Assembly (NCBI GenBank): GCA_032250835.1
Contig: JAVVEA010000005.1
Span: 96,001-160,000, forward strand
Source: a bacterium
GTDB taxonomy: Bacteria; SAR324; XYD2-FULL-50-16
Length of the DNA stretch: 64,000 nucleotides
Direction of reading: 5' to 3'
The translations under genes were made by a program, and so were the position numbers. The notes under the pieces are model-generated. The model was not told the origin of the DNA. It worked only from the letters and a program-made list of their open reading frames with translations, and did no database searches. Shown piece after piece: positions 1 through 64,000 of this stretch. The first letter of the stretch is position 1. The number at the start of each line of letters is the position of its first letter.

Positions 1-566
1 TTTTTGCCCTGGCTAGAGCGCACGCTGTTGTCGATGCTGGCAAATTCATTGCCGTCGGCGTCAAAGACTTTGGTCAACTGACTCTTAAAGTCACCGAGTT
101 GATAAAAGCCTTCGATCCGTCCGTCCCAAAGACGCAGCTTCAGTTTGGCGAAATTGCCCCAGCTATGCGCTTGGGGTTGGATGTATAGTTCCGGGTCCGA
201 ATCGATGCCTCGATTGAAGCTCTTAAAGGGAATCTCCCCGTCAAAATGCCCGGTGGAAAGCCAGAGCTTGTCGGTAAAAAGCGGGAGTTGGTCGACCAGA
301 TAAACCAGCAGGTCAAAGTCCCCGCCCGGTGCCGACTGAACCACCATGGCATCGGTGGATTGATAGAAGTTACTGGCCAACCCGGTAAAGGTCATGGACT
401 GGCCGATCCCCTCAATGGCGATAGGCGTCGGCGCGGCCATCCAGCCGAAACTATCCTGGTACATCATGCCGCGCCGCTCGGGCACATAGTCCTGGGGCTC
501 CCAGGCCGAAGCAGTACCGACCAGACACAACCAGAACCCAGCCAACCCAACGATTCGTTTCCACAT
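1..566 (-). CDS. Secreted/outer-membrane hypothetical protein, 3' end runs off the window
   Basis: Not in ORF track. Manual translation from ATG at 566: MWKRIVGLAGFWLCLVGTASA-WEPQDYVPERRG..., open to the window edge; Sec signal peptide ending A-S-A; starts 23 bp after the gltX stop. Confidence 0.75.
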   Translation of the reverse strand, partial: MWKRIVGLAGFWLCLVGTASAWEPQDYVPERRGMMYQDSFGWMAAPTPIAIEGIGQSMTFTGLASNFYQSTDAMVVQSAPGGDFDLLVYLVDQLPLFTDKLWLSTGHFDGEIPFKSFNRGIDSDPELYIQPQAHSWGNFAKLKLRLWDGRIEGFYQLGDFKSQLTKVFDADGNEFASIDNSVRSSQGK

Positions 567-589
567 CTTTTTTTAGACCGGTTATATAT

Positions 590-2029
590 CTATTGAGCCT
601 CCAAAGCCCGCTGGACCATATGGACGCAGCGCTCTTTACCGAAAATATCGGCCACCAAGGGCAACTCGGGGCCATGCTCCACTAAGGTGATCGCTAAGCG
701 CATCGGCACCCAGAGGGCTTTTCCCTTTTGGCCCGAAGCCTTCTGCACCGCCTTCATCACTTGACCGAAGTTTTCGGCATTGAGCTGCTCTAGTGAAGCG
801 ACTTCTTCTAAGAAAGCCCGGTAGACGGCCTTGCTTTCTTCGGTTTTGATGGTCGCTAAAAGTGCGGGGTCTTTGACTTGGGCCTGATCGTTTAAAAACA
901 ATTCAAGTCGGTCGGCAATGTCAGACAAGAGCACCAAAGAGTCGCGGCTGACCTCGACCATCTTCGCCAATTGTTCGGCTGGCAGAGCTTTGGCGGCTTC
1001 AGGAAGGTAGGGAGCCAGCAGTTCCATCAGTTCCTCTAAGCTTTTCAGCTTTATATGCTGCTGGTTCATCCAACCTAACTTTTGTAGGTCAAAAACCGAG
1101 CCCGCCTTGCCCACTCGGGACATACTGAACTCTTTAACCAGCTCGTCCATGCTGAAGATTTCCCGCTCGTCCCCAGGGTTCCAGCCCAAGAGCGCCACAA
1201 AATTAACCAACCCTTCCTTCAGGTAGCCTTTATCGCGGAAGTCTTCGGTGGCTACGTCTCCCTGGCGCTTGCTCAGCTTGCTGCGGTCCGGGTTGAGCAA
1301 TAGCGGCAGATGATAAAACTTCGGCGGCTCCCAACCAAAATACTCATATAGTTGTAAATGTTTCGGCGTCGAGGGCAACCATTCTTCCCCACGGATCACG
1401 TCGGTGATCTGCATCAAGTGATCGTCCACCACGCTGGCCAAGTGGTAGGTCGGGAACCCGTCGGTTTTTAAGATCACCTGGTCATCAATCTGGGAAGGGG
1501 CAAAGCGCACCTGACCGCGGACTTGATCGTCTATATAATAGTCCCCTTTAGAGTGGATGATTTTCATCCGCACCACATAGGGCATGCCCGCGTCCAGCTT
1601 TTCGGTTACCTCGCCTGGCTGCAACCGGCGGCAGCGGCCATCGTAGCGGGTCGGCTGCTTGCGCTTTAGTTGTTGCTCGCGCATTTCGGTTAGTTCTTCT
1701 TCACTGCAAAAACATGGGTAGGCATGCCCTGCGTCCACCAACTGGTCTACATGCTGGCGGTAAAGCTCTAGGCGCTCGCTCTGCACATAGGGGCCCAGCT
1801 CGCCGCCTTGGGTGGGGCCTTCATCAAAGGTGATCCCCGCCCACTCTAAGGAGCGGATTAGGTTTTCTTCGGCTCCTTCGACCTTGCGGCTCTGGTCGGT
1901 GTCCTCAAATCGCAGGATCAGCTTACCCCCCAAAGAGCGCGCAAACAAAAAATTAAAGAGACAGGTGCGCAAACCGCCGACGTGCAAAAAACCAGTCGGG
2001 CTAGGAGCAAAGCGAACGCGTGGGGCCAT
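590..2029 (-). CDS. gltX: Glutamate--tRNA ligase
   Basis: RVRFAPSPTGFLHVGG (HIGH), KLSKR (KMSKS), YPCFCS; ATG at 2029 preceded by AGGAG. Confidence 0.97.
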   Translation of the reverse strand: MAPRVRFAPSPTGFLHVGGLRTCLFNFLFARSLGGKLILRFEDTDQSRKVEGAEENLIRSLEWAGITFDEGPTQGGELGPYVQSERLELYRQHVDQLVDAGHAYPCFCSEEELTEMREQQLKRKQPTRYDGRCRRLQPGEVTEKLDAGMPYVVRMKIIHSKGDYYIDDQVRGQVRFAPSQIDDQVILKTDGFPTYHLASVVDDHLMQITDVIRGEEWLPSTPKHLQLYEYFGWEPPKFYHLPLLLNPDRSKLSKRQGDVATEDFRDKGYLKEGLVNFVALLGWNPGDEREIFSMDELVKEFSMSRVGKAGSVFDLQKLGWMNQQHIKLKSLEELMELLAPYLPEAAKALPAEQLAKMVEVSRDSLVLLSDIADRLELFLNDQAQVKDPALLATIKTEESKAVYRAFLEEVASLEQLNAENFGQVMKAVQKASGQKGKALWVPMRLAITLVEHGPELPLVADIFGKERCVHMVQRALEAQ

Positions 2030-2107
2030 GAGTCTCCTGAACAATCAAGGGGTGTCAAAGTTGGACTGCTTTTTGAATAGCTAATAGAGAAATCGAGTCT
2101 ATTGGCA

Positions 2108-3184
2108 ATGGGCAAAAAAGAAAACCCCCTCCCCGGGTTTTTCCTTAAACCTTACGAATCCAGAGTGTGGGGACCTATGCATCAGTATATTGAATCGGTA
2201 AGAAGCGAAACCGAAGCGGCCTCTGGCCCGGAATCTTATCTGGCCGGGGCGCTCTTTATGCGCCTGCAGCAAGCCTTTGAGTATGAGGACGACGGCGAAA
2301 ACCGCTTGGAAAGCCGTGATGGCTATGAGTTGGTCCAGCATAAAGCGATCAACTGCCTCAAAGGCCGCCATGAATTCAAGATTGCCGACGAGGTGCTCTC
2401 TTGGCAAGCTTCGCTGCTGCGCCATGTGACCCATGAGCTATACGATTGGTGGATCCAGTATAAAAACGACAAATTCCAGGCTCCGAGCTTTTTTGCCGAC
2501 GGCCAGGGCTGTATGGCCATTGAAGCGGCCTGTGAAAAGATCGGCCTGAACCCGACCGAAGAATTCACCCAGGTCTTGGAAGTAGAGCACCTGTTGGTGA
2601 AGCTAACCACCGGGCCCAACAAGATGTTGCTGGAGCTCAAGCGTTTTTGGGAATTTAAGTGGTCTAACAAAGAAGCCAAGACCTCGCCTTTTACGGCAAA
2701 ACGGATCGAAGCCGAGCGCAGCCATGTGACGCTGGCGAAGATCGCCAAAGTTTTAGACGACATCGCCGACCGCTTCGCAGGCCACGCCCGACGCCAAGCC
2801 GGCGGACATCACCTCATGTGGATCAACGCGGCCACCGAGCTACGCGCCTTGACTGCATTGCTCAAGGGCTTCTTGGATTTTGAACACCATGAAAACCTAG
2901 AATCTTCTTTAAGCCAATGGATCGACGGGCTCTTCCCGAACCGCTTGGCCGACGGCACGCCCAATCCGCTCTTCCAAAGTGAATTGCACCACGAGGTGGT
3001 CCAGAAGATGACCCAAGCGACCCAAGTATTGGTCAATTTTCTGCTAAGAAAAGACGACTCCTTTACCCGGCGTGATGAGATCATGGTGCCCTTTGTGTTG
3101 GAGAAACTTGAGGCAATCAAGCGAACTTGCTTGACTTTTCTGCCCCAAGCCGAGGTAGGAGAACAGGCGGGGACCCGCATCTAA
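2108..3184 (+). CDS. Hypothetical protein, likely alpha-helical
   Basis: About 358-aa ORF divergent from gltX and followed by a perfect hairpin; no motif recognised. Confidence 0.75.
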   Translation: MGKKENPLPGFFLKPYESRVWGPMHQYIESVRSETEAASGPESYLAGALFMRLQQAFEYEDDGENRLESRDGYELVQHKAINCLKGRHEFKIADEVLSWQASLLRHVTHELYDWWIQYKNDKFQAPSFFADGQGCMAIEAACEKIGLNPTEEFTQVLEVEHLLVKLTTGPNKMLLELKRFWEFKWSNKEAKTSPFTAKRIEAERSHVTLAKIAKVLDDIADRFAGHARRQAGGHHLMWINAATELRALTALLKGFLDFEHHENLESSLSQWIDGLFPNRLADGTPNPLFQSELHHEVVQKMTQATQVLVNFLLRKDDSFTRRDEIMVPFVLEKLEAIKRTCLTFLPQAEVGEQAGTRI

Positions 3185-3192
3185 TCAGCTGA

Positions 3193-3218
3193 ACTGGAAG
3201 GAGTTTTCTCCTTCCAGT
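3193..3218. terminator. Perfect 11-bp stem-loop, probable terminator or pause site
   Basis: ACTGGAAGGAG-TTTT-CTCCTTCCAGT just after the stop at 3184; no clear U-tract. Confidence 0.55.
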
Positions 3219-3267
3219 CGCAACCTGCCCGGATCACTGCGCTTTTAAAAATCACCCAGATTTTCCT

Positions 3268-3296
3268 TTGACCTGCCCCGGCAATCTGCCTATTCT
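3268..3296 (+). promoter_or_regulatory. Sigma70-type promoter for the Rep-like/fmt/hflX operon
   Basis: TTGACC-N17-TATTCT, followed by a leader hairpin GGGGTCA-N8-TGACCCC (3298-3319). Confidence 0.55.
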
Positions 3297-3325
3297 GGGG
3301 GTCAACTTCCACTGACCCCTGATTT

Positions 3326-4834
3326 ATGCTGCACTTTCAAGGAATCCGAACCAACCGCCAAGGTGTACCCGAACGCTATAGCGTCCGCTATGACCTAATG
3401 GCTTCGCTCGAAGCGCTCCTGGTGATCATCGAGCACCACCAAGGAGACGCTGAGGCGGTGATGGCTTCCATTGACGCCAGCCTGAACGACCACTTCCGCC
3501 ACAGCGCTCCTTTAGGCAACGCCAGAGGTGAGCACCGCCGCGCGACCGCCCAGTGGTTCCGCGCCCGCGACATGGCTCAATTCCTTTTTAAGGAACCAGC
3601 GCTGCGCCGCCTGAAGCTAAACTCCCTACGTTTATTATTGGAGCCGCGCCCCCTAGAAGATAAGTGGCAGCTGATCAAGGAAAGCTTGGTCCAAGGGATT
3701 CAGGAGCTTGAGCCCCAATTTGCTCATGCGCTCCTGCTTGAGCCCGACTCAGACCTACACCGCCTGCTCGAAACCTTGGGCCTGTTCTTTTTGGATCAAG
3801 ACCCCGAATTGCCCCCCATGAACCTTGAGATGGAGTTCCTGCGCGGCGACTTCCCCAAACGCATTTGGCGGCGCAAAGGCAACCTCAGCCCAAGCCCCAG
3901 CCCCTTCTGGCAGCCCCAGAACCGGCTTTGCGATGCGCTGGTTTTAGAGCAGCTGGTCTTAGAGCAACTCTTTGAAGAGCGGGTCCATCAGGCCTTAAGC
4001 CATGCCTATGAGCCCGAAGGGACCATCACCCAGAACACCGGACCCATCTCGCTGCGCTTTGAAGAGGAGGGACAAACCTTAGAACTGATCCCCCAAAGCC
4101 CGGCGGAAACCTTGTTGTTATTGCAGCGCGAGGTCCAACGCCAGCACAGCTTTGAAGGCAGCAAGCACCTCTTGGCCCTGATGCGGCAACTGGCCGAAGC
4201 CCAAAGCCCACAGTTCCGCTTCGACAAAAAATCCCACTTCGAACTCTTAGGCCGCCTCAAACAGGGCCAAGAAATCAGCTTGCGCCAACAGCAGCTTTTA
4301 GACGACGTCTTAGCCGCCATGAGCCGCGTCAAAGTACGCCGCCAGCAGACCCTCGAGACGATCGAAACCCCGCTATTGATGCGCTGGGCCGAGATCGAAT
4401 CCCCCCAGGGTCCCGGTGCCATAGAGCTACTCTTAGACCCGATCTTATACCACGGTCTTGGGCTGGGCCAACAGCTGCGGCTGATCCCGCGCGAGGTTTT
4501 CTTAGAAAGCACCCAGAGCCACGGCTTAATCCCCGGCCTGATGGCCTATTTGACCGGTTGGTGGTTGGTACAGTATCCTGAACGCAAAGGGGTCTTTAAC
4601 TGCCGTGCAGACAAGCTAATCGAAGCCTTTACGCTAAAAAAGTCGGCGACCCAAAAGGCCAAATTCCAAGCAAAGATCAAATCGGAACTGAAATATATGG
4701 CCGAGAAAAAATATATTGGTGCCTTTGAAGTGAGCCCCCACGCCAATCCCTTTGAAGAGGAATACCAGATCACCGCGCCGCTCGCGCTGCTGGAAACCCT
4801 GCGCCCGGTTGGGCCTGCCGCACTCAACGCCTAG
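3326..4834 (+). CDS. Hypothetical protein; C-terminal half resembles the tandem winged helix of plasmid replication initiators (TrfA/Rep-like)
   Basis: 502-aa ORF whose stop overlaps the fmt GTG; WH1/WH2-like residue pattern (see findings). ORF is solid, family call is tentative. Confidence 0.6.
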   Translation: MLHFQGIRTNRQGVPERYSVRYDLMASLEALLVIIEHHQGDAEAVMASIDASLNDHFRHSAPLGNARGEHRRATAQWFRARDMAQFLFKEPALRRLKLNSLRLLLEPRPLEDKWQLIKESLVQGIQELEPQFAHALLLEPDSDLHRLLETLGLFFLDQDPELPPMNLEMEFLRGDFPKRIWRRKGNLSPSPSPFWQPQNRLCDALVLEQLVLEQLFEERVHQALSHAYEPEGTITQNTGPISLRFEEEGQTLELIPQSPAETLLLLQREVQRQHSFEGSKHLLALMRQLAEAQSPQFRFDKKSHFELLGRLKQGQEISLRQQQLLDDVLAAMSRVKVRRQQTLETIETPLLMRWAEIESPQGPGAIELLLDPILYHGLGLGQQLRLIPREVFLESTQSHGLIPGLMAYLTGWWLVQYPERKGVFNCRADKLIEAFTLKKSATQKAKFQAKIKSELKYMAEKKYIGAFEVSPHANPFEEEYQITAPLALLETLRPVGPAALNA

Positions 4835-5763
4835 TGGCCAAAATTCTCTTCATGGGCACGCCGGACTTTGCCCTGCCTTGCCTGGACGCCCTGATCCATT
4901 CCCACCACCAAGTGAGCTTAGTGCTCTGCCAGCCGGACCGCAAGAAGGGCCGGGGGCATAAAATGCTCGCCCCGCCGGTCAAGGAACGCGCGCTGGCCGC
5001 TGGGATCGAGGTCTTCCAACCCGAAAAAATCCGCCACCAACCTGAGGTCTTAGCGCGCCTGCAAGCTGAAGAGGCCGACTTTTTTGTGGTCGTTGCCTAT
5101 GGGAAGATTTTGCCCCAAGAGGTCTTAGACCTGCCCAAAAAGGGTTGCATCAACGTACATGCCTCCTTATTGCCCAAATTGCGCGGCGCAGCACCGATCC
5201 AATTTAGCCTTTTAGAGGGCCACCAGCAGACCGGTGTCTGTACCATGTTGATGGACGCAGGCATGGATACCGGGGCTTTGCTGCAATGCGCCGAAACGCC
5301 TATCGGCCCCAACGAGACCGCCGAAACACTGACCCCGCGTTTGGCGGGGATGGGGGCCAAATTATTACTCGAAACCTTAGACCGCTTCGACCAACTCACG
5401 CCCCGGCCTCAAGCCGAAAGCGAAGCAACCTACGCCCGTTTGATCACCAAAGAAGACCGCCAGCTTGACTGGAGCCAACCGGCCCGCGATCTCTTCAACC
5501 GATTCCGCGCCCTTAGCCCGGTTCCGGGCGTGGTCACGCAGTTTAAAGGCAAAGGTTTGGCCCTGTTGGACTGCCGTCTGGCCAAAGGCCACGGTGCCCC
5601 TGGCGAGGTGATCGAGATCGGCCCCGAAAGCTTTAAGGTCGCTTGCGGCAGCGGAGCCTTAGAAATCGTCGAACTACGGCCAGAGTCCAAAAAGTCTCTT
5701 TCGGCACAAGATTTTACCCATGGTTACCAATTACAGATCGGCCAGATCCTGGGAGGGCAATGA
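4834..5763 (+). CDS. fmt: Methionyl-tRNA formyltransferase
   Basis: KILFMGTPDFA, QPDR..GRG, VVVAYGKILP, INVHASLLPKLRGAAPI, MDAGMDTG. Confidence 0.97.
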   Translation: MAKILFMGTPDFALPCLDALIHSHHQVSLVLCQPDRKKGRGHKMLAPPVKERALAAGIEVFQPEKIRHQPEVLARLQAEEADFFVVVAYGKILPQEVLDLPKKGCINVHASLLPKLRGAAPIQFSLLEGHQQTGVCTMLMDAGMDTGALLQCAETPIGPNETAETLTPRLAGMGAKLLLETLDRFDQLTPRPQAESEATYARLITKEDRQLDWSQPARDLFNRFRALSPVPGVVTQFKGKGLALLDCRLAKGHGAPGEVIEIGPESFKVACGSGALEIVELRPESKKSLSAQDFTHGYQLQIGQILGGQ

Positions 5764-7034
5764 TCGATGAAGCGGTGGGACCACAACGCGCGTTGTTGGT
5801 GTCGGTGCATATCAAGGGCGAAGACCTCTCTTTAGCCGAGGAATCGCTCAAAGAACTAGAAAACCTAGCGCTCACCTTGGATTTTGAGGTCGTCGGGCAG
5901 GTGATCCAATCACGCAGTTCGCCGGACTCAAGGACCTTTTTAGGCCAAGGTAAGCTTGAAGAGATCCAGCAACTGGCCGAGTCCGCTGAGGCCAACCTGC
6001 TGATTGTGGACCATGAGTTGAGCCCGAACCAGGGTAAGAACCTGGAGCGAGAAATGGGTTTTATGGTGATCGACCGGACCCAGCTGATTTTAGAAATCTT
6101 CTTTGATCACGCCAAAACCCCCGAAGCCAAAGCCCAGGTGGAGTTGGCCCAACTCAAATACATGTTGCCTCGTTTGGTGGGCATGTGGGCCCACTTGGAC
6201 CGTGAAAAAGGCGGCATCGGGGCCAGCCGGGGGACCGGGGAAAAACAGATCAACATCGACCGGACCATCATCCGCAACCGCATTGCCAAGCTAGAAAAAA
6301 TCCTCCGCCAAGCCCAAAAAGACCGCGGGGTTCAGTCCAAAAGCCGGCGTGACTGTTACCAAGTAGCCATAGTGGGCTACACCAACGCCGGCAAGACTAC
6401 CTTAATGCACGAGCTTTCGGGCTTAAACCAGACCGGTGAAAACAAACTCTTTGCGACCCTAGAGTCCCGCACCCGGCAGTTAGAGGGCTTTTCAAACCCC
6501 GATCTGCTGCTTTCGGACACCGTTGGTTTTATCCAAAACTTGCCCCATGGCTTGGTTGCCAGCTTCCGCTCGACCCTTTCGGTGGTCCGCGAAGCCGACC
6601 TGTTGATGCACGTCGCCGACGCCAACAGCCCCATTTTAAGCCAACACCTTGAGACCACCTTTAACGTCTTAGGCGAGATTGGTGCCGGCGAGGTGCCCCA
6701 GATCTTGGTCTTTAACAAAGCCGACTTGGTCACCGATCCCGAGCGACTGGTTTGGCTCAAGAGCCGCTACCCCGGCAGCATCGCCGTCTCTAGTTTTGAC
6801 CGCGAGGGTTTGGCCCAACTCCTAAAGCTTATCCAGGGGCATTTTGCTAAGAATTTCATTTCCCAAGAGCTGCTCATCCCCTATAATCGCTCCGAATGGG
6901 TGAACCGGGTGCACCAGCTGGCCCAGGTGAAATCTCAGGCCTATGAGGAAGAAGGGGTGCGCATAACCTACCGCACTACGGCGGCGAACCAGAAGATGCT
7001 CGAATCGTTGATGCGAAATCAGGAGAACAAATGA
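5760..7034 (+). CDS. hflX: GTPase HflX
   Basis: DRTQLILEIF, AQVELAQLKY, GYTNAGKTT, LFATL, DTVGF, NKAD; ATGA overlap with fmt. Confidence 0.95.
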   Translation: MIDEAVGPQRALLVSVHIKGEDLSLAEESLKELENLALTLDFEVVGQVIQSRSSPDSRTFLGQGKLEEIQQLAESAEANLLIVDHELSPNQGKNLEREMGFMVIDRTQLILEIFFDHAKTPEAKAQVELAQLKYMLPRLVGMWAHLDREKGGIGASRGTGEKQINIDRTIIRNRIAKLEKILRQAQKDRGVQSKSRRDCYQVAIVGYTNAGKTTLMHELSGLNQTGENKLFATLESRTRQLEGFSNPDLLLSDTVGFIQNLPHGLVASFRSTLSVVREADLLMHVADANSPILSQHLETTFNVLGEIGAGEVPQILVFNKADLVTDPERLVWLKSRYPGSIAVSSFDREGLAQLLKLIQGHFAKNFISQELLIPYNRSEWVNRVHQLAQVKSQAYEEEGVRITYRTTAANQKMLESLMRNQENK

Positions 7035-7591
7035 AATATTGGTTGATTGCTTGTCTGCTTTTATTGCCCAGCTTCGCTGGCGCGGCCCCCCAAGAGGGCT
7101 CTATCTTGCCCCCATTGGTCTTAGAGGGTGACAATGGCGGCTTGGTCCAAGGCGGAGCCTTCCGCTCAGAAGACTTTAAAGGCAAAATTGTGGTCCTTTT
7201 TTACGTAGATCCAGACGAAAAAGACCTCAACCAGCCAGCCGTAGAAGCCCTAGCTGCACTGCCCAAGGTAGACGCGGTGCAGAGCGTTGCGGTCATCAAC
7301 TTGGCGGCCACCTGGCTGCCCAATTCGGTGATTGCCAGCAAGCTGGAAACGAGCCAAAAAGAACACCCTTTGACCATCTATGCCAAGGACTTGGAAAAAG
7401 TTTTGGTGAAGCAGTGGAACGCCGGGGACGACACTTACATGATCGCGTTGATCGGTGCCGACGGCAAAGTGCTCTTTGCCAAAGATGGCAAGCTGAACGA
7501 CGGCGACATCAACCGGTTGGTCAATACCCTCAAGCAGGCAGCTCAAGCTTTGACGGGGAAATCCATGGAAGACCTTCCGCCGAAAGGCTGA
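7031..7591 (+). CDS. YtfJ-family periplasmic thioredoxin-like protein
   Basis: Signal peptide; GKIVVLFYVDPDEKDLN, AVINLAATWLPN, VLFAKDGKL. Confidence 0.75.
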   Translation: MKYWLIACLLLLPSFAGAAPQEGSILPPLVLEGDNGGLVQGGAFRSEDFKGKIVVLFYVDPDEKDLNQPAVEALAALPKVDAVQSVAVINLAATWLPNSVIASKLETSQKEHPLTIYAKDLEKVLVKQWNAGDDTYMIALIGADGKVLFAKDGKLNDGDINRLVNTLKQAAQALTGKSMEDLPPKG

Positions 7592-8369
7592 TCAAATACC
7601 CCCCCTCCTTTACTGAGCCTCCGGCATTGACGGACCAAAAGTCCGTCTCTGCAAAGGGCTGAAAGGCCCAACTGTGGTGGATATGGCCATGCAAATAGCC
7701 CCGCACCCCCGGCTGCTTCAGCAATTGAAGCACTTCTTTTCTGCCCGCTAAGCTGTGGCTAAAAGCTTCGGACTGCCCGCCGGGGTAGACCAAGGGATAA
7801 TGCCCGTACAAAAGCTTTTGGTGGTTCGGGTAGGCGGCCAGTAGGTCACGGTAGGCCTGTAGATTCCAAGCCAGTTTTCCCTTCGAATGCAGTCCCGTGG
7901 GCCGCGACATGGGCAGCTCTAAAAACATCCACCCCTGCGGGTCGATCAAGAAGTGGGGGCCCTGGTGTTCGGTGTCGATGAAAGGGAAGCAATCGCCAAA
8001 GTGCAACTCTAATAGCTTTTCTTGCGTTGCGCTGCGGGTGTAGCGGTCATGATTGCCCGCGGTCAGCAGGACTCTACCGGGCACTTTCGAAAGCAGGGGT
8101 TCGAGCGCCGCGCGGGCTTCTAAAAATTCAGCCGAGGTGGAGAGATGGGTTAGATCACCCGAGAGGATCAGGTAATCAAAATCCAGATCCATACAATATT
8201 CAATCAGCGCCAACTTGCGCTCCTCAGCAAAGCGCCGTTTGCGGTTGAATTTACGGTTGGCAAAGCCCAGCAAGCGTTTATTAAAGAGCCCGCCTTCGCG
8301 CTGAAGTAAACCCAAGCTCAGCTGGCCATCGCCAAAATGTAAATCCGAAAGGTGTAAGACCTGGAGCAT
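7530..8369 (-). CDS. Calcineurin-like metallophosphoesterase (Icc/CpdA-like)
   Basis: HLSDLH, SGDLT, AGNHD, GHYP, LHGHIH motifs. Confidence 0.9.
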   Translation of the reverse strand: MLQVLHLSDLHFGDGQLSLGLLQREGGLFNKRLLGFANRKFNRKRRFAEERKLALIEYCMDLDFDYLILSGDLTHLSTSAEFLEARAALEPLLSKVPGRVLLTAGNHDRYTRSATQEKLLELHFGDCFPFIDTEHQGPHFLIDPQGWMFLELPMSRPTGLHSKGKLAWNLQAYRDLLAAYPNHQKLLYGHYPLVYPGGQSEAFSHSLAGRKEVLQLLKQPGVRGYLHGHIHHSWAFQPFAETDFWSVNAGGSVKEGGYLISLSAEGLPWISPSKLELPA

Positions 8370-8371
8370 CG

Positions 8372-9568
8372 TTAGCGCCCTCGGTCTGCGCTGATCTTAT
8401 ACCGCCGATTTGCGATGCGAGCCCCACTTAAGCCCAAACTGGATTTGCGCCGCGCCAAGTCCAAGGCCTTTTGCGCTTCCGCCTGACTTAGGTAAAAGCC
8501 CGCCTCTAGTTGATAAAGATACCCATTGGCATCTTTTTTCTGGGAAAGATAAAGCACGTCAAAATACCCGCCCACCTGGGCCATCTCGCTCAAGCCTTCA
8601 CCTAGACTGCGGTAGCTGGCCAGATCCAGGCAATAGGGGCGGCTGCGCTGCACCCCAAAATCCATCACCTCTAAATCCACCTCATCGAACTCGGGCAACA
8701 CCGGCCAGAGTTGGTGCTGGATCAAAGGTTCTTCAGGGAAGGCCCCTTGGATTTCGTTGGCCAATTGGACCGTTTCATATTCAGACTCGTAAAAGCCCAC
8801 CCGCAGCTTGTATAAAAACTGGTCGCCCTCTTTGGTCGGCCGGGGTTCGTCGCTGCGGCTCCAATAGACATAATATCCCTGATTAACCAAGGCCTCAGCT
8901 AAGGGCCAAGCCTTGGCGATTTCCTTGGCTGGCAGGCTAACTAGCTGGAGCGCGTAGCGGAACTTACGGGAGCGGTCAAAGCTGATCTGGCCGTTTTCGC
9001 CGCGCCCCTCTTCCTGGCTAACGATCAGCCGGGTTTCATTTTCAATGCGGTAGCTAAAATGTCCGGGCTCCACCGAGGCCAAGGGCAAGAAGGTCTTGCG
9101 TTGGCGCATCACCGCCACCACCCGAGGCTTGGACAGTTCGGTATAGACATAGGGCCGCTGCTGCAACTGCCAATGCCCTGAAGAAACCTCAAAAAGCCGA
9201 GCGGCGATCAGCTCGGCCTCGGGGCGCTCGGGCAGCACTTGATCCTCTCCGGGCAGCGGTTCGGCAGCGACCACCCGCTTGGGCTTGATCTTAGACCTCA
9301 AGATTCGCACGCCCGAATCAGTGGTGATGTCGTCGATGGCATCGCTACTCGCCTCATCGCCCGCCAAAGCGACCGCCGCATCGGCGCTGGCCTCGACCGG
9401 GGACTGAGCTTCAACCAAGCTGGCATTGGGGTCTTCTTTGCCGACGATCAATAGGTTCGCTAACAGCAACAAGCCCAAGGTCGAGGCGATTGCCAGCGGA
9501 ATCCCCCAGACCAGCCGAGCGTCGCCGCTTTCAAAGGCCCTCAGTTTTTCTGCCAAGATTTTGAACAT
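8372..9568 (-). CDS. Membrane-anchored protein with two SPOR-like domains
   Basis: N-terminal TM helix, linker, then YALQLVS...YKLRVGFYESE and YCLDLASY...YQLEAGFYLSQAEA repeats. Confidence 0.65.
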   Translation of the reverse strand: MFKILAEKLRAFESGDARLVWGIPLAIASTLGLLLLANLLIVGKEDPNASLVEAQSPVEASADAAVALAGDEASSDAIDDITTDSGVRILRSKIKPKRVVAAEPLPGEDQVLPERPEAELIAARLFEVSSGHWQLQQRPYVYTELSKPRVVAVMRQRKTFLPLASVEPGHFSYRIENETRLIVSQEEGRGENGQISFDRSRKFRYALQLVSLPAKEIAKAWPLAEALVNQGYYVYWSRSDEPRPTKEGDQFLYKLRVGFYESEYETVQLANEIQGAFPEEPLIQHQLWPVLPEFDEVDLEVMDFGVQRSRPYCLDLASYRSLGEGLSEMAQVGGYFDVLYLSQKKDANGYLYQLEAGFYLSQAEAQKALDLARRKSSLGLSGARIANRRYKISADRGR

Positions 9569-10657
9569 CTATAAAAACTCCGGTTCCACTTCCATCAACC
9601 CCAAGGCACTCTTGGCGCTAGCTCCTAAACTCAAAGGCTCTTCGCACTTCCCGCGCCCGGCCTGCAAATAGGCCCAAGCGGTGCGCCCGATCATGGCGGC
9701 GTTATCGGTGCAGTGCACCCGGCTGGGGTAATATAGCTCTAAACCCCGCCGCTGGGCCAAAGACATCATCGCCGCACGGATCCCGCTGTTGGCGGCGACC
9801 CCTCCGGTCAAGACCAAGCGCTTGGCTTCGATGCGCCCTAAGGCCTGCTCAAAACGTTCGGTCACAATCTGCGCCACGCAATTTTGGAAGCTCGCCGCTA
9901 TATCGGCCAGCGCCAAGCGGTGGGACGCCTCAAAGTTCAGGTAGTCAGCGTATCCGAGCAGCCGTTTTTTTTCCACCCGTAATTTGCGGGCCTCCGCCTC
10001 GTTTCTAACCGCTGTTTTCAGGCCGCTAAAGCTGAAGTTAAAGGTCTTTTTCCCTTTAAAAGGGATGGGGAACTGGATGCTAGCGCTTTCTGATTCTTGG
10101 GCGATTCGGTCGATGATCGGGCCGCCGGGGTAGGCAAAACCCAGCATTTTGGCCACTTTGTCGTAGGCCTCGCCCAGGGCGTCGTCTAAAGTTTTGCCCA
10201 ACAACTTATACTCGCCTAAGCCCTCGGCCCAGACTAGATGGGTGTGCCCGCCTGAGGCAATCAGGGCCAGATAGGGAAAGTCCAGTTGGGGATGGTCCAA
10301 GAAAGGGGCCAACAAATGCCCCTCGAGGTGATCCACCGGCACCAAGGGGAGATTCCAAGACCAAGCCAAGGCTTTAGCCCAACTTAAGCCCACCAAAACC
10401 GAACCGACCAATCCCGGCGCCTGGGTCACCGCCACCGCGCTCAAGTCAGCAGGGTCTAGGCCCCGCTCCTGGCGTAGGTGTTCCATCATCAGCGGTAAGG
10501 TGACCAAATGTTTGCGCGAGGCAATCTCCGGCACTACGCCGCCAAACTTAGCATGCCAGTCGATCTGCGAACTGAGGGCTTCAAAAACCACTTGGCCCTG
10601 TCGGTCGATCAACGCCAAGGCGGAATCGTCACAGGAAGTTTCAATGGCCAGGATCAT
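9569..10657 (-). CDS. tsaD: tRNA N6-adenosine threonylcarbamoyltransferase TsaD
   Basis: ILAIETSCDD, GGVVPEIASRKH, HLEGH, SGGHT, DDALGEAYDKVA, TDNAAMI. Confidence 0.97.
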   Translation of the reverse strand: MILAIETSCDDSALALIDRQGQVVFEALSSQIDWHAKFGGVVPEIASRKHLVTLPLMMEHLRQERGLDPADLSAVAVTQAPGLVGSVLVGLSWAKALAWSWNLPLVPVDHLEGHLLAPFLDHPQLDFPYLALIASGGHTHLVWAEGLGEYKLLGKTLDDALGEAYDKVAKMLGFAYPGGPIIDRIAQESESASIQFPIPFKGKKTFNFSFSGLKTAVRNEAEARKLRVEKKRLLGYADYLNFEASHRLALADIAASFQNCVAQIVTERFEQALGRIEAKRLVLTGGVAANSGIRAAMMSLAQRRGLELYYPSRVHCTDNAAMIGRTAWAYLQAGRGKCEEPLSLGASAKSALGLMEVEPEFL

Positions 10658-11286
10658 GGGCCCTCCGGGAATTGCCAAGCGCCGATGTAGGACGTTAATT
10701 TTTTATCCATTTCCGAATAGCCTGGATAAGCCCGTTCCTTGGCCCGGAACTCAGGCGTGTGGGCCAAGATCCGTCCGTTCTCGCGGCGGATGCCAACCGA
10801 CCGGTGCAGCAACTCATGAAAGGCCAAGTAATCCAAGATTTCCAGGGGCGCGTCTAGGCGGTCAAAGATCAAGGAAAAGGCGATCTCATCTTTGGTTGAA
10901 TTAAAATGGGCCATTTTACGGATCGTGAACTTGCCCAGCCAACGAACCTGCGGATAGCTGGTCATCTCGGGAAAATGCAGCTGTTGGACCCGCAAGACCC
11001 GCGCCGTCAAATCCTGGAAAACCCCCTGGCCCCGGCAGCGCTTTTTGGCCACTTCGGGCTTAAAATCAGGCCGCAGAATTTGTACATCCCGGGCGAAGCC
11101 ATAGGCAAAGCCGTCGGCCGGATGCAGGCGACGCCGCTTGACCCAAGGCTGCCAGAGCCCTAACATCTGTTGGTTGGTTTTATGTAAATCCAATAGCCCT
11201 TCAATGGGCCGCCCTTTGAGCAATTGACGGCGCAGGCCCGTGGCGTAGGGCTGGAAGGAGGGTGTTTTGGTCTTGAGCAGGTTCAT
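10654..11286 (-). CDS. SprT/YgjP-like zinc metallopeptidase domain protein
   Basis: LDYLAFHELLH (HExxH) plus HTPEFR; ATGA overlap with tsaD. Confidence 0.7.
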   Translation of the reverse strand: MNLLKTKTPSFQPYATGLRRQLLKGRPIEGLLDLHKTNQQMLGLWQPWVKRRRLHPADGFAYGFARDVQILRPDFKPEVAKKRCRGQGVFQDLTARVLRVQQLHFPEMTSYPQVRWLGKFTIRKMAHFNSTKDEIAFSLIFDRLDAPLEILDYLAFHELLHRSVGIRRENGRILAHTPEFRAKERAYPGYSEMDKKLTSYIGAWQFPEGP

Positions 11287-11331
11287 GGACTCAATGTAAA
11301 GACTGGCGCAGTGCCGGTCAAGGAAAGCAAT

Positions 11332-11682
11332 ATGGAAAGCCTCTGGAAAGGGAAAGCCGGTCCGCCGGAGCGGGAAGTGCGGTTAGAAATCCTACGATTT
11401 GGCCGAGATTATCTGGCCTGTCTAGGCGGCGGCGAGTCCCACTTGGGGGCGGTCGCCTGGGGCGGGGGTGGCTCCTTGGTGGATTACCCCCACAAAGAAG
11501 GTCCCATCGCCCGCGCCCTGGCCGCTGATTTAGGCCAGTTCTTAGACGCCCAAGTCCTAGTGGTCGCGGGATTACACTTTGCCGATCTCACCAAGCCGGG
11601 CATCCAAGAGGTCTTGACCAACGCCCGCCTGATCTGCCAGCGCTTTAAAGAGGATTGGCAGTCTGCAAAAACTGGGTCTTAA
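11332..11682 (+). CDS. LpdD/proteasome-assembly-chaperone-like small protein
   Basis: GRDYLACLGGGESHLGAVA, HKEGPIA, VVAGLH..LT..I pattern; AGGA upstream of ATG 11332. Confidence 0.6.
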   Translation: MESLWKGKAGPPEREVRLEILRFGRDYLACLGGGESHLGAVAWGGGGSLVDYPHKEGPIARALAADLGQFLDAQVLVVAGLHFADLTKPGIQEVLTNARLICQRFKEDWQSAKTGS

Positions 11683-12400
11683 GACCCAGTTCCTGTTCCA
11701 AGTACGCGCCTAAGGCCTTGATCCCTAAGGTCTCGGTGGCATAGTGCCCCGCGGCGATGTAGTGGGCCCCGGCGTCCTGGGCCTGACCGAAGTTAAATTC
11801 ACTGCCTTCGCCGGTCAAGTAGGCCTGGGCCCCCGCTGCCACGGCAGCCTCGAAATATTTCTGGGCTCCTCCGCTGCAAATCGCCAACCGCTCGATTTGC
11901 TTGGGCCCGAAATCAAGCCAAACCGGGGCGCGGCCCAAGGTTTCGGTGAGCCGCTCAGTAAGGCTTTGTTTCTGGTTATATGCCGGGCGGCCCATCAACA
12001 GCATGGGACGGCCCGAATCACCTAAAACCCACTCTAAATCTTGCATCCCCAAGGCTTCGGCCAGTTGGGCGTTATTACCCAATTGGGGGTGATAGTCCAA
12101 AGGCAGGTGGTAACTCGCCGCCGCCACACCCGAAACCAACAGGGACCGGAGCTTGCGGGCAAAGGGACCAACCACCCTGGGGTCGTTCCCATCCCAAAGA
12201 ATCCCATGATGCGTGATCATCAACTCGGCACCTAGGTCTAAGGCCTGCTCGATCAATTCAGAGGTCAGCGAAACCCCTAGAGCCACCAAGCGGACCTCGC
12301 GCCCGTCTCCCTCGACCTCCATTCCGTTGGGGCAATAGTCTTTAAACTCTTGGATCTTGAGCAGTTGGTCGCAGAATTTGATCACTTCGGCTTGGTTCAC
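11645..12400 (-). CDS. Nif3-like dinuclear metal centre hexameric protein (YbgI/DUF34)
   Basis: DYCPNGMEVEG, THHG, YHLPLD.HP.LGNN, YLTGE, AGHYATE; GTG start with GGAGG. Confidence 0.93.
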   Translation of the reverse strand: MNQAEVIKFCDQLLKIQEFKDYCPNGMEVEGDGREVRLVALGVSLTSELIEQALDLGAELMITHHGILWDGNDPRVVGPFARKLRSLLVSGVAAASYHLPLDYHPQLGNNAQLAEALGMQDLEWVLGDSGRPMLLMGRPAYNQKQSLTERLTETLGRAPVWLDFGPKQIERLAICSGGAQKYFEAAVAAGAQAYLTGEGSEFNFGQAQDAGAHYIAAGHYATETLGIKALGAYLEQELGLKTQFLQTANPL

Positions 12401-13134
12401 GGGACCTCCTTGACGCAACGAAAGCCCAAGTAGCTAGCCTTATAGGTTGCCGGACTAGGGGCCTGTTCCTGGTTTTTTAATTGTTGGGGGGTGGAGCCGT
12501 AAGATCCGCCTTTGATCACCATTTCCGCGTACAGGTCTTCGCGGGGTTGGTCGTCGCCCCGAAAGATCAGCGGTTGCCCGTCACGGGCGCGGGTATGGGT
12601 CCATTCCCAAAGGTTTCCGGTCATGTCCAGCAAACCTTCTGGCGTGGCCCCTTGGGGGTAGCTGCCCACCACCGATTCTCGCTCATGGCCGTCATCGACA
12701 CGCCAAAGGTGCCAGGGGGTTTTGCAGCGTTTGTCACAGATATTGGCTTGGCTCCCGTCAGGAGCGCTATCGCCCCAGGCATATAGACGGGTCGGGCCTG
12801 CCGCCAGGGTCCATTCGCGCGCGCTAGGTAGGCGCTTGCCCAAGTTTTGGCAAAACTGGGCCGCCTCGAACCAATCCACTAAGTTGGCCGGGGTCCGGCG
12901 TTCCTTAGGGAACTTGTGCTGGTATTGGGGCACGTCCTTAAAGCGGGTTTCTTGGCGGAATTTGATCAATTCGCCGACCGTCACCTCAGTGCGGTCCATC
13001 AAAAAGGGCTTCACGTCGCTATAAGCGGCTCCCCCCTCAATCTGGGCCGGGTCGATCAAGACCATGTCCGCCGCCCAAAGAACCGGGGCGCTCCAAAGCC
13101 CGATCAGACTAATCAACAGGCCATAAAATTTCAT
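12397..13134 (-). CDS. Secreted FGE-sulfatase (SUMF1-like) domain protein
   Basis: Signal peptide; MDRTEVTV, KRLPSAREW, GLLDMTGNLWEW, KGGS, GFRCV. Confidence 0.88.
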   Translation of the reverse strand: MKFYGLLISLIGLWSAPVLWAADMVLIDPAQIEGGAAYSDVKPFLMDRTEVTVGELIKFRQETRFKDVPQYQHKFPKERRTPANLVDWFEAAQFCQNLGKRLPSAREWTLAAGPTRLYAWGDSAPDGSQANICDKRCKTPWHLWRVDDGHERESVVGSYPQGATPEGLLDMTGNLWEWTHTRARDGQPLIFRGDDQPREDLYAEMVIKGGSYGSTPQQLKNQEQAPSPATYKASYLGFRCVKEVP

Positions 13135-14341
13135 CGATGCATTCCAGGCTATGGTTCCAGGCGTCTTGTTGCTTTGCTAAAATCTCTAAGCCCCTTTGGG
13201 CCATCTGTTTTAACCTTTCGGGCTGGGCGGCCAGCGCGGCCAACTCGGCCCCTTGCTGCAACTGCACCAAGCCACCCCCCTCACAGAGCAGCGCCACCGC
13301 TTCGGTAAAGTTGGCCGTATTGGGCCCCACCACGGTGGGTTTGCCTAAGCCTACGGGCTCAATCATGTTTTGCCCACCCCGTTGGTTGAAACTTCCGCCC
13401 ACAAAGACCAAGTCGGCTAAGGCATAAAGGGTCTTTAAAACCCCTATCCGGTCCACTAGGTAAATCCCGTGCCCTGGGTAGCGGCCCTGGCTGGCTAAAT
13501 GAACCTCAAAGCCCGCTTGCTCCAACTGAGCCACAAACTCCGGGGCTTTCTCGGGGTGCCGGGGCACCAACAGGGCCCGAAACTGGTTCCGCTCTTCGCT
13601 CATTTGGCGGATCGCCGGGATCAACTCGGGCAGTTCGTCGGGCCCGAGGCTACCGCCGACCCACACAAACTCGCCGCCCTTTAAGCCACAGGCTTGGCTC
13701 CACTCCGATACCTGGGCGGCAGATGGCGGTTCGGTGAGGCCCAATTTGAGGTTTCCGGCCAATCGGCTCTGGGCCCCAAAGGCCAAAAAACCTTCGTGGC
13801 TGAGTCGGTCACAAGCCAAAATCAATTGGATTTTCTGCAACATAGGCCGGTAGGCCCAGTCTAGTTTCTGGTAGGTCTTTAGGGCCTCAGGGCCCATGCG
13901 GCCATTGACCATCAAGATCGGGATCTTTAAGGGGCCAATCAAGTTGGGCCAAAGCTCCGTCTCCACCAGCACCAAAAGGTCGGGTCCTAACCGCGCCACC
14001 AATGACTGGGTGAGCCAACTAAAATCAAAGGGTTTATACCAGACCCACTCGCCCCGGCTTTGGGCCATCTCTAAGGCAGGCTGGCGGTTGGTGGTGAAGA
14101 GGCAGGTCACCTCGCGGCGCTGGCGCAACCGGCGGGCCAACTCTAAAGCTAAGCCCATCTCGCCCACCGAGGCGGCGTGTATCCAAATCCGGGGCCCCGC
14201 TTTGGGGCCTAAGGGCCGGGGCAGGCAAAAGAAGCTCCGCCTAAACTGGTGGCGCAGCTTCGGCACCAGCAAGCCGCCCAGCAGCAAACAGGGCGAGCAA
14301 GCCAGCATCAGGATCAGATACAATCCATCAAAGAGCGTCAT
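13109..14341 (-). CDS. waaA: 3-deoxy-D-manno-octulosonic acid (Kdo) transferase
   Basis: WIHAASVGE, ETELWPN, VPRHPE, FVGGS...GGQNMIEP. Confidence 0.93.
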   Translation of the reverse strand: MTLFDGLYLILMLACSPCLLLGGLLVPKLRHQFRRSFFCLPRPLGPKAGPRIWIHAASVGEMGLALELARRLRQRREVTCLFTTNRQPALEMAQSRGEWVWYKPFDFSWLTQSLVARLGPDLLVLVETELWPNLIGPLKIPILMVNGRMGPEALKTYQKLDWAYRPMLQKIQLILACDRLSHEGFLAFGAQSRLAGNLKLGLTEPPSAAQVSEWSQACGLKGGEFVWVGGSLGPDELPELIPAIRQMSEERNQFRALLVPRHPEKAPEFVAQLEQAGFEVHLASQGRYPGHGIYLVDRIGVLKTLYALADLVFVGGSFNQRGGQNMIEPVGLGKPTVVGPNTANFTEAVALLCEGGGLVQLQQGAELAALAAQPERLKQMAQRGLEILAKQQDAWNHSLECIDEILWPVD

Positions 14342-14344
14342 GCC

Positions 14345-15379
14345 CTAGCGGACCGAAAGTTCCTTCACCGCCCGGACCATCGCCCGCAGGTGGTCAGGAT
14401 TCACTTCTTTGTCGATCCCGTGGCCCAGGTTGAAGATATGGCCCGAGTCTTTGCCCCATTTATCGAGCAGAATCTTGACTTCGGCGCGGATCGTTTCGGG
14501 CTTGGCGAAGAGGATATTGGGGTCTAGGTTTCCCTGAATCGCCACTTTGCCGCCAATGTTCGCCTTGGCTTGGCCTAGGTCGGCCATCCAGTCCAGACCC
14601 ACCACGTCGGCCCCGGTCGCGGCCATTTGGTCGTGCAAATGGGCACCGCCGTTGATGTAATAACAACGGGGCACCTCGCCTTGTTTCTTGAGGCCCTTGA
14701 AGATTTTCTGGACCCAGGGGAAGACCAAGCGGCGGTAATGATCGGGGCTCAAGCTACCGGCCCAGGTATCAAACAACTGGACCATCTGGGCCCCGGAGTC
14801 GATCTGGTAATTCAAGTAGTTGATCGTCATGTCGGTGAGCTTATCCATCAGCTTCGCCGCCAATTCGGGCTGGTCAAAAAAGAGCGCCTTGGTCTTAGCG
14901 AAAAGCTTGCTGCCTTCACCTTCGACGGCGTAACAAGCCAGCGTAAAGGGAGCCCCGGCAAAACCGATGACCGGCACCCGACCGGCCACTTCCTGGGTCA
15001 AAAGCTGGAGGATCTTCCCTACATAAGGCGTGCCCTCATCGGGATCGGGCACCCGTAGAGCCTCGATATCGGCGGCGCTGCGCAGCGGGTTGGCGAACTT
15101 AGGCGAGGGGTTAAAGCTCAGCTCCATCCCCATCCCTTCTAAGGGGGTCAGGATGTCCGAAAACATAATCACCGCGTCCACCTCGATCAAATCTAAAGGC
15201 TGGATGGTCACCTCGGTGGCCAGTTCTACGTTCTTGCAGAGTTGCAGGAAACTTCCGGCCTGAGCGCGGGTGGCCCGGTATTCGCTCAGGTAACGTCCCG
15301 CTTGGCGCATCACCCAAACCGGGGTCCGCTCGATCGGTTGTTTAAAGGCCGCACGCAGCAGCAAGTCGTTTTGGATCAT
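14345..15379 (-). CDS. hemE: Uroporphyrinogen decarboxylase
   Basis: PVWVMRQAGRYL.EY, FSDIL, GFAGAPFTLACY, QGNLDP, IFNLGHGI. Confidence 0.97.
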   Translation of the reverse strand: MIQNDLLLRAAFKQPIERTPVWVMRQAGRYLSEYRATRAQAGSFLQLCKNVELATEVTIQPLDLIEVDAVIMFSDILTPLEGMGMELSFNPSPKFANPLRSAADIEALRVPDPDEGTPYVGKILQLLTQEVAGRVPVIGFAGAPFTLACYAVEGEGSKLFAKTKALFFDQPELAAKLMDKLTDMTINYLNYQIDSGAQMVQLFDTWAGSLSPDHYRRLVFPWVQKIFKGLKKQGEVPRCYYINGGAHLHDQMAATGADVVGLDWMADLGQAKANIGGKVAIQGNLDPNILFAKPETIRAEVKILLDKWGKDSGHIFNLGHGIDKEVNPDHLRAMVRAVKELSVR

Positions 15380-15380
15380 C

Positions 15381-15962
15381 TTATTCCTCAAAATGATGGG
15401 CTTGGTAACAATATAGGGTAAAAGGGCCGCTGCGCCAGTAATCACCGGGAAGTGAGGCCTTTTGGCACAAGGCCGTCATAAACTCTTCTTTGCTGGCCAC
15501 CTTCTCCCATACCTGGGGCAAAAAGGTGGCGCGGTGTCCCTGGGCCTCTAAGATCACCCCGTCCACATGGGGCCGCAGGGCTTCTAGTTGGCCTTCGATG
15601 CCTTCAGCTTCCACCGGTTCTGGGTCGCTCAGTAAGGAAATCTCCAGGCTAATTTGGTTCAACTCGCTGCGGTTCAAGGGCTCAAAACGCGGGTCCTCAA
15701 AGGCGGCGGCGCGGGCCATCTGGGGCACCAGCTCGATCAAGGGCGACTGGGCAGCCAGCTGGCCGATACAGCCCCGCAGTTCACCTTGCAGTGTCAGGGT
15801 CACAAAACAACCGCGGACCAGTTCAAAGTCCGGTTCCCAATAGTCCTCGGCGTCATACTCTTTTTGGAGCAACCGGTGCTCCAACTCAGCGCGGGCCAGG
15901 GCTAGCAGTTTCTTTTTCTGTTCATCGTTGAGAAATTTAGGCTTCAAAATGATATGTTTCAC
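15381..15962 (-). CDS. amrA: AmmeMemoRadiSam system protein A (AMMECR1 domain)
   Basis: GCFVTL...GELRGCIG, AAFEDPRF, EISLLS, ATFLPQVWE, LCQKA. Confidence 0.9.
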   Translation of the reverse strand: MKHIILKPKFLNDEQKKKLLALARAELEHRLLQKEYDAEDYWEPDFELVRGCFVTLTLQGELRGCIGQLAAQSPLIELVPQMARAAAFEDPRFEPLNRSELNQISLEISLLSDPEPVEAEGIEGQLEALRPHVDGVILEAQGHRATFLPQVWEKVASKEEFMTALCQKASLPGDYWRSGPFTLYCYQAHHFEE

Positions 15963-17115
15963 CTAAGTGTTTTACGCTCAACCGGTTGGCCCCATCGCTG
16001 GCTTCCACCCGGCCCGCAAGCAGGGCTTCGATCCCGTCGGCTTGAGCCATGGCCACCAAGGCTTCGGCGATTTCAGCCGGTACAAAGGCCTCTAAACGTG
16101 CGCCTAGGTTATAGACCGGCAACATATCTTTGAAGCTATAGCCATTGGCCTCTTGGATCAACTTAAAGATCGCCGGCGGGTCAAAGAGTTGGTCTTTGAT
16201 GTAATGTAACCCTTTACCGAACTTAAGGCATTTGGTCTGCCCCCCACCGGAGCAATGGACTAGGCCGTGGATCTTGGGGCCATAAGCGTCCAGCATCTTC
16301 TTGATCAAGGGGGCGTAGGTCCGCGTCGGGCTTAAGAGCGCTTGGCCCACGCTCAGCGGGGTGCCCGCCAAGGGGTCGCTCAACTGGGACTTTCCGCAAT
16401 AGACCAATTCCTCGGGTACTTCGGGGGCGAACGTTTCGGGGTAGCGGGCGGCGTAGCCATGAGCCAAGCCGTCGTGCCGGGCGGCGGTCAAGCCATTGGA
16501 GCCGATCCCGCTGTTATATCCTGATTCCCAACGGGCTTGGCCAAAGCTGGCAAAGCTAACAATGGCGTCACCGACCGAAACCCGGTCCAGGTCCACCACT
16601 TGGGCGCGGGGCAGCCGTACCATCAAGGTTGAATCAACGATCAAGGTCCGCACCAAGTCGCCCACATCGGCGGTCTCGCCGCCGGCTAAGGTGATGCCGA
16701 TCCCTTCGGCGCTTAAGCGCTCAATCTGTTCTTGGTAGCCCTGGATCACCTCGGCGATCACCTCACCGGGCACCTTCAGCTTGTTGCGGCCAATGGTATT
16801 GCTTAAGATGAAGCCGCTGGTCGCGCCCACACAGGCCAAATCGTCTAGGTTCATGACCAAAGAGTCTTGGGCAATGCCGCGGAAGACCGATAGGTCGCCG
16901 GTCTCTTTCCAGTAGAGATAAGCCAAGCTCGACTTGGTCCCCGCCCCGTCGGCGTGCATCATCATGCAGGCCTCTGGGTCCCCTGCCAGCAGGTCCGGCA
17001 AGACTTGGCAGAAGGCCCCCGGAAAGAGGCCCTTGTCTAGGCCTTGGATGGCCGCATGGACTTCGCTTTTGGCCGAGGACACCCCTCGTTTGAGATATAG
17101 ATCTGATTCGCTCAT
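15937..17115 (-). CDS. purM: AIR synthase / phosphoribosylformylglycinamidine cyclo-ligase, long variant
   Basis: Y.KRGVS..K, HADGAGTKS, MNLDDLACVG, GGETADVGD, SNGLT.ARH, LLSPTRTY, HCSGGG. Confidence 0.85.
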   Translation of the reverse strand: MSESDLYLKRGVSSAKSEVHAAIQGLDKGLFPGAFCQVLPDLLAGDPEACMMMHADGAGTKSSLAYLYWKETGDLSVFRGIAQDSLVMNLDDLACVGATSGFILSNTIGRNKLKVPGEVIAEVIQGYQEQIERLSAEGIGITLAGGETADVGDLVRTLIVDSTLMVRLPRAQVVDLDRVSVGDAIVSFASFGQARWESGYNSGIGSNGLTAARHDGLAHGYAARYPETFAPEVPEELVYCGKSQLSDPLAGTPLSVGQALLSPTRTYAPLIKKMLDAYGPKIHGLVHCSGGGQTKCLKFGKGLHYIKDQLFDPPAIFKLIQEANGYSFKDMLPVYNLGARLEAFVPAEIAEALVAMAQADGIEALLAGRVEASDGANRLSVKHLGETYHFEA

Positions 17116-18044
17116 CCTGCCGCCAGTTCTAGGGCTTTGTTTTTAAATTCTGTTTCTGTCTCGCTGGCCATCAGTTCCTTACGCGCTGTCTTGGCGTCGC
17201 GGAACCCGTTGATGTAGCCGCCCAAATGTTTGCGGAATTCCACCAAGGCCTTGTGCTCGCTTTGGGTGCGGCGCAGCAGGTTGAAGTGCTCGATCATCAC
17301 CTCCACCTTGTCTTTTAAGCTCACGGCTTCGCGCGCTGCCTGGGGCCAAAAAACCCAAGGATTGCCCATCGAGGCCCGGCCAATCATGTAGCCGTCCAAG
17401 TTGCCCAGTTGGGCCAGGGCCTGCTCGGGACTTTTCAGGTCGCCATTGCCCACCACCGGGATGCTGAGCGCGTCTTTAGCCCGGTAGATCGGTCCCCAAT
17501 CGGCGACACCTCGGTAGGCCATCTTGGCGGTCCGGCCGTGTAGCGTCAAGAGTTGGCAGCCCGCATCTTGCAATTGTTTGGCAAAGGGGATCAAGCCTTC
17601 GGCATCAGCCCAGCCCAGCCGGGTCTTGACGGTGACCGGGAGTTTGGTGGCCTTGGCCGTGGCTTCGACGATCCTCAAGGCCAAGTCCGGTTCCTTAAGC
17701 AACGCTGCGCCGGTTCCATTTTTGACAATCCGCTTCGAGGGGCAACCAAAGTTGATGTCGATGGCGGTAATGCCCATGTCCTCAATCTGCTTTGCAATCA
17801 AGGCAAAGGTATCGGGGTCGCGGCCAAAGAGTTGGACAATATAAGGCAATTCACGGGGCTCAAAATCCAGGCGGCTTTTGACGAAGTCGCTGTGGACAAT
17901 GCCGTTGACGTTGGTGAATTCCGAATAGAGCAATACCTCCGGGTTCAGGCGGCGCACCACCTGCCTAAAGGCCATATCGGTCACACCGTCCATCGGGGCC
18001 AGAGCGACAATGGGGCGTTTTAAAGAGTCAATCGGATGGGTCAA
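17112..18044 (-). CDS. dusB: tRNA-dihydrouridine synthase (DusB-like)
   Basis: LAPMDGVTD..FR, IDINFGCP, TVKTRLGW, LHGRT, GNGD, MIGRA..GNPW. Confidence 0.88.
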   Translation of the reverse strand: MTHPIDSLKRPIVALAPMDGVTDMAFRQVVRRLNPEVLLYSEFTNVNGIVHSDFVKSRLDFEPRELPYIVQLFGRDPDTFALIAKQIEDMGITAIDINFGCPSKRIVKNGTGAALLKEPDLALRIVEATAKATKLPVTVKTRLGWADAEGLIPFAKQLQDAGCQLLTLHGRTAKMAYRGVADWGPIYRAKDALSIPVVGNGDLKSPEQALAQLGNLDGYMIGRASMGNPWVFWPQAAREAVSLKDKVEVMIEHFNLLRRTQSEHKALVEFRKHLGGYINGFRDAKTARKELMASETETEFKNKALELAAG

Positions 18045-18336
18045 GGTTGCCTTTCACATACTCCTCCCACTCAACGGGCAGGAGGTATTTTTTCTTGTTG
18101 TTACATTCCTTACAGGCGGGCACTAAGTTGCCTTTGACGCTCAACCCACCCCGACTGACGGGGATCTTGTGGTCCATCGTCAACTCGGTGGCGTTGACCC
18201 TTTTTCCGCAATAATAACAAACGCCGCGCCCGCGCAGGTTCTTCCACCATTGAGAATGCCGGAGCTCGCGTGCCTTGGCTTTTTCTCGTTTGAGGTGGGC
18301 TTCGTCAACGGAAATAAAGTCGCCTTCAAATTTCAC
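18028..18336 (-). CDS. Small HNH endonuclease
   Basis: CYYC...TMDHKIPVSRGG...NLVPACKECNNKK. Confidence 0.9.
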   Translation of the reverse strand: MKFEGDFISVDEAHLKREKAKARELRHSQWWKNLRGRGVCYYCGKRVNATELTMDHKIPVSRGGLSVKGNLVPACKECNNKKKYLLPVEWEEYVKGNLDPSD

Positions 18337-19043
18337 TTACATTCCCCCACCGAACCCAAGCCGCAGACCTTCCCATCGATCCATTGGGCCCCTTCTAGCT
18401 GGGCCCCATCAAAATGCGCTCCGGTGATTTTGGCGCCGGTCAGGTCGGCTTCGCGCAGGTCTGCACCCGTTAGGTTGGTGTTTTCTAAACTAGCCCCGAC
18501 CAACTTAGCGCCCCGCAGGTGGGCCCCGATCAGGTTGGCATCGCCTAAAAAGACGTTGCGCAGGTTGGCCCGTTTGAGCCGGGCCCCTCGCAGATCAATC
18601 CCCAGCATCTTGGTTAAGGGCGCAATCAACCCATCCATCCGGGCGTTGTTCAATTCGGCGTAAGAAAGGTCCGAGCCTCCCAGATCCGCACCGACCCAGA
18701 TGGAGTTTGAAGCACTGAGCAGGTTTAAGTCCGCACCGGCGAACTGGGCCCCAGACAGGTCGGCGTTTTCTAGGTTGGCCCAGCGCAGCAGGGTCCCCTT
18801 GGCGCGGATCCCCTTGAGTTGTGCCCCTTTCAGGTCAACCCATTGCAAATTGGCCCGGTCCAAATCGGCTTGGTTGAGGTCCACGCCGCGTAATTGCCAG
18901 CTATTCAGGTCCGCTTCGGCCAGGTTACACCCGGCGCACTTGCGTTCCTTTTCCAGGCGGTCCACATCTTCGGGGAAATAGGCTTGTAGACTCAAGGGCA
19001 TGATGACCACCAAAGCGGCCAAGAGCAGTGATTTCGGTCCCAT
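18333..19043 (-). CDS. Secreted pentapeptide repeat protein
   Basis: Signal peptide, CAGCNL, then a long A(D/N)Lxx repeat run and terminal W.DG..C...S.G.C. Confidence 0.92.
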   Translation of the reverse strand: MGPKSLLLAALVVIMPLSLQAYFPEDVDRLEKERKCAGCNLAEADLNSWQLRGVDLNQADLDRANLQWVDLKGAQLKGIRAKGTLLRWANLENADLSGAQFAGADLNLLSASNSIWVGADLGGSDLSYAELNNARMDGLIAPLTKMLGIDLRGARLKRANLRNVFLGDANLIGAHLRGAKLVGASLENTNLTGADLREADLTGAKITGAHFDGAQLEGAQWIDGKVCGLGSVGECK

Positions 19044-19099
19044 AGATTGATCTCTCGAAGTTTTCTTATCCTCTCCGAAATTGCTTCTGCTCGCAACCC

Positions 19100-20662
19100 T
19101 TAAAAGGTTAGGTCCACTTTGAGGCCCCCTTTGGGACTCAGGCTTTGGCTTGATTCGCCTAGCTCTAGAACCCCCCATTGGTAGTCCTGATATTCACCGC
19201 CCACAAACCCGCCTAGCGACAGGTCCAAAGGCAGCGGCCAGCGCAGCCATAAGGCCAAGGTGGTGCTGGTCCCCTTAAACCGCATAGCAGGCTCATTGGC
19301 TGGGGCGTCGGCTTCGCGGGTAAAATCCATGCGGCGGTGGATCAGGCTGATTTCGGGCTCTAAAGGCAGCGTTTCAGAGAGGTCCAAATTGAAGCGGTAA
19401 TGGCGGATTTTGGTCAAATAGTTGGGAGCCGCCGCGATTTCGGCGCGCAGGCGTTCTTTCTCGGCGATTTGTTCGGGGCTATCCCCTTCGCTGATGATGA
19501 TGTTATCCACCTTCCCGTCCACCGACCAGCCAACGTGCAACTCTGCCTTTAAGTCTAAGTCACGGTAGCTCAGCGCCATTTTGTTGATCTCCACTCGGTG
19601 ACGGAAGAAGGCCTCGTCAATATTAACGCCGTACTGCATGGGCATCCACATATATTCTATGGCCCAGGCATCATAGTCAAAACCGCCCATAATATGGTGC
19701 AACTCATTGAGCCTAAAGTCCACCGCCCCCATGTCTTCAGGCTTCCATTTATAGCGTTCCTCGCCCAGTAACAGCCGGTCAAAGTCGTACATGATGCTAA
19801 AGTGCACATAGTCCGCCTTAAGGCGGTAGTAAAACTGGCTCTGGGGCTCTTCATGTAGGCTATAGGGCATCGGGTGGGTACCGGTGACCAAAACCCGCTG
19901 GAACCCAAAGGGCCCTTCGGACAACTGTGACACGAAGCTGGGGATGAAGCTATTGACCCGAGAGCGACTCGCCCCGTAGCGGGTGCCCGAAACAAACCAA
20001 AGGCCGAGACTGTTAAAGTTTTGGTAAACCTGAGGAACAGCGTAGAAAACCTTGTTTTCCCGGTATTCTTCCACCACTTTATAGGCCCCTTGCATCCGGT
20101 CTAATTCCCGGCGGATCAACAGTGGATCGCCCAAGAGTTGCTGCGGATTGATCCGGTTTTCTTTGGGTTGAGCGGCGCAATGGGCAAAGGGATAGGGATG
20201 GGCAAAGCTAGCCTGCTGGCCGCTAGTGGAGCCAAAACTAAGCGGTTTAAGTTCTTCTTGACGGACGATGTCCCAAATTGCGTCGCGCCGGATAATGGTT
20301 TCGCGGCCGTTGAGGCTCAAAAAGCTAATTTCTTGTTCGCTAAAATCTATCGGCCAGCCTTGCACCAATGGCTTTAAAACCCCCTGGTGCCTTGTGCGCA
20401 CCTCCAAGGGGGCTAAAGCCGGGCGGTCAATCTGAGGCAAAAACAACTCACCCATAGGGTAAGAGGCCATGTAGATCACGTCGAAGCGGTCGATCTCTTC
20501 AAACTTCCCCTTTAAATCTAAAAGGGTTAATTTCTCTTCCCCAACATCCAAAATCACCCCAACCGAACGGTTGCAGGCTCCTTTGTATAAGGCGGTGATG
20601 TTGAGCGCTTGGGCGGCCTGGGGGAGGCCTACCGCCCAAAGGAGCACCGCCCCCAGCGCCAT
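19100..20662 (-). CDS. Secreted/outer-membrane hypothetical protein, paralog 2
   Basis: Signal peptide (AAQA); shared motifs with 20667-22265; C-terminal amphipathic strands ending KVDLTF. Confidence 0.75.
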   Translation of the reverse strand: MALGAVLLWAVGLPQAAQALNITALYKGACNRSVGVILDVGEEKLTLLDLKGKFEEIDRFDVIYMASYPMGELFLPQIDRPALAPLEVRTRHQGVLKPLVQGWPIDFSEQEISFLSLNGRETIIRRDAIWDIVRQEELKPLSFGSTSGQQASFAHPYPFAHCAAQPKENRINPQQLLGDPLLIRRELDRMQGAYKVVEEYRENKVFYAVPQVYQNFNSLGLWFVSGTRYGASRSRVNSFIPSFVSQLSEGPFGFQRVLVTGTHPMPYSLHEEPQSQFYYRLKADYVHFSIMYDFDRLLLGEERYKWKPEDMGAVDFRLNELHHIMGGFDYDAWAIEYMWMPMQYGVNIDEAFFRHRVEINKMALSYRDLDLKAELHVGWSVDGKVDNIIISEGDSPEQIAEKERLRAEIAAAPNYLTKIRHYRFNLDLSETLPLEPEISLIHRRMDFTREADAPANEPAMRFKGTSTTLALWLRWPLPLDLSLGGFVGGEYQDYQWGVLELGESSQSLSPKGGLKVDLTF

Positions 20663-20666
20663 GGAT

Positions 20667-22265
20667 TTATAAAATAAATTCAATGGACCCCACCAAGGAA
20701 TACTGGTTTTCCTGGAACCGGCTCGAAGAACCAAAATCCAGTTGGTAGTCGCGCAAGAAGAAATTCAGCTGGCCAGTCAAGACCACATAGCTCCCAAAGC
20801 GTTGTCTGGCATACATCAACGTCTTGATCTGATTTCCTTTAAAACTGCGGTCCTGCTCTTTAAAGACCTCTCGGTAATCTACCTGCTGCAAAATCGCCGC
20901 ACCGCCAAAGGTGATTTCGGGGTCCCAGCGGTAGTCATAATTGCTTCGCAGGTAAAAGACATCAAAACTGAAGCGTTGCAACTGGGCACGCAACTGGGAT
21001 TCTGAATCTAAGGCCAAGCTCGCGCTGATCATCGCGTCGGAGTCGTTTAGGCGCAGCTGTCGCTCATCGGGTTCATCCGCCTCGGCGTGGCTTTTGGCCC
21101 AGATCAGCTTAAAGGAGGATTTAGGGTGCTGGAACATAAACCGGAAGATCGGCGTGGCCTCGGTAGCTAAGACTTCTCGAAAAAGCCCGCCTGCGTTGAG
21201 CCCATAAATGGGATAATATACCCCCGCCGCCAGCGAAAAAGGCCCGTAATCTATCCCCGAAAGGGCTAAATAGTTGAAGCTTTCATTAACCGCCGCTTCT
21301 TTAGCGACGACCTTTTTGTAATAGTCCAGCGCAAAGGCCCGATTGGCGACCATGAACCCACTACCCGCCGCCAGGGCCATCGGGTTGCCCACAAAGCTGG
21401 CGTTGAAGAAATGGGATTTTAGGTCCGTCTGCATCACAAAAACCGGCTCTACTTGGGGCAGCCATTCTACCTGCTTGGTGCCCAAAACCGTCAGGCCTTG
21501 GTGGCTGTAAGGACGACCGGCGGACCATTGGAAGTAAAAGGGGAAAAAGGAGGGGAGTTCCTCATTGCTGTTAGGAACCGTCAGCGGCAGGCCAAACTTG
21601 GTTTCCTCATCAAAAACAAAGGGCCTTGCGTAAAACTGGGTGCGTTCTTGAAAACGCCGCAAATTGGTGAAGCCCTCTTGATAGGCCCCAAAGAACTGGC
21701 TGATGCGGATTTGATCGCTGATCACCCGGGTCGGAAAGAGCGGCTCGCCGGGTCCCGGAGCCTCTTGGTCGTGGCACTGCGAAAGCCCCTGACCCAGACG
21801 GGGCGAAACGGGCTGGGCTTTGGTCGGCGCTAGCTCGGCGGTGAGATGGACGGGCGCTTTAATCCGCACGATTTGGTCGATGCCCACCAAGGAGGTCTTG
21901 CCGTTGGTGTCGTAATAAACCACCAACTCTTCTAAGAACCGGATGGGCCAGCCAGTGAAGGCCGGACCGCCCCGGTGCTTTAGGTGGATTTCGCGTAACT
22001 CCGATTGCAACCGACCGGTCAGGCGGACTTGGGAGATCGGGTTTTCCAGTGCATTGTAGACTAGGATATGGCGTACTTCTTCGCGCCGGATACTGTTGAG
22101 GCGGCCATCTAAGCCCAACAGGTCGATTTGCTGGGCGTCTGTGTAGATGATCAACCCAGCCGGGCCTTCGCACTGGGCGTCCAGCAATCGATAGAGTTCG
22201 ATGGCCTGCGTGGCGGGAACCTGGACCAACAAAAGCGCCAGGAAGGCTAAAATTATCCGGTTCAT
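20667..22265 (-). CDS. Secreted/outer-membrane hypothetical protein, paralog 1
   Basis: Signal peptide (ATQA); shared motifs with 19100-20662; C-terminus VGSIEFIL. Confidence 0.75.
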   Translation of the reverse strand: MNRIILAFLALLLVQVPATQAIELYRLLDAQCEGPAGLIIYTDAQQIDLLGLDGRLNSIRREEVRHILVYNALENPISQVRLTGRLQSELREIHLKHRGGPAFTGWPIRFLEELVVYYDTNGKTSLVGIDQIVRIKAPVHLTAELAPTKAQPVSPRLGQGLSQCHDQEAPGPGEPLFPTRVISDQIRISQFFGAYQEGFTNLRRFQERTQFYARPFVFDEETKFGLPLTVPNSNEELPSFFPFYFQWSAGRPYSHQGLTVLGTKQVEWLPQVEPVFVMQTDLKSHFFNASFVGNPMALAAGSGFMVANRAFALDYYKKVVAKEAAVNESFNYLALSGIDYGPFSLAAGVYYPIYGLNAGGLFREVLATEATPIFRFMFQHPKSSFKLIWAKSHAEADEPDERQLRLNDSDAMISASLALDSESQLRAQLQRFSFDVFYLRSNYDYRWDPEITFGGAAILQQVDYREVFKEQDRSFKGNQIKTLMYARQRFGSYVVLTGQLNFFLRDYQLDFGSSSRFQENQYSLVGSIEFIL

Positions 22266-22936
22266 GGTAAAGTGATATTTTTCACAAATCGTTCAAATAA
22301 GTCGTCTAACTGAGGCAATACCCACTCACGACCGGGCAATTCCGCTGTGTCCCAGGCCTGGGCTACCAATTGAGGGGTCAAGCAGGCTAAAGCGGGCCCA
22401 GAGATTTCGGCGAAACTGACGTGCCAAGGTTCGGGGGCCACGCCGCCTAAATCACGGGCATAGGGGCGGAAAAAACCAAAGGGGCTTAGGTTATGATCCA
22501 GCCACCGGTTTAATTTTTCGAAAACCCCGCCGTTGGCGTATTCTTCGGGCAGTAGCTGCACCTGATAACCCGGCGGGAGGGCGGCCAAATCGATCAAGTC
22601 CAATTCGCTGCCCCAATGGTGCCGACTAGCACCGGGCAGAGCCGACCAACGCAGAATCGCCAAAACCAAGGCCTCAGGGGAGAGGGACTCAAAGTCCAGA
22701 ACCTTTCCCTGGGTATCATAAAGCGGGCGTTGGCCCGTTAGCTTAAGCCGCCAGATTCTCGCCTGGCTCTCAAAATCACGAAAGCCCGAAAAGACCCCTA
22801 GTTCGATCCCTTCCTTGCGGGCTTTTTGACGTAGGTCGATAAAAGCGCGCACCGCCAAGGGCGCGGCGGCAAAGCGCGGCTCTTGCACCTGAAGTATATG
22901 CTGGCGGGTTTTCCCGGTCAACTCGGCGGGCGTCAT
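22262..22936 (-). CDS. M15-family D-Ala-D-Ala carboxypeptidase (VanY-like)
   Basis: SGFRDF..Q, SALPGASRHHWG..LD, EPWH. Confidence 0.92.
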   Translation of the reverse strand: MTPAELTGKTRQHILQVQEPRFAAAPLAVRAFIDLRQKARKEGIELGVFSGFRDFESQARIWRLKLTGQRPLYDTQGKVLDFESLSPEALVLAILRWSALPGASRHHWGSELDLIDLAALPPGYQVQLLPEEYANGGVFEKLNRWLDHNLSPFGFFRPYARDLGGVAPEPWHVSFAEISGPALACLTPQLVAQAWDTAELPGREWVLPQLDDLFERFVKNITLP

Positions 22937-23568
22937 GAGGGATATAAGACCTCTTTTAAATCGCGCTGGGGAAGTTTGGACAGTTGGCTGAAGATGGCTT
23001 CGACCTGTTGCCGCGTTTCTTCTAAGCTGCCGGAGTTATCCACCACATAGTCGGCGCGGGCTCGCTTTTCTTCGAGTGGTAATTGGGCCTGAATGCGCCG
23101 CTCGATCTCAACTAGGTTCATGCCGCGCCCCTCGACCAACCGGCGGACCTGTTCGGCAGGCTCCAAGGCAACCAAGATCGTGGCGGCAAAGCGAGATTGG
23201 AGGTTTTTTTCAAATAATAGGGGGATTAGGTAACAGACCCGGGCGTCGGGGTCTTGTTGGAACAACTGCCGCAACAGCCGCTTTTTTTCATGGGCGATGC
23301 GCCGGTGGGTGATCGCTTCTAGCTCGCGCAGTAAAGGCAGCTCATTAAAAACGATTTCCGCCACCCTCTGGCGGTCCATTTCGCCGTTGGGCAAGAGGAT
23401 CTTAGGACCTAACAGGTCGACCACCTCTTCTAAGCCCTCACTCCCCTTGGCCACCACCTTGCGGGCTAGTTGGTCTGAATCAATGATGCGCCAGCCTAAG
23501 GCTTCAACCATCGGGGCCAGCGTGCTTTTCCCCGAGCCGATTCCTCCGGTCAAGGCCACCAAGATCAT
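22933..23568 (-). CDS. coaE: Dephospho-CoA kinase
   Basis: ALTGGIGSGKST, IDSD.LAR, IPLLFE, RI.AQLP.EEK...ADYVVDNSG. Confidence 0.95.
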   Translation of the reverse strand: MILVALTGGIGSGKSTLAPMVEALGWRIIDSDQLARKVVAKGSEGLEEVVDLLGPKILLPNGEMDRQRVAEIVFNELPLLRELEAITHRRIAHEKKRLLRQLFQQDPDARVCYLIPLLFEKNLQSRFAATILVALEPAEQVRRLVEGRGMNLVEIERRIQAQLPLEEKRARADYVVDNSGSLEETRQQVEAIFSQLSKLPQRDLKEVLYPS

Positions 23569-23569
23569 C

Positions 23570-24109
23570 TCAGTTCTCCCGTAGGTACCCAATCAAAGAC
23601 CCAAACCAACGCGTCAGGGTCAGGTAATATTTAACCAAAATCAAGGCCAGGAAATACCAAACCAGCAGACTGTGGGAAATATGCAGTAATTCTAACCCAG
23701 GCCATCCGCCCAGGTGCAGACGGGTTTTAAGGTGCAACAGTAAGCCCAATAGGGCAATCAAGCCGAGGGTAGAAAAAAACATCAGGTCCACCCAATGCCG
23801 GGGGCCTCGGCTTTTTATCTCGCGGATTTGGTCGCGGGCGGCGCTGCCTGCTTGTTTGAGCGCCACCTTCGGCGCGGTACGTCCCTGTATCCGGTCGTAA
23901 ACCAAAGCGACCAATACGGTGATCAACAAGATGCCAAAGGCCCGGTGGAACAATTGCATCTCGATGCGCCCAAAGGACTCTAAGATTTCTAAACGCCGCA
24001 GACCCAAGGCGGTCAGGTAACAAAGCAGGATCGCCGAGGGCAAGCCAAAACGGCGGAACTGGCGGATGCCAAATTCGTAGGCTGAAAAACGCAGCGATTG
24101 GAGATTCAT
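23570..24109 (-). CDS. Ni/Fe-hydrogenase cytochrome b-like membrane subunit with a reduced His set
   Basis: Four hydrophobic segments, third gene after small and large subunit homologs; LFHRAFG (TM2) and HISHSLL..LILVKYY (TM4). Confidence 0.7.
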   Translation of the reverse strand: MNLQSLRFSAYEFGIRQFRRFGLPSAILLCYLTALGLRRLEILESFGRIEMQLFHRAFGILLITVLVALVYDRIQGRTAPKVALKQAGSAARDQIREIKSRGPRHWVDLMFFSTLGLIALLGLLLHLKTRLHLGGWPGLELLHISHSLLVWYFLALILVKYYLTLTRWFGSLIGYLREN

Positions 24110-24115
24110 CGGCTC

Positions 24116-25576
24116 CTATTGGGTAGCGTCCAGGGCCATCGCATAATAGCTATGTAAAATGCGGTTGGCGGTCAGCGGTTTGATCGGGTTGTTCTCACTC
24201 AGTCGGTTCAACTCAGACTCGACCAAGCCGGTCTTGCCGAATTCGTCACGGCTGCTGAGCGTCCAGTTGGCCGGTGCCACGATCCGGTATCCGGTGATGG
24301 CTCCTTCGCCGATAAAGACCTGGTGCATCAAGCTACCCGAAGGCGCTTCGACCAGCCCCGTCCCGGTCCCACGCCCAGAGAAGGCAAGGGGCCGTTGTAG
24401 GTTGAGCTTTTGGCTAAAATCAAAACCCATCAGACTCTTAAAGAGGCTTAACATCAAAAAGCGCCCTTCAAAAGCTTCGGCCAGCAAGCGTGAGGCCGCG
24501 CTATTAGCGCGGTCGGAGCTAAGGCCTAGGTCTTCGATCCAAGCCGAGATGCTGTCGGAAATCTGCACGTTGCCGCCGCCGTAGTGGGTCACCAACATCC
24601 GCGCCAGGGGACCGGTCTGCATCACTTCGATTTCGTACCGGGCGGCTTTGATCCAGGTTTTCGCCTCTTTTTTGTTGAGGTCATAAATCAGATCGTTGGA
24701 CAGGCTCTTATTGTCCGCCGAACGGTAATAAGTGTCCACGAAAGATTCGGTCACCTTAGCGGCATTCAGGGGCTCCAATTTACCGTCCAGGTAAACACCG
24801 GAGGTATAATAAGAGGGGTCATCTTTGGCGTTTTCGATGTCCATGGAACCGAAGCTGATGAGCTGTTGGTTCTCGCCTAGTCCCTGGGCCAACTCCGGGG
24901 TTGCGCCGATCAAGGCCCGCAGATCGCCCGGCCAAGTTACCTCTACTGTTTGTTTGATGCCTTCGAGCAGCCGCAACAACCGCATCACCTGGTCTCGACT
25001 GACTTGCTGGTTAGTCACCCCGCCGGGGATCAAGTTCATCACGATCGGGAACTTTCCGCCTAGAAGCCCCAAACATTGTTGTAGCTTGCCTAAACAGGTC
25101 ACTACCTGGGGCAAATGGCTCAAAATCAGCCGCCCGCTTTCATGGCCTAAATCGCCCGGGGCTTCTTCACGCATCGCTAAAGCCGGAAAAAAGCTAGCCC
25201 GCAGCAGGCCTTGGGCCTTAAAGTGACGCTGGTTCAGATAGTCCGGCAGGACTTCAAAATAGAAATGAGAAATATGGGCGTGTAAAGTGGAGAGCTGCAG
25301 CATGATCTGGCGGATCTTCTGGCCCCCGTAGGTAGGCTTGATCTGGAGAAAGTTTTCCAGCGCTAAGGCAGCCGCCAAACCGTGAGCCACCCCGTTTTTG
25401 GCCGAAAGGGTCTGGGTCAGTTGGACTGCCTCCAAAGGAGACTTGCCAAAGAGCCGCCCTTCCATGTGCAGGGTGCGGCCCGACTGCAATAAAACCCGCC
25501 CTTCTTCGCCGTCGGTCTCCACCGAAACCTTCAACAGGCCTTCAATATTAGGAACCCGTTCGATCAATGATTTCAA
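24116..25576 (-). CDS. [NiFe]-hydrogenase large-subunit homolog lacking all metal-binding cysteines
   Basis: IEG..KV, HISHFY..LPDY, WIKAARY, GPLARM, EAPSG.L.H, APANW..S.RD..G..G..E; L1 and L2 CxxC motifs absent. Confidence 0.9.
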   Translation of the reverse strand: MKSLIERVPNIEGLLKVSVETDGEEGRVLLQSGRTLHMEGRLFGKSPLEAVQLTQTLSAKNGVAHGLAAALALENFLQIKPTYGGQKIRQIMLQLSTLHAHISHFYFEVLPDYLNQRHFKAQGLLRASFFPALAMREEAPGDLGHESGRLILSHLPQVVTCLGKLQQCLGLLGGKFPIVMNLIPGGVTNQQVSRDQVMRLLRLLEGIKQTVEVTWPGDLRALIGATPELAQGLGENQQLISFGSMDIENAKDDPSYYTSGVYLDGKLEPLNAAKVTESFVDTYYRSADNKSLSNDLIYDLNKKEAKTWIKAARYEIEVMQTGPLARMLVTHYGGGNVQISDSISAWIEDLGLSSDRANSAASRLLAEAFEGRFLMLSLFKSLMGFDFSQKLNLQRPLAFSGRGTGTGLVEAPSGSLMHQVFIGEGAITGYRIVAPANWTLSSRDEFGKTGLVESELNRLSENNPIKPLTANRILHSYYAMALDATQ

Positions 25577-26547
25577 GACTCATCCTCCCGGTCGTCGATC
25601 TGGTATTTGCGGGCCGAGCGTTTGGTTGCTCCGTGGATTCCTAAGCCCACCAAGGTTACCCCAAAGGCCCCGTAGGCCAAATCTTCGGCATGACGGACCC
25701 AGCCAGACTGGACCCCGGCAATCCGGTGGCTCAGTTGGCCGAAAAGACCCTGACCATGGTGCGAGGGGTAGTCGGGTTCCGAACAGCCGGTGCAGGGGCT
25801 GCCTACCGAAACACACCATTCATCGCTGCCGTTCCATTGGACGATGGGGCAGTCATTATAGGTGACCCGGCCTTTGCAGCCTAAGAGATAAAGACAACCT
25901 TCGCGTTCGCCGTGGTAGCGTACATAATCGCCCTTTTCAAAGTCGCCCCGGTATTCACAGCGGTCACAGACCAACTGTTCAAAAAACATGCGGGGCCGGC
26001 GGTGTTCGTCTAGTTCAGGTAGGCCATACATCAACAAATGGTTGAGTAAACCCAGCAGATGACGAGATTGGGCCGGTTGGCCAGGGATGCGGATCACCGG
26101 GGCGGGAGCACCCGAAAGAATCTGTCCGTTGAGGTCTAAATACCCGCCGGGCTTTTCGGCCAAATAGCTAGCTTCATTCCCCAAAAGGACCACGACCTTC
26201 GCGCGGGTGATCCAAGCATGTAAGATTTGGTTGACCCGGTCTAAGGCATCGTCGGGGAAAGCGCCTTCCAAAATGAGGATCGGTGGGCTTTGGTCTTCCT
26301 GGGGTTCTTCTCCTTCGGCCTCTAGACGGCGGAAGTAGCGCGCCAAGAAGGAAGGATATTCCTCTAGGCCCCACAGCCCGAGGCTGTGCGTCTCTGCGCT
26401 GTTGCCTTTCAGCCAGACCAAGGGTTCGGCTGCGCCCACTTCTTCCTGGGCCAACAAGTTGCTCAAGTTGGCGCTGAGGAAAGAAAGGCTCAAGGCCCCG
26501 GTGCCCAGCAGGCGGATAAAGTCTCTTCTGTTGTGTTGGTGGCTCAT
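25573..26547 (-). CDS. Tat-exported [NiFe]-hydrogenase small-subunit homolog lacking proximal-cluster ligands
   Basis: NRRDFIR Tat motif; CDRC, GCLYLLGCKG, NDCP, WCVSVGSPCTGCSEP; C-terminal TM with GIH. Confidence 0.92.
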   Translation of the reverse strand: MSHQHNRRDFIRLLGTGALSLSFLSANLSNLLAQEEVGAAEPLVWLKGNSAETHSLGLWGLEEYPSFLARYFRRLEAEGEEPQEDQSPPILILEGAFPDDALDRVNQILHAWITRAKVVVLLGNEASYLAEKPGGYLDLNGQILSGAPAPVIRIPGQPAQSRHLLGLLNHLLMYGLPELDEHRRPRMFFEQLVCDRCEYRGDFEKGDYVRYHGEREGCLYLLGCKGRVTYNDCPIVQWNGSDEWCVSVGSPCTGCSEPDYPSHHGQGLFGQLSHRIAGVQSGWVRHAEDLAYGAFGVTLVGLGIHGATKRSARKYQIDDREDES

Positions 26548-26552
26548 AGAAT

Positions 26553-27488
26553 TTATTGACCGGTTCTTTCCCTTTGATACCGGTACAAAGGCGCTCCGTA
26601 AAGGTCAAAAAACCGCGCCGAGAGCCGCTCGCGATTGGCCTGAAGGTACAAGAAACCCTGGCCGGGGTGTAGGAAAAGCGAGCCGGAACGCCCCTGGGGC
26701 GACTGGGACCCCTTGTAGGGATAACCGCCACCACCGGAGATCAAAAAATCGGTGCCCTCAGGATTGAGCTGAATATGCTCTAAATGATGTTCATGGCCCG
26801 AGAGCAACAAATCCACTTGCTCCCCCAGCCAGACATCCCAAAGCCAACGCAGCATCGCCGGTGCATCGCCATGATCCCCTGAACCATAAAGATTGTGGTG
26901 GGCAAAAACCAAACGCCAAGACTGAGCCGGAGCCAAGTCCAGTTGGTCCTTGAGCCAACCCCAACCGAAGGGGCGGCAGTTGGAGTTGAGTCCATACAAC
27001 TCCACCGGTCCCGCGCTGAGGTGGTATTTAAAGTCCGGCATGCGCCACTTGAGGCTATGTAAGCTGTATTCACGCTGGGCCAGGACGGAGCCTTTGGCGT
27101 CGTGGTTGCCTAAAACCACCAGAAAAGGCAGGTCCAAGTCGGCGTAGACCGACTCAAAATGACTGACCCATTGGGGGTCGGCTAGGCTGGTGACTCCTTT
27201 GGGGTAAAAGTTATCGCCCAAATAGAGGACCAAGTCGCAGCCCAGTTCAGCGCAAACCTTGGCGATTGATTGGGCCACTTGGGCTTGCAACCATTCGCCG
27301 GTACCCGCGTCGCCCAAGACAATCAACCGCAGCTCCGCTTTGCCCTTAAAGGTGTCTAGGGACATCAAAGCCCCCTGATCGGCGCAGCCCTTAGCCTGCC
27401 ATTGGGACCTTAGCTGCAGCAACGCCCATAAACCTAACAACAGCAGCACAGCGGCCAAAGCCCAGCGGAAGCGGCCTTTGGGTAACAT
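26553..27488 (-). CDS. Exported purple-acid-phosphatase-like metallophosphoesterase
   Basis: N-terminal TM/signal; LGDAG, LGDNFY, LGNHD, AHH, SGHEH. Confidence 0.9.
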   Translation of the reverse strand: MLPKGRFRWALAAVLLLLGLWALLQLRSQWQAKGCADQGALMSLDTFKGKAELRLIVLGDAGTGEWLQAQVAQSIAKVCAELGCDLVLYLGDNFYPKGVTSLADPQWVSHFESVYADLDLPFLVVLGNHDAKGSVLAQREYSLHSLKWRMPDFKYHLSAGPVELYGLNSNCRPFGWGWLKDQLDLAPAQSWRLVFAHHNLYGSGDHGDAPAMLRWLWDVWLGEQVDLLLSGHEHHLEHIQLNPEGTDFLISGGGGYPYKGSQSPQGRSGSLFLHPGQGFLYLQANRERLSARFFDLYGAPLYRYQRERTGQ

Positions 27489-27494
27489 GGGGAT

Positions 27495-28817
27495 TTACTG
27501 GGGGAAGTCTTTAAAGATCAATTCCATCTCCGCTTCTGCCTGGATCAGCGAGAAGCGTTCCTCTACCGCTTGGCGTAAGAATCGATTGATGGCGTCGATT
27601 TTTCCAATGGCGTAGTCGATCATCTTATTGGAGCCCTTTACATAAGCCCCGATGTTGATCAAATCCTCGGCTTCTTTGAAGGTCGCCAAGGTTTGGACCA
27701 TCCGGCTGGCGTTTTTCTGCATCGCCTTTGAGGTTACCTCTACCATCACCCTGGATTTAGACCGCAAGACGTCTATGGCCGGGTAATGCCCCTGGGCGGC
27801 GATTTCTCGGTCTAAGAGGATGTGGCCATCGACGATAGAGCGCACGGCGTCGCCGATCGGTTCGTTGGGGTCGTCGCCTTCGACCAAAACCGTATAAAAG
27901 CCCGTTAACGAGCCCGATGCCTTGGAATTACCGGCCCGCTCTAAAAGCTTAGGCAGCAGCGCATAGACCGAAGGGGGGTAGCCCTTGGTGGTTGGCGGTT
28001 CGCCGACGGCCAGACCAATTTCGCGTTGGGCCATCGCAAAGCGCGTGACCGAATCCATCATCAAAATCACATCCTGGCCTTGTTCGCGGAACCATTCGGC
28101 GATAGTGGTCGCCAAATAGGCGCCGTGCAGGCGCACCAAAGGGCTATGGTCGCTGGTTGCGGCAATCACGATGCTACGCTTAAGGCCCTCGGGCCCCAGG
28201 TCGCGCTCAATAAATTCCCGCACCTCTCGGCCCCGCTCGCCGATCAGCGCGATCACGTTGACTGCGGCGGTGGTGTTACGGGCCATCATGCCTAGCAATA
28301 CGGACTTACCCACACCCGAACCGGCCAAAATAGCCATCCGCTGTCCCTTACCGGCGGTCAAAAGGCCGTTGATGGCCTTAATGCCCACGTCTAAAGGCTC
28401 CTCGATGCGGCGTCGGTGCATGGGGTTGATCGGATCAGCGTAGAGCGGGGCTTTAAAGCGGGTGAAGATCGGGCCTAGATCGTCAATGGGTTGGCCCGTA
28501 CCGTCCATGCAGCGCCCCAATAGCTCGGGCCCGACGGGCACCAAGGTCTTTTCGACACTAGGGCGGACCACTGAGTCCGGGCCGACGCCCCGGATATCGC
28601 CTAGGGGCATGACAAAAACATACTTCCCCTTAATCCCCACCGCCTCACCGGCCACTTTCTCGCCGGTCTGCCGATCTAAGATGTGGCAGCGCCCGCCGAT
28701 ACGCATGCCGGGGTTGTGGGCGCGGATCATGAAGCCCACCACCTCGTCTACCTTGCCTTCGGGCTGATCGGTGTGCAGTTGGGAGACGCGCTGGCCATAG
28801 TCGTCTAAGGAAAACAT
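27495..28817 (-). CDS. fliI: Flagellar export ATPase FliI
   Basis: AGSGVGKS, LIGERGREV, MDSVTRFAMAQRE, GEPPTTKGYPPS, DGHI.L.R, YPAIDVL.S.SR. Confidence 0.97.
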   Translation of the reverse strand: MFSLDDYGQRVSQLHTDQPEGKVDEVVGFMIRAHNPGMRIGGRCHILDRQTGEKVAGEAVGIKGKYVFVMPLGDIRGVGPDSVVRPSVEKTLVPVGPELLGRCMDGTGQPIDDLGPIFTRFKAPLYADPINPMHRRRIEEPLDVGIKAINGLLTAGKGQRMAILAGSGVGKSVLLGMMARNTTAAVNVIALIGERGREVREFIERDLGPEGLKRSIVIAATSDHSPLVRLHGAYLATTIAEWFREQGQDVILMMDSVTRFAMAQREIGLAVGEPPTTKGYPPSVYALLPKLLERAGNSKASGSLTGFYTVLVEGDDPNEPIGDAVRSIVDGHILLDREIAAQGHYPAIDVLRSKSRVMVEVTSKAMQKNASRMVQTLATFKEAEDLINIGAYVKGSNKMIDYAIGKIDAINRFLRQAVEERFSLIQAEAEMELIFKDFPQ

Positions 28818-28823
28818 AGGCTC

Positions 28824-29900
28824 CTAAGGATTGCTGGGGTCGAACTCAGGAGGCGCTTTCAACTCATTGGGGACCGGGCCTGTTGGGGCGGCCTGCTCGG
28901 CGGGAGCGGCCGGGGGCGCGGTTGCTGGCCCTTGGGCCTTTTCGGCGTTCCGCTCGGCCACAAAATGAGGGTCGAACAGTGAGCGGCGCTCATCTAGGCA
29001 ATCACCTAAGACCCGCTCGATTTCTTCAAACTGCTGGTTGAGGTCCATCTGAACGCGGGCGAAGTCAGTCTCGACCACCGGACCGCTGGCTGAAACGCTC
29101 TCGCTTTTGCGGAAGGTCAAATATTGCCCTTCTTCCAGATAGGCTTCTAATTCCGGCTTGTGTTTGGCCAAAAAGTCGTATTCCACGGGATGCACGGTGA
29201 TGCGCACCTTGCCCAGGCCTTCAAAGTGCTTGAGCGCTGTTTTGATCAGGTTCAAAACAAATTCAGGCCGGGTCTTTAACTCTTCATGGACCACCTTCTT
29301 AGCCATCAACAAAGTCTGTTGGACTATTTCGGTTTCGTGCTGGTGGGCCAGGGTGATGCGGAGATCTTTCAACTCGGCCAACAAGTCCGTCACCTGCACC
29401 GCCAATTCAGCGCTATCCTTACGGGCTAATTCCAGCCCCGCTTCATAGCCTTTGGCGTGGCCCACTTCATAGGCGGCCCGTTCGATTTCCTCTACCGAGG
29501 CCTCGGCCTTTTCCACCATCGCCAGGGCGTCTTTTTCGGCTTCTTCGCGCCGGATCTGGGCATGAGCTAAGGTTTCTTCAGCCTCGGACAAGGCTAAATC
29601 GGCATTGCGCATGATCAGCTTCGCCTGTCGGTCGGCCTCGCTGCGGATGCGCTTGGAGTATTCCTCGACGTTGGTCAGTAAGCTGCCCTCTTCAACAAAG
29701 GCATTGGAGGTAAACTTGCTGGCGTCGCGGGTATCTAGGCGGATCGTGGCCTTGGCGCTTTTGGTGATCAGTGATTCGGGCTCGAAGGCCCGGACCTCTG
29801 GGTCCTCCTCGGGGCCTCCGAAACTCTGCATCACCTCTACCTGCGGGGCGTCGTCCTCGCTGATGTCCTCGAATTGTGGGGGAAGGAACTGGTTTTCCAT
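28824..29900 (-). CDS. fliH: Flagellar assembly protein FliH, extended
   Basis: Lies between fliF and fliI; AYEVGHAKGYEAG (GxxxG), ITVHPVEY, GPVVETDF. Confidence 0.85.
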   Translation of the reverse strand: MENQFLPPQFEDISEDDAPQVEVMQSFGGPEEDPEVRAFEPESLITKSAKATIRLDTRDASKFTSNAFVEEGSLLTNVEEYSKRIRSEADRQAKLIMRNADLALSEAEETLAHAQIRREEAEKDALAMVEKAEASVEEIERAAYEVGHAKGYEAGLELARKDSAELAVQVTDLLAELKDLRITLAHQHETEIVQQTLLMAKKVVHEELKTRPEFVLNLIKTALKHFEGLGKVRITVHPVEYDFLAKHKPELEAYLEEGQYLTFRKSESVSASGPVVETDFARVQMDLNQQFEEIERVLGDCLDERRSLFDPHFVAERNAEKAQGPATAPPAAPAEQAAPTGPVPNELKAPPEFDPSNP

Positions 29901-29921
29901 AGTTGCTTAGAGCCGGTGCTT

Positions 29922-31550
29922 TTAGGGTCCCTTCTTTTCCTTGAGCCAAGTCCGTACCAAAGACGCCGTCTTGAGCGGGTCCTGCTTGGCGATTTCGATG
30001 ATCTTGTCGCGTGGCGGAATCCCCGTTTCCTTTTCGGTCGGGATTTCCAATTCTTCGCCTTCTAGTTCGCCGATGGTAGTGGGCAGACCCATGAGCAGGT
30101 CCAAATCCTCGGGCTTGGCCGAGAGCTTCATCACCATCGGGCGGATCACCATGAAGACCAGGACAATCACAATCAAGCCGACCAAGACGTAGCGGACCAA
30201 GTCGATGATGAACTTGCGGGTCGCTTCGTTTTTCTGCTGCTTGAGGCGTTCCTGCTCGACCAAAGGCTTGGTGAAGCGGATGTTTTGCACCGTAATGGTG
30301 TCGCCCCGTTCGTTGTTAAAGCCCACGGTCTGTTTAGCGATCTGTTCGATCATCTGCAGGTCGGCGGGGCTCCATGACTTATATACAGGGCTACCGACCA
30401 CGTCGCCGTTTTCGTCGCGGACATACTCATACTTACCGTCCAACAAAACCGCCACGCTCATGCGCTTGATCTCGCCGGGGGCCTTTTTCTTGACTACATG
30501 CCGGGTGGAGTTGACGTAGTTGGTGCGCTTGACCCGCTTGTCTAAGTCGCTGACGTTGGCGATCTCGCTGGCACCGGCGCGTACTTCGGGGCTGTTGCTG
30601 GTTACGCCGGGCACGCCTACGGGAATGCTGCGGCTACCGGTGGCCTTTTCGTTGGTCGCTTCTTCACTAACCACCGCGCTTAAGTCGGGGTCCACTAAGT
30701 CTTCGGTGATTTCAGAGATATTAAAGTCCATCTCCACCGAGGCGCGCACCTCTACACGGTCCTTGCCGGTCACCTTTTCCAGCTGGCTTAAAAGCTTTTG
30801 CTCTAAGCGCAGTTCCACCAGCTGCTGGTGGCCAAAATTCTTATTGCGCATCTCTGAGCCGTCCTCGTCACCTACTTTAGAAAGCAGGTTACCGCTGGTA
30901 TCCGAAACGCGTACATCCTCCATAGACAGGTCTGGAACAGCACCGGCCACGAGGTTAACAATGGTGTTGACGCCCTTGCTGTTCAGGCGGTTGTTCGGGG
31001 CCATCTCGACCACTACCGAAGCGGTGGTGCGGCGGTCCTCGTCAATGAACAGGCTTTGTTCCGGGATGGCGACGGAGACCTTGGCGTTCTCGATGATGTC
31101 GATCAGGCTGATCAACCGGGCCAATTCCCCTTCTAAGGCGCGCTTGTACTGGACTTTCTGTTGGAATTCGGTGGCACCGAAGTTGGCTTCGTCGAAGATC
31201 TCAAAGCCCACCAAGCCACCCATCTGGAGGCCCGAAGAAGCAATCTGCAGCCGCACCTTGTCCACATCATCCACTGGCACCAAAATACCCCCACCACCGG
31301 GCTGCAAGACATACTGCACGTTCAGTTCGTCCAGTTTCTGGACGATCTTGGCGGTGTCGCCTTGCTTGAGGCCCGAAACCAAGGGTGCGTAGGTGATTTG
31401 GGAAGAAAAGAAGACGAAGGCGATCAGGCCTAATACAATACCCCCAAGGCTAGAGAAGAGGAATATCTTCTTACCTGTGGTCAGGCTTGCAAAAAAATTT
31501 TGAAACTGGGACTGAAAGTCGTCGACCAGTCCTACAGTCTGTTCGGCCAT
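29922..31550 (-). CDS. fliF: Flagellar M-ring protein FliF
   Basis: VGFEIFD..FGATEF.Q.V.Y.RALEGEL.R.I, SLF, ASVV, LVAGAVP.L, GVPG..SN, two TM helices, C-terminal DP...A..VR.WL. Confidence 0.96.
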   Translation of the reverse strand: MAEQTVGLVDDFQSQFQNFFASLTTGKKIFLFSSLGGIVLGLIAFVFFSSQITYAPLVSGLKQGDTAKIVQKLDELNVQYVLQPGGGGILVPVDDVDKVRLQIASSGLQMGGLVGFEIFDEANFGATEFQQKVQYKRALEGELARLISLIDIIENAKVSVAIPEQSLFIDEDRRTTASVVVEMAPNNRLNSKGVNTIVNLVAGAVPDLSMEDVRVSDTSGNLLSKVGDEDGSEMRNKNFGHQQLVELRLEQKLLSQLEKVTGKDRVEVRASVEMDFNISEITEDLVDPDLSAVVSEEATNEKATGSRSIPVGVPGVTSNSPEVRAGASEIANVSDLDKRVKRTNYVNSTRHVVKKKAPGEIKRMSVAVLLDGKYEYVRDENGDVVGSPVYKSWSPADLQMIEQIAKQTVGFNNERGDTITVQNIRFTKPLVEQERLKQQKNEATRKFIIDLVRYVLVGLIVIVLVFMVIRPMVMKLSAKPEDLDLLMGLPTTIGELEGEELEIPTEKETGIPPRDKIIEIAKQDPLKTASLVRTWLKEKKGP

Positions 31551-31724
31551 GAGGGCTCTGCAGAAAGGGGTTTACCGATCCTTGCCAGAAATCGGCGTCA
31601 AAGCAAATGGTTTCTGCCCGCATCCCTTCGGGTCTGGCTCAAATCAAGCCTTGCCAATCCGTCGGCTTCCTTGCCGGTCGGGCCCCGTCAAGAGCCCGAA
31701 GATTGGTCTATAGTCTATCGTTTG

Positions 31725-31740
31725 TGCAAACAATAGGCCA
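31725..31740 (-). promoter_or_regulatory. Sigma54 (-24/-12) promoter for the fliF operon
   Basis: Minus strand TGGCCTATTGTTTGCA (GG-N10-GC). Confidence 0.7.
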
Positions 31741-31760
31741 ACAGGTTTTTTTAAAGATCC

Positions 31761-32039
31761 TTAAACCTGCATCCGCATCATTTCCTCATAAGCACTGACC
31801 ACCTTGTTGCGGACGGCCATTAATAACTTCAATGAGGTCTCTGCTTTTTCCATGGCGACCATGGTGCCCGGGATGTCTTTATTGCGCCCGGCGGCCATCT
31901 CGGCAATTTTATGGTCCGTCTGGATCTGATCTTGATTGACTTGATCAAAGATGTCTTTGAAATTGTCAACGATCGCTTTACTGGCCCCAGATTTCTGGTG
32001 GGGCTGGACTTGATGGGCGGTGGATATCTGGCGGATCAT
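31761..32039 (-). CDS. fliE: Flagellar hook-basal body protein FliE
   Basis: VNQDQ, MVAMEKAETSLKL..AVRNKVVSAYEEMMRMQV. Confidence 0.95.
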   Translation of the reverse strand: MIRQISTAHQVQPHQKSGASKAIVDNFKDIFDQVNQDQIQTDHKIAEMAAGRNKDIPGTMVAMEKAETSLKLLMAVRNKVVSAYEEMMRMQV

Positions 32040-32069
32040 GTTTCCTCGGGGCAAATTTTACCGGTTAGC

Positions 32070-32387
32070 TCAGGACTTTTTAAGGTCCATTTTGCCGTAT
32101 TTATCGGCGGCCTGCTTGGCCGTCGGTCCATGGTGCTCGCCCTTGGCGGGCTCAAGCTGTTTGACGATCCCTTCTAGGGATTCTAGCGTCTTACCAATCT
32201 GGGTCACTTGGGTGTCCATCGAAGCGCTTTGGGCCCCTTCAACGGTGCGGTCCACTTCGGCCGAAAAGGCCTCGGCTGACTTAAGTAGTTCCCTAAATTT
32301 CTCGACTTCGTTTGGCTGTGGCTTTTTGGCCACAGCACCCTTTTTGGGGTCCATCCCGGTAGGGCCGATTTTGTTGATTTCGTTCAT
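32070..32387 (-). CDS. Hypothetical 105-aa protein inside the flgBC-fliE operon
   Basis: AGGAG upstream of ATG; fills the gap between flgC and fliE. Confidence 0.75.
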   Translation of the reverse strand: MNEINKIGPTGMDPKKGAVAKKPQPNEVEKFRELLKSAEAFSAEVDRTVEGAQSASMDTQVTQIGKTLESLEGIVKQLEPAKGEHHGPTAKQAADKYGKMDLKKS

Positions 32388-32401
32388 CTCAGACTCCTAG
32401 T

Positions 32402-32845
32402 TTACCGGCCTCCGATTTCCAATGACTTGGAAATCAGGTTCTTGGTTGCGTTCATCGCAGCCAAGTTAGCTTCGTAGGAGCGTTTAGAGACCATCAAGTT
32501 GGTCATCTCCTCGACTATATCTACGTTAGGCAGCGCCACATAACCCTCTTCATTGGCGTCGGGGTGGCTGGGGTCGTACTTCATCTTGGGCGGGCGGCTG
32601 TCTTCGACGACGCCCAATACTTTGACCTCGCGGATCCCCTTGTCCTGCTCTTGGTTTTGCAATTCCTGCAAAAAGCTCTTTTGCTGGGGCAGGGCACCAA
32701 AAATCACCTCGCGTCTGCGGTAAGGGCCACCCGAAGGGGTCCGGGTCGTGTTGACGTTGGCGATGTTACTAGAGATCACCTTCATCCGGGTCCGCTGTGC
32801 GGCCAAACCCGAAGAGCTGACGTTCATGCTATCAAATAAGCTCAT
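32402..32845 (-). CDS. flgC: Flagellar basal-body rod protein FlgC
   Basis: SSGL.AQR.RM.VISSNIAN, GGPYRR, YDPSHPDA..GYV..PNV, RSYEAN. Confidence 0.97.
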   Translation of the reverse strand: MSLFDSMNVSSSGLAAQRTRMKVISSNIANVNTTRTPSGGPYRRREVIFGALPQQKSFLQELQNQEQDKGIREVKVLGVVEDSRPPKMKYDPSHPDANEEGYVALPNVDIVEEMTNLMVSKRSYEANLAAMNATKNLISKSLEIGGR

Positions 32846-33264
32846 TATCTACCTCCTTCCGTGATGGCGCTCTTGAGCATGCGGAACTTCCAGTTCACCG
32901 CTTTGGTGGTGGCCTGGAACATCAATTGGTTTTCGGCTAACTTGGCCATCTCTTGGTCCAAATTCACCGTGTTCCCATCCATCCTTGGATCGGGATTAAA
33001 GCTGTTGATCTGTTGTCCCTGGACGGTCTCCAGGGGTTCGCGGTCTACACCGTCAAAGTGGCGCGGGTCGCTGGTCTTTAGCGGTCCCGGCTGGTCTTGA
33101 TACAGCGCCTTGGTCAGTTGGTCTTCAAAGACCAAATCTTGGGCGCGGTATCCCGGTGTTTCGCGGTTGGCTAAGTTAGAGGAGATCAGGCCGTTACGCT
33201 GGACGCGCATACCCATAGATCGCTCTAATAACGTAATATTTTTATCGAACAGTCGAATACTCAT
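32845..33264 (-). CDS. flgB: Flagellar basal-body rod protein FlgB
   Basis: ISSNLAN.ETPGYRA.DL.F, DGNTVNLDQEMAKLAENQ. Confidence 0.96.
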   Translation of the reverse strand: MSIRLFDKNITLLERSMGMRVQRNGLISSNLANRETPGYRAQDLVFEDQLTKALYQDQPGPLKTSDPRHFDGVDREPLETVQGQQINSFNPDPRMDGNTVNLDQEMAKLAENQLMFQATTKAVNWKFRMLKSAITEGGR

Positions 33265-33308
33265 GGCTTCTCCCAGGTTCGGCCCATGAGGGCTTTAGGG
33301 AAAAGAAA

Positions 33309-33324
33309 TGCAAGGGAAGGGCCA
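33309..33324 (-). promoter_or_regulatory. Sigma54 promoter for flgB
   Basis: Minus strand TGGCCCTTCCCTTGCA (GG-N10-GC), about 45 bp upstream of the flgB start. Confidence 0.75.
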
Positions 33325-33471
33325 GAATGAATGGGGCGGGGATTTGCGGCGAAGTGGCCGCGGAGAATCGGGCATAAAGGCCCAAAAGACGGGCTTGGAG
33401 GGCTCAGAAAATGAGCCTCCAAACCCCTCTCGATAGCCATGCAATCTAAAGGCCCAAGCAGGGCCCCAAAA

Positions 33472-34677
33472 TCACTCCTGCTCGCCTAACCAGCGTTCGG
33501 CATCGATGGCCGCACGGCAGCCCATCCCGGCGGCGGTGACCGCTTGGCGGTAGTGGGGGTCGGCAACGTCACCGGCGGCGAAGACGCCTTCGATGTTGGT
33601 CTTGCTGGTAATGCCCTGGGTGACCAAGTAACCCTGTTCGTCCATATCCAACTGCCCCTTGAAAGGCGCGGTGTTGGGGCTGTGGCCGATGGCGACAAAC
33701 AGGCCGGTGGTGCCCAACTCGCGGGTTTCACCGGTTTTAAGGTTTTTCACCCGCAGATCGGTCATCAATTTCCCGTCGCCCATCACCTCGTCAATGGCCG
33801 AATCAAGCACTAGTTCGATCTTGGGGTTCGCCTGAACCCGCTTCTGCATGGCCACCGAAGCGCGGAACTCCTGGCGACGGTGGATCAAAAAGACCTTCTC
33901 GCAGATGTTGGCCAAATAGCTGGCTTCTTCTAAAGCCGTATCCCCGCCGCCGACAACGGCCACCTTTTGTCCCCGGTAAAAGAACCCGTCGCAGGTAGCA
34001 CAAGCCGAGACGCCGTGGTTGCGGTATTTATCTTCGCTGGGCAGACCTAAATACTTAGCGCTCGCGCCGGTGGCGACGATTAAGGCGTCACAAGAATAGG
34101 TCTGGTCGTCGGTTTTGAGGTGGAAGGGGCGCTTGGACAGATCCACTTCATGAACCTCAGAAAAGACCAATTTGGTCTCGAAACGAACGGTCTGGGCTTC
34201 CATGTTCATCATCAACTGGTTTCCGTCGATCCCTTCAGGGAAGCCAGGGAAGTTTTCTACCTCGGTGGTGGTGGTCAGCTGGCCGCCCTTTTGGGGTCCG
34301 GCGATGATCAGCGGATTCAAACTGGCGCGGGCGGCGTAAATAGCGGCCGTGTAACCCGCCGGGCCAGAACCCAAAACAATGACGCGGTGGTGTTCCGTTT
34401 CCATTTCCTCTTCCTCCCTTTCAAGTAGGGGATCGAGCTTACCGGCCCGATCCAAGTCAAAGAGATCGTCGCAGCCGCCGACATGAAAATCGCCGATAAA
34501 AATCTGAGGAACGGTACGCTTGCCCCCGCTCTTTTCAATCATTACGTCGCGCTGCTCGGGATGCTCGTCGATCCAAATTTCTTCGAATTCAACGCCCTTG
34601 CGAGCCAAAAGAGACTTGGCGCGGTCGCAAAAGGGGCAATAATCCTTGCAGTAGATGACGACGTTTGGTTTGCTCAT
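33472..34677 (-). CDS. trxB: Glutaredoxin-3 / thioredoxin reductase fusion protein
   Basis: Residues 1-85: CPFC, TVPQIFI, GGCDDL. Residues 92-401: GSGPAG, GGQL, CATC, GGGDTA, AAGDV. Confidence 0.92.
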   Translation of the reverse strand: MSKPNVVIYCKDYCPFCDRAKSLLARKGVEFEEIWIDEHPEQRDVMIEKSGGKRTVPQIFIGDFHVGGCDDLFDLDRAGKLDPLLEREEEEMETEHHRVIVLGSGPAGYTAAIYAARASLNPLIIAGPQKGGQLTTTTEVENFPGFPEGIDGNQLMMNMEAQTVRFETKLVFSEVHEVDLSKRPFHLKTDDQTYSCDALIVATGASAKYLGLPSEDKYRNHGVSACATCDGFFYRGQKVAVVGGGDTALEEASYLANICEKVFLIHRRQEFRASVAMQKRVQANPKIELVLDSAIDEVMGDGKLMTDLRVKNLKTGETRELGTTGLFVAIGHSPNTAPFKGQLDMDEQGYLVTQGITSKTNIEGVFAAGDVADPHYRQAVTAAGMGCRAAIDAERWLGEQE

Positions 34678-34781
34678 TACATGTCCTTGGCGATTGATTC
34701 AGCAGCCCGATATTTTGGTTCGCAGATCATAACCCTTTGTGCGAACCCAAGCAACCGGGCAATTTTGGAAAGTCTTTTTTT

Positions 34782-34797
34782 GGGAAAGCTTCTTGCA
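34782..34797 (+). promoter_or_regulatory. Candidate sigma54 promoter for the sensor kinase
   Basis: GGGAAAGCTTCTTGCA (GG-N10-GC with TTGCA), about 85 bp before the ATG. Confidence 0.45.
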
Positions 34798-34882
34798 GTC
34801 CTTGCATGGACCTGCTGGGAAGTGGCAACTTAAACCATGAGTTTACCTGAAGAACCGGTAGGAACTTGTAAGTGAAGTTACG

Positions 34883-36142
34883 ATGGATAAAAACTTGGAC
34901 CTTTCCTCCTTGAATTTAGCAGAAAAGCAGTTGCTTTCGCAGGCTTTCGAGACCTTTAACCGAAGCATCGAAAAGCTACGCACCTATCAAGCCAAACTAC
35001 AGGTGCAGGTGCAAACCCTCAACGAGGAGTTGCGCGACAAGAACCAAGAACTGACCAACGTTTTACAATCTTTAAAGTCCGGCCTGGTGGTCACCGACCT
35101 TAAGGGACGGATCTTGACCTTTAACCGCGCCGCTGTCGCCTTGACGGGGATCGAGCGCGAAACGGCTTTGGGCCAAGAGCTCAACGGCCTCCTGAAGTTG
35201 CCTTTGCTACCGGAGCCGATGGACAAAGCGGCCTTCGCCAAGCTCAGCGACGAACCCAAAGAACTACGCTACCGCCGCGCCGATGGCGGTGAAATCTTGT
35301 TGGAAGTGACCACCACGCCGATGGAGTCGGAGGACAAAGAGGCCCAAGGGGTGATCTTAAACCTAAACGACGTTTCTTTGCTTAAGCGTCTGCAAGACGA
35401 GGCGCAGCGCAAAAACCGGCTCACCGCTATGGGCGAGATCGCCATGCAAGTGGCCCACGAGGTCCGCAACCCGCTGGGCAGCATCGAGTTGTTCGTTTCG
35501 ATGATGAAAAAGGACTTCACCGAGGATTCGGGTGAGATGGAATTGCTCAACCACATCACCTCGGCAATCCACAGCATGAACCACATCATCTCCAACCTCT
35601 TAGAATACTCTCGGCCCAAACCGATCCAGTTAGAACCGATGGATTTGGCCCCTTTGGTGGCCGAGTTTGTGGCCTTCAGCCAGCATACGGCCGACCAACA
35701 GGCCGTCGAAATCGACTTTGAAGGACCCGAACCAGACCTCTGGGTTAAGGGCACGCCACAGTTGGTCAAACAAGTGATGCTCAATATCTTTATGAACGCC
35801 TGCCAAGCGATGGACGAAGGCGGGCAATTGAGCATCCGCGCCCTGGCCTACGAAGAAACGGACCCCTTGGTTTTAGAGCGCTTCCAAAAGCAGGTCCTAA
35901 AGGACCGCGAATCCTTGCCGGTAGTGCGGGTTTCTTTTAAAGACACCGGCCGCGGCATGGACGAGGAAACGCTACGCCGCCTCTTCGACCCCTTCTTCAC
36001 CACCCGCGAACAAGGTACCGGCCTGGGCATGTCCATTGTCCACAAAACCATGACCAGCCACGGCGGCACCATTGAGGTTAGTTCCAAGTTAGGCGAAGGA
36101 ACCCAAATCGCCCTGCTCTTCCCGCAGCATCAAGGGCATTGA
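34883..36142 (+). CDS. Cytoplasmic PAS-domain sensor histidine kinase (FlgS/FleS/FlrB-like)
   Basis: Coiled coil, PAS, AHEVRNPLG, N-box NACQA, DTGRG, FDPFFTT, GTGLG; no TM; next to flgB. Confidence 0.88.
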   Translation: MDKNLDLSSLNLAEKQLLSQAFETFNRSIEKLRTYQAKLQVQVQTLNEELRDKNQELTNVLQSLKSGLVVTDLKGRILTFNRAAVALTGIERETALGQELNGLLKLPLLPEPMDKAAFAKLSDEPKELRYRRADGGEILLEVTTTPMESEDKEAQGVILNLNDVSLLKRLQDEAQRKNRLTAMGEIAMQVAHEVRNPLGSIELFVSMMKKDFTEDSGEMELLNHITSAIHSMNHIISNLLEYSRPKPIQLEPMDLAPLVAEFVAFSQHTADQQAVEIDFEGPEPDLWVKGTPQLVKQVMLNIFMNACQAMDEGGQLSIRALAYEETDPLVLERFQKQVLKDRESLPVVRVSFKDTGRGMDEETLRRLFDPFFTTREQGTGLGMSIVHKTMTSHGGTIEVSSKLGEGTQIALLFPQHQGH

Positions 36143-36192
36143 TTCAACGAGCAAGCTAAGGTAAACTCCCCCCAAAAGCTTAAAGGAAGTTT

Positions 36193-37134
36193 ATGAAAGC
36201 TATCTATCTGCGGTGTTTTACCTGCCTCTTATTGCTCTTGGCCCAACGGGCAGAGCTCTTCGCACACGCCCAACCCCAGGGCCTAGTTGAGCCCAATAGA
36301 AAATTCCAAGTGCTTCATTTGGACCGCCAAGAGGCCCAGCAGCTCAAGCAAGAGTTGAGCAGCCAGGGCCATCAAATCCTTGAAGGTCCTCAAGCCCAAG
36401 CGCTTTATGAAAAAAGCCTCTATGCCCAAGCAGGCCAGTGGGACGATGGCTACGCCCCCCAAGATTACCAAGAACCGGCCTACGCGCCTGAACCACAATA
36501 CCAAACAGGCGGGGTGGCTCGGTTAAACTGGTTCTCGTTCAATGTATTTGATGACGATAACTCCGCGGTGCTCTTCATCTTGATTGGACTGGTGGTGGTC
36601 TTTGCTTTTGTGTTTTATGCTGCCTATTATCTGGCGCGCCACGGCCTGTACGGCGACCGAGGCAAGGGCTGGTTTGAGTTCGGCGTTGGTGCTTGGGCCT
36701 TTGGCAACCAATCTGAAATTGGCCATATGTTAGCCACCCGGATCGGTCTGGGCCAGCAAGAGCAGGTTGTGGGATGGGGTCTGGGGGCCGAGGTGGGAAA
36801 TATCAATGCAACCTTGGATTTAGACCCCGAACAGAGCACGGGCGGACAAATCGACCTAGAGGGCAATTACCTAATCGCCGGTCCTCGCTTAACCTTTAAT
36901 ACCCGCAGCGGGTCCCGCTGGTTGATTGAATTAATGGCTGGAACCAGCGAGCACCCCGAAGTAAACCAAGTCGCCAAGGCACTGGTAGGTTATCGTTACC
37001 AGTCACGCCGAGGACCTTATATCGGTTGGAGCGTCGGCAGTTTGATGGTCAGCCTAAACAATCAACTAGGCTACGTCCGCAAACAAAACCCCTACAACGC
37101 CCTTTTTGGCTTGGAAATGGGCCTACATTTTTAA
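36193..37134 (+). CDS. Putative 8-stranded OM beta-barrel protein with internal hydrophobic helix, paralog 1
   Basis: QRAELFA signal-like N-terminus, AVLFILIGLVVVFAFVFYAAYYL helix, amphipathic strands, ends GLHF. Confidence 0.75.
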   Translation: MKAIYLRCFTCLLLLLAQRAELFAHAQPQGLVEPNRKFQVLHLDRQEAQQLKQELSSQGHQILEGPQAQALYEKSLYAQAGQWDDGYAPQDYQEPAYAPEPQYQTGGVARLNWFSFNVFDDDNSAVLFILIGLVVVFAFVFYAAYYLARHGLYGDRGKGWFEFGVGAWAFGNQSEIGHMLATRIGLGQQEQVVGWGLGAEVGNINATLDLDPEQSTGGQIDLEGNYLIAGPRLTFNTRSGSRWLIELMAGTSEHPEVNQVAKALVGYRYQSRRGPYIGWSVGSLMVSLNNQLGYVRKQNPYNALFGLEMGLHF

Positions 37135-37135
37135 G

Positions 37136-38077
37136 ATGCAGCCAAAGCACCGCCTCGTACTCCGCCAGTTGGTTTGGCTGGTCTTGATCTTGGTTTTCCA
37201 GCGTGCCGAGTTGTGGGCGAAGGCCCAGGCCGATGGCAGCCAGCTGGTGGTCTCCAAGGTTCAAACGCTCCAATTAGATACCCAGCAGGCCCGCCAACTG
37301 AGAATGGACCTGGAGGCCCAAGGGGCCCAGGTGATCGAAGGCCCACAGGCCCAGGCGCTTTATGACCGCCAACTATACGCCCAGGCGGGACAATGGGACA
37401 ATGGATACCCCCCAGAACGGGAGCAGAAGCGGGAGGCGCAAGCCAGGTCCAGTTCCGGAAACGGCTTTCCTGCGCCTAACTTGGGGTCCGGCGGAGGTGA
37501 TGGAGCGGCGGTTTTATTTGTCATCATCGGCTTGGTTGTGGTTTTCGCCTTTGTCTTTTATGCGGCCTATTACCTGGGACGCCAAGTTGTATACGGCAAT
37601 CAAAGCCGGGGCTGGGTCGAGCTAGGCCTGGGCGGTTGGGCTTTCGGCAACTCCACCGAGTCCGGAAATATGACGGCCCTACGTTTGGGGTTGGGCCAAG
37701 AGATTCGATCGAATGGCTGGGGACTGGCGGCAGAGATCGGCCAGATCGACGCCACGCTGGATTTAGACCCCGAGGAAAGCACCGGGGGGCAGATCGACCT
37801 AAAGGGGGCCTATGCCATCGTCGGTCCCCGCATCACCTTTGGCCACCGGGGCAACTCCCTCTGGTTGATGGAGCTAATGGCCGGTACGAGCGAACACCAA
37901 GAAGTGGAGGTGGTCGCCAAAGCCCTGATAGGATACCGATTCCAACCGCCAAGGGGCCTCTATTTCGGGTTTAGCCTGGGCAGCCTGATGGTGAGTTTAA
38001 AGAAAGACCTGGGGCTGGTGCGCCAGCAAAACCCCTACAACCTCTTGGGAGGCCTGGAAACGGGCGTCCACTTTTAA
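37136..38077 (+). CDS. Putative OM beta-barrel protein, paralog 2
   Basis: Same architecture; ends GVHF; ATG at 37136. Confidence 0.75.
   Translation: MQPKHRLVLRQLVWLVLILVFQRAELWAKAQADGSQLVVSKVQTLQLDTQQARQLRMDLEAQGAQVIEGPQAQALYDRQLYAQAGQWDNGYPPEREQKREAQARSSSGNGFPAPNLGSGGGDGAAVLFVIIGLVVVFAFVFYAAYYLGRQVVYGNQSRGWVELGLGGWAFGNSTESGNMTALRLGLGQEIRSNGWGLAAEIGQIDATLDLDPEESTGGQIDLKGAYAIVGPRITFGHRGNSLWLMELMAGTSEHQEVEVVAKALIGYRFQPPRGLYFGFSLGSLMVSLKKDLGLVRQQNPYNLLGGLETGVHF
37346..37384 (+). repeat. 39-bp near-identical repeat between paralogs 2 and 3 (second copy at 38290-38328)
   Basis: CAGGCCCAGGCGCTTT(A/T)TGACCGCCAACTATACGCCCAG, one mismatch. Confidence 0.85.
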
Positions 38078-38091
38078 CCTAGGGATACCCT

Positions 38092-39066
38092 ATGTCTCGC
38101 CCCTTTAGACAAATATTCTGGCTGCTCTTGATCTTGGTTTTCCAGCGCGCTGAGTTGTTCGCCAAGTCACAGCATGGAGCACAAACCGAGCCGGGGCCGC
38201 CCCGGCGGGTATTGCATCTGGACGCCTCAGAGGCGGCTAGCCTAAAGGCCGACCTAAGAGCGCAGGGGGTAGAAGTCCTGCCCGCAGCCCAGGCCCAGGC
38301 GCTTTTTGACCGCCAACTATACGCCCAGACCCCTCCGCGCCACAGCGATGACGCCAGCGCGGACCCAGAGCAAGACCGGCTAGAGTCCTACCGCAGCAAT
38401 GAGCGGCCCGCCCCGGCCTATCAGCCCGCCCCCAGGTTCAACTTCAATCTAGGCTTCCATTTCAACGGCCCCATCCGGGGCGGAAACGACGACGCGGTGG
38501 CTCTCTTTTTTGTGGTCGTCGGCTTGGTGGTGGTCTTTGCCTTTGTGGCCTATTCGGTAACCTATCTGTACCGCTATTTGGCCCATGGCTACCGAGGGCA
38601 AGGTTGGTTTGAGTTAGGCGTCGGGGCCTGGGGTTTTGCTAACGCCCAAGAATTTGGCGGGCTGAAGGCCGCAAGGATCGGGATGGGACTCAAAGAACGG
38701 GGGTTCTCGTGGGGCCTAGGAGCCGAGTTGGGCCGGATCGACGCCACCTTGAGTTTAGAACCCAAAGACCAAGCAAAAGACTTGGCCCTTTCGGGGGCCT
38801 ACGCCGCCGCCGGTCCGCGCCTCAACTACGCCACCGACTGGGGCCCCCAATGGACCCTGGAGTTTTTAGCGGGCACCAGCGAACACCCCGAGGTGCACCT
38901 CTTAGCCAAGGCTATGCTGGGCCTACGCTGGCGCTATGGTAGTGGGTTATATTTCGGCCTCAGCACCGGCAGCCTGATGGTCAGTCTCAAGAGCAACCTA
39001 GGCTATGTGCGCCAACAAAACCCCTACAACTGGCTGAGCGGAGCCGAGACAGGCTGGCGGTTTTAG
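38092..39066 (+). CDS. Putative OM beta-barrel protein, paralog 3
   Basis: Same architecture; ends GWRF. Confidence 0.75.
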   Translation: MSRPFRQIFWLLLILVFQRAELFAKSQHGAQTEPGPPRRVLHLDASEAASLKADLRAQGVEVLPAAQAQALFDRQLYAQTPPRHSDDASADPEQDRLESYRSNERPAPAYQPAPRFNFNLGFHFNGPIRGGNDDAVALFFVVVGLVVVFAFVAYSVTYLYRYLAHGYRGQGWFELGVGAWGFANAQEFGGLKAARIGMGLKERGFSWGLGAELGRIDATLSLEPKDQAKDLALSGAYAAAGPRLNYATDWGPQWTLEFLAGTSEHPEVHLLAKAMLGLRWRYGSGLYFGLSTGSLMVSLKSNLGYVRQQNPYNWLSGAETGWRF

Positions 39067-39072
39067 CGGCCT

Positions 39073-39612
39073 TTAGGGCTGGTTTTCGGAGTCTTGGTAG
39101 ACACGAGTGCCGGTGGCGCGGCGTTGGCCTTGATATTTGCCGTCGTAGGGGTTTTTGGCGGCTTGGTCCATTTCGGCCAAGACCAACTGACAGATGCGGC
39201 GGCCTGCCACCAAGCGGATGGGGACGTTGTTGGCGTTAAACAACTCTAAAGTGATTTCGCCTTCAAAGCCCGGATCGACCCAACCGGCATTTTGGATGAA
39301 CAAACCCATGCGCCCAATCGAACTGCGGCCTTCAACGAAGGCCGTCAGGTTGTTGGGCAGGCCGATGTATTCCATGGTAGTCGCCAAGATGAAGCTGTGC
39401 GGCGGCAAGATGATCTCTTCGCGCTCGATGGTCACATATTCAGGCGGCGTTTCTAGGTCGAGGTGGGTGACGTTGTTTTCGCTGATCTTTAAGAAGTGGG
39501 TACCCAAGCGCAAATCCACCGAGGCCGGTTGGATCTGGTGTTCCACTAAAGGGTCGATCTTCAACTCGCCCTTGTCGATCAGTTCTGCAATCTTGTGGTC
39601 AGATAGGATCAT
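39073..39612 (-). CDS. dcd: dCTP deaminase
   Basis: [48 protein letters not shown]. Confidence 0.95.
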
Positions 39613-39735
39613 GAGCCCAATTTCCCTTTACAAAGCACCAAAAAAAGCCAAACCTAACTGGCAAATCCGCAGGGCCGAACGCTTTGCGGTTTGGCCATCC
39701 TGTATGAAATTCCCCCAAAAGGCAAGCTTAGCTCC

Positions 39736-40911
39736 ATGACCCAACCTCTGCGTTTTAATTTGCACCAAACCGACCCCAGCGGCGCGCGCCGGGGTGAGAT
39801 CGTCACCGCCCGCGGAACGGTACAAACGCCCATCTTCATGCCCGTCGGCACCGCTGCGGCGATGAAGGCACTGACCCCCGCCCAGCTTAAAGACTGCGGG
39901 GCTCAGATTGTCTTATCCAACGCCTACCACCTAGAAAACCAACCGGGCAGTGAGCTGATCGAAAAGCTCGGCGGCCTGCATGAGTTCATGAAGTGGGACG
40001 GGCCCATGCTGACCGATTCGGGCGGTTATCAGGTCTTTAGCCTCAAGAAAAAGACGGTCGAAGAAGAAGGGGTGACCTTTGCCTACGCCCTTGAAGGTAA
40101 GCCCGTGCGCCTCAGCCCCGAGATCAGCATGATGATCCAAAACCGGCTGGGTGCGGACATCATCATGGCCTTTGATGAATGTGTCGAATTCCCGACCACC
40201 TATGGCTACGCCAAGGAATCCCTGGAGCGCACCCTACGTTGGGCCAAGCGCAGCAAAGAGGCCCACAACAACCCCGCCCAAGCGCTCTTCGGCATCAGCC
40301 AAGGAGCCCTGTGGGAAGACCTGCGCCAGCGCAGCATGGAAGGCCTGATTGAACTAGACTTTCCGGGTTATGCCATCGGCGGGCTTTCGGTCGGCGAGGG
40401 GCTGGAACACATGAAAAATGCGCTGGACTTCACCACGCCGTTGATGCCCGCAGACAAGCCCCGCTACCTGATGGGTATTGGTCTGCCTGAGGACATCTTA
40501 GAAGCCGTAGAACGCGGCATCGACATGATGGACTGCGTGATCCCCACCAAGTTCGCCCGTAGCGGCGTCTTGTTCACCCACGTAGGCCGCCTCCGGGTGA
40601 CCAACGGTGAATTCCGGCGCGACAAGTTCCCGGTGGACACCAATTGTGAATGTTATTGCTGCCAAAACTTCAGCCGTGCCTACCTGCACCACCTCTTTGC
40701 GGCCAACGAGATCTTAGGGGCGACCTTGACCTCGATCCACAACGTCCATTTTTACATGACCCTTTCTACCAAAATGCAGCAGGCCATCGAGCAAGGGCGC
40801 TTCGGAGCCTTTAAGGCCGACTTCTTAGAGACCTACCAGCGGGCCGAAAAGAAGCAAGCCGCCAAGGGCTCGAGGCCCAAGCCCATCTCGGGCAAGCGGA
40901 AGAAAAAATAA
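39736..40911 (+). CDS. tgt: tRNA-guanine transglycosylase
   Basis: TPIFMPVGT, LTDSGGYQVFSL, DIIMAFDEC, GGLSVGE, PRYLMG, CECYCC...H zinc site. Confidence 0.96.
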   Translation: MTQPLRFNLHQTDPSGARRGEIVTARGTVQTPIFMPVGTAAAMKALTPAQLKDCGAQIVLSNAYHLENQPGSELIEKLGGLHEFMKWDGPMLTDSGGYQVFSLKKKTVEEEGVTFAYALEGKPVRLSPEISMMIQNRLGADIIMAFDECVEFPTTYGYAKESLERTLRWAKRSKEAHNNPAQALFGISQGALWEDLRQRSMEGLIELDFPGYAIGGLSVGEGLEHMKNALDFTTPLMPADKPRYLMGIGLPEDILEAVERGIDMMDCVIPTKFARSGVLFTHVGRLRVTNGEFRRDKFPVDTNCECYCCQNFSRAYLHHLFAANEILGATLTSIHNVHFYMTLSTKMQQAIEQGRFGAFKADFLETYQRAEKKQAAKGSRPKPISGKRKKK

Positions 40912-43025
40912 TGAAGCTCGACCCCGCCAACCTATTCCGGCTCCTCAAGAATCACCCAGGGGGCCTAAACAGCAAAGAAATCCTGACCCAAATGGGTCAG
41001 AAGCAAAAGATGAAGGCCCAACTGCGCAAAATACTGCGCCATATGGCCCAGGAGGGTTGGGTTTTTAAAGACAACAGCCGCTACCAACTCACCGACCAGG
41101 GGAAAGAGGCCTCCGGGGCCTTTGCCGCAGCGTCAGAAAAGAAAAGGGAAAAGGAAAAACCAACCGCCAAGCGACGCATCCAGGAGGCTTTTTTCAAGGC
41201 CCAAGGCAGCTACCTCTTGGCGCGCGGCACCGGCCAGCGCTTGGAGTTGGCCCCCAGTTCGGAGCGTGAGTTCTTGACCGGCGACTTGGTGGGCTTTGAA
41301 GAAACCCCGCAAGGGGCGAAGATCAACCGCTTTATCGAACGCAGCATCGAGCAAATCAAAGGGCGGCTGCGTTTTGAAGGTGAACAGCTTTTCTTCGACC
41401 CCCTCAGCGCCGACTTCCCCAAGGGCTTTAAGGCCAGCGGCCTCAAGCCGACCGAAAAGCTCGACGGCCAAAAAGCCATGGGCAAGGTCTTGGCCTTTCC
41501 CGACGCGCGGGTCCGCATCGAAGGGTTGATTTCAAAAGACGAAAACGATAAAGCCGCCTACCGCAGCATCCAGATCCAAAACCAAATCCCCTTTGAATTC
41601 CCCCAAGCAGTCGTCGAGCAAGCCCGCTCCTTTGGGACCGAGCCAAGCCCGAGCCCAAACCGGACCGACCTGCGCGACCTACCCATTGTGACCATCGACG
41701 GAGCCGACGCCAAGGACTTTGACGACGCCATCTGTGGTGAAGAAACGCCGGACGGCGATTTCCGCCTTTGGGTCAGTATTGCCGACGTGGCCGAATACGT
41801 GACCCTCAAGAGCGACCTAGACAAAGAAGCCGCCCAGCGCGGCACCAGCGTCTATATGCCCGGCACGGTGGTGCCGATGCTGCCCGAGGAGTTATCCAAC
41901 GGGCTGTGTAGCCTCAACCCCGAGGTCAACCGCTTAACCTTGACCGCCGAGATGCTCTTAGGCCCCAAAGGCGAAGTCAAGGATTGCAAAATCTATGAGT
42001 CCACCATCAAATCCCGCGCCCGCCTGACATACGGCGAGGTGGACCAGCTGTTTGAGACGGGAAGCTGGGACAAGGATGCGGTCTTAACCGAAAAGCTGAT
42101 GCTCTACCGCAAGTGGGCGCTGATCTTACGGGGCAAGCGTGAAAAGCGCGGGGCCATTGCCTTTTCACTGCCTGAAGCGGTTTTTGACTTTGCGCCGACC
42201 GGAGAGGTGACCGGTATCCACCAATCCTTCCAAAGCGAGGCCCAGAAACTGATCGAGCAGTTTATGTTAGAGGCCAACGAAAATGTGGGCCATTTCTGTG
42301 AGAAACAAAAGCTACCGATCCTTTGGCGTAACCACCCGCCCCCGCTGCCGGCCAAACAGGAACTACTCAAAAGCCTGTTGTGGAACCTAAACATCCGCGT
42401 GCCCTTCTTGCAGCGCGGAAAGGACTACAACGAGGTTTTGGCCCAAGCCCATGACAACCCCAACCGCATCTTTGTGGAAAACGCCCTGCTGCGCTCCATG
42501 TCGCTGGCTAACTATGGAGCCAAGCGCGAGGGCCACTTTGGTTTGGCGGCGACCCATTACCTGCACTTCACTTCGCCTATAAGGCGCTACCCGGACCTAG
42601 TGGTCCACCGCGCCCTGAAGGCCCATTTGGCGGGAGAAAAGCCCCCCGCACTGGCCCGCTTTTTAGGCGAAACGACCAGCGAACGGGAACGCCTGGCTAA
42701 GCAGGCCGAGCGCGACGGGGTCAAGCTCAAGCGGATGGTCTATATGTCCGGCTTTATCGGGCAAGACTATAAGGCACGCATCACCGGCTTGAACCGAGCG
42801 GGCATCTACTGCGAAGTCGCCGAACCCTATGTAGAAGGATTCATCCCCTTTAAAGGCTTGGTGGATGACCACTATGATTGGGACGACCAGATCCAACGGG
42901 CCCTAGGCAAGCGCAGCCACCGTAGTTTGGCCATCGGTCAGGAATTGCAGGTCCTTTTAACGGGCTTGCAGTTGGACTATAAGTCGCTGAATTTTGCTTG
43001 GATTGCCTGGATTGACCCGGCCTGA
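40911..43025 (+). CDS. rnr: Ribonuclease R (RNB family)
   Basis: TIDGADAKDFDDA, RGTSVY, LCSLNP, HFGLA...YLHFTSPIRRYPDL; N-terminal HTH, C-terminal S1. Confidence 0.9.
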   Translation: MKLDPANLFRLLKNHPGGLNSKEILTQMGQKQKMKAQLRKILRHMAQEGWVFKDNSRYQLTDQGKEASGAFAAASEKKREKEKPTAKRRIQEAFFKAQGSYLLARGTGQRLELAPSSEREFLTGDLVGFEETPQGAKINRFIERSIEQIKGRLRFEGEQLFFDPLSADFPKGFKASGLKPTEKLDGQKAMGKVLAFPDARVRIEGLISKDENDKAAYRSIQIQNQIPFEFPQAVVEQARSFGTEPSPSPNRTDLRDLPIVTIDGADAKDFDDAICGEETPDGDFRLWVSIADVAEYVTLKSDLDKEAAQRGTSVYMPGTVVPMLPEELSNGLCSLNPEVNRLTLTAEMLLGPKGEVKDCKIYESTIKSRARLTYGEVDQLFETGSWDKDAVLTEKLMLYRKWALILRGKREKRGAIAFSLPEAVFDFAPTGEVTGIHQSFQSEAQKLIEQFMLEANENVGHFCEKQKLPILWRNHPPPLPAKQELLKSLLWNLNIRVPFLQRGKDYNEVLAQAHDNPNRIFVENALLRSMSLANYGAKREGHFGLAATHYLHFTSPIRRYPDLVVHRALKAHLAGEKPPALARFLGETTSERERLAKQAERDGVKLKRMVYMSGFIGQDYKARITGLNRAGIYCEVAEPYVEGFIPFKGLVDDHYDWDDQIQRALGKRSHRSLAIGQELQVLLTGLQLDYKSLNFAWIAWIDPA

Positions 43026-43130
43026 GGCCGCTCGACCCTGGCCTAGTAAGATTCCAGCAAATTAGCTTATCATATCGGCCAGGATCGGATACCCTAGGGG
43101 GACATTTGACCCCAACTAGGAGCTATCCAA

Positions 43131-43505
43131 ATGACTCAGAAAATTGCCTTCGGGGCCCGCGTGATCATGGGCCTGATCTTTGTGGTTTTTGGCCTAAACG
43201 GCTTCCTCAACTTCATGCCCACCCCACCGTTAACGCCCCCGGCGGCGGCCTTTTTAAACGCCATGATGGCCACCGGCTATATTTTGCCGATGGTTAAGGC
43301 GACTGAGATCATCGGGGGCGCGATGCTGCTAAGCGGCGGACTGGCCCCCTTGGGCTTGGTCTTTTTGGCTCCGGTGATCGTTAACATCCTGGCCTTCCAT
43401 CTCTTCTTGGACCCGGCGGGCCTGCCTATGGCTACGGTATTGACGCTCTTAGAAGCCTTTTTGGCCTTCGCCTATTTTGGCCGCTTCCGCAGTTTATTCG
43501 GCTAG
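43131..43505 (+). CDS. DoxX-family membrane protein
   Basis: R..MGLIFVVFGLNGF, EIIGG..LL, APVIVNILAFHL. Confidence 0.88.
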   Translation: MTQKIAFGARVIMGLIFVVFGLNGFLNFMPTPPLTPPAAAFLNAMMATGYILPMVKATEIIGGAMLLSGGLAPLGLVFLAPVIVNILAFHLFLDPAGLPMATVLTLLEAFLAFAYFGRFRSLFG

Positions 43506-43821
43506 GGTCTTGGGGCTGAACCGGCAAGGAGCAACCCCGCAAGGGGCATAAAGCCTGTGCTGGCCCTGCCCTAAAATAAACTGAAGCTACCCTTACCCCC
43601 TAGGACCTTGTGAATTGGGTTAACCCGGTAGCCTTCGGATGCGTTGGACGTTAAAGACCTGATAGACCTTGAGTTTCACCAAGCGCAGCCGAACAGAACC
43701 AATGCCTCCTTGGGTATTTTGTTCCGCCGGAGCCTGGACCTTGTCATTCGGAAGACCGCCTGATAAAATATTGTTGTGGCAGGCAAACAAATCACTGCTT
43801 CGCACAAGTTTTACAGGATGA

Positions 43822-44430
43822 ATGATTGACCTAATCGCCACCTTTATCATTTTCTTTTCTGTTATTGACCCCATTGGGTCAGTACCAGTTTTCATTGCCG
43901 TTACCGCCAAGCACAGCGAAGAAGAACGGACCAAAATAGCGCTTCTGTCTACCCTAATTTCAGCAGCTATTCTTTTGGTCTTCATTGTCGCTGGGGAAAT
44001 TATTTTAAAGGCCATGAAAATTCCGCTTTCTAGCTATCAAACAGCTGGCGGGATTATTTTGTTTTTATTTGCTCTATCGATGATTTTTGGTGAAAGTAAA
44101 CCAGAAGAAGAGGTTAACCTAGCTAAGAAGTATCAAGATACGGCTGTTTTTCCTTTAGCTGTTCCCTCCATAGCTGGCCCAGGTGCCATGTTAACGGTGG
44201 TTCTATTGACGGAACATTCTCGTTTCAGCTTTTGGGAGCAAGCACAAACAGCGGCCGTAATGCTGTTTGTCTTACTTTTAACCTACTTATGTATGTTAGG
44301 TGCCAAGTGGATCAACCGAATCATCGGTAGCACCGGAGCCAGTATCATCAGCCGCGTCTTGGGGTTAATTTTAGCCTCCGCTGCAGTCGCCCATACCTTG
44401 GCGGGTATTAAAGCCTATTTTGAACTCTAG
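43822..44430 (+). CDS. MarC-family integral membrane protein
   Basis: VIDPIG.VP.F, AGGIILFL.A..M, AVFPLA.P.IAGPGA, SRVLGLIL. Confidence 0.93.
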   Translation: MIDLIATFIIFFSVIDPIGSVPVFIAVTAKHSEEERTKIALLSTLISAAILLVFIVAGEIILKAMKIPLSSYQTAGGIILFLFALSMIFGESKPEEEVNLAKKYQDTAVFPLAVPSIAGPGAMLTVVLLTEHSRFSFWEQAQTAAVMLFVLLLTYLCMLGAKWINRIIGSTGASIISRVLGLILASAAVAHTLAGIKAYFEL

Positions 44431-44508
44431 CCCCCGCAAAACAGGCAAGTTCGCCCAAGAATAGGGGAATTTGACGGATACACCTCTTTAAAAAACCATG
44501 GAGAAGCC

Positions 44509-45582
44509 GTGTTCATTGACGTCGCAATGTTGTTAGGTGGGCTGGCGTTATTGGTTTTTGGAGCCGATTTGCTTGTGAAAGGGGCTTCTGGAATTGCCCA
44601 TCGTTTTGGGGTGCCCCCTTTAGTGATCGGCTTAACGATTGTCGCCTTCGGTACTAGCGCGCCCGAGGCTTCCGTGGGCATCCAGTCCGCCTTATTGGGG
44701 CAGGCAGGGATTACCACCGGAAACGTAATTGGCTCCAATTTATTTAATACCCTGGCTATTTTGGGTGTAGCGGCACTGTTAGTCCCTCTGGTGGTATCGG
44801 CCCAGATCATCCGCAAAGAAGTCCCTGTAATGATAGCGGCTACCCTTTTAGTGCTGCTATTAGGCCGTGACGGGTATTATGGATGGTGGGATAGTTTGCT
44901 GCTCGTCAGCCTCTTGGTAGGTTATACCCTCTGGACGATCACTGAGGCGAACAGAGAAAGCGCCAAATCCAGTCAGCCCAAGGAAAAAATCAACTCCAAG
45001 GGGCCCTTAATCTTGTTGCTATTTACTTCCAGCGGGTTAGGTTTGCTGGTTCTAGGCGCTAATGGGTTAGTCACGGGCGCTTCTACTATTGCGAGTGCCT
45101 TAGGGGTTGATGAAGTAGTGATCGGCTTAACGATCGTCGCGATGGGTACCTCGCTTCCCGAAGCGGCTACCTCAGTGGTGGCGACCTTAAAGGGAGAGCG
45201 GGATTTAGCGGTAGGTAACGTGATTGGTTCAAATATTTTTAACTTAACCGGCGTGTTGGGACTGTCGGGCTTGGTAGCACCTCAGGCTATCCCAGTACCC
45301 ACCAGCATCCAATCATATGATATTTGGGTCCTTTTAATGGCAACCTTGCTCTGCCTGCCGGTTTTTATTTCCGGTGCCGAGATCTCTCGGCGCGAGGGAC
45401 TTTTGTTTTTGTTTTTTTACTTGGTTTATATGCTTGATTTGGTTTCCGAGGCCACCGGCAATCCTCTGCATTCCCAGTTAAGAAATTTTGAACTGTTTGT
45501 GCTTTTTCCTTTGGTCGTGATAGCTGTGGCTCTAGAGTCCTGGTTCCTATACCGGAAAAAAAACTTGTCGAATAATAGCTAG
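44509..45582 (+). CDS. Calcium/sodium antiporter (YrbG/CaCA family)
   Basis: Two alpha repeats: GTSAPE...GNVIGSN and GTSLPE...GNVIGSN. Confidence 0.93.
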   Translation: MFIDVAMLLGGLALLVFGADLLVKGASGIAHRFGVPPLVIGLTIVAFGTSAPEASVGIQSALLGQAGITTGNVIGSNLFNTLAILGVAALLVPLVVSAQIIRKEVPVMIAATLLVLLLGRDGYYGWWDSLLLVSLLVGYTLWTITEANRESAKSSQPKEKINSKGPLILLLFTSSGLGLLVLGANGLVTGASTIASALGVDEVVIGLTIVAMGTSLPEAATSVVATLKGERDLAVGNVIGSNIFNLTGVLGLSGLVAPQAIPVPTSIQSYDIWVLLMATLLCLPVFISGAEISRREGLLFLFFYLVYMLDLVSEATGNPLHSQLRNFELFVLFPLVVIAVALESWFLYRKKNLSNNS

Positions 45583-45824
45583 CGAATAACCTGATGGTGA
45601 GCAGCGATAGACACCAATGCGTAGATTAAAAAAAACCTAACTAGCAAACCTGAAATTAGGCTAAGCGATATTAGGCCGCCTTCATTCAAAAACCCTTTTT
45701 TTTGGGGGGGCATGGAGTCTCTGGTCGAACAGGCTAAAATCTATTCCCAGCACTTGCTCGCCCCCAATCAATTTGGACCACAGCCTAGCTCCATCGCAGG
45801 CCAAACAATATTGAGGTTTTTCCT

Positions 45825-46412
45825 ATGACCGACATCAAATTTGACCCCAAAAAGCTGGCCAAGCTCAACAACCCAGAGCGCCTAAAGGCCCAAGACCCCG
45901 ATAAATATTGGGACCAATTGGATTTACCGGAAAATCCGGTGATCGTTGATCTAGGCTGCGGGACCGGCTTTTTTAGTGTGGAGTTTTTGCGCCGAGCGAA
46001 AGGGCCGAACGCCCAAGTTTTCGGCTTGGACATTGCCCAAATCATGCTCGATTGGATCGCGGAAAACCGGGCCGAGTACCAGGAGGGGCGTCTGGTCACC
46101 GGATTGATGCAAGAAGCCAACATCCCGCTTGAAGACGACTTAGCCGACTTGCTGGTGATGATCAACCTCCACCACGAGCTGCACCGCCCCACCCCGCTGC
46201 TAGAAGAGTGCTTCCGGGTGCTCAAAGAGGGCGCAAAAATCTTGATCATCGACTGGAAACCGACCGAAATGCCCCAAGGTCCGCCGCTAAAAATCCGCGT
46301 GGCCCCCGAGAAAGTAGTCGAGCAACTGACCCACAGCGGCTTTGAACAGGCCCGTGACTTACAACTCTACGAAAATTTTTATGCGGTGTTGGCTCTTAAG
46401 CCTGAGGCTTGA
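45825..46412 (+). CDS. Class I SAM-dependent methyltransferase
   Basis: VDLGCGTG, GLDI, NLHHE, RVLKEG.KI.IIDW. Confidence 0.9.
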   Translation: MTDIKFDPKKLAKLNNPERLKAQDPDKYWDQLDLPENPVIVDLGCGTGFFSVEFLRRAKGPNAQVFGLDIAQIMLDWIAENRAEYQEGRLVTGLMQEANIPLEDDLADLLVMINLHHELHRPTPLLEECFRVLKEGAKILIIDWKPTEMPQGPPLKIRVAPEKVVEQLTHSGFEQARDLQLYENFYAVLALKPEA

Positions 46413-46470
46413 AAAAAGATCACCACTCCGCTAGATTCAAGGGGCAAACCACCAACCGTCAAAGGCGCCT

Positions 46471-46953
46471 ATGTTTTCAGTCAAAGCCACCTTCCACAAT
46501 GGCCAGTTCCAATTGGAAGACCCCTTGTTTTTTAAGGGTAAAGCCAAAGTGATCGTGACCCTACTTGAGGGCGACTCGCTAGATGCCAGCCAGTCCATCG
46601 AAGTAGACGACGAAGACAACTTGAGCGAAGAAGAACTCCGCGCCCTGCGCCGCTTCGAGCGCCACCGCGCCCGTGGCACCATCACCATCAATGAAGAAGG
46701 GACAGAGGAAGCCTTTAAGCTCTTTGACTACTCCAAAGGCGGCCTCAGCTTCATTTCCAAGCGGCCTTTTGAAAAAGGGCGCTTGCTCACGGCGCACCTT
46801 AAAGATGCCCTAGACAGCTCTTCTTCGGTTTTGGAATTTGAATTTGAAGTAGCCCGCTCGGTGGAGCATGGTCAGGAATTCAAAATCGGCTGTAAATTTA
46901 CCGACGACATCGACGAAGGCCTGTGGCACGACTTGATGCGAACCAGCGGTTGA
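46471..46953 (+). CDS. PilZ-domain protein with N-terminal DUF104/AF2212-like domain
   Basis: RRFERH (RxxxR), DYSKGG (DxSxxG), IGCKF; N-terminus KATFHNGQFQL..P....KVIVTLL. Confidence 0.75.
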   Translation: MFSVKATFHNGQFQLEDPLFFKGKAKVIVTLLEGDSLDASQSIEVDDEDNLSEEELRALRRFERHRARGTITINEEGTEEAFKLFDYSKGGLSFISKRPFEKGRLLTAHLKDALDSSSSVLEFEFEVARSVEHGQEFKIGCKFTDDIDEGLWHDLMRTSG

Positions 46954-46954
46954 G

Positions 46955-47557
46955 ATGGAACTAGTCATCGGTTTAGCGGACTTCATAAAGTGGAGCTGCG
47001 TCATCTACGGCTGGATGATCCTTGGCGCCTTCCTGCTCAGTTGGATCCACGCGGACCCCAACAACGGCATGGTCCGTTTCATCAACAACGCCACCCAGCC
47101 CTTCTGGTACGCCGTCAGCCACAAGCTGCCCCTTTCGCTGGTGCCCTTGGCCCCGATTGTGGCCCTATTTTTGGTGGATTATGCTGAGGTTTTCTTGCCC
47201 GGCCTAGTGCGTTCGGTGGGGGCCATGTTGGTCGCGGGATTGCCACCCGAAACGGCGGCGCTGAACATTGGCGTCTATGCTTTGTTGGCCGGTTTGATGG
47301 TGCTGCGCAGCATCATGTTTTTCCTGGGTTTGCTCTGCGTCTTGTATTTTATCTTCGGCGTGGTGGCTCCTTCTCTGGGCAACCCCATTGTCCGCAGCGT
47401 CACCTTCATGATCGACCCCTTTTTACGGCCCCTACAGCGGCTCTTGCCCCGCGCTAGCGTGGACCTTTCTCCGGTGGTTTTGGGGCTGGGGCTCTACATC
47501 GGCATGACCGCCATGATGCCCCTCTTTGTGACCTTGCAGCGGCAATTGAGCATTTAA
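46955..47557 (+). CDS. YggT-family membrane protein (two repeats)
   Basis: LSWIHADP.N..VRF....T.P and NPIVR.....DPFLRPLQR.LP...VDLSP. Confidence 0.8.
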   Translation: MELVIGLADFIKWSCVIYGWMILGAFLLSWIHADPNNGMVRFINNATQPFWYAVSHKLPLSLVPLAPIVALFLVDYAEVFLPGLVRSVGAMLVAGLPPETAALNIGVYALLAGLMVLRSIMFFLGLLCVLYFIFGVVAPSLGNPIVRSVTFMIDPFLRPLQRLLPRASVDLSPVVLGLGLYIGMTAMMPLFVTLQRQLSI

Positions 47558-47558
47558 C

Positions 47559-48659
47559 ATGCCCGAAGCCCGCGCCTCTTTAGTCCGGCGAATCCAACGC
47601 CTCGCCGGAATCGACCCCTTAGCCGATTTTGACGAAAGCTTTTTCGCCCCGACCGGTAACGATCAGGGGGCCCAGTTTTGCTTAAAAAACCTGTCGCCCG
47701 AGTTGTTAGAATTAGACCCCGCCGATGCGCACCACTTTCTTTGCGCCGAATTGGGGGCCGCTTTGGGTTTGGAATTAACGCTAGACGAGTCCGGCCTATT
47801 CGCCGAGGTCAAAACAGAGCCCCAAAAGGGTTCGCCCTTACAATTGGTTTTGGACCTCAGCGACCCCTTGCTGGTGGTGGCTCATTATCTGGGCGACGCC
47901 CGCGCCATAACGCGCCTAAACGCCCAATTAACGGCCCAGCCAGCACTCCCCCCGGCCCGTTTGGGCGGTCAAGGTTTGAGGGACCTGCGCGGCCTTTGGA
48001 CCCGCCTGTTCGAGGCCCATTTAAACTTCGAGCAATCGCCCAAACTATTTAATTACCCTCAAGGCCTCAAAGCGCAGCTCAAGGGAGCCACCGCCAGCCA
48101 GCTCTTTGGCAAGTTGCTGGGGCCCGAAAACCGCTGGGTAGAGTTGGAATTATTATCCGGCGAAACCGACCAAGGGTCCGGTGCTTGGTTATCGGTCAAC
48201 GAGTCGGCCTATCTGCTTGGCCGGGGCATGAAGACGGGACAATTCTTAGAGCCGGTCCAGGCAGCAGCAGAGCGCTTGCAGCGACGCTACCAGAGCCTTG
48301 AAGCGCTCTACTGCGCCAAACTAGAACCCCAAGGTTCCGGCTGGTTTCAGCTAGACGACCCCTGGGTAAGCGCTCGGCTGGACCAGCCGATTGAGCGGAT
48401 CGACCAATTCTTGCGCCTGCTGGGCCAAGAGACCAAGTCCTTGGAACTAGCCGGACAGTCCGAACGACTGACCCCTGAACTCTGGAGCCTATTGCTTTGT
48501 GACGCCCGAGGCGGGCAGTTGAAGCTAGAAGTGAGCCGGCAAAAACTACGCGCCCAGCTAGAAGGGCGCGCTTCGATTGCTCTGTTAGACCGCCTGGAGC
48601 GATTCTTAGCTGCTCAGGTTTGTGCTGGATTGAGCTTCCTTGAGGCCCAAGATGTTTGA
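47559..48659 (+). CDS. Hypothetical protein
   Basis: 366-aa ORF tightly packed in the operon; no motif recognised. Confidence 0.7.
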   Translation: MPEARASLVRRIQRLAGIDPLADFDESFFAPTGNDQGAQFCLKNLSPELLELDPADAHHFLCAELGAALGLELTLDESGLFAEVKTEPQKGSPLQLVLDLSDPLLVVAHYLGDARAITRLNAQLTAQPALPPARLGGQGLRDLRGLWTRLFEAHLNFEQSPKLFNYPQGLKAQLKGATASQLFGKLLGPENRWVELELLSGETDQGSGAWLSVNESAYLLGRGMKTGQFLEPVQAAAERLQRRYQSLEALYCAKLEPQGSGWFQLDDPWVSARLDQPIERIDQFLRLLGQETKSLELAGQSERLTPELWSLLLCDARGGQLKLEVSRQKLRAQLEGRASIALLDRLERFLAAQVCAGLSFLEAQDV

Positions 48660-49521
48660 ATTTGCCGCTAACGAACAATTGCTGGCCGATTGGGTGTTGG
48701 ATCAAAACCACCATAACGGCCTCTTCCCCCCGGCGAAGGGTTGGACGCTGCGTTTTAAGCTCTTTGAGCCCAAAAGTGAGCTACGCCCGCTCTTTTTGTT
48801 TGAAGCCTTAAGCGAAGGCGAACGGGTGCGTTTGCTTCCCTTAAGCCCCCTGGTATCCCCAAAGCTTTACCGCGAATTGCCCGCCTTGTGTGATGGTGCG
48901 GACCAGTTGGTGTTGCTTTGTGGGCAGGCCTATAGCGAAGAGCTGAGCGCAAAGACCGAAGGCCTACCGATCCGGCCCGTACAACTAGCCTTAAGCGAAA
49001 GCGGGATGAAGTTGGTCGGTGGAGAATTCAAAAACTCCCGCTTGGAATTCCGGTTAATGAAGACCGAATCAAAACCCCAACTCTTACCGCACCGCATGCC
49101 CCTGAATCCAGGCCTGCATGAAGACGAGGCCATCTTGGCCCGCTGTTTCCACGCCCTCTTCCACCAGCTCAACCGCCTCTGGCTGGCTGGAACGACCCAG
49201 GCCAAGCTAGATCCCCTTTGGGACCTGGCCCTACCCCTCTTTCCCTTGATGGGTAAGGCCCAGCGCAAAGAAGCCGCGGGGAGGCTGGACGAACACCTAT
49301 CGCTCCTGACCCAAGCGGGGCCGTTAAAGGGCTGGTTGGACTTAAAATGGCACCAAAAGAAACCCCAATCCCAACCGGTGCGCCAGTTGTCTTGGAGCGG
49401 CCCGCCAGAGAACCGCGCGGTTCTCTTAGCGGTGCTACGTCGCCAGGATCAGGCCCTCCATTTGCTGCGCACCCAATCCCAACAGACCAGCTATTATGAC
49501 CCAGAAACTGACGCACTTTGA
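48652..49521 (+). CDS. Hypothetical protein
   Basis: About 289-aa ORF overlapping both neighbours; ATG at 48652. Confidence 0.7.
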   Translation: MFEFAANEQLLADWVLDQNHHNGLFPPAKGWTLRFKLFEPKSELRPLFLFEALSEGERVRLLPLSPLVSPKLYRELPALCDGADQLVLLCGQAYSEELSAKTEGLPIRPVQLALSESGMKLVGGEFKNSRLEFRLMKTESKPQLLPHRMPLNPGLHEDEAILARCFHALFHQLNRLWLAGTTQAKLDPLWDLALPLFPLMGKAQRKEAAGRLDEHLSLLTQAGPLKGWLDLKWHQKKPQSQPVRQLSWSGPPENRAVLLAVLRRQDQALHLLRTQSQQTSYYDPETDAL

Positions 49522-49984
49522 CGAATCGGGCCGGGCCCGGATGGTTGATGTTTCGGCTAAATCCGAAACCAGCCGATTGGCGCTGGCCCATGCGGAAATA
49601 AAGATCAGCGCGGAGTTGGCACAAATCCTTGCCGAAGGGAGTCTTTCCAAAGGAGACGCCTTTACGGTAGCTAAAACAGCGGGCATCCTGGCGGCCAAGC
49701 GTACCGGGGAGTTGATCCCCATGTGCCACCCTTTGGGCTTAGATCAAATTGAGGTAGAAATCCGGCTGGATCAGCCGGGCGGTCGTATTTTCTTAGAAGC
49801 TACCGCCAAGTGTCAGGGTAAGACGGGTGTTGAGATGGAAGCCTTGGTGGCCGTTAATCTAGCGGCTTTGACGGTCTACGACATGTGTAAGGCCGTAGAC
49901 AAGGGGATGTTGATCGAGCGGGTCGGGCTGGTGCGCAAAGAAGGGGGCAAATCAGGCCTCTACCAGAACCCAGAGTTCGCTTAA
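49496..49984 (+). CDS. moaC: Cyclic pyranopterin monophosphate synthase MoaC
   Basis: LTHFD..G.ARMVDVS.K, AAKRT.ELIPMCHP, TGVEMEAL, YDMCKAVD, K.GGKSG. Confidence 0.97.
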   Translation: MTQKLTHFDESGRARMVDVSAKSETSRLALAHAEIKISAELAQILAEGSLSKGDAFTVAKTAGILAAKRTGELIPMCHPLGLDQIEVEIRLDQPGGRIFLEATAKCQGKTGVEMEALVAVNLAALTVYDMCKAVDKGMLIERVGLVRKEGGKSGLYQNPEFA

Positions 49985-50316
49985 AACTTCAGGCTGGAAG
50001 AATCAAAGACCAAGCGGCTGGCCAATAATTTGCCTTTAGATACCTCAAACCACTGGGCTACGTCCAAGGTGGCCCCTTCCTTTTGGTAGCGATAGAAAAG
50101 CGCTACCTGCCCACCCTCTTCTACTTCTGCTAAAATCAGGGCTTCGCCGGGCTCTAAGGGGTTGGCCTTGAGGTTCGCTAAATAAGCCGGGGCGCTTTCG
50201 CTCCTCAACAGGGGGCTTTCAAAACGGAAGTCATCGGCCAACAACTTGGCTACGCCTTCTAGGTCACGAGTGACTAAGCAGCGTAGGTATTGTCGGGCTA
50301 GTTCTAAAGAAGTCAT
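49981..50316 (-). CDS. SnoaL/NTF2-like protein
   Basis: LARQY....RDL......LADDFRFESP, WFEV..GK.....LVFD. Confidence 0.8.
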   Translation of the reverse strand: MTSLELARQYLRCLVTRDLEGVAKLLADDFRFESPLLRSESAPAYLANLKANPLEPGEALILAEVEEGGQVALFYRYQKEGATLDVAQWFEVSKGKLLASRLVFDSSSLKF

Positions 50317-51179
50317 CAGGCACTTTTAGCTAAGAGGATGGAAATTTCATAAGCAAAAGACAGGGCCACCACGATGAAGCCAGAAATAGCCCAGATGGCG
50401 GAAGCTTTGCCCCGCATCCCTTCGATGCTGCGGTCTAATAAGAAAACGGCGTAAATAGCCCAGGTAGCAACGGGCAGGCCCTGACGCAGGTTCACGCCCA
50501 TCCCACCGGAATTAGCAAATAGATTCATCCCCACGCCAGACAAGAGCCCAAAGGTAACCAGCAGGAACCCTACCGCGATTACCTTATAATTCAGTTTATC
50601 CAGGTAACCAAGGCTCGGCACCTTGCCGCCGCGTAAGTGCAGCGTCTTGGCCTTGAGTTGGTGCTCTTGGTAGAGGTAAAAGATGGAGGTCACGCAAGCT
50701 ACCGCAAAGAGCAAGTAGCCAACCATCAGGTTGCTGGCATGAAAGATCAAGATCACCTTGCCGAAGACCGGCGAACTAGAAAGATACCCCTCGGTTCCGA
50801 TCTCCCGGTGGGCGACTAGGTCCGAAAGCAGCAAAAAAAACAAGGTGAGCGGCGGGAAGATGACCTCAAAGATTTGGTTGGTATAGTAAAAATCCAACAC
50901 AAAATAGAGCGTCAAGACCAAGAGGGACCCAAAGAGAAACAGCCCTGCGGTGCTGCTAAAGGGGTCTAAGCCCAGCTCGATATAGCTCGCCACCGCGTAG
51001 ACTAACTGGAACACCAAGCCCACGAAGAGTAAACGTTCGCCGACCCGATGACTCCTTTGGCTGTCTTTAAAAAAGGACAAACAACTGAGCACCCAGCCCA
51101 GAGTGATCAGGGCGAAAAGGGTCCAAAAAAAGAGGCTTAAGCTCACGTTGACTTTGGGGCTAAAGGGTTCGTCAGACAT
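50316..51179 (-). CDS. CcsA/HemX-like cytochrome c assembly family membrane protein
   Basis: About 8 TM helices; FHAS...GY, YLYQE..LK.K, PSL..LD.LNY.....GF..LT.G..SG, W.IY, RG...A. Confidence 0.8.
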   Translation of the reverse strand: MSDEPFSPKVNVSLSLFFWTLFALITLGWVLSCLSFFKDSQRSHRVGERLLFVGLVFQLVYAVASYIELGLDPFSSTAGLFLFGSLLVLTLYFVLDFYYTNQIFEVIFPPLTLFFLLLSDLVAHREIGTEGYLSSSPVFGKVILIFHASNLMVGYLLFAVACVTSIFYLYQEHQLKAKTLHLRGGKVPSLGYLDKLNYKVIAVGFLLVTFGLLSGVGMNLFANSGGMGVNLRQGLPVATWAIYAVFLLDRSIEGMRGKASAIWAISGFIVVALSFAYEISILLAKSA

Positions 51180-51225
51180 GATGAGAAATCCAAGGGCCCC
51201 TGTCCACCCCTTTTTCGGTAGGCTT

Positions 51226-52161
51226 TTACCAGCCCTTGGGACGCTTAGATGCGCGGCCCATGGCGGCCAATAGGTCTTCACGCATTTCTAAGGTGGCGCG
51301 CCTCGCCGCTAACCCATAATCTTCGGGGGCCATATTCAACCGGTCCCAGGCGAAGAGGATGCCTCTAGAGGAGTTGATCAGCGCCCCGTAGCCCTGGTCA
51401 TTGAAGCTGGGCATCACATCGTCTCCGGTGCCGCCCTGAGCGCCATATCCGGGCACCAAAAAGGGCACGTTAGGCATCAGTTGGCGCAGCCTAGCGGCCT
51501 CGTCGGGCCAAGTGGCTCCCACCACCGCGCCCAGCGGCGCAAATCCATATCCACCGGTATGTTGGGCCGCTTGGGCTTGCAGATCTAAGGCGATCCGCTC
51601 ATAAAGCGGCATCCCATCGACCACGGCGGTCTGGTATTGACCTGAAGAGGGATTGGAAGTGCGCACCAGCAAGAAGACGCCCCGGTCTTCGGCTAGGGCG
51701 ACTCGGTAGAAGGGATCGGTGCCGTCGCTCCCGAGGTAGGGATTGACGGTCACAAAATCGGCCAGCGCTTCGGGGGACTTCCCTTGGAGCAGCGGAGCCC
51801 GACCAATATGCCCTAAGGCATACAATTGGGCCGTACTGCCGATATCGCCGCGCTTGCTGTCGTCAATGACGATCAGGCCCATCTGGCGAGCTTGGGTACA
51901 GGTCGCTTCAAAGGCGGCCAAACCAGCCGGTCCGAAGAGTTCATAACAGGCCATCTGCAGTTTCACCGCAGGCACCAAGTCGGCGACGGCTTCTAAAATG
52001 CCTAGGTTAAACTCCAACAAAGCCTCGGCTGCACCTTCTCTGCCCCCTTTCCTCCCTTGGGTTAAAAAGGGCGGCAAGCGGTCTAACAGAGGGTCCAGCC
52101 CGACCATAATCGGGCTGGCCTTGGCGTCTACTGCTTGAAACAATCGGTCGATCAAAGACAA
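51226..52161 (-). CDS. pyrF: Orotidine-5'-phosphate decarboxylase (subfamily 2)
   Basis: VGLDP, AVKLQ.A.YE, DSKRGDIGST, TVNPYLG, LVRTSNP, VVGAT, LVPGYGAQGG, NSSRGI; TTG start uncertain. Confidence 0.93.
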   Translation of the reverse strand: MSLIDRLFQAVDAKASPIMVGLDPLLDRLPPFLTQGRKGGREGAAEALLEFNLGILEAVADLVPAVKLQMACYELFGPAGLAAFEATCTQARQMGLIVIDDSKRGDIGSTAQLYALGHIGRAPLLQGKSPEALADFVTVNPYLGSDGTDPFYRVALAEDRGVFLLVRTSNPSSGQYQTAVVDGMPLYERIALDLQAQAAQHTGGYGFAPLGAVVGATWPDEAARLRQLMPNVPFLVPGYGAQGGTGDDVMPSFNDQGYGALINSSRGILFAWDRLNMAPEDYGLAARRATLEMREDLLAAMGRASKRPKGW

Positions 52162-52165
52162 GGAT

Positions 52166-52633
52166 TCAGCGTTTCTTGAGGTTGTCGATAAAGCCATGGA
52201 TCTTGGCAGTAAGGGCCTTTTGAAGATCATCAAGCTTGGCCAAGTCGCTGGGCATAGAAGCGGTTTTTTGTTTGAGGAACTTCATCAAGGTTTCTTCTAG
52301 TTCCCTAAACCGTTTGTCAATGGGGTTAACCCGGCGGCCACGCTTGCCGACTTGAACATCCAAGGTTTTGAGCAATTGGTCCATCTGCTTTTCTAAATTA
52401 CCGACCCGGCTTTCTAGGTCGCCGGTCGTTTTGCGCGGGCGGCCGCGCTTTGCCTTCGGGGCCACCTCTTTCTTAACTTTCTTGGCCTTGGCTGGAGTGG
52501 GGGCAAATTTGCTGCGGTAATGGCGCAGCGTGTTTTGCCTTACCTTCGGGAAAGCCTCGTAAAGTTCCTTATTGCCCGCTTCTGGGTTTTCTTTAAGATA
52601 GTCTTGTACTTCTTCGGCAATCGACTTAGCCAT
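52166..52633 (-). CDS. Basic putative DNA-binding protein with AT-hook and coiled coil
   Basis: Small helical N-terminal domain, Lys/Ala/Pro linker with KRGRPRK, C-terminal heptads. Confidence 0.7.
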   Translation of the reverse strand: MAKSIAEEVQDYLKENPEAGNKELYEAFPKVRQNTLRHYRSKFAPTPAKAKKVKKEVAPKAKRGRPRKTTGDLESRVGNLEKQMDQLLKTLDVQVGKRGRRVNPIDKRFRELEETLMKFLKQKTASMPSDLAKLDDLQKALTAKIHGFIDNLKKR

Positions 52634-52731
52634 AGTTTTCTCCCTCAGTGCCTCAAGAACTGATCAAAAAAACGGGGCGGCAATAGGTTCGCCTCGTAGA
52701 AAGCCCCTAAAACTATTTGGGGATAGTTGAT

Positions 52732-52760
52732 TTTATATCAGCAAATAAGAGTTTGTACAA
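52732..52760 (-). promoter_or_regulatory. Sigma70 promoter for the AT-hook/pyrF operon
   Basis: Minus strand TTGTAC-N17-TATAAA. Confidence 0.55.
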
Positions 52761-52770
52761 TAGGCTAAGC

Positions 52771-52799
52771 TTGCTCCTTTTTAATAAAGGCGGTATAAA
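52771..52799 (+). promoter_or_regulatory. Sigma70 promoter for ate-aroC
   Basis: TTGCTC-N17-TATAAA. Confidence 0.55.
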
Positions 52800-52836
52800 T
52801 AGCCCCTGATATATTTTCGAAAGCGCTAAGGAGCTT

Positions 52837-53556
52837 ATGGAAATCCCCCTCTTCGAAGCCAGTAACGGTGCCTGTCCCTATTTAAAGGGCAAAGAATGGC
52901 TCAGCTACTTGACCCACGCCGACCGCCTCGACGAGTACCTTTACGAAGCGTTGCTCAACCGCGGATTCCGGCGCAGCGGACACATTTTCTATCAGAACCA
53001 ATGTAAAGGCTGTGACGCCTGCATTCCCGTCCGCTTAAGCGCCGATAGCTTTGAGCCCACCAAGTCGCAGCGCAAGGTTTGGCGTAAGAACCAAGACCTA
53101 CGTTTAGAAATCCTGCCCGCGCGCTTTGATGAAGAGGCCTACAAAGTCTACGACGCCTTCACTAAAAGTCGCTACAACGCCTCAGCTACGGCCGAAGAGT
53201 TCCAGCAATTCCTCGTAAAAACCGCCGTAGACACCCAAATGGTCAAGTATTACCTAGAAGACCAAATAGTTGCGGTTGGCTGGCTAGATATCTTAGCCAA
53301 CTCGGTCTCCAGCGTATATTTCGCCTTCGATCCCTCCCAAGCAAAGCGCAGCCTGGGCACTTTTAGCGTGATGAAGGAGATCGAAATCTGCCGCGAAATG
53401 GGCAAAGATTATTTGCACTTGGGCTTTTGGGTTGCCGACTGTCAGGCAATGGCCTATAAAAGCAAATTTTATCCTCACCAGTTCCTGATAGACGGCGAGT
53501 GGTGCGACCCCATCCGCTACAGCGGCCAAGAACCCAACCTCCCTTATGAGCAATAG
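52837..53556 (+). CDS. Arginyl-tRNA-protein transferase family protein (ATE/Bpt, N-degron pathway)
   Basis: CPYL, GFRRSG..FY..C..C.AC.PVR, KSQR, SSVY..FDP, RSLGT, YLHLGFW...C..M.YK. Confidence 0.92.
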   Translation: MEIPLFEASNGACPYLKGKEWLSYLTHADRLDEYLYEALLNRGFRRSGHIFYQNQCKGCDACIPVRLSADSFEPTKSQRKVWRKNQDLRLEILPARFDEEAYKVYDAFTKSRYNASATAEEFQQFLVKTAVDTQMVKYYLEDQIVAVGWLDILANSVSSVYFAFDPSQAKRSLGTFSVMKEIEICREMGKDYLHLGFWVADCQAMAYKSKFYPHQFLIDGEWCDPIRYSGQEPNLPYEQ

Positions 53557-54652
53557 CTTCGGACGACTTTTCCGGATCACCACCTTTGGCGAAAGCCACG
53601 GGCGTGGCCTAGGTGTGACCTTAGACGGTTGCCCCGCCGGGCTGGCTATTGACGCCGCCTACATCCAAGCCGAACTGGACCGCCGTAAGCCCGGCCAAAG
53701 CAAGATCACCACCAGCCGTAAAGAAGAAGACCAGATCGAGATCCTTTCGGGGATCTATCAAGGCCAAACTTTAGGCACCTCGATCGGGATGGTGGTCTAC
53801 AACGCCGATGCCAAGTCAAAGCATTACGACGAACTCAAAGACCTCTACCGGCCGGGCCATGCGGACTATACCTACCAAAGCCGCTATGGGCTGCGTGACC
53901 ACCGCGGCGGCGGTCGGGCCAGCAACCGTGAAGCAGTAGGCCGCGTCGCCGCCGGAGCGGTGGCCAAGGCTTTTTTGCAAGATCTATTGGGGACCTCTTG
54001 TCTTAGTTGGGTAGAGCAAGTCCACCATATCGAAGCACAAATCGACCCCGATCAAGTGCGCTTTGAGGACATTGAGGCCAACATCGTACGTTGCCCCGAC
54101 CCCGCCAAAGCCCAAGAGATGATCGCCGCCATCAGCCAAGCTAAGACCGAGGGCAATAGCTTAGGAGGCAGCATTGGTTTCGCCGTCAAGGGCTTGCCCG
54201 CAGGCCTGGGTGCGCCGATATTCGACAAACTGACCGCCCTTTTAGCCCAAGCCTTAATGTCGATCCCCGCAACCCGCAGCGTCTCCTTTGGCTTAGGCGA
54301 AGGAGCGACCCGGCTGAAGGGATCCGAGCATAACGATGCCTTTATCCTTAGAGACGGACGGGTCTCCACCAAATCCAACCGAGCCGGCGGGATGCTCGGC
54401 GGCATGACCAACGGAGAGACCCTCTGGGGCCATGTGACCTTCAAGCCCACCGCCACCTTGATGATCGACCAAGAAACGGTCACCGCCGACGGCCGAGAAG
54501 TTATCTTCAAAGCCCGTGGCCGCCACGATCCCTGTGTATTGCCTAGGGCGGTGCCCAATGTAGACGCGATGGTGAATTTAGTGTTGGCTGATCAGCTTTT
54601 GCTGTATAGTTGCGCCAACATGGACCGACTACGCCGATCTTTGCGGCAGTAA
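53546..54652 (+). CDS. aroC: Chorismate synthase
   Basis: TTFGESHG, RPGHAD, RGGGRAS.RE, FKPT.T, GRHDPC. Confidence 0.97.
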   Translation: MSNSFGRLFRITTFGESHGRGLGVTLDGCPAGLAIDAAYIQAELDRRKPGQSKITTSRKEEDQIEILSGIYQGQTLGTSIGMVVYNADAKSKHYDELKDLYRPGHADYTYQSRYGLRDHRGGGRASNREAVGRVAAGAVAKAFLQDLLGTSCLSWVEQVHHIEAQIDPDQVRFEDIEANIVRCPDPAKAQEMIAAISQAKTEGNSLGGSIGFAVKGLPAGLGAPIFDKLTALLAQALMSIPATRSVSFGLGEGATRLKGSEHNDAFILRDGRVSTKSNRAGGMLGGMTNGETLWGHVTFKPTATLMIDQETVTADGREVIFKARGRHDPCVLPRAVPNVDAMVNLVLADQLLLYSCANMDRLRRSLRQ

Positions 54653-54676
54653 ATCAAAAATTAACGGCTATTTTAG

Positions 54677-54705
54677 TTGATCCTAGCGGTAAAGTCCTTT
54701 AGGAT
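54677..54705 (+). promoter_or_regulatory. Sigma70 promoter for dksA
   Basis: TTGATC-N17-TAGGAT. Confidence 0.45.
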
Positions 54706-54750
54706 TCATGCAAATTTCGGCAACCAAAATATATAGGGAAGGCCTGAGTC

Positions 54751-55149
54751 ATGAAAGAGATCAAGGAAATGCTGATCGAGATGCAGCAAACGATCATCGA
54801 TGAAATCGAGCAGGACCGCCGCTACTCGGACAATGCCATCACCAATGACATTGGCGACGACATCGACCACGCCAGCGAAGAACGCGACCGCGAGTTATAT
54901 CAACTGCTAGGTGAGCGGGACCGCCGCAAGCTAGAGCAGATCGCTTCGGCTTTAGAGCGCATTGAAGACAGCACCTACGGGGTCTGCGAAGATTGCGGTG
55001 CCAAGATATCCAAAAAACGCTTGATGGCCCTGCCCTTCACCGAACTCTGCATCGATTGTAAAAACGAGGAAGAACGAACCCGTGGCAAGTCCGATCTAGC
55101 CATTGATTCAGGCACCACCAAGTTCATGGATGCCGACGACGACCTCTAA
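54751..55149 (+). CDS. dksA: DksA/TraR family C4 zinc-finger protein
   Basis: GDDIDHA (DxxDxA), AL.RI...TYGVCEDCG..I...RL.ALP...LCIDCK. Confidence 0.88.
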   Translation: MKEIKEMLIEMQQTIIDEIEQDRRYSDNAITNDIGDDIDHASEERDRELYQLLGERDRRKLEQIASALERIEDSTYGVCEDCGAKISKKRLMALPFTELCIDCKNEEERTRGKSDLAIDSGTTKFMDADDDL

Positions 55150-55200
55150 TCTCCCCTAAGGGGTCGCTAGACCCCGAACCCCACGCCCCCAGGCCCGGCC

Positions 55201-55986
55201 ATGGAAAGCGTGCTGCAGTTTTCTGCGGAACAGTATTTTACCTTCTTTTTAGTGGTTTTGCGCGTCTCGGGAATGTTTGTGACCGCGCCAATCCTCTCTT
55301 CCGCCTCAGTTCCGCGCCAGCTTAGGGTCTATATGGCCCTGATGGTCTCTATGATCCTCTTCGCTGCAGTCCCGTTAGGGAACATTTACGGCAATTGGAC
55401 GGTCGCCGGTTTTTTGTCTATCGCCCTGGCCGAAACCATGGTGGGGTTGATGCTGGGCATAGTACCCCGGGTGATTTTCGCGGCCGTAGACTTTTCGGGT
55501 ACCATCATAGGTTACCAAATGGGCCTATCTCTAGCTAACGTGATGGACCCCCAGACCGAAGTACAGGTCTCGATTATCTCGAGTTTTAAGGGGCTTTTAG
55601 CAACCCTTTTGTTTGTGACCATTGACGGCCACCACATCTTTTTTGAAGTCTTAGGCACCACCTACGAGCAAATCCCCATAGGCGGGTTCAGCTTCGCCGC
55701 CAACAAGATCGACTACCTCTTACAACTCGGCGCTTTGGTGATCACCCTAGGGGTAAAGATCGGGGCACCGTTGATCGTGTCTTTATTGCTCGCGAATATT
55801 ATCTTGGGCTTTATGGCCCGCGCCATGCCGCAGATGAATATCTTTGTGGTCGGTGTCCCCTTGACCATTCTTTTGGGCTTCCTCTTGTTGTTCACCGGTA
55901 TGCCCTATATGATGACCGGCATGCAGCGGGCCTTCGACGGCATGGGCAAGCAGGTTCTTGAACTGATCGGTATTATGGCGCACTAA
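55201..55986 (+). CDS. fliR: Flagellar biosynthetic protein FliR
   Basis: RVSG.F..AP, G..IGYQMGLS.A.V.DP, DGHH, LG.MARAMPQMNIF.VG.P. Confidence 0.95.
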   Translation: MESVLQFSAEQYFTFFLVVLRVSGMFVTAPILSSASVPRQLRVYMALMVSMILFAAVPLGNIYGNWTVAGFLSIALAETMVGLMLGIVPRVIFAAVDFSGTIIGYQMGLSLANVMDPQTEVQVSIISSFKGLLATLLFVTIDGHHIFFEVLGTTYEQIPIGGFSFAANKIDYLLQLGALVITLGVKIGAPLIVSLLLANIILGFMARAMPQMNIFVVGVPLTILLGFLLLFTGMPYMMTGMQRAFDGMGKQVLELIGIMAH

Positions 55987-57066
55987 ATGGCTGAAAGCGG
56001 CGGACAGGAAAAAACAGAGGCCCCAACCCAGAAAAAGCGCGACGACGCCCGCGAAGAGGGTCAAGTTGCCTTTTCCAAGGAGTTGTCCAGCGTAGCCCTC
56101 TTGGGCAGCTTTTTGTTGCTCTTCTGGTTTGCCAGTTCGAGCATGCTGGGCGCTTACCGCGACGCCTTTGTCCATTCCTTCACCAACTTAGATCAGGGCG
56201 AGTTCAACCCGGCGTTGATGGAACAAATGGTGGACTCGATTTTTGAAAGCGCCACCATCCTGGTCGGCCCTTTCTTCTTGACCGCCTTGGTCATCGGTGT
56301 CTTTGCCAGTGTGGTCCAGGTGGGCTTTAAGATCACCGGCAAACCCTTGATGCCCAAGCTAGACAAGCTCAGCCCCCTCAAAGGTATCCAAAGAATTTTT
56401 TCCAAGCAGGCCTTAAGCGAACTCTTTAAATCGCTCTTTAAAATGGGTCTGATCGGTTATATTGGTTGGTACACCTTCATCCAATATGATCAGGAAATGC
56501 ATAACCTGATTGATCAAGACCCGGTTGTCTTGTTGGGCATTGTGGGTAAAATCACCGGAGTCTTTACCTTCCGTCTCTTTTTAGCCCTATTGATTTTGGC
56601 TTTGGCTGACTACCTGTTCCAGCGTTGGGATTTGGAACAGAAGCTGATGATGAGCAAGCAGGACGTAAAAGAAGAAATGAAGCAGTCCGAAGGCGACCCT
56701 CAGCTAAAGGCCCGCATCCGCCAAATCCAGCAGTCCATGAGCCAAGCGCGGATGATGCAGGAGGTGCCCAAGGCGGATGTAGTGGTCAGCAACCCGACCC
56801 ACTTCGCCATCGCCATGAAATACGACCGCGAGACGATGGTGGCTCCGCAGGTGATGGCCAAAGGCGCGGACCATATGGCATTAAGGATCATCGAAATCGC
56901 CCAGGAAAACGGCGTGCTGGTCTACCAATCGCCTCAGGTAGCGCGGGGCCTATACTTCCAGGTCGAGGTTGGCGACGGTATCCCCGAAGGCTTTTATAAA
57001 GCTGTCGCCGAGATCCTGGCCTTTGTTTTCAAAGCCAAGGCCAAGACAAAGGGCAAAAGGCGTTAG
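55987..57066 (+). CDS. flhB: Flagellar biosynthetic protein FlhB
   Basis: EKTEAPT.KK..DAREEGQV, MSKQDVKEE.KQSEGDP, NPTH autocleavage motif. Confidence 0.97.
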   Translation: MAESGGQEKTEAPTQKKRDDAREEGQVAFSKELSSVALLGSFLLLFWFASSSMLGAYRDAFVHSFTNLDQGEFNPALMEQMVDSIFESATILVGPFFLTALVIGVFASVVQVGFKITGKPLMPKLDKLSPLKGIQRIFSKQALSELFKSLFKMGLIGYIGWYTFIQYDQEMHNLIDQDPVVLLGIVGKITGVFTFRLFLALLILALADYLFQRWDLEQKLMMSKQDVKEEMKQSEGDPQLKARIRQIQQSMSQARMMQEVPKADVVVSNPTHFAIAMKYDRETMVAPQVMAKGADHMALRIIEIAQENGVLVYQSPQVARGLYFQVEVGDGIPEGFYKAVAEILAFVFKAKAKTKGKRR

Positions 57067-57213
57067 CGCCCCCTGGTTTTTGGCCTAAATCTTTCATACT
57101 CCCCTCATAAGACCACTGCCGGATACCCGGCAGGACCACCCAAGGAAGGGCGGGTACAGGTATTTCAAGGATGTGCCGCAGGAATTGCCGCAAATGGATG
57201 CAGGTTGCCGACT

Positions 57214-57229
57214 TTGTACGGCCCTTGCA
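57214..57229 (+). promoter_or_regulatory. Imperfect sigma54-like promoter upstream of flhA
   Basis: TTGTACGGCCCTTGCA (first G of GG mismatched), preceded by TGCCGCA repeats. A second imperfect site, TGGCCTAAATCTTTCA, is at 57081. Confidence 0.4.
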
Positions 57230-57309
57230 TGGATGACTCTTAATCAAGACGACTCTGGTTCGATCGATTCGAGCCGCCCTGGCGACCAACCAACTACTTA
57301 GAACCCGGC

Positions 57310-59415
57310 ATGGCCCTATCACTTTCCAGCGCAACCTCCGCCGCCCCAAAGAATCGGTTTTTAAGTCCAGACTTCGCGCTGGCCGTCGGGTTGATTTTGA
57401 TCTTGGCGGTGATGATTCTCCCGCTGCCTGCGGTGATCTTAGACGTGCTCTTCGCGTTAAACATCACCTTCAGTATTTTGATCCTCTTTGTGGCCCTTTA
57501 TAGCCTCAAGCCCCTAGACTTCTCGGTCTTCCCCTCCATCTTATTGGTCACCACCCTGGCACGGCTCTCACTCAACGTGGCCAGTACCCGGGCGATCTTG
57601 ACCAACGGCAAGCAAGGCACCGGCGCGGCGGGGAATGTGATTCAGGCCTTCGGCTCTTACGTAGTTGGCGGTAACTACCTGATCGGTATCATCGTCTTCT
57701 TGATCTTGGTGTTGATCAACTTTATCGTGATCACCAAAGGTTCGGGCCGTATTGCAGAAGTGGCCGCTAGGTTTACCTTGGACGCTATGCCCGGTAAGCA
57801 GATGGCCATCGACGCCGACCTAAACGCAGGCATTATCAACGAAGTCGAGGCCCAACGCCGCCGCCGTGAAATCCAACACGAAGCAGACTTCTTCGGTGCT
57901 ATGGACGGTGCATCCAAATTCGTCCGTGGTGACGCCATTGCTGGCTTGATCATCACCACCATCAACATTATCGGCGGTTTGGTTTTAGGCGTGCTCTTTT
58001 ACAACATGAGCCTCGCCAATGCGGCCACTACCTTCACCAGCCTAACCATCGGTGACGGCTTGGTGGGTCAGATTCCCGCCCTGATCATCTCGATCTCGGC
58101 CGGTATGGTGATCTCCAAAGCCGGTGCCCAAAACCGTTTAGGGGTAGATTTTGGCCTGCAACTTTTTGGCAACCCCTTTGCCATGATGCTGGCGGCTGGT
58201 GCCTTAGCTATGTTTGCCATGGTGCCGGGCATGCCGAAGGCGACGTTCATCTCCTTGGCTGCCTTGATCGCCTTTGTGGCCTGGAGAACCAAAAACAAAT
58301 ATGCCGAAGCCGAACGGGTCCAACTGGTCCAGACTGAGGCCGCCGAGGCGACTGAGGCCGAGGAATCTAGCGAAAGCATTGTGGATCTTTTGCCCATCGA
58401 CACTTTGGGCTTAGAGTTAGGTTACGCCTTGATCCCGCTGGTTGATGCGGACCAAGACGGGGAACTGTTAGAGCGGGTCAAGGCAATCCGGCGGCAGGTG
58501 GCCTTGGACATGGGCTTTGTGGTGCCTCCGGTACACATCAAAGACAACTTGCAGCTTGAGCCCGGCGCGTACAGTGTCGTGATCAAAGGCATCGAGGTCG
58601 GCAAAGGCGAAATGATGATCGACCACTTCTTAGCCATGCAGGCGGGCGAAGTGGACGAAGAGGTCGACGGCATCCCCACCACCGAACCGGCCTTCGGCCT
58701 GCCAGCGCTTTGGATCAGCGAGGCGGACAAGGAAAAGGCACAAATCGCAGGTTATACGGTGGTTGACATCCCGACGGTGGTCAGCACCCATTTGACCGAG
58801 ATCATCCGCAGCCACTCGCCGGAGTTCTTGGGCCGCCAAGAGGTCCAGAAGGTACTCGACAAAGTGGCTTCTACGGAGCCCAAGTTGGTCGAGGAATTGA
58901 TCCCCGATTTATTGGGGTTAGGTACTATCCAGCGGGTTCTTCAAGCTTTGCTCAAAGAAAACGTCTCGATCCGCGACATGAACACGGTCTTGGAAGTGTT
59001 GGCCGACACGGCTCAATACACCAAGGTGCCCGAGATTTTGGTGGAGCACGTCCGCGAAGGACTAGCCCGCAGCATCACACGCCAGTACCAAAACCAAGAA
59101 GGGATTGTGCCAGTGATGACCTTGAGTCAAGACATGGAGCACATGATCGTCGAGGCGATCCAAGACACCGGTCAAGGGACCTTCTTAGGGATTGCGCCCG
59201 AAGACGCTCAGCGCATCATCGAAGCCATCGAACAGGGCATCGAGGCCTTCAATATGTACAACTACCAACCGGTGATCCTGTGCGGCCCTCAGGCCCGCAT
59301 CCAGGTCAAACGGCTGACCGAACGGGCGATCCCCAACTTAGCGGTGATCAGCCACAACGAGATTGCCTCAGAAGTGCAGGTCGAATCGCTAGGCAACATC
59401 GACTTTGTCAGCTAA
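57310..59415 (+). CDS. flhA: Flagellar biosynthesis protein FlhA
   Basis: RLSLNVASTR, RIAEVAARFTLDAMPGKQMAIDADL, GAMDGASKFVRGD, EPAFGLPALWI. Confidence 0.98.
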   Translation: MALSLSSATSAAPKNRFLSPDFALAVGLILILAVMILPLPAVILDVLFALNITFSILILFVALYSLKPLDFSVFPSILLVTTLARLSLNVASTRAILTNGKQGTGAAGNVIQAFGSYVVGGNYLIGIIVFLILVLINFIVITKGSGRIAEVAARFTLDAMPGKQMAIDADLNAGIINEVEAQRRRREIQHEADFFGAMDGASKFVRGDAIAGLIITTINIIGGLVLGVLFYNMSLANAATTFTSLTIGDGLVGQIPALIISISAGMVISKAGAQNRLGVDFGLQLFGNPFAMMLAAGALAMFAMVPGMPKATFISLAALIAFVAWRTKNKYAEAERVQLVQTEAAEATEAEESSESIVDLLPIDTLGLELGYALIPLVDADQDGELLERVKAIRRQVALDMGFVVPPVHIKDNLQLEPGAYSVVIKGIEVGKGEMMIDHFLAMQAGEVDEEVDGIPTTEPAFGLPALWISEADKEKAQIAGYTVVDIPTVVSTHLTEIIRSHSPEFLGRQEVQKVLDKVASTEPKLVEELIPDLLGLGTIQRVLQALLKENVSIRDMNTVLEVLADTAQYTKVPEILVEHVREGLARSITRQYQNQEGIVPVMTLSQDMEHMIVEAIQDTGQGTFLGIAPEDAQRIIEAIEQGIEAFNMYNYQPVILCGPQARIQVKRLTERAIPNLAVISHNEIASEVQVESLGNIDFVS

Positions 59416-59434
59416 CAGGCCCCAGCTTTAAAAG

Positions 59435-59461
59435 AGCCCCCTACCCTGGGGGCTTTTTTTT
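59435..59461 (+). terminator. Rho-independent terminator after flhA
   Basis: AGCCCCC-TACCCT-GGGGGCT followed by a T-run. Confidence 0.88.
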
Positions 59462-59877
59462 GCCCAAAAATCGGCAGTGCCCGCTTAATGGGCTCAAAAA
59501 ACTCTGCGCTAGGGCCTCTAGGCGGCTCTAGAAAGCAAATTCCCTGGTCCGCTGCACTCACCATCATCAGGACAATTTGCCGGTCCTGGGGTGCCGAAAA
59601 GTTAGGTGAGACCAAAGCGTCTGGGGAGAGGGATCGTTGTTGGTTGGTGAGCCCCCCCTGCGTTTGGGGCGCACAGCAAGCAAAAGAGCGATTTGCAGCC
59701 CCTTGAGCAAGGGGCTCAGCAGAGCATTAGGCGAGGACTGATATCTTTTGGGGAGGCGGCATTCCACCAGCAAACAAGCCGGCGGCAGACGACCACCCGG
59801 GCCAGGGCATCGGAGCCATCAACGCGGTCGAAGGGGTTTTTATTGCAGCTCCCAAAGCAAGGCTGGCAAGGTTGTGG

Positions 59878-60570
59878 TCACGATTTCGGGTCCTTTGGTT
59901 TGACCTCAATTGTGTTTGCGCTCTGCAAATCCAGGAGGTCATTGAGATTGCCAAAAATCTGTCGGATGTCTTTCGGCGGGTTTTTCATGCTGCACCGCCG
60001 CATCAAATCCCCATCGCGGAAAGCGATCACCACCCGGTCAATCTCCAAGATCGGCTCTAGAAGATTCTTTTTTACAGACCGCAAAAAGATCATACCCGCC
60101 ATAAAGGTGGCGGTCGCCATAAAAACGACGCCCCAAGCCCCAGCATATCCTAATTGCTTGGCCTTGGCGTCTGCCCGGTGCATAGCCGCTCGGTTGATGG
60201 CCCCTAGCTCAACGATGGCCTCCACCGTTTGTTTGAGCGCCCGGTCGTTGCCCTGGAAAGCCGCTTGATAATGCTGGGCTATTTTTTTTATGACCCTAGG
60301 TTCTTCTTGCTCAGTGATATTGTTGGATGCTTTGTTCAAAGCGTCGCGAAAAGATTCAATGGAAAACTCCGCTCGGTCCTCATCACTCTCTGTCATTAAA
60401 AGGCTGGACAGCATCCCCTCAGAAGCTTCTAGGGACACCTCATTCTGGTTGATAATGACGTCGATTGCCGGAGCCATCCGCATAAAGACCCAGATAGATC
60501 CAAAAGCGATCAAGAGATTGAGGGCGATCAGAAGCCAGGCACCGACTTTCACGGATTGTGCGAGTTTCAT
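59878..60570 (-). CDS. Membrane protein: TM, four-helix periplasmic domain, TM, HAMP; no output domain
   Basis: TM1 LLIALNLLIAFGSIW, NNITE.EE motif, TM2, LLEP..EI.......DGD...R.....KDI..I...LN.LLD. Confidence 0.8.
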   Translation of the reverse strand: MKLAQSVKVGAWLLIALNLLIAFGSIWVFMRMAPAIDVIINQNEVSLEASEGMLSSLLMTESDEDRAEFSIESFRDALNKASNNITEQEEPRVIKKIAQHYQAAFQGNDRALKQTVEAIVELGAINRAAMHRADAKAKQLGYAGAWGVVFMATATFMAGMIFLRSVKKNLLEPILEIDRVVIAFRDGDLMRRCSMKNPPKDIRQIFGNLNDLLDLQSANTIEVKPKDPKS

Positions 60571-61232
60571 GATTGGAAGCTCTTAGTCAATTTGGGGATA
60601 GCCGCCTCATTGGAGACAATGATCAGGTGGTCATTTTCCTGCAAAGGATCGATCGGTGATGGATGAAGAATTTTGGGCGGAATTCCTCTGCGGATGCCAA
60701 CCACCATGATACCAAAATGCTTCGGCAACGAAAGCTCGATGAGGTTTTTGCCAATCATGGCCGGTTGCACCCGAATCTCTGTTAGATTCAGGTCTTCCCC
60801 TAGATTAGTATCGACCACCACATCTTTATACAACAGCCGGTTGGCAAAGCGTTTGCCGAACTCACGCTCAGGGTTGATGATCTGGTGCGCACCGACCAGC
60901 TTCAAGATGCGCTGGTGCATCTTGTCATTGGCCCGCGCAATGACTACCGGAGCGCCCATCTGGCGCAACAGAGCGGTACAGATGATGGATGCTTCCTTTG
61001 AGTCATCGCCAATCGCGCAAACCGCAGAGTCCCTCTTAGCGGGCTCTAGGCGCGCCAGTTCAGCCTCGTCGGTGCCGTCAACAACCAAGGCCTCTGCCAC
61101 AAAGGCCGAGGCCTCCTCGACAAGATTCCGGTTGGTATCGATGGCCAGCACCTCAGCTCCCTTTTCGGAGAGCGTTGAGGCCAGAGACATCCCGAAATGG
61201 CCCAGGCCGATAATCAATATTTGTTGTGCCAT
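60567..61232 (-). CDS. ktrA: Ktr/Trk potassium uptake RCK regulatory subunit
   Basis: IIGLGHFG, VLAID, AIGD, ARA....H..IL..VGA..II.PE, C-terminal RCK_C. Confidence 0.9.
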   Translation of the reverse strand: MAQQILIIGLGHFGMSLASTLSEKGAEVLAIDTNRNLVEEASAFVAEALVVDGTDEAELARLEPAKRDSAVCAIGDDSKEASIICTALLRQMGAPVVIARANDKMHQRILKLVGAHQIINPEREFGKRFANRLLYKDVVVDTNLGEDLNLTEIRVQPAMIGKNLIELSLPKHFGIMVVGIRRGIPPKILHPSPIDPLQENDHLIIVSNEAAIPKLTKSFQS

Positions 61233-61248
61233 AGGTGGATCTCGCTAC

Positions 61249-63252
61249 TTAAGTGATGGATACGCTGATCATCGGATGCCGGTTATCGGCAATGGCCTGT
61301 TCATCGTTTAAAAGCATAAATAAAGTAATCGGCCCGATCCGCCCGGCGAACATGGCAAAGATGATGATAACCTTGCCGATGGCGTCCAGCAATGAGGTTG
61401 CTCCGGTAGACAGACCAACGGTGGCGAGGGCCGAGGTGGCCTCAAAAATCAAGTCCCTAGCGGGGATTTCCTGGGTCACTTGCAGCATCAAGACGACCCC
61501 AAACCATATCGCCCCCCCTGCCCCCAGAACGGTGATGGCGCGGTAGATCGTCGCCGATTGGATCCGCCGGTTTTGGAAGATGATCTGGTTTCTATTGGTG
61601 ATATTGGACCAAAAGGTCAGGGCCAAGATACTGATGGTCGTGGTTTTTACGCCACCGGCGGTCCCTCCTGGACTGCCGCCGATAAACATAAAGGCGGTCA
61701 TGATCAGAAACATGGGGCCTGATATACTGGCGATATCGACGGAATTAAATCCCGCAGTGCGCAAGGTAACGGACTGGAACCAGGCATTCTGTATTTTATC
61801 GCTTAGGGACAATCCCCCCAAGACGCCGTTCCATTCGAAGGCGAGCACAAAAAAAGTCCCTCCGGCCAGCAAAATAACGGTGGTGATCAAGGCCAGCCTG
61901 GGGGCAATCGGAACGGGCTTTCGGCTCAGCCATCTAGGCACCATCAAACTAGTCGCCGGTGCCATCCCCCCGGAAACGATCAGTCCCGCCACAATATGCA
62001 GGACCCAAGGGTTGGATTGGTAGGGAATCAAGCTGTCGGTTTGCAGGGCAAATCCCGCATTGCAAAAGGCCGATACGGCAGTGAACAATCCCCGCCAAAT
62101 AGCTTGGCTGATGGGATCTCCCTCGGCGTAAAACAGTAGGCTCAGGAACAGGGCACCTAAAACTTCGGCCACCAGAGTAAACTTGAGGATCGTGGCCAGC
62201 GCCTGGAGCAGGTCCTGATGGCTGGTATCGGTCATCGCCACCAACAGCCGCTCATGTCTAAGGCTCAACCGACGGCCCATAACTTGTAGGGCTATAGTCG
62301 TGATGCTCATGATGCCAAGACCACCAAGCTGGATCAGCAACAAGATAAATATCTGGCCCAGGAGCGTAAAATCGTTGGGCGTATCGAGCACGATCAGGCC
62401 GGTCACACAGACCGCACTGACGGCGGTAAAGACCGCATCGATCAATTCAATAGTACCCCCTTGCGTCGATGCTGGAATCATGAGCAACAGGGTACCGGCC
62501 AGACTAAGGAGAAAAAAGGTGGCGAACAAAATTCGTCCTGGGTGGTCGCCTAACATGTCCCACCAATGATCTTCGCGACCCTGTTTGTTGGGCTTTCGCG
62601 GAATCATTAAGAAGCTGATGAAACTCGTCAGGCTAACCAAAACCGCAATCACCTGGACCGAAGGCCAGAACAACATGAGGGCGAGGGCCCACAGGGTGAA
62701 GGCCGCAGCAACAATGCGCCACTTCAACCGACCATTCACCGCCCAATGGAGAAAAAGAACTTGAGCAATCAACGAGGAGGCGGCAACGCTGTAGCGTGCT
62801 GGAGAACCGGCAGGCAACTCTAATAACAGAAAGGCGGCCACTACGGCCGGTACGGTCAGGGCCGCCCAACGAGCGCGCTGGAGGCAACGCGCGGCATGAT
62901 TATTCCGGTCTTCGTTTTTGCTGATGTCAAAGTCAAACAACAAGACCAGGACAAAAACCAGACCAACCAAACCGGTAAGCGCAGCAAAGGGATCTCTTGA
63001 AAGGTAGGGGAAGGCTGCCGAAAAGCTCGCCACCGAAGCCCCTGTAGCTAGTACTTTAGCGAACCGGGGGCGACGAAAAATGGTCAAAGCGAACAGAAAG
63101 CAAGAGGCCACCGCAAGGGCCGAAAAGGCCCCCCGCCAAACCGGTGGATATCCCGATTCAACCCCGAGAAAAGAGAGCACAAACAGGAAGGGAGAAAAAA
63201 CCATGAGGGTTCCTTCTAAACCTATCTTTGAAATATATGCTCTTGATTTCAT
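61249..63252 (-). CDS. ktrB: Ktr/Trk potassium uptake membrane subunit with N-terminal membrane extension
   Basis: SAVCVTGL, SAFCNAGF, LRTAGFN, GGSPGGTAGGVKTTT, SALATVGLS, MFAGRIGP. Confidence 0.9.
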   Translation of the reverse strand: MKSRAYISKIGLEGTLMVFSPFLFVLSFLGVESGYPPVWRGAFSALAVASCFLFALTIFRRPRFAKVLATGASVASFSAAFPYLSRDPFAALTGLVGLVFVLVLLFDFDISKNEDRNNHAARCLQRARWAALTVPAVVAAFLLLELPAGSPARYSVAASSLIAQVLFLHWAVNGRLKWRIVAAAFTLWALALMLFWPSVQVIAVLVSLTSFISFLMIPRKPNKQGREDHWWDMLGDHPGRILFATFFLLSLAGTLLLMIPASTQGGTIELIDAVFTAVSAVCVTGLIVLDTPNDFTLLGQIFILLLIQLGGLGIMSITTIALQVMGRRLSLRHERLLVAMTDTSHQDLLQALATILKFTLVAEVLGALFLSLLFYAEGDPISQAIWRGLFTAVSAFCNAGFALQTDSLIPYQSNPWVLHIVAGLIVSGGMAPATSLMVPRWLSRKPVPIAPRLALITTVILLAGGTFFVLAFEWNGVLGGLSLSDKIQNAWFQSVTLRTAGFNSVDIASISGPMFLIMTAFMFIGGSPGGTAGGVKTTTISILALTFWSNITNRNQIIFQNRRIQSATIYRAITVLGAGGAIWFGVVLMLQVTQEIPARDLIFEATSALATVGLSTGATSLLDAIGKVIIIFAMFAGRIGPITLFMLLNDEQAIADNRHPMISVSIT

Positions 63253-63317
63253 GACAATAGTAGTCCTGCTTCCTGCTTCTGTGAAGACTCTAGTTGACTA
63301 CGACCCTGAAACTTATC

Positions 63318-63346
63318 CTTATAGTTTTATTTATGCCTAGTGTCAA
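63318..63346 (-). promoter_or_regulatory. Near-consensus sigma70 promoter for the ktr operon
   Basis: Minus strand TTGACA-N17-TATAAG. Confidence 0.7.
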
Positions 63347-63747
63347 AGTGCTTTCACCTTTTCCTCCGTCCCATAGCTCAGCGCTGTGGTGCCCTTCGGG
63401 GTCCGGTCTTTGGGGTTTGCCCAGGTCTGCCTATTTCGATTCCAATGGGTGACTGCATCTGGTTTTTGGCTTAAGCACCAAGGCCGCCCAATAGCCGCCA
63501 AACACCTAGGTTAGACTGCAAAGGTTTTCTTTTTCCCTTATCACTCCCCGTAGGCTGTTAGCTTCGCGGAAAGACCGCGCGGGCTGTCCGCTTGCTTTGC
63601 CAAAAGTATAACGGATTCATCGTGGCTGGTGGGCTGAGGGCTCATCAATCAATCCCGGCCCTGGGCTTGGGTTGGTTTAGAAAAGCCCGAATCCAATCGG
63701 TTTGCTGGGCTACAAAGGCCTTTGAAAGTCAGCGGAATACTGGGGGC

Positions 63748-63778
63748 AAAACAAAAAAGCCCAGTAGAGCCGGGCTTT
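63748..63778 (-). terminator. Rho-independent terminator
   Basis: Minus strand AAAGCCCG-GCTCTAC-TGGGCTTT-TTTGTTTT after the stop at 63806. Confidence 0.75.
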
Positions 63779-63805
63779 GGTGCAGCTAAAAAGAGGGGGC
63801 CTAGG

Positions 63806-64000
63806 CTATTCTCCGTGGTCACGTTCCAAGCGAGCTTGAACCAACTCCAAGGCTTTCTTACGCACCGCAATCTTGGGCGAAAGCAAGGTTTTAAGGCCTT
63901 CACGTTCCTTTTCGTCACCCCGCGAATAGAGACGCAAACAGACCCGGAAGATGGCCTGCAAACGACGCTCTAACATCGAAGGTGACACCCCTGGATCAGA
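63806..64000 (-). CDS. 3' end of a gene entering from beyond the window
   Basis: Frame open from 64000 (SDPGVSPSMLERRL...RDHGE*), followed by a terminator. Confidence 0.65.
   Translation of the reverse strand, partial: SDPGVSPSMLERRLQAIFRVCLRLYSRGDEKEREGLKTLLSPKIAVRKKALELVQARLERDHGE

What the first reader, a model, noticed from the sequence alone, without database searches (positions are those of the whole stretch)
24116..25576. Large subunit lacks all four Ni-Fe cysteines, the canopy Arg and the maturation tail
By-eye alignment to the group-1 consensus. L1 TQRICGVCxxxH reads TQTLSAKNGVAH. L2 RSFDPCxxCxxH reads HSYYAMALDATQ and ends at the position of the mature C-terminus. EAPRG (catalytic canopy Arg) reads EAPSG. 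VPTTWN (CN-ligand contacts) reads APANWT. RIEGH reads NIEGL. Fold-defining motifs (HFY..LPDY, WIKAARY, GPLARM) are kept. This parallels the metal loss in complex I NuoD but arose from a Tat-type group-1 enzyme. The vacated cavity could bind something else (inference).
Basis: partly seen in the sequence, partly recalled or inferred. Interest (0 to 1): 0.85.

Follow-up and report, generated by a model that had tools for sequence, protein, structure and literature searches.

The report
Nickel-free hydrogenase relic complex in SAR324
This gene encodes a hydrogenase-shaped protein that has lost every residue needed to hold its nickel-iron centre. It is conserved with equally stripped-down partner subunits across a whole bacterial lineage, so it is a repurposed relic and not an enzyme that uses hydrogen.

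Summary
The gene lies on the minus strand (24116-25576, 486 aa, TTG start).

**Large subunit.** It is a full-length [NiFe]-hydrogenase large-subunit homologue (PF00374, E 2e-49; model TM 0.79-0.87 to solved group-1 enzymes). It lacks all four metal-binding Cys, the canopy Arg and the C-terminal tail.

**Not an error or a pseudogene.**
- 37 of 88 genomes of its phylum (SAR324/Lambdaproteobacteria) carry it, in two sister families.
- dN/dS is 0.05-0.07.
- 19 of those 37 genomes have no HypD.

**Operon.** It sits in a conserved three-gene operon.
- The Tat-signal small subunit has lost all four proximal-cluster Cys but keeps eight invariant Cys, enough for medial and distal [4Fe-4S]. The distal His is replaced by Cys.
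- The 4-helix membrane protein has the HyaC cytochrome-b fold and keeps two of the four heme His.

**Reading.** Both ends of the hydrogenase wire are gone and the middle is preserved. My best reading is a Hyp-independent periplasmic Fe-S/heme-b module with a catalytically dead large subunit. This is like cofactor-less QrcB/ActB, and only partly like NuoD. The actual substrate or partner is unknown. None of my eight literature searches found a description of it.

The parts
25573..26547 (-). Small-subunit-like gene (324 aa). It has a Tat signal, an N-terminal domain without proximal-cluster ligands, a C-terminal Fe-S domain and a C-terminal membrane helix.
   Evidence: PF14720 E 2.4e-23. TIGR00391 E 1.2e-33, below its cut-off. 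PDB small subunits match residues ~147-260 only, E 8.5e-26. Alignments A5.
26524..26529 (-). Twin-arginine codons (R7 R8 of RRDFIRLLG)
   Evidence: R7 and R8 are invariant in 24 of 24 rows of A5. TIGR01409 scores only E 0.39, below its cut-off.
25759..25983 (-). Fe-S domain with eight Cys (C194, C197, C218, C224, C233, C245, C252, C255), read as ligands for distal and medial [4Fe-4S]. C194 replaces the canonical distal His.
   Evidence: All eight are Cys in 17/17 family-A and 6/6 family-B rows. Position 194 is His in 53/53 canonical small subunits. Alignment to D. fructosovorans small subunit.
25627..25695 (-). C-terminal hydrophobic helix of the small subunit (membrane anchor)
   Evidence: Seen in the sequence. 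It aligns with the C-terminal region of HoxK/HyaA chains (query 149-315). Conserved Gly positions 293 and 301.
24116..25576 (-). Cys-less large-subunit-like gene (486 aa). Its TTG start overlaps the TGA stop of the small-subunit gene, with GGGAGGA upstream.
   Evidence: PF00374 E 2.1e-49. AF2 model pLDDT 88.2, pTM 0.92. Foldseek top hits are group-1 [NiFe]/[NiFeSe] large subunits.
25382..25417 (-). Remnant of the L1 motif (TQTLSAKNGVAH): C1->S58, C2->N61, L1 Arg->T56, His65 kept
24335..24349 (-). EAPSG: canopy Arg replaced by Ser413, Pro412 kept
   Evidence: Arg is present in 0 of 31 family-A and 0 of 14 family-B proteins, against 90% of canonical ones.
24119..24154 (-). Remnant of the L2 motif and C-terminus (HSYYAMALDATQ): C3->M480, C4->D483, ending at the mature-His position. 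TAG stop at 24116-24118.
23570..24109 (-). 179-aa four-helix membrane protein, a diverged HyaC-type cytochrome b. H55 (23945-23947) and H146 (23672-23674) are invariant.
   Evidence: No Pfam hit. TIGR02125 E 0.11. AF2 model pLDDT 85.7. Foldseek top 3 are HyaC chains. VIA Z 13.1-13.2 to HyaC/CybB. hhalign to the genome's own HyaC, E 5.5e-4, prob 30%. A4 invariants.

Best explanation
The gene is the large subunit of a conserved, functional, nickel-free descendant of a Tat-exported membrane-bound [NiFe]-hydrogenase. It is a 'pseudo-hydrogenase' triad of small subunit, large subunit and cytochrome-b-like anchor.

Shown here:
- The large subunit keeps the hydrogenase fold but has none of the four metal-binding Cys, no canopy Arg, no L1 Arg, no Asp-Pro of L2 and no cleavable tail.
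- The small subunit has lost all four proximal-cluster ligands. It keeps eight invariant Cys, and the distal-cluster His is changed to Cys.
- The membrane partner keeps two of the four heme-ligand His of HyaC-type cytochromes b.
- All three genes are under strong purifying selection.
- The triad persists in genomes without HypD.

Inferred:
- The eight Cys bind two [4Fe-4S] clusters.
- The two kept His are the pair on the periplasmic side and bind one heme b.
- The complex is made in the cytoplasm without the Hyp machinery and exported by Tat with the large subunit riding on the small subunit's signal. It sits on the periplasmic face of the inner membrane.
- It does not activate H2. What survives is the middle of the old electron wire (medial [4Fe-4S], distal [4Fe-4S], one heme b).
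- The complex therefore most likely works as a small periplasmic-face electron-transfer module, linked to the membrane or quinone pool and to an unknown periplasmic partner.
- The large subunit acts as a catalytically dead but sequence-constrained scaffold, as cofactor-less QrcB and ActB do in Qrc and alternative complex III. The buried Asp483, next to the retained His65, probably plugs the old metal site structurally.
For: **Fold and homology**
- PF00374 E 2.1e-49.
- Best PDB sequence hits are group-1 [NiFe]/[NiFeSe] large subunits, E ~1e-28.
- AF2 model pLDDT 88.2; Foldseek top hit E 5.3e-30, TM 0.79-0.87 among the listed hits.

**Loss of the site**
- In one search, of the positions conserved at 80% or more in 81 canonical sequences, those lost in both families are essentially P7, A28, R56, C58, G59, C61, R413, D478, P479, C480 and C483.
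- E12, E39, H65, D112, P412, H418, R363 and most Gly/Pro positions are kept.

**Conservation**
- 29 close relatives in the 5.8-billion-protein search.
- A second family at 30-38% identity.
- The two families form one clade: SH-like 100 in FastTree on 133 rows and SH-aLRT 99 in IQ-TREE on 58 rows.
- 37 of 88 phylum genomes carry the gene, none with internal stops.
- dN/dS in the two least diverged pairs: large subunit 0.050 and 0.073, small subunit 0.053, membrane protein 0.087 and 0.035.

**Operon**
- Large subunit plus membrane protein in 17 of 17 genome loci. The small subunit is in 16 of 17; the last locus is cut at its edge.
- The same triad occurs in family-B loci.

**Independence from Ni-Fe maturation**
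- HypD is absent from 19 of the 37 triad-bearing genomes, 8 of them at least 90% complete.
- In G002, G005, G006 and G012 the Cys-less gene is the only PF00374 locus.

**Small subunit**
-.

**Membrane partner**
- Foldseek top three are E. coli HyaC chains, best E 0.053.
- VIA Z 13.2 (CybB), 13.1 and 12.8 (HyaC), 9.7 (FdnI); the next row is 9.1.
- hhalign pairs H55 and H146 with the TM2 His and the first TM4 His of the genome's own HyaC.
- Only H55, G59, G122 and H146 are invariant in 23 rows.

**Small subunit with membrane protein (complex prediction)**
- Weak support: score 0.48, best of 3 controls 0.00.
- The mark was reached by 58 of 80 solved complexes and 2 of 110 mismatched pairs. At 0.60 or under it was reached by only 7 of those 80 and by both passing mismatches.
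- The runs agree in at least 61% of contacts and the partner pLDDT is at least 73.
- A like complex (HyaA-HyaC, 4GD3) is solved, so this pass may only reflect that likeness.

**Analogy**
- QrcB and ActB are cofactor-less homologues of Mo/W-bisPGD catalytic subunits (PMC6303296, passages read).
Against: - No cofactor was measured. The two [4Fe-4S] clusters and the heme are inferred only from conserved Cys and His.
- With both ends of the wire gone there is no identified electron donor or acceptor. An electron-transfer role is therefore a guess by analogy.
- The large subunit is as constrained as the small subunit (dN/dS about 0.05-0.07). That is more than one might expect of a pure spacer and leaves room for a binding or catalytic role.
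- An invariant buried carboxylate (D/E483), together with retained E12, H65 and D112, could form a new site.
- Evidence for the membrane partner is weak at sequence level: no Pfam hit, hhalign probability 30%, Foldseek E 0.05. Helical bundles also reach Z ~13 easily, by the tool's own note.
- The placement of the two His on the periplasmic side rests on the hhalign pairing, my own topology reading, and my recollection of FdnI heme ligation.
- Neighbouring genes (coaE, VanY, a metallophosphoesterase, flagellar genes) give no functional hint.
- dS is near saturation in all usable pairs.
Confidence: 0.55

Rival explanations
1. Neofunctionalised active site. The emptied Ni-Fe cavity, or the vacated proximal-cluster pocket at the subunit interface, binds a different metal or small molecule. 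The complex would then be a new kind of oxidoreductase or binding protein fed by the medial cluster.
For: D/E483 replaces the fourth Cys in 87% (Asp; the rest Glu) of family A and 100% of family B. E12, H65, D112 and H418 around the old site are retained. Family B has Asp, and family A mostly Lys, at the residue between the two former L1 Cys. This is compatible with a cation site in B that is replaced by a Lys in A (inference). In the small subunit His163 replaces a canonical Trp in 88-100% of rows, and E/D125 replaces a proximal Cys. The large subunit has dN/dS 0.05-0.07.
Against: Only one replacement residue is shared by both families. The residues at C1-C3 vary: S/G, N/S, M/Q/S. The proximal cluster that would wire the cavity to the chain is gone. 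H54 of the small subunit is not conserved in family B. No cavity analysis was possible.
Confidence: 0.2
2. Periplasmic redox, iron or oxygen sensor. The two clusters report the redox state and the membrane protein passes the signal on.
For: Fe-S ligands are retained without any catalytic site. The change of the distal cluster to all-Cys ligation is universal, 23 of 23 rows.
Against: No kinase, cyclase or transcription-factor gene is conserved next to the triad. The cytoplasmic loop of the membrane protein is the least conserved and least confident part. The S24/LexA-like gene lies next to the triad only in part of family B.
Confidence: 0.08
3. Decaying relic or pseudogene with no present function.
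For: Every catalytic element is lost at both ends of the wire.
Against: Intact frames in 37 of 37 genomes with a match. dN/dS 0.035-0.087 for all three genes. 43 invariant columns among 31 family-A proteins down to 38% identity. It is retained in closed 1.6-1.7 Mb genomes (G005, G006).
Confidence: 0.04
4. It is still a hydrogenase, using unconventional ligands or a different metal centre.
For: The fold, the proton-path Glu (E12) and His65 are retained.
Against: No Cys, Sec or His set replaces the four thiolates (S, N, M, D in the window). The canopy Arg is gone. The proximal cluster is gone, so electrons could not leave. 19 of 37 host genomes lack HypD.
Confidence: 0.02
5. Accessory structure of the flagellar motor or export gate, recruited from an enzyme.
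For: In the window the triad follows fliF-fliH-fliI with gaps of 5-6 nt or less. In family B it lies beside fliR-flhB-flhA or flhF/flhG-like genes.
Against: FlhA is present in 41 of 45 genomes of the phylum family that has no triad (f7). It is absent from G005 and G006, closed genomes that do have the triad. The neighbourhood also holds coaE and VanY, so shared ancestry of gene order explains it.
Confidence: 0.02

Closest known systems
Periplasmic group-1 [NiFe]/[NiFeSe] hydrogenases (D. vulgaris Miyazaki F 4u9h/1ubh; D. vulgaris Hildenborough HysAB 3ze7)
   Same: Best sequence and fold matches: E 6.5e-28 to 1.6e-27, TM 0.79-0.86. NCBIfam NiFeSe model 194 bits. Tat-signal small subunit. Medial cluster with four Cys, as in [NiFeSe] enzymes.
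   Different: 20-23% identity. No Ni-Fe ligands, no canopy Arg, no proximal cluster, and the distal His is replaced by Cys. All NCBIfam scores are far below their cut-offs (194 against 600).
E. coli hydrogenase-1 HyaABC (4GD3) and the genome's own group-1d-like operon (contig C43)
   Same: Same three-gene architecture: Tat small subunit with a C-terminal membrane helix, large subunit, four-helix cytochrome b.
   Different: The own canonical operon keeps all ligands, a six-Cys proximal motif, a C-terminal tail, an endopeptidase and hyp genes. The triad has none of these. Its membrane subunit keeps only 2 of the 4 heme His.
Complex I NuoD/NuoB and other group-4-derived Cys-poor modules (Ehr, Mbx). 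These are recalled and were not tested here.
   Same: A [NiFe] large-subunit fold that lost the metal site and was kept in a respiratory complex.
   Different: Those modules are cytoplasmic-facing and derive from group 4. They keep the cluster next to the old site (N2), which feeds a quinone pocket. Here the module is Tat-exported and group-1-like, and the adjacent cluster is lost.
QrcB of the Qrc complex and ActB of alternative complex III
   Same: A catalytic-subunit homologue without its cofactor is kept beside an Fe-S subunit and a membrane subunit on the periplasmic side (PMC6303296, passages read). This is the closest functional analogy.
   Different: A different protein superfamily (Mo/W-bisPGD). 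NrfD-type membrane subunit without heme. The electron donor is known (cytochrome c3 via QrcA). No multiheme cytochrome gene lies next to the triad.
HoxV/HupK maturation scaffolds
   Same: Proteins similar to large subunits that have no enzyme activity (PMC12134894, passages read).
   Different: HoxV/HupK are cytoplasmic, are encoded among hydrogenase accessory genes and carry Fe(CN)2CO made by the Hyp proteins. The protein here has its own Tat small subunit and membrane partner, and it occurs in genomes without HypD.

Membership tests
Catalytic [NiFe]-hydrogenase large subunit | Sequence and fold homology to PF00374 | tested here: met
   PF00374 E 2.1e-49, 169 bits against a cut-off of 25.8. 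Foldseek TM 0.79-0.87.
Catalytic [NiFe]-hydrogenase large subunit | N-terminal CxxC (L1) ligands of Ni and Fe | tested here: not met
   S58 and N61 in the window. No Cys at these positions in 31 family-A and 14 family-B proteins.
Catalytic [NiFe]-hydrogenase large subunit | C-terminal CxxC (L2) ligands, with Cys or Sec | tested here: not met
   M480 and D483 in the window. No Cys in either family. No in-frame TGA.
Catalytic [NiFe]-hydrogenase large subunit | Canopy Arg above the Ni-Fe site | tested here: not met
   EAPSG. Arg is present in 0 of 45 family members, against 90% of 81 canonical sequences.
Catalytic [NiFe]-hydrogenase large subunit | Dependence on Hyp maturation (HypD in the genome) and on endopeptidase cleavage of a C-terminal tail | tested here: not met
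   No tail, though some canonical relatives also end at the His. HypD is absent in 19 of 37 carrier genomes.
Group-1 membrane-bound uptake hydrogenase architecture | Small subunit with a twin-arginine signal | tested here: met
   RRDFIRLLG. The RR is invariant in 24 of 24 rows. The TIGR01409 HMM scores only E 0.39.
Group-1 membrane-bound uptake hydrogenase architecture | Small subunit with three Fe-S clusters (proximal, medial, distal) | tested here: not met
   The proximal ligands C51, C54, C125 and C157 are all replaced. The medial and distal Cys are kept, and the distal His is replaced by Cys.
Group-1 membrane-bound uptake hydrogenase architecture | Di-heme cytochrome b subunit (PF01292) with four His ligands | tested here: inconclusive
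   No Pfam hit. The fold is closest to HyaC/CybB, Z 13.1-13.2. hhalign E 5.5e-4, prob 30%. Only 2 of the 4 His positions are kept.
Complex I NuoD-type / group-4-derived Cys-less modules | Partner small subunit keeps the cluster next to the former Ni-Fe site; cytoplasmic orientation without a Tat signal (features recalled) | tested here: not met
   The proximal cluster ligands are lost and an RR signal is present. Best matches are group-1 enzymes, not NuoD.
HoxV/HupK scaffold proteins | Encoded among hydrogenase accessory genes and acting with HypC/HypD (PMC12134894) | tested here: not met
   The triad lies among housekeeping and flagellar genes. It occurs without HypD. No direct sequence comparison with HoxV/HupK was made.

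The most novel reading that the evidence does not exclude
The triad is a second, independent conversion of a [NiFe]-hydrogenase into a non-hydrogen respiratory or sensory machine. It starts from a Tat-exported group-1 enzyme instead of the group-4 ancestor of complex I. A new ligand or metal site, built around the invariant Asp/Glu483 with retained His65, Glu12 and Asp112, or in the vacated proximal-cluster pocket, would give it a chemistry not yet described for this fold.
Probability: 0.17. Interest if true: 0.9.

Novelty: new variant of a known kind. Interest (0 to 1): 0.66.

Why it matters
**Annotation.** These genes hit PF00374 and PF14720 well above the Pfam cut-offs, and some sources name them 'Ni,Fe-hydrogenase I large subunit'. 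Yet 19 of 37 carrier genomes have no HypD. Counting these genes would therefore overstate hydrogen metabolism in SAR324/Lambdaproteobacteria.

**Evolution.** The textbook case of a hydrogenase module reused without its metal is complex I, which descends from group-4 enzymes. This would be a comparable loss in a periplasmic group-1-type enzyme. It has a different outcome: both ends of the wire are trimmed and the middle is kept.

**Mechanism.** It is a natural experiment on what the large-subunit fold, the medial and distal clusters and one heme can do without H2 chemistry. It is directly testable by expression, metal analysis and structure determination.

Tried and rejected
- **Plus-strand reading of the coordinates**: only stops. 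The gene is on the minus strand.
- **Flagellar-accessory idea:** rejected. FlhA is present in 41 of 45 triad-free f7 genomes and absent in triad-bearing G005 and G006.
- **Expression:** no RNA holder was listed for the 2978-base operon stretch. There was one DNA run with a 0.13 share of words, which I did not lay. This says nothing about expression.
- **ESM Atlas:** for the large subunit it returned only generic hydrogenase clusters. For the membrane protein the cytochrome b561/PF01292 clusters scored 0.85-0.87, which is lead level only.
- **Literature:** eight full-text searches found no description of a Cys-less Tat-type or group-1-type hydrogenase homologue.
  - PMC9031357 (passages) mentions only group 1d hydrogenases in aquifer SAR324.
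  - PMC4782131 and bioRxiv 10.64898/2026.05.29.728830 (passages) were not relevant.
  - Supplements were closed, so hydrogenase tables in SAR324 papers could not be checked.
- **Phylogenetic placement:** rooted on the genome's group-3-like gene, the clade falls in the part of the tree that holds the group-1d-like gene and not the group-2-like gene. The deep branches have only 80-88 support, and no labelled reference set was available. 'Derived from group 1' therefore rests mainly on architecture.
- **Pocket analysis:** not possible, because model coordinates are not exposed to scripts.
- **dN/dS:** most pairs were saturated (dS undefined) and were not used. The ratios I rely on come from the two least diverged pairs; three or four further, more diverged pairs per gene gave 0.07-0.18.
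Full report
**1. The observation**

The coordinates 24116-25576 hold one open frame on the minus strand (486 aa, TTG start, TAG stop). The plus strand is full of stops. The TTG overlaps the TGA stop of the upstream gene and is preceded by GGGAGGA. The TAG is followed six bases later by the ATG of the next gene.

All motif readings in the finding are in the translation at residues 10, 54, 410, 434 and 475-486, together with HFYFEVLPDY, WIKAARY and GPLARM. HMMER aligns the protein to solved group-1 large subunits (best E 6.5e-28). It places LSAKN opposite the CGVC of the L1 motif and APSG opposite APRG. MAFFT with canonical relatives puts YAMALDATQ opposite DPCxxCxxH, and the protein ends where the mature enzyme ends.

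**2. It is a real, conserved family and not an error**

*Relatives.* The word-indexed search found 29 relatives at 43-77% identity. Some sources name them Lambdaproteobacteria or SAR324 proteins. The exhaustive HMMER search of 1.84 billion representatives gave 741 hits at E<=0.001 and 35 at E<=1e-30.

I aligned the 154 retrieved proteins of at least 380 aa. This shows two Cys-less families:
- Family A (31 proteins used) reads TQxLSxKxGVAH ... EAPxG ... HSYxxxxLDGTQ.
- Family B (14 proteins, 30-38% identical to the window protein) reads TQQISxDSGVSH ... EAPAG ... HSFAFSxxDAVH.

None has Cys at any of the four ligand positions or Arg at the canopy position. The canonical comparison set of 81 was defined by having both CxxC motifs. 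Its 100% Cys is therefore by construction, and the other columns are the informative ones.

*Phylogeny.* A and B form one clade: SH-like 100 in FastTree on 133 rows and SH-aLRT 99 in IQ-TREE with a mixture model on 58 rows. Their weakly supported neighbours (82-83) are further degenerate large-subunit-like sequences (P0075, P0077, P0116; also P0079 in the tree).

*Distribution.* In a scan of 88 genomes of the window's phylum, 37 have a match at E<=1e-60, all without internal stops. By family the counts are f1 16/18 plus the window's genome, f5 1/1, f6 19/19, f7 0/45 and f2-f4 0/4. The five loci I inspected show that f6 carries family B.

*Selection.* dN/dS in the two least diverged pairs is 0.050 and 0.073 for the large subunit, 0.053 for the small subunit, and 0.087 and 0.035 for the membrane protein. 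dS is high (0.9-2.2), and most other pairs were saturated and not used.

**3. The surroundings change the picture**

The gene is the middle of a tightly packed three-gene unit.

*Small subunit.* Upstream (25573-26547) lies a small-subunit homologue (PF14720 E 2.4e-23). It has an invariant RR motif and a C-terminal hydrophobic helix. Solved small subunits match only its C-terminal half. I compared 17 family-A and 6 family-B rows with 53 canonical small subunits:
- All four proximal-cluster Cys are replaced (positions 51, 54, 125, 157).
- Seven Cys of the medial and distal clusters are kept in every row.
- The distal His (53 of 53 canonical) is Cys in 23 of 23 rows.

This leaves eight invariant Cys, enough for two [4Fe-4S] clusters.

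*Membrane protein.* Downstream (23570-24109) lies a 179-aa protein with four predicted helices and no Pfam match.
- Its model is closest to E. coli HyaC. The Foldseek top three are HyaC chains, best E 0.053 and TM 0.60.
- VIA gives Z 13.2 to CybB, 13.1 and 12.8 to HyaC, and 9.7 to FdnI. The next row is 9.1.
- The tool warns that helical bundles reach such Z values easily, so this is moderate evidence.
- A profile comparison with the genome's own HyaC (E 5.5e-4, probability 30%) pairs the two invariant His (H55, H146) with the TM2 His and the first TM4 His.
- The TM1 His and the second TM4 His have no counterpart; a conserved Lys/Arg sits at the latter.

By the positive-inside rule, and by my recollection of FdnI, the retained pair is the periplasmic-side heme. 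This is inference.

*Operon conservation.* The large subunit and membrane protein are adjacent in 17 of 17 genome loci. The small subunit is present in 16 of 17, and the remaining locus is cut at its edge. Family-B loci have the same three genes.

*Complex prediction.* A prediction of small subunit (residues 36-324) with the membrane protein, two 4Fe-4S and a heme gave weak support.
- The score was 0.48 and the best of 3 controls 0.00.
- The mark was reached by 58 of 80 solved complexes and 2 of 110 mismatched pairs.
- At 0.60 or under it was reached by only 7 of those 80 and by both mismatches that passed.
- The runs agree in at least 61% of contacts and the partner pLDDT is at least 73.
- A like complex (4GD3) is solved, so the pass may only reflect that likeness.

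**4. Independence from nickel-iron maturation**

The window's own genome also has a canonical operon on another contig. That operon has:
- a small subunit with a six-Cys proximal motif;
- a 572-aa large subunit with both CxxC motifs and a tail;
- HyaC, an endopeptidase and HypD.

The genome has two further large-subunit genes with intact motifs.

Across the phylum, HypD is missing from 19 of the 37 triad-bearing genomes. Eight of those are at least 90% complete: G070, G082, G085, G002, G009, G010, G012 and G015. In G002, G005, G006 and G012 the Cys-less gene is the only PF00374 locus. G005 and G006 are single-contig genomes of 1.6-1.7 Mb. The protein is therefore maintained where no Ni-Fe cofactor can be made.

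**5. What is kept and what is new in the large subunit**

Among positions conserved at 80% or more in canonical sequences, both families have lost P7, A28, R56, C58, G59, C61, R413, D478, P479, C480 and C483.

They keep E12 (the Glu of RxEGH), E39, H65 (the His after L1), D112, P412, H418, R363 and nearly all Gly/Pro positions that define the fold.

The only polar residue gained in both families is Asp/Glu at the fourth Cys position. The residues at the other three ligand positions differ between and within families (S/G, N/S, M/Q/S).

This does not rebuild a Ni site. It is compatible with a structural plug, an Asp-His pair, helped by Lys60 in family A. Where family A has Lys, family B has Asp, which could instead point to a bound cation. 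Both are inferences that need coordinates.

**6. Mechanism, with odds**

It is not a hydrogenase; I put this near 0.95.

Beyond that, my best reading (0.55) is a Tat-exported, membrane-anchored Fe-S/heme-b module that kept only the middle of the ancestral electron wire. The large subunit would be a dead but constrained scaffold. The closest functional analogy is cofactor-less QrcB and ActB (PMC6303296, passages read). The donor and acceptor are unknown, and this is the main weakness.

The rivals are:
- a new ligand or metal site in the cavity or in the proximal pocket (0.20);
- a redox sensor (0.08);
- a functionless relic (0.04);
- an unconventional hydrogenase (0.02);
- a flagellar accessory (0.02). 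The last is contradicted by FlhA being present in 41 of 45 triad-free genomes and absent in two closed genomes that have the triad.

**7. Comparison with what is known, and novelty**

The protein fails every catalytic membership feature of [NiFe] large subunits while meeting the fold criterion.

- *NuoD type.* It differs because the adjacent cluster is lost and a Tat signal is present.
- *HoxV/HupK scaffold.* It differs because it has its own small subunit and membrane partner and does not depend on Hyp (PMC12134894, passages read).
- *Literature.* Eight full-text searches found no description of such a family. A SAR324 survey mentions only group 1d hydrogenases (PMC9031357, passages). Supplements were closed, so gene tables there could not be checked.

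I rate it a new variant of a known kind, namely metal-free descendants of [NiFe] hydrogenases. It has practical weight for annotating hydrogen metabolism in SAR324 genomes.

Noticed in passing
own genome G000, contig C43 about 35000-45200 (locus L001 = C43:34734-39287): A canonical uptake-hydrogenase operon. The Tat small subunit carries the extra Cys of a six-Cys proximal motif (ECTCCSES, CCIGG). It is followed by a 572-aa large subunit with intact motifs and tail, a 229-aa HyaC, an endopeptidase and HypD. Two more intact large-subunit genes lie at C43:53586-54911 and C17:24454-25584.
   Followed up: partly
proteins P0067, P0069, P0072, P0075, P0077, P0079, P0103, P0116, P0185: Further large-subunit-like proteins with some or all ligand Cys missing. 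Several are cut short before L2. P0075, P0077, P0116 and P0079 group weakly next to the A+B clade. Their gene context could not be fetched.
   Followed up: partly
loci L029 7100-8947, L030 7062-8978, L034 7508-9403 (also L031 and L033, by eye): In part of family B the triad is followed directly by a ~615-640-aa acyl-CoA dehydrogenase (four ACAD Pfam domains). It is preceded by an S24/LexA-like gene in L034 and L115. This arrangement is absent in G002, G005 and G006.
   Followed up: partly
window 28824-31550 (-): FliF (542 aa) is followed directly by FliH (358 aa, with an acidic N-terminal ~165 aa that has no Pfam match) and then FliI. No fliG lies between them. fliR, flhB and flhA lie about 25 kb away at 55201-59412.
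   Followed up: no
window 19100-20734 and 20667-22265 (-): Two adjacent ~540-aa proteins with signal-peptide-like N-termini and no Pfam match. They are weakly similar to each other, and both are conserved downstream of VanY in L009.
   Followed up: no
window 26553-27488 (-) and 7530-8369 (-): Two calcineurin-like metallophosphoesterases. The first has an N-terminal membrane anchor and sits immediately upstream of the triad in the window and in 7 of 17 related loci.
   Followed up: no
window 33472-34677 (-): A glutaredoxin domain fused to a thioredoxin-reductase-like pyridine nucleotide-disulphide oxidoreductase.
   Followed up: no
small subunit residues 54, 125, 163 (window about 26059-26388): In family A, His54 and Glu125 replace two proximal-cluster Cys. 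His163 replaces a canonical Trp in 88% of family-A and 100% of family-B rows. This could be a new site in the vacated pocket, but His54 is not conserved in family B.
   Followed up: partly
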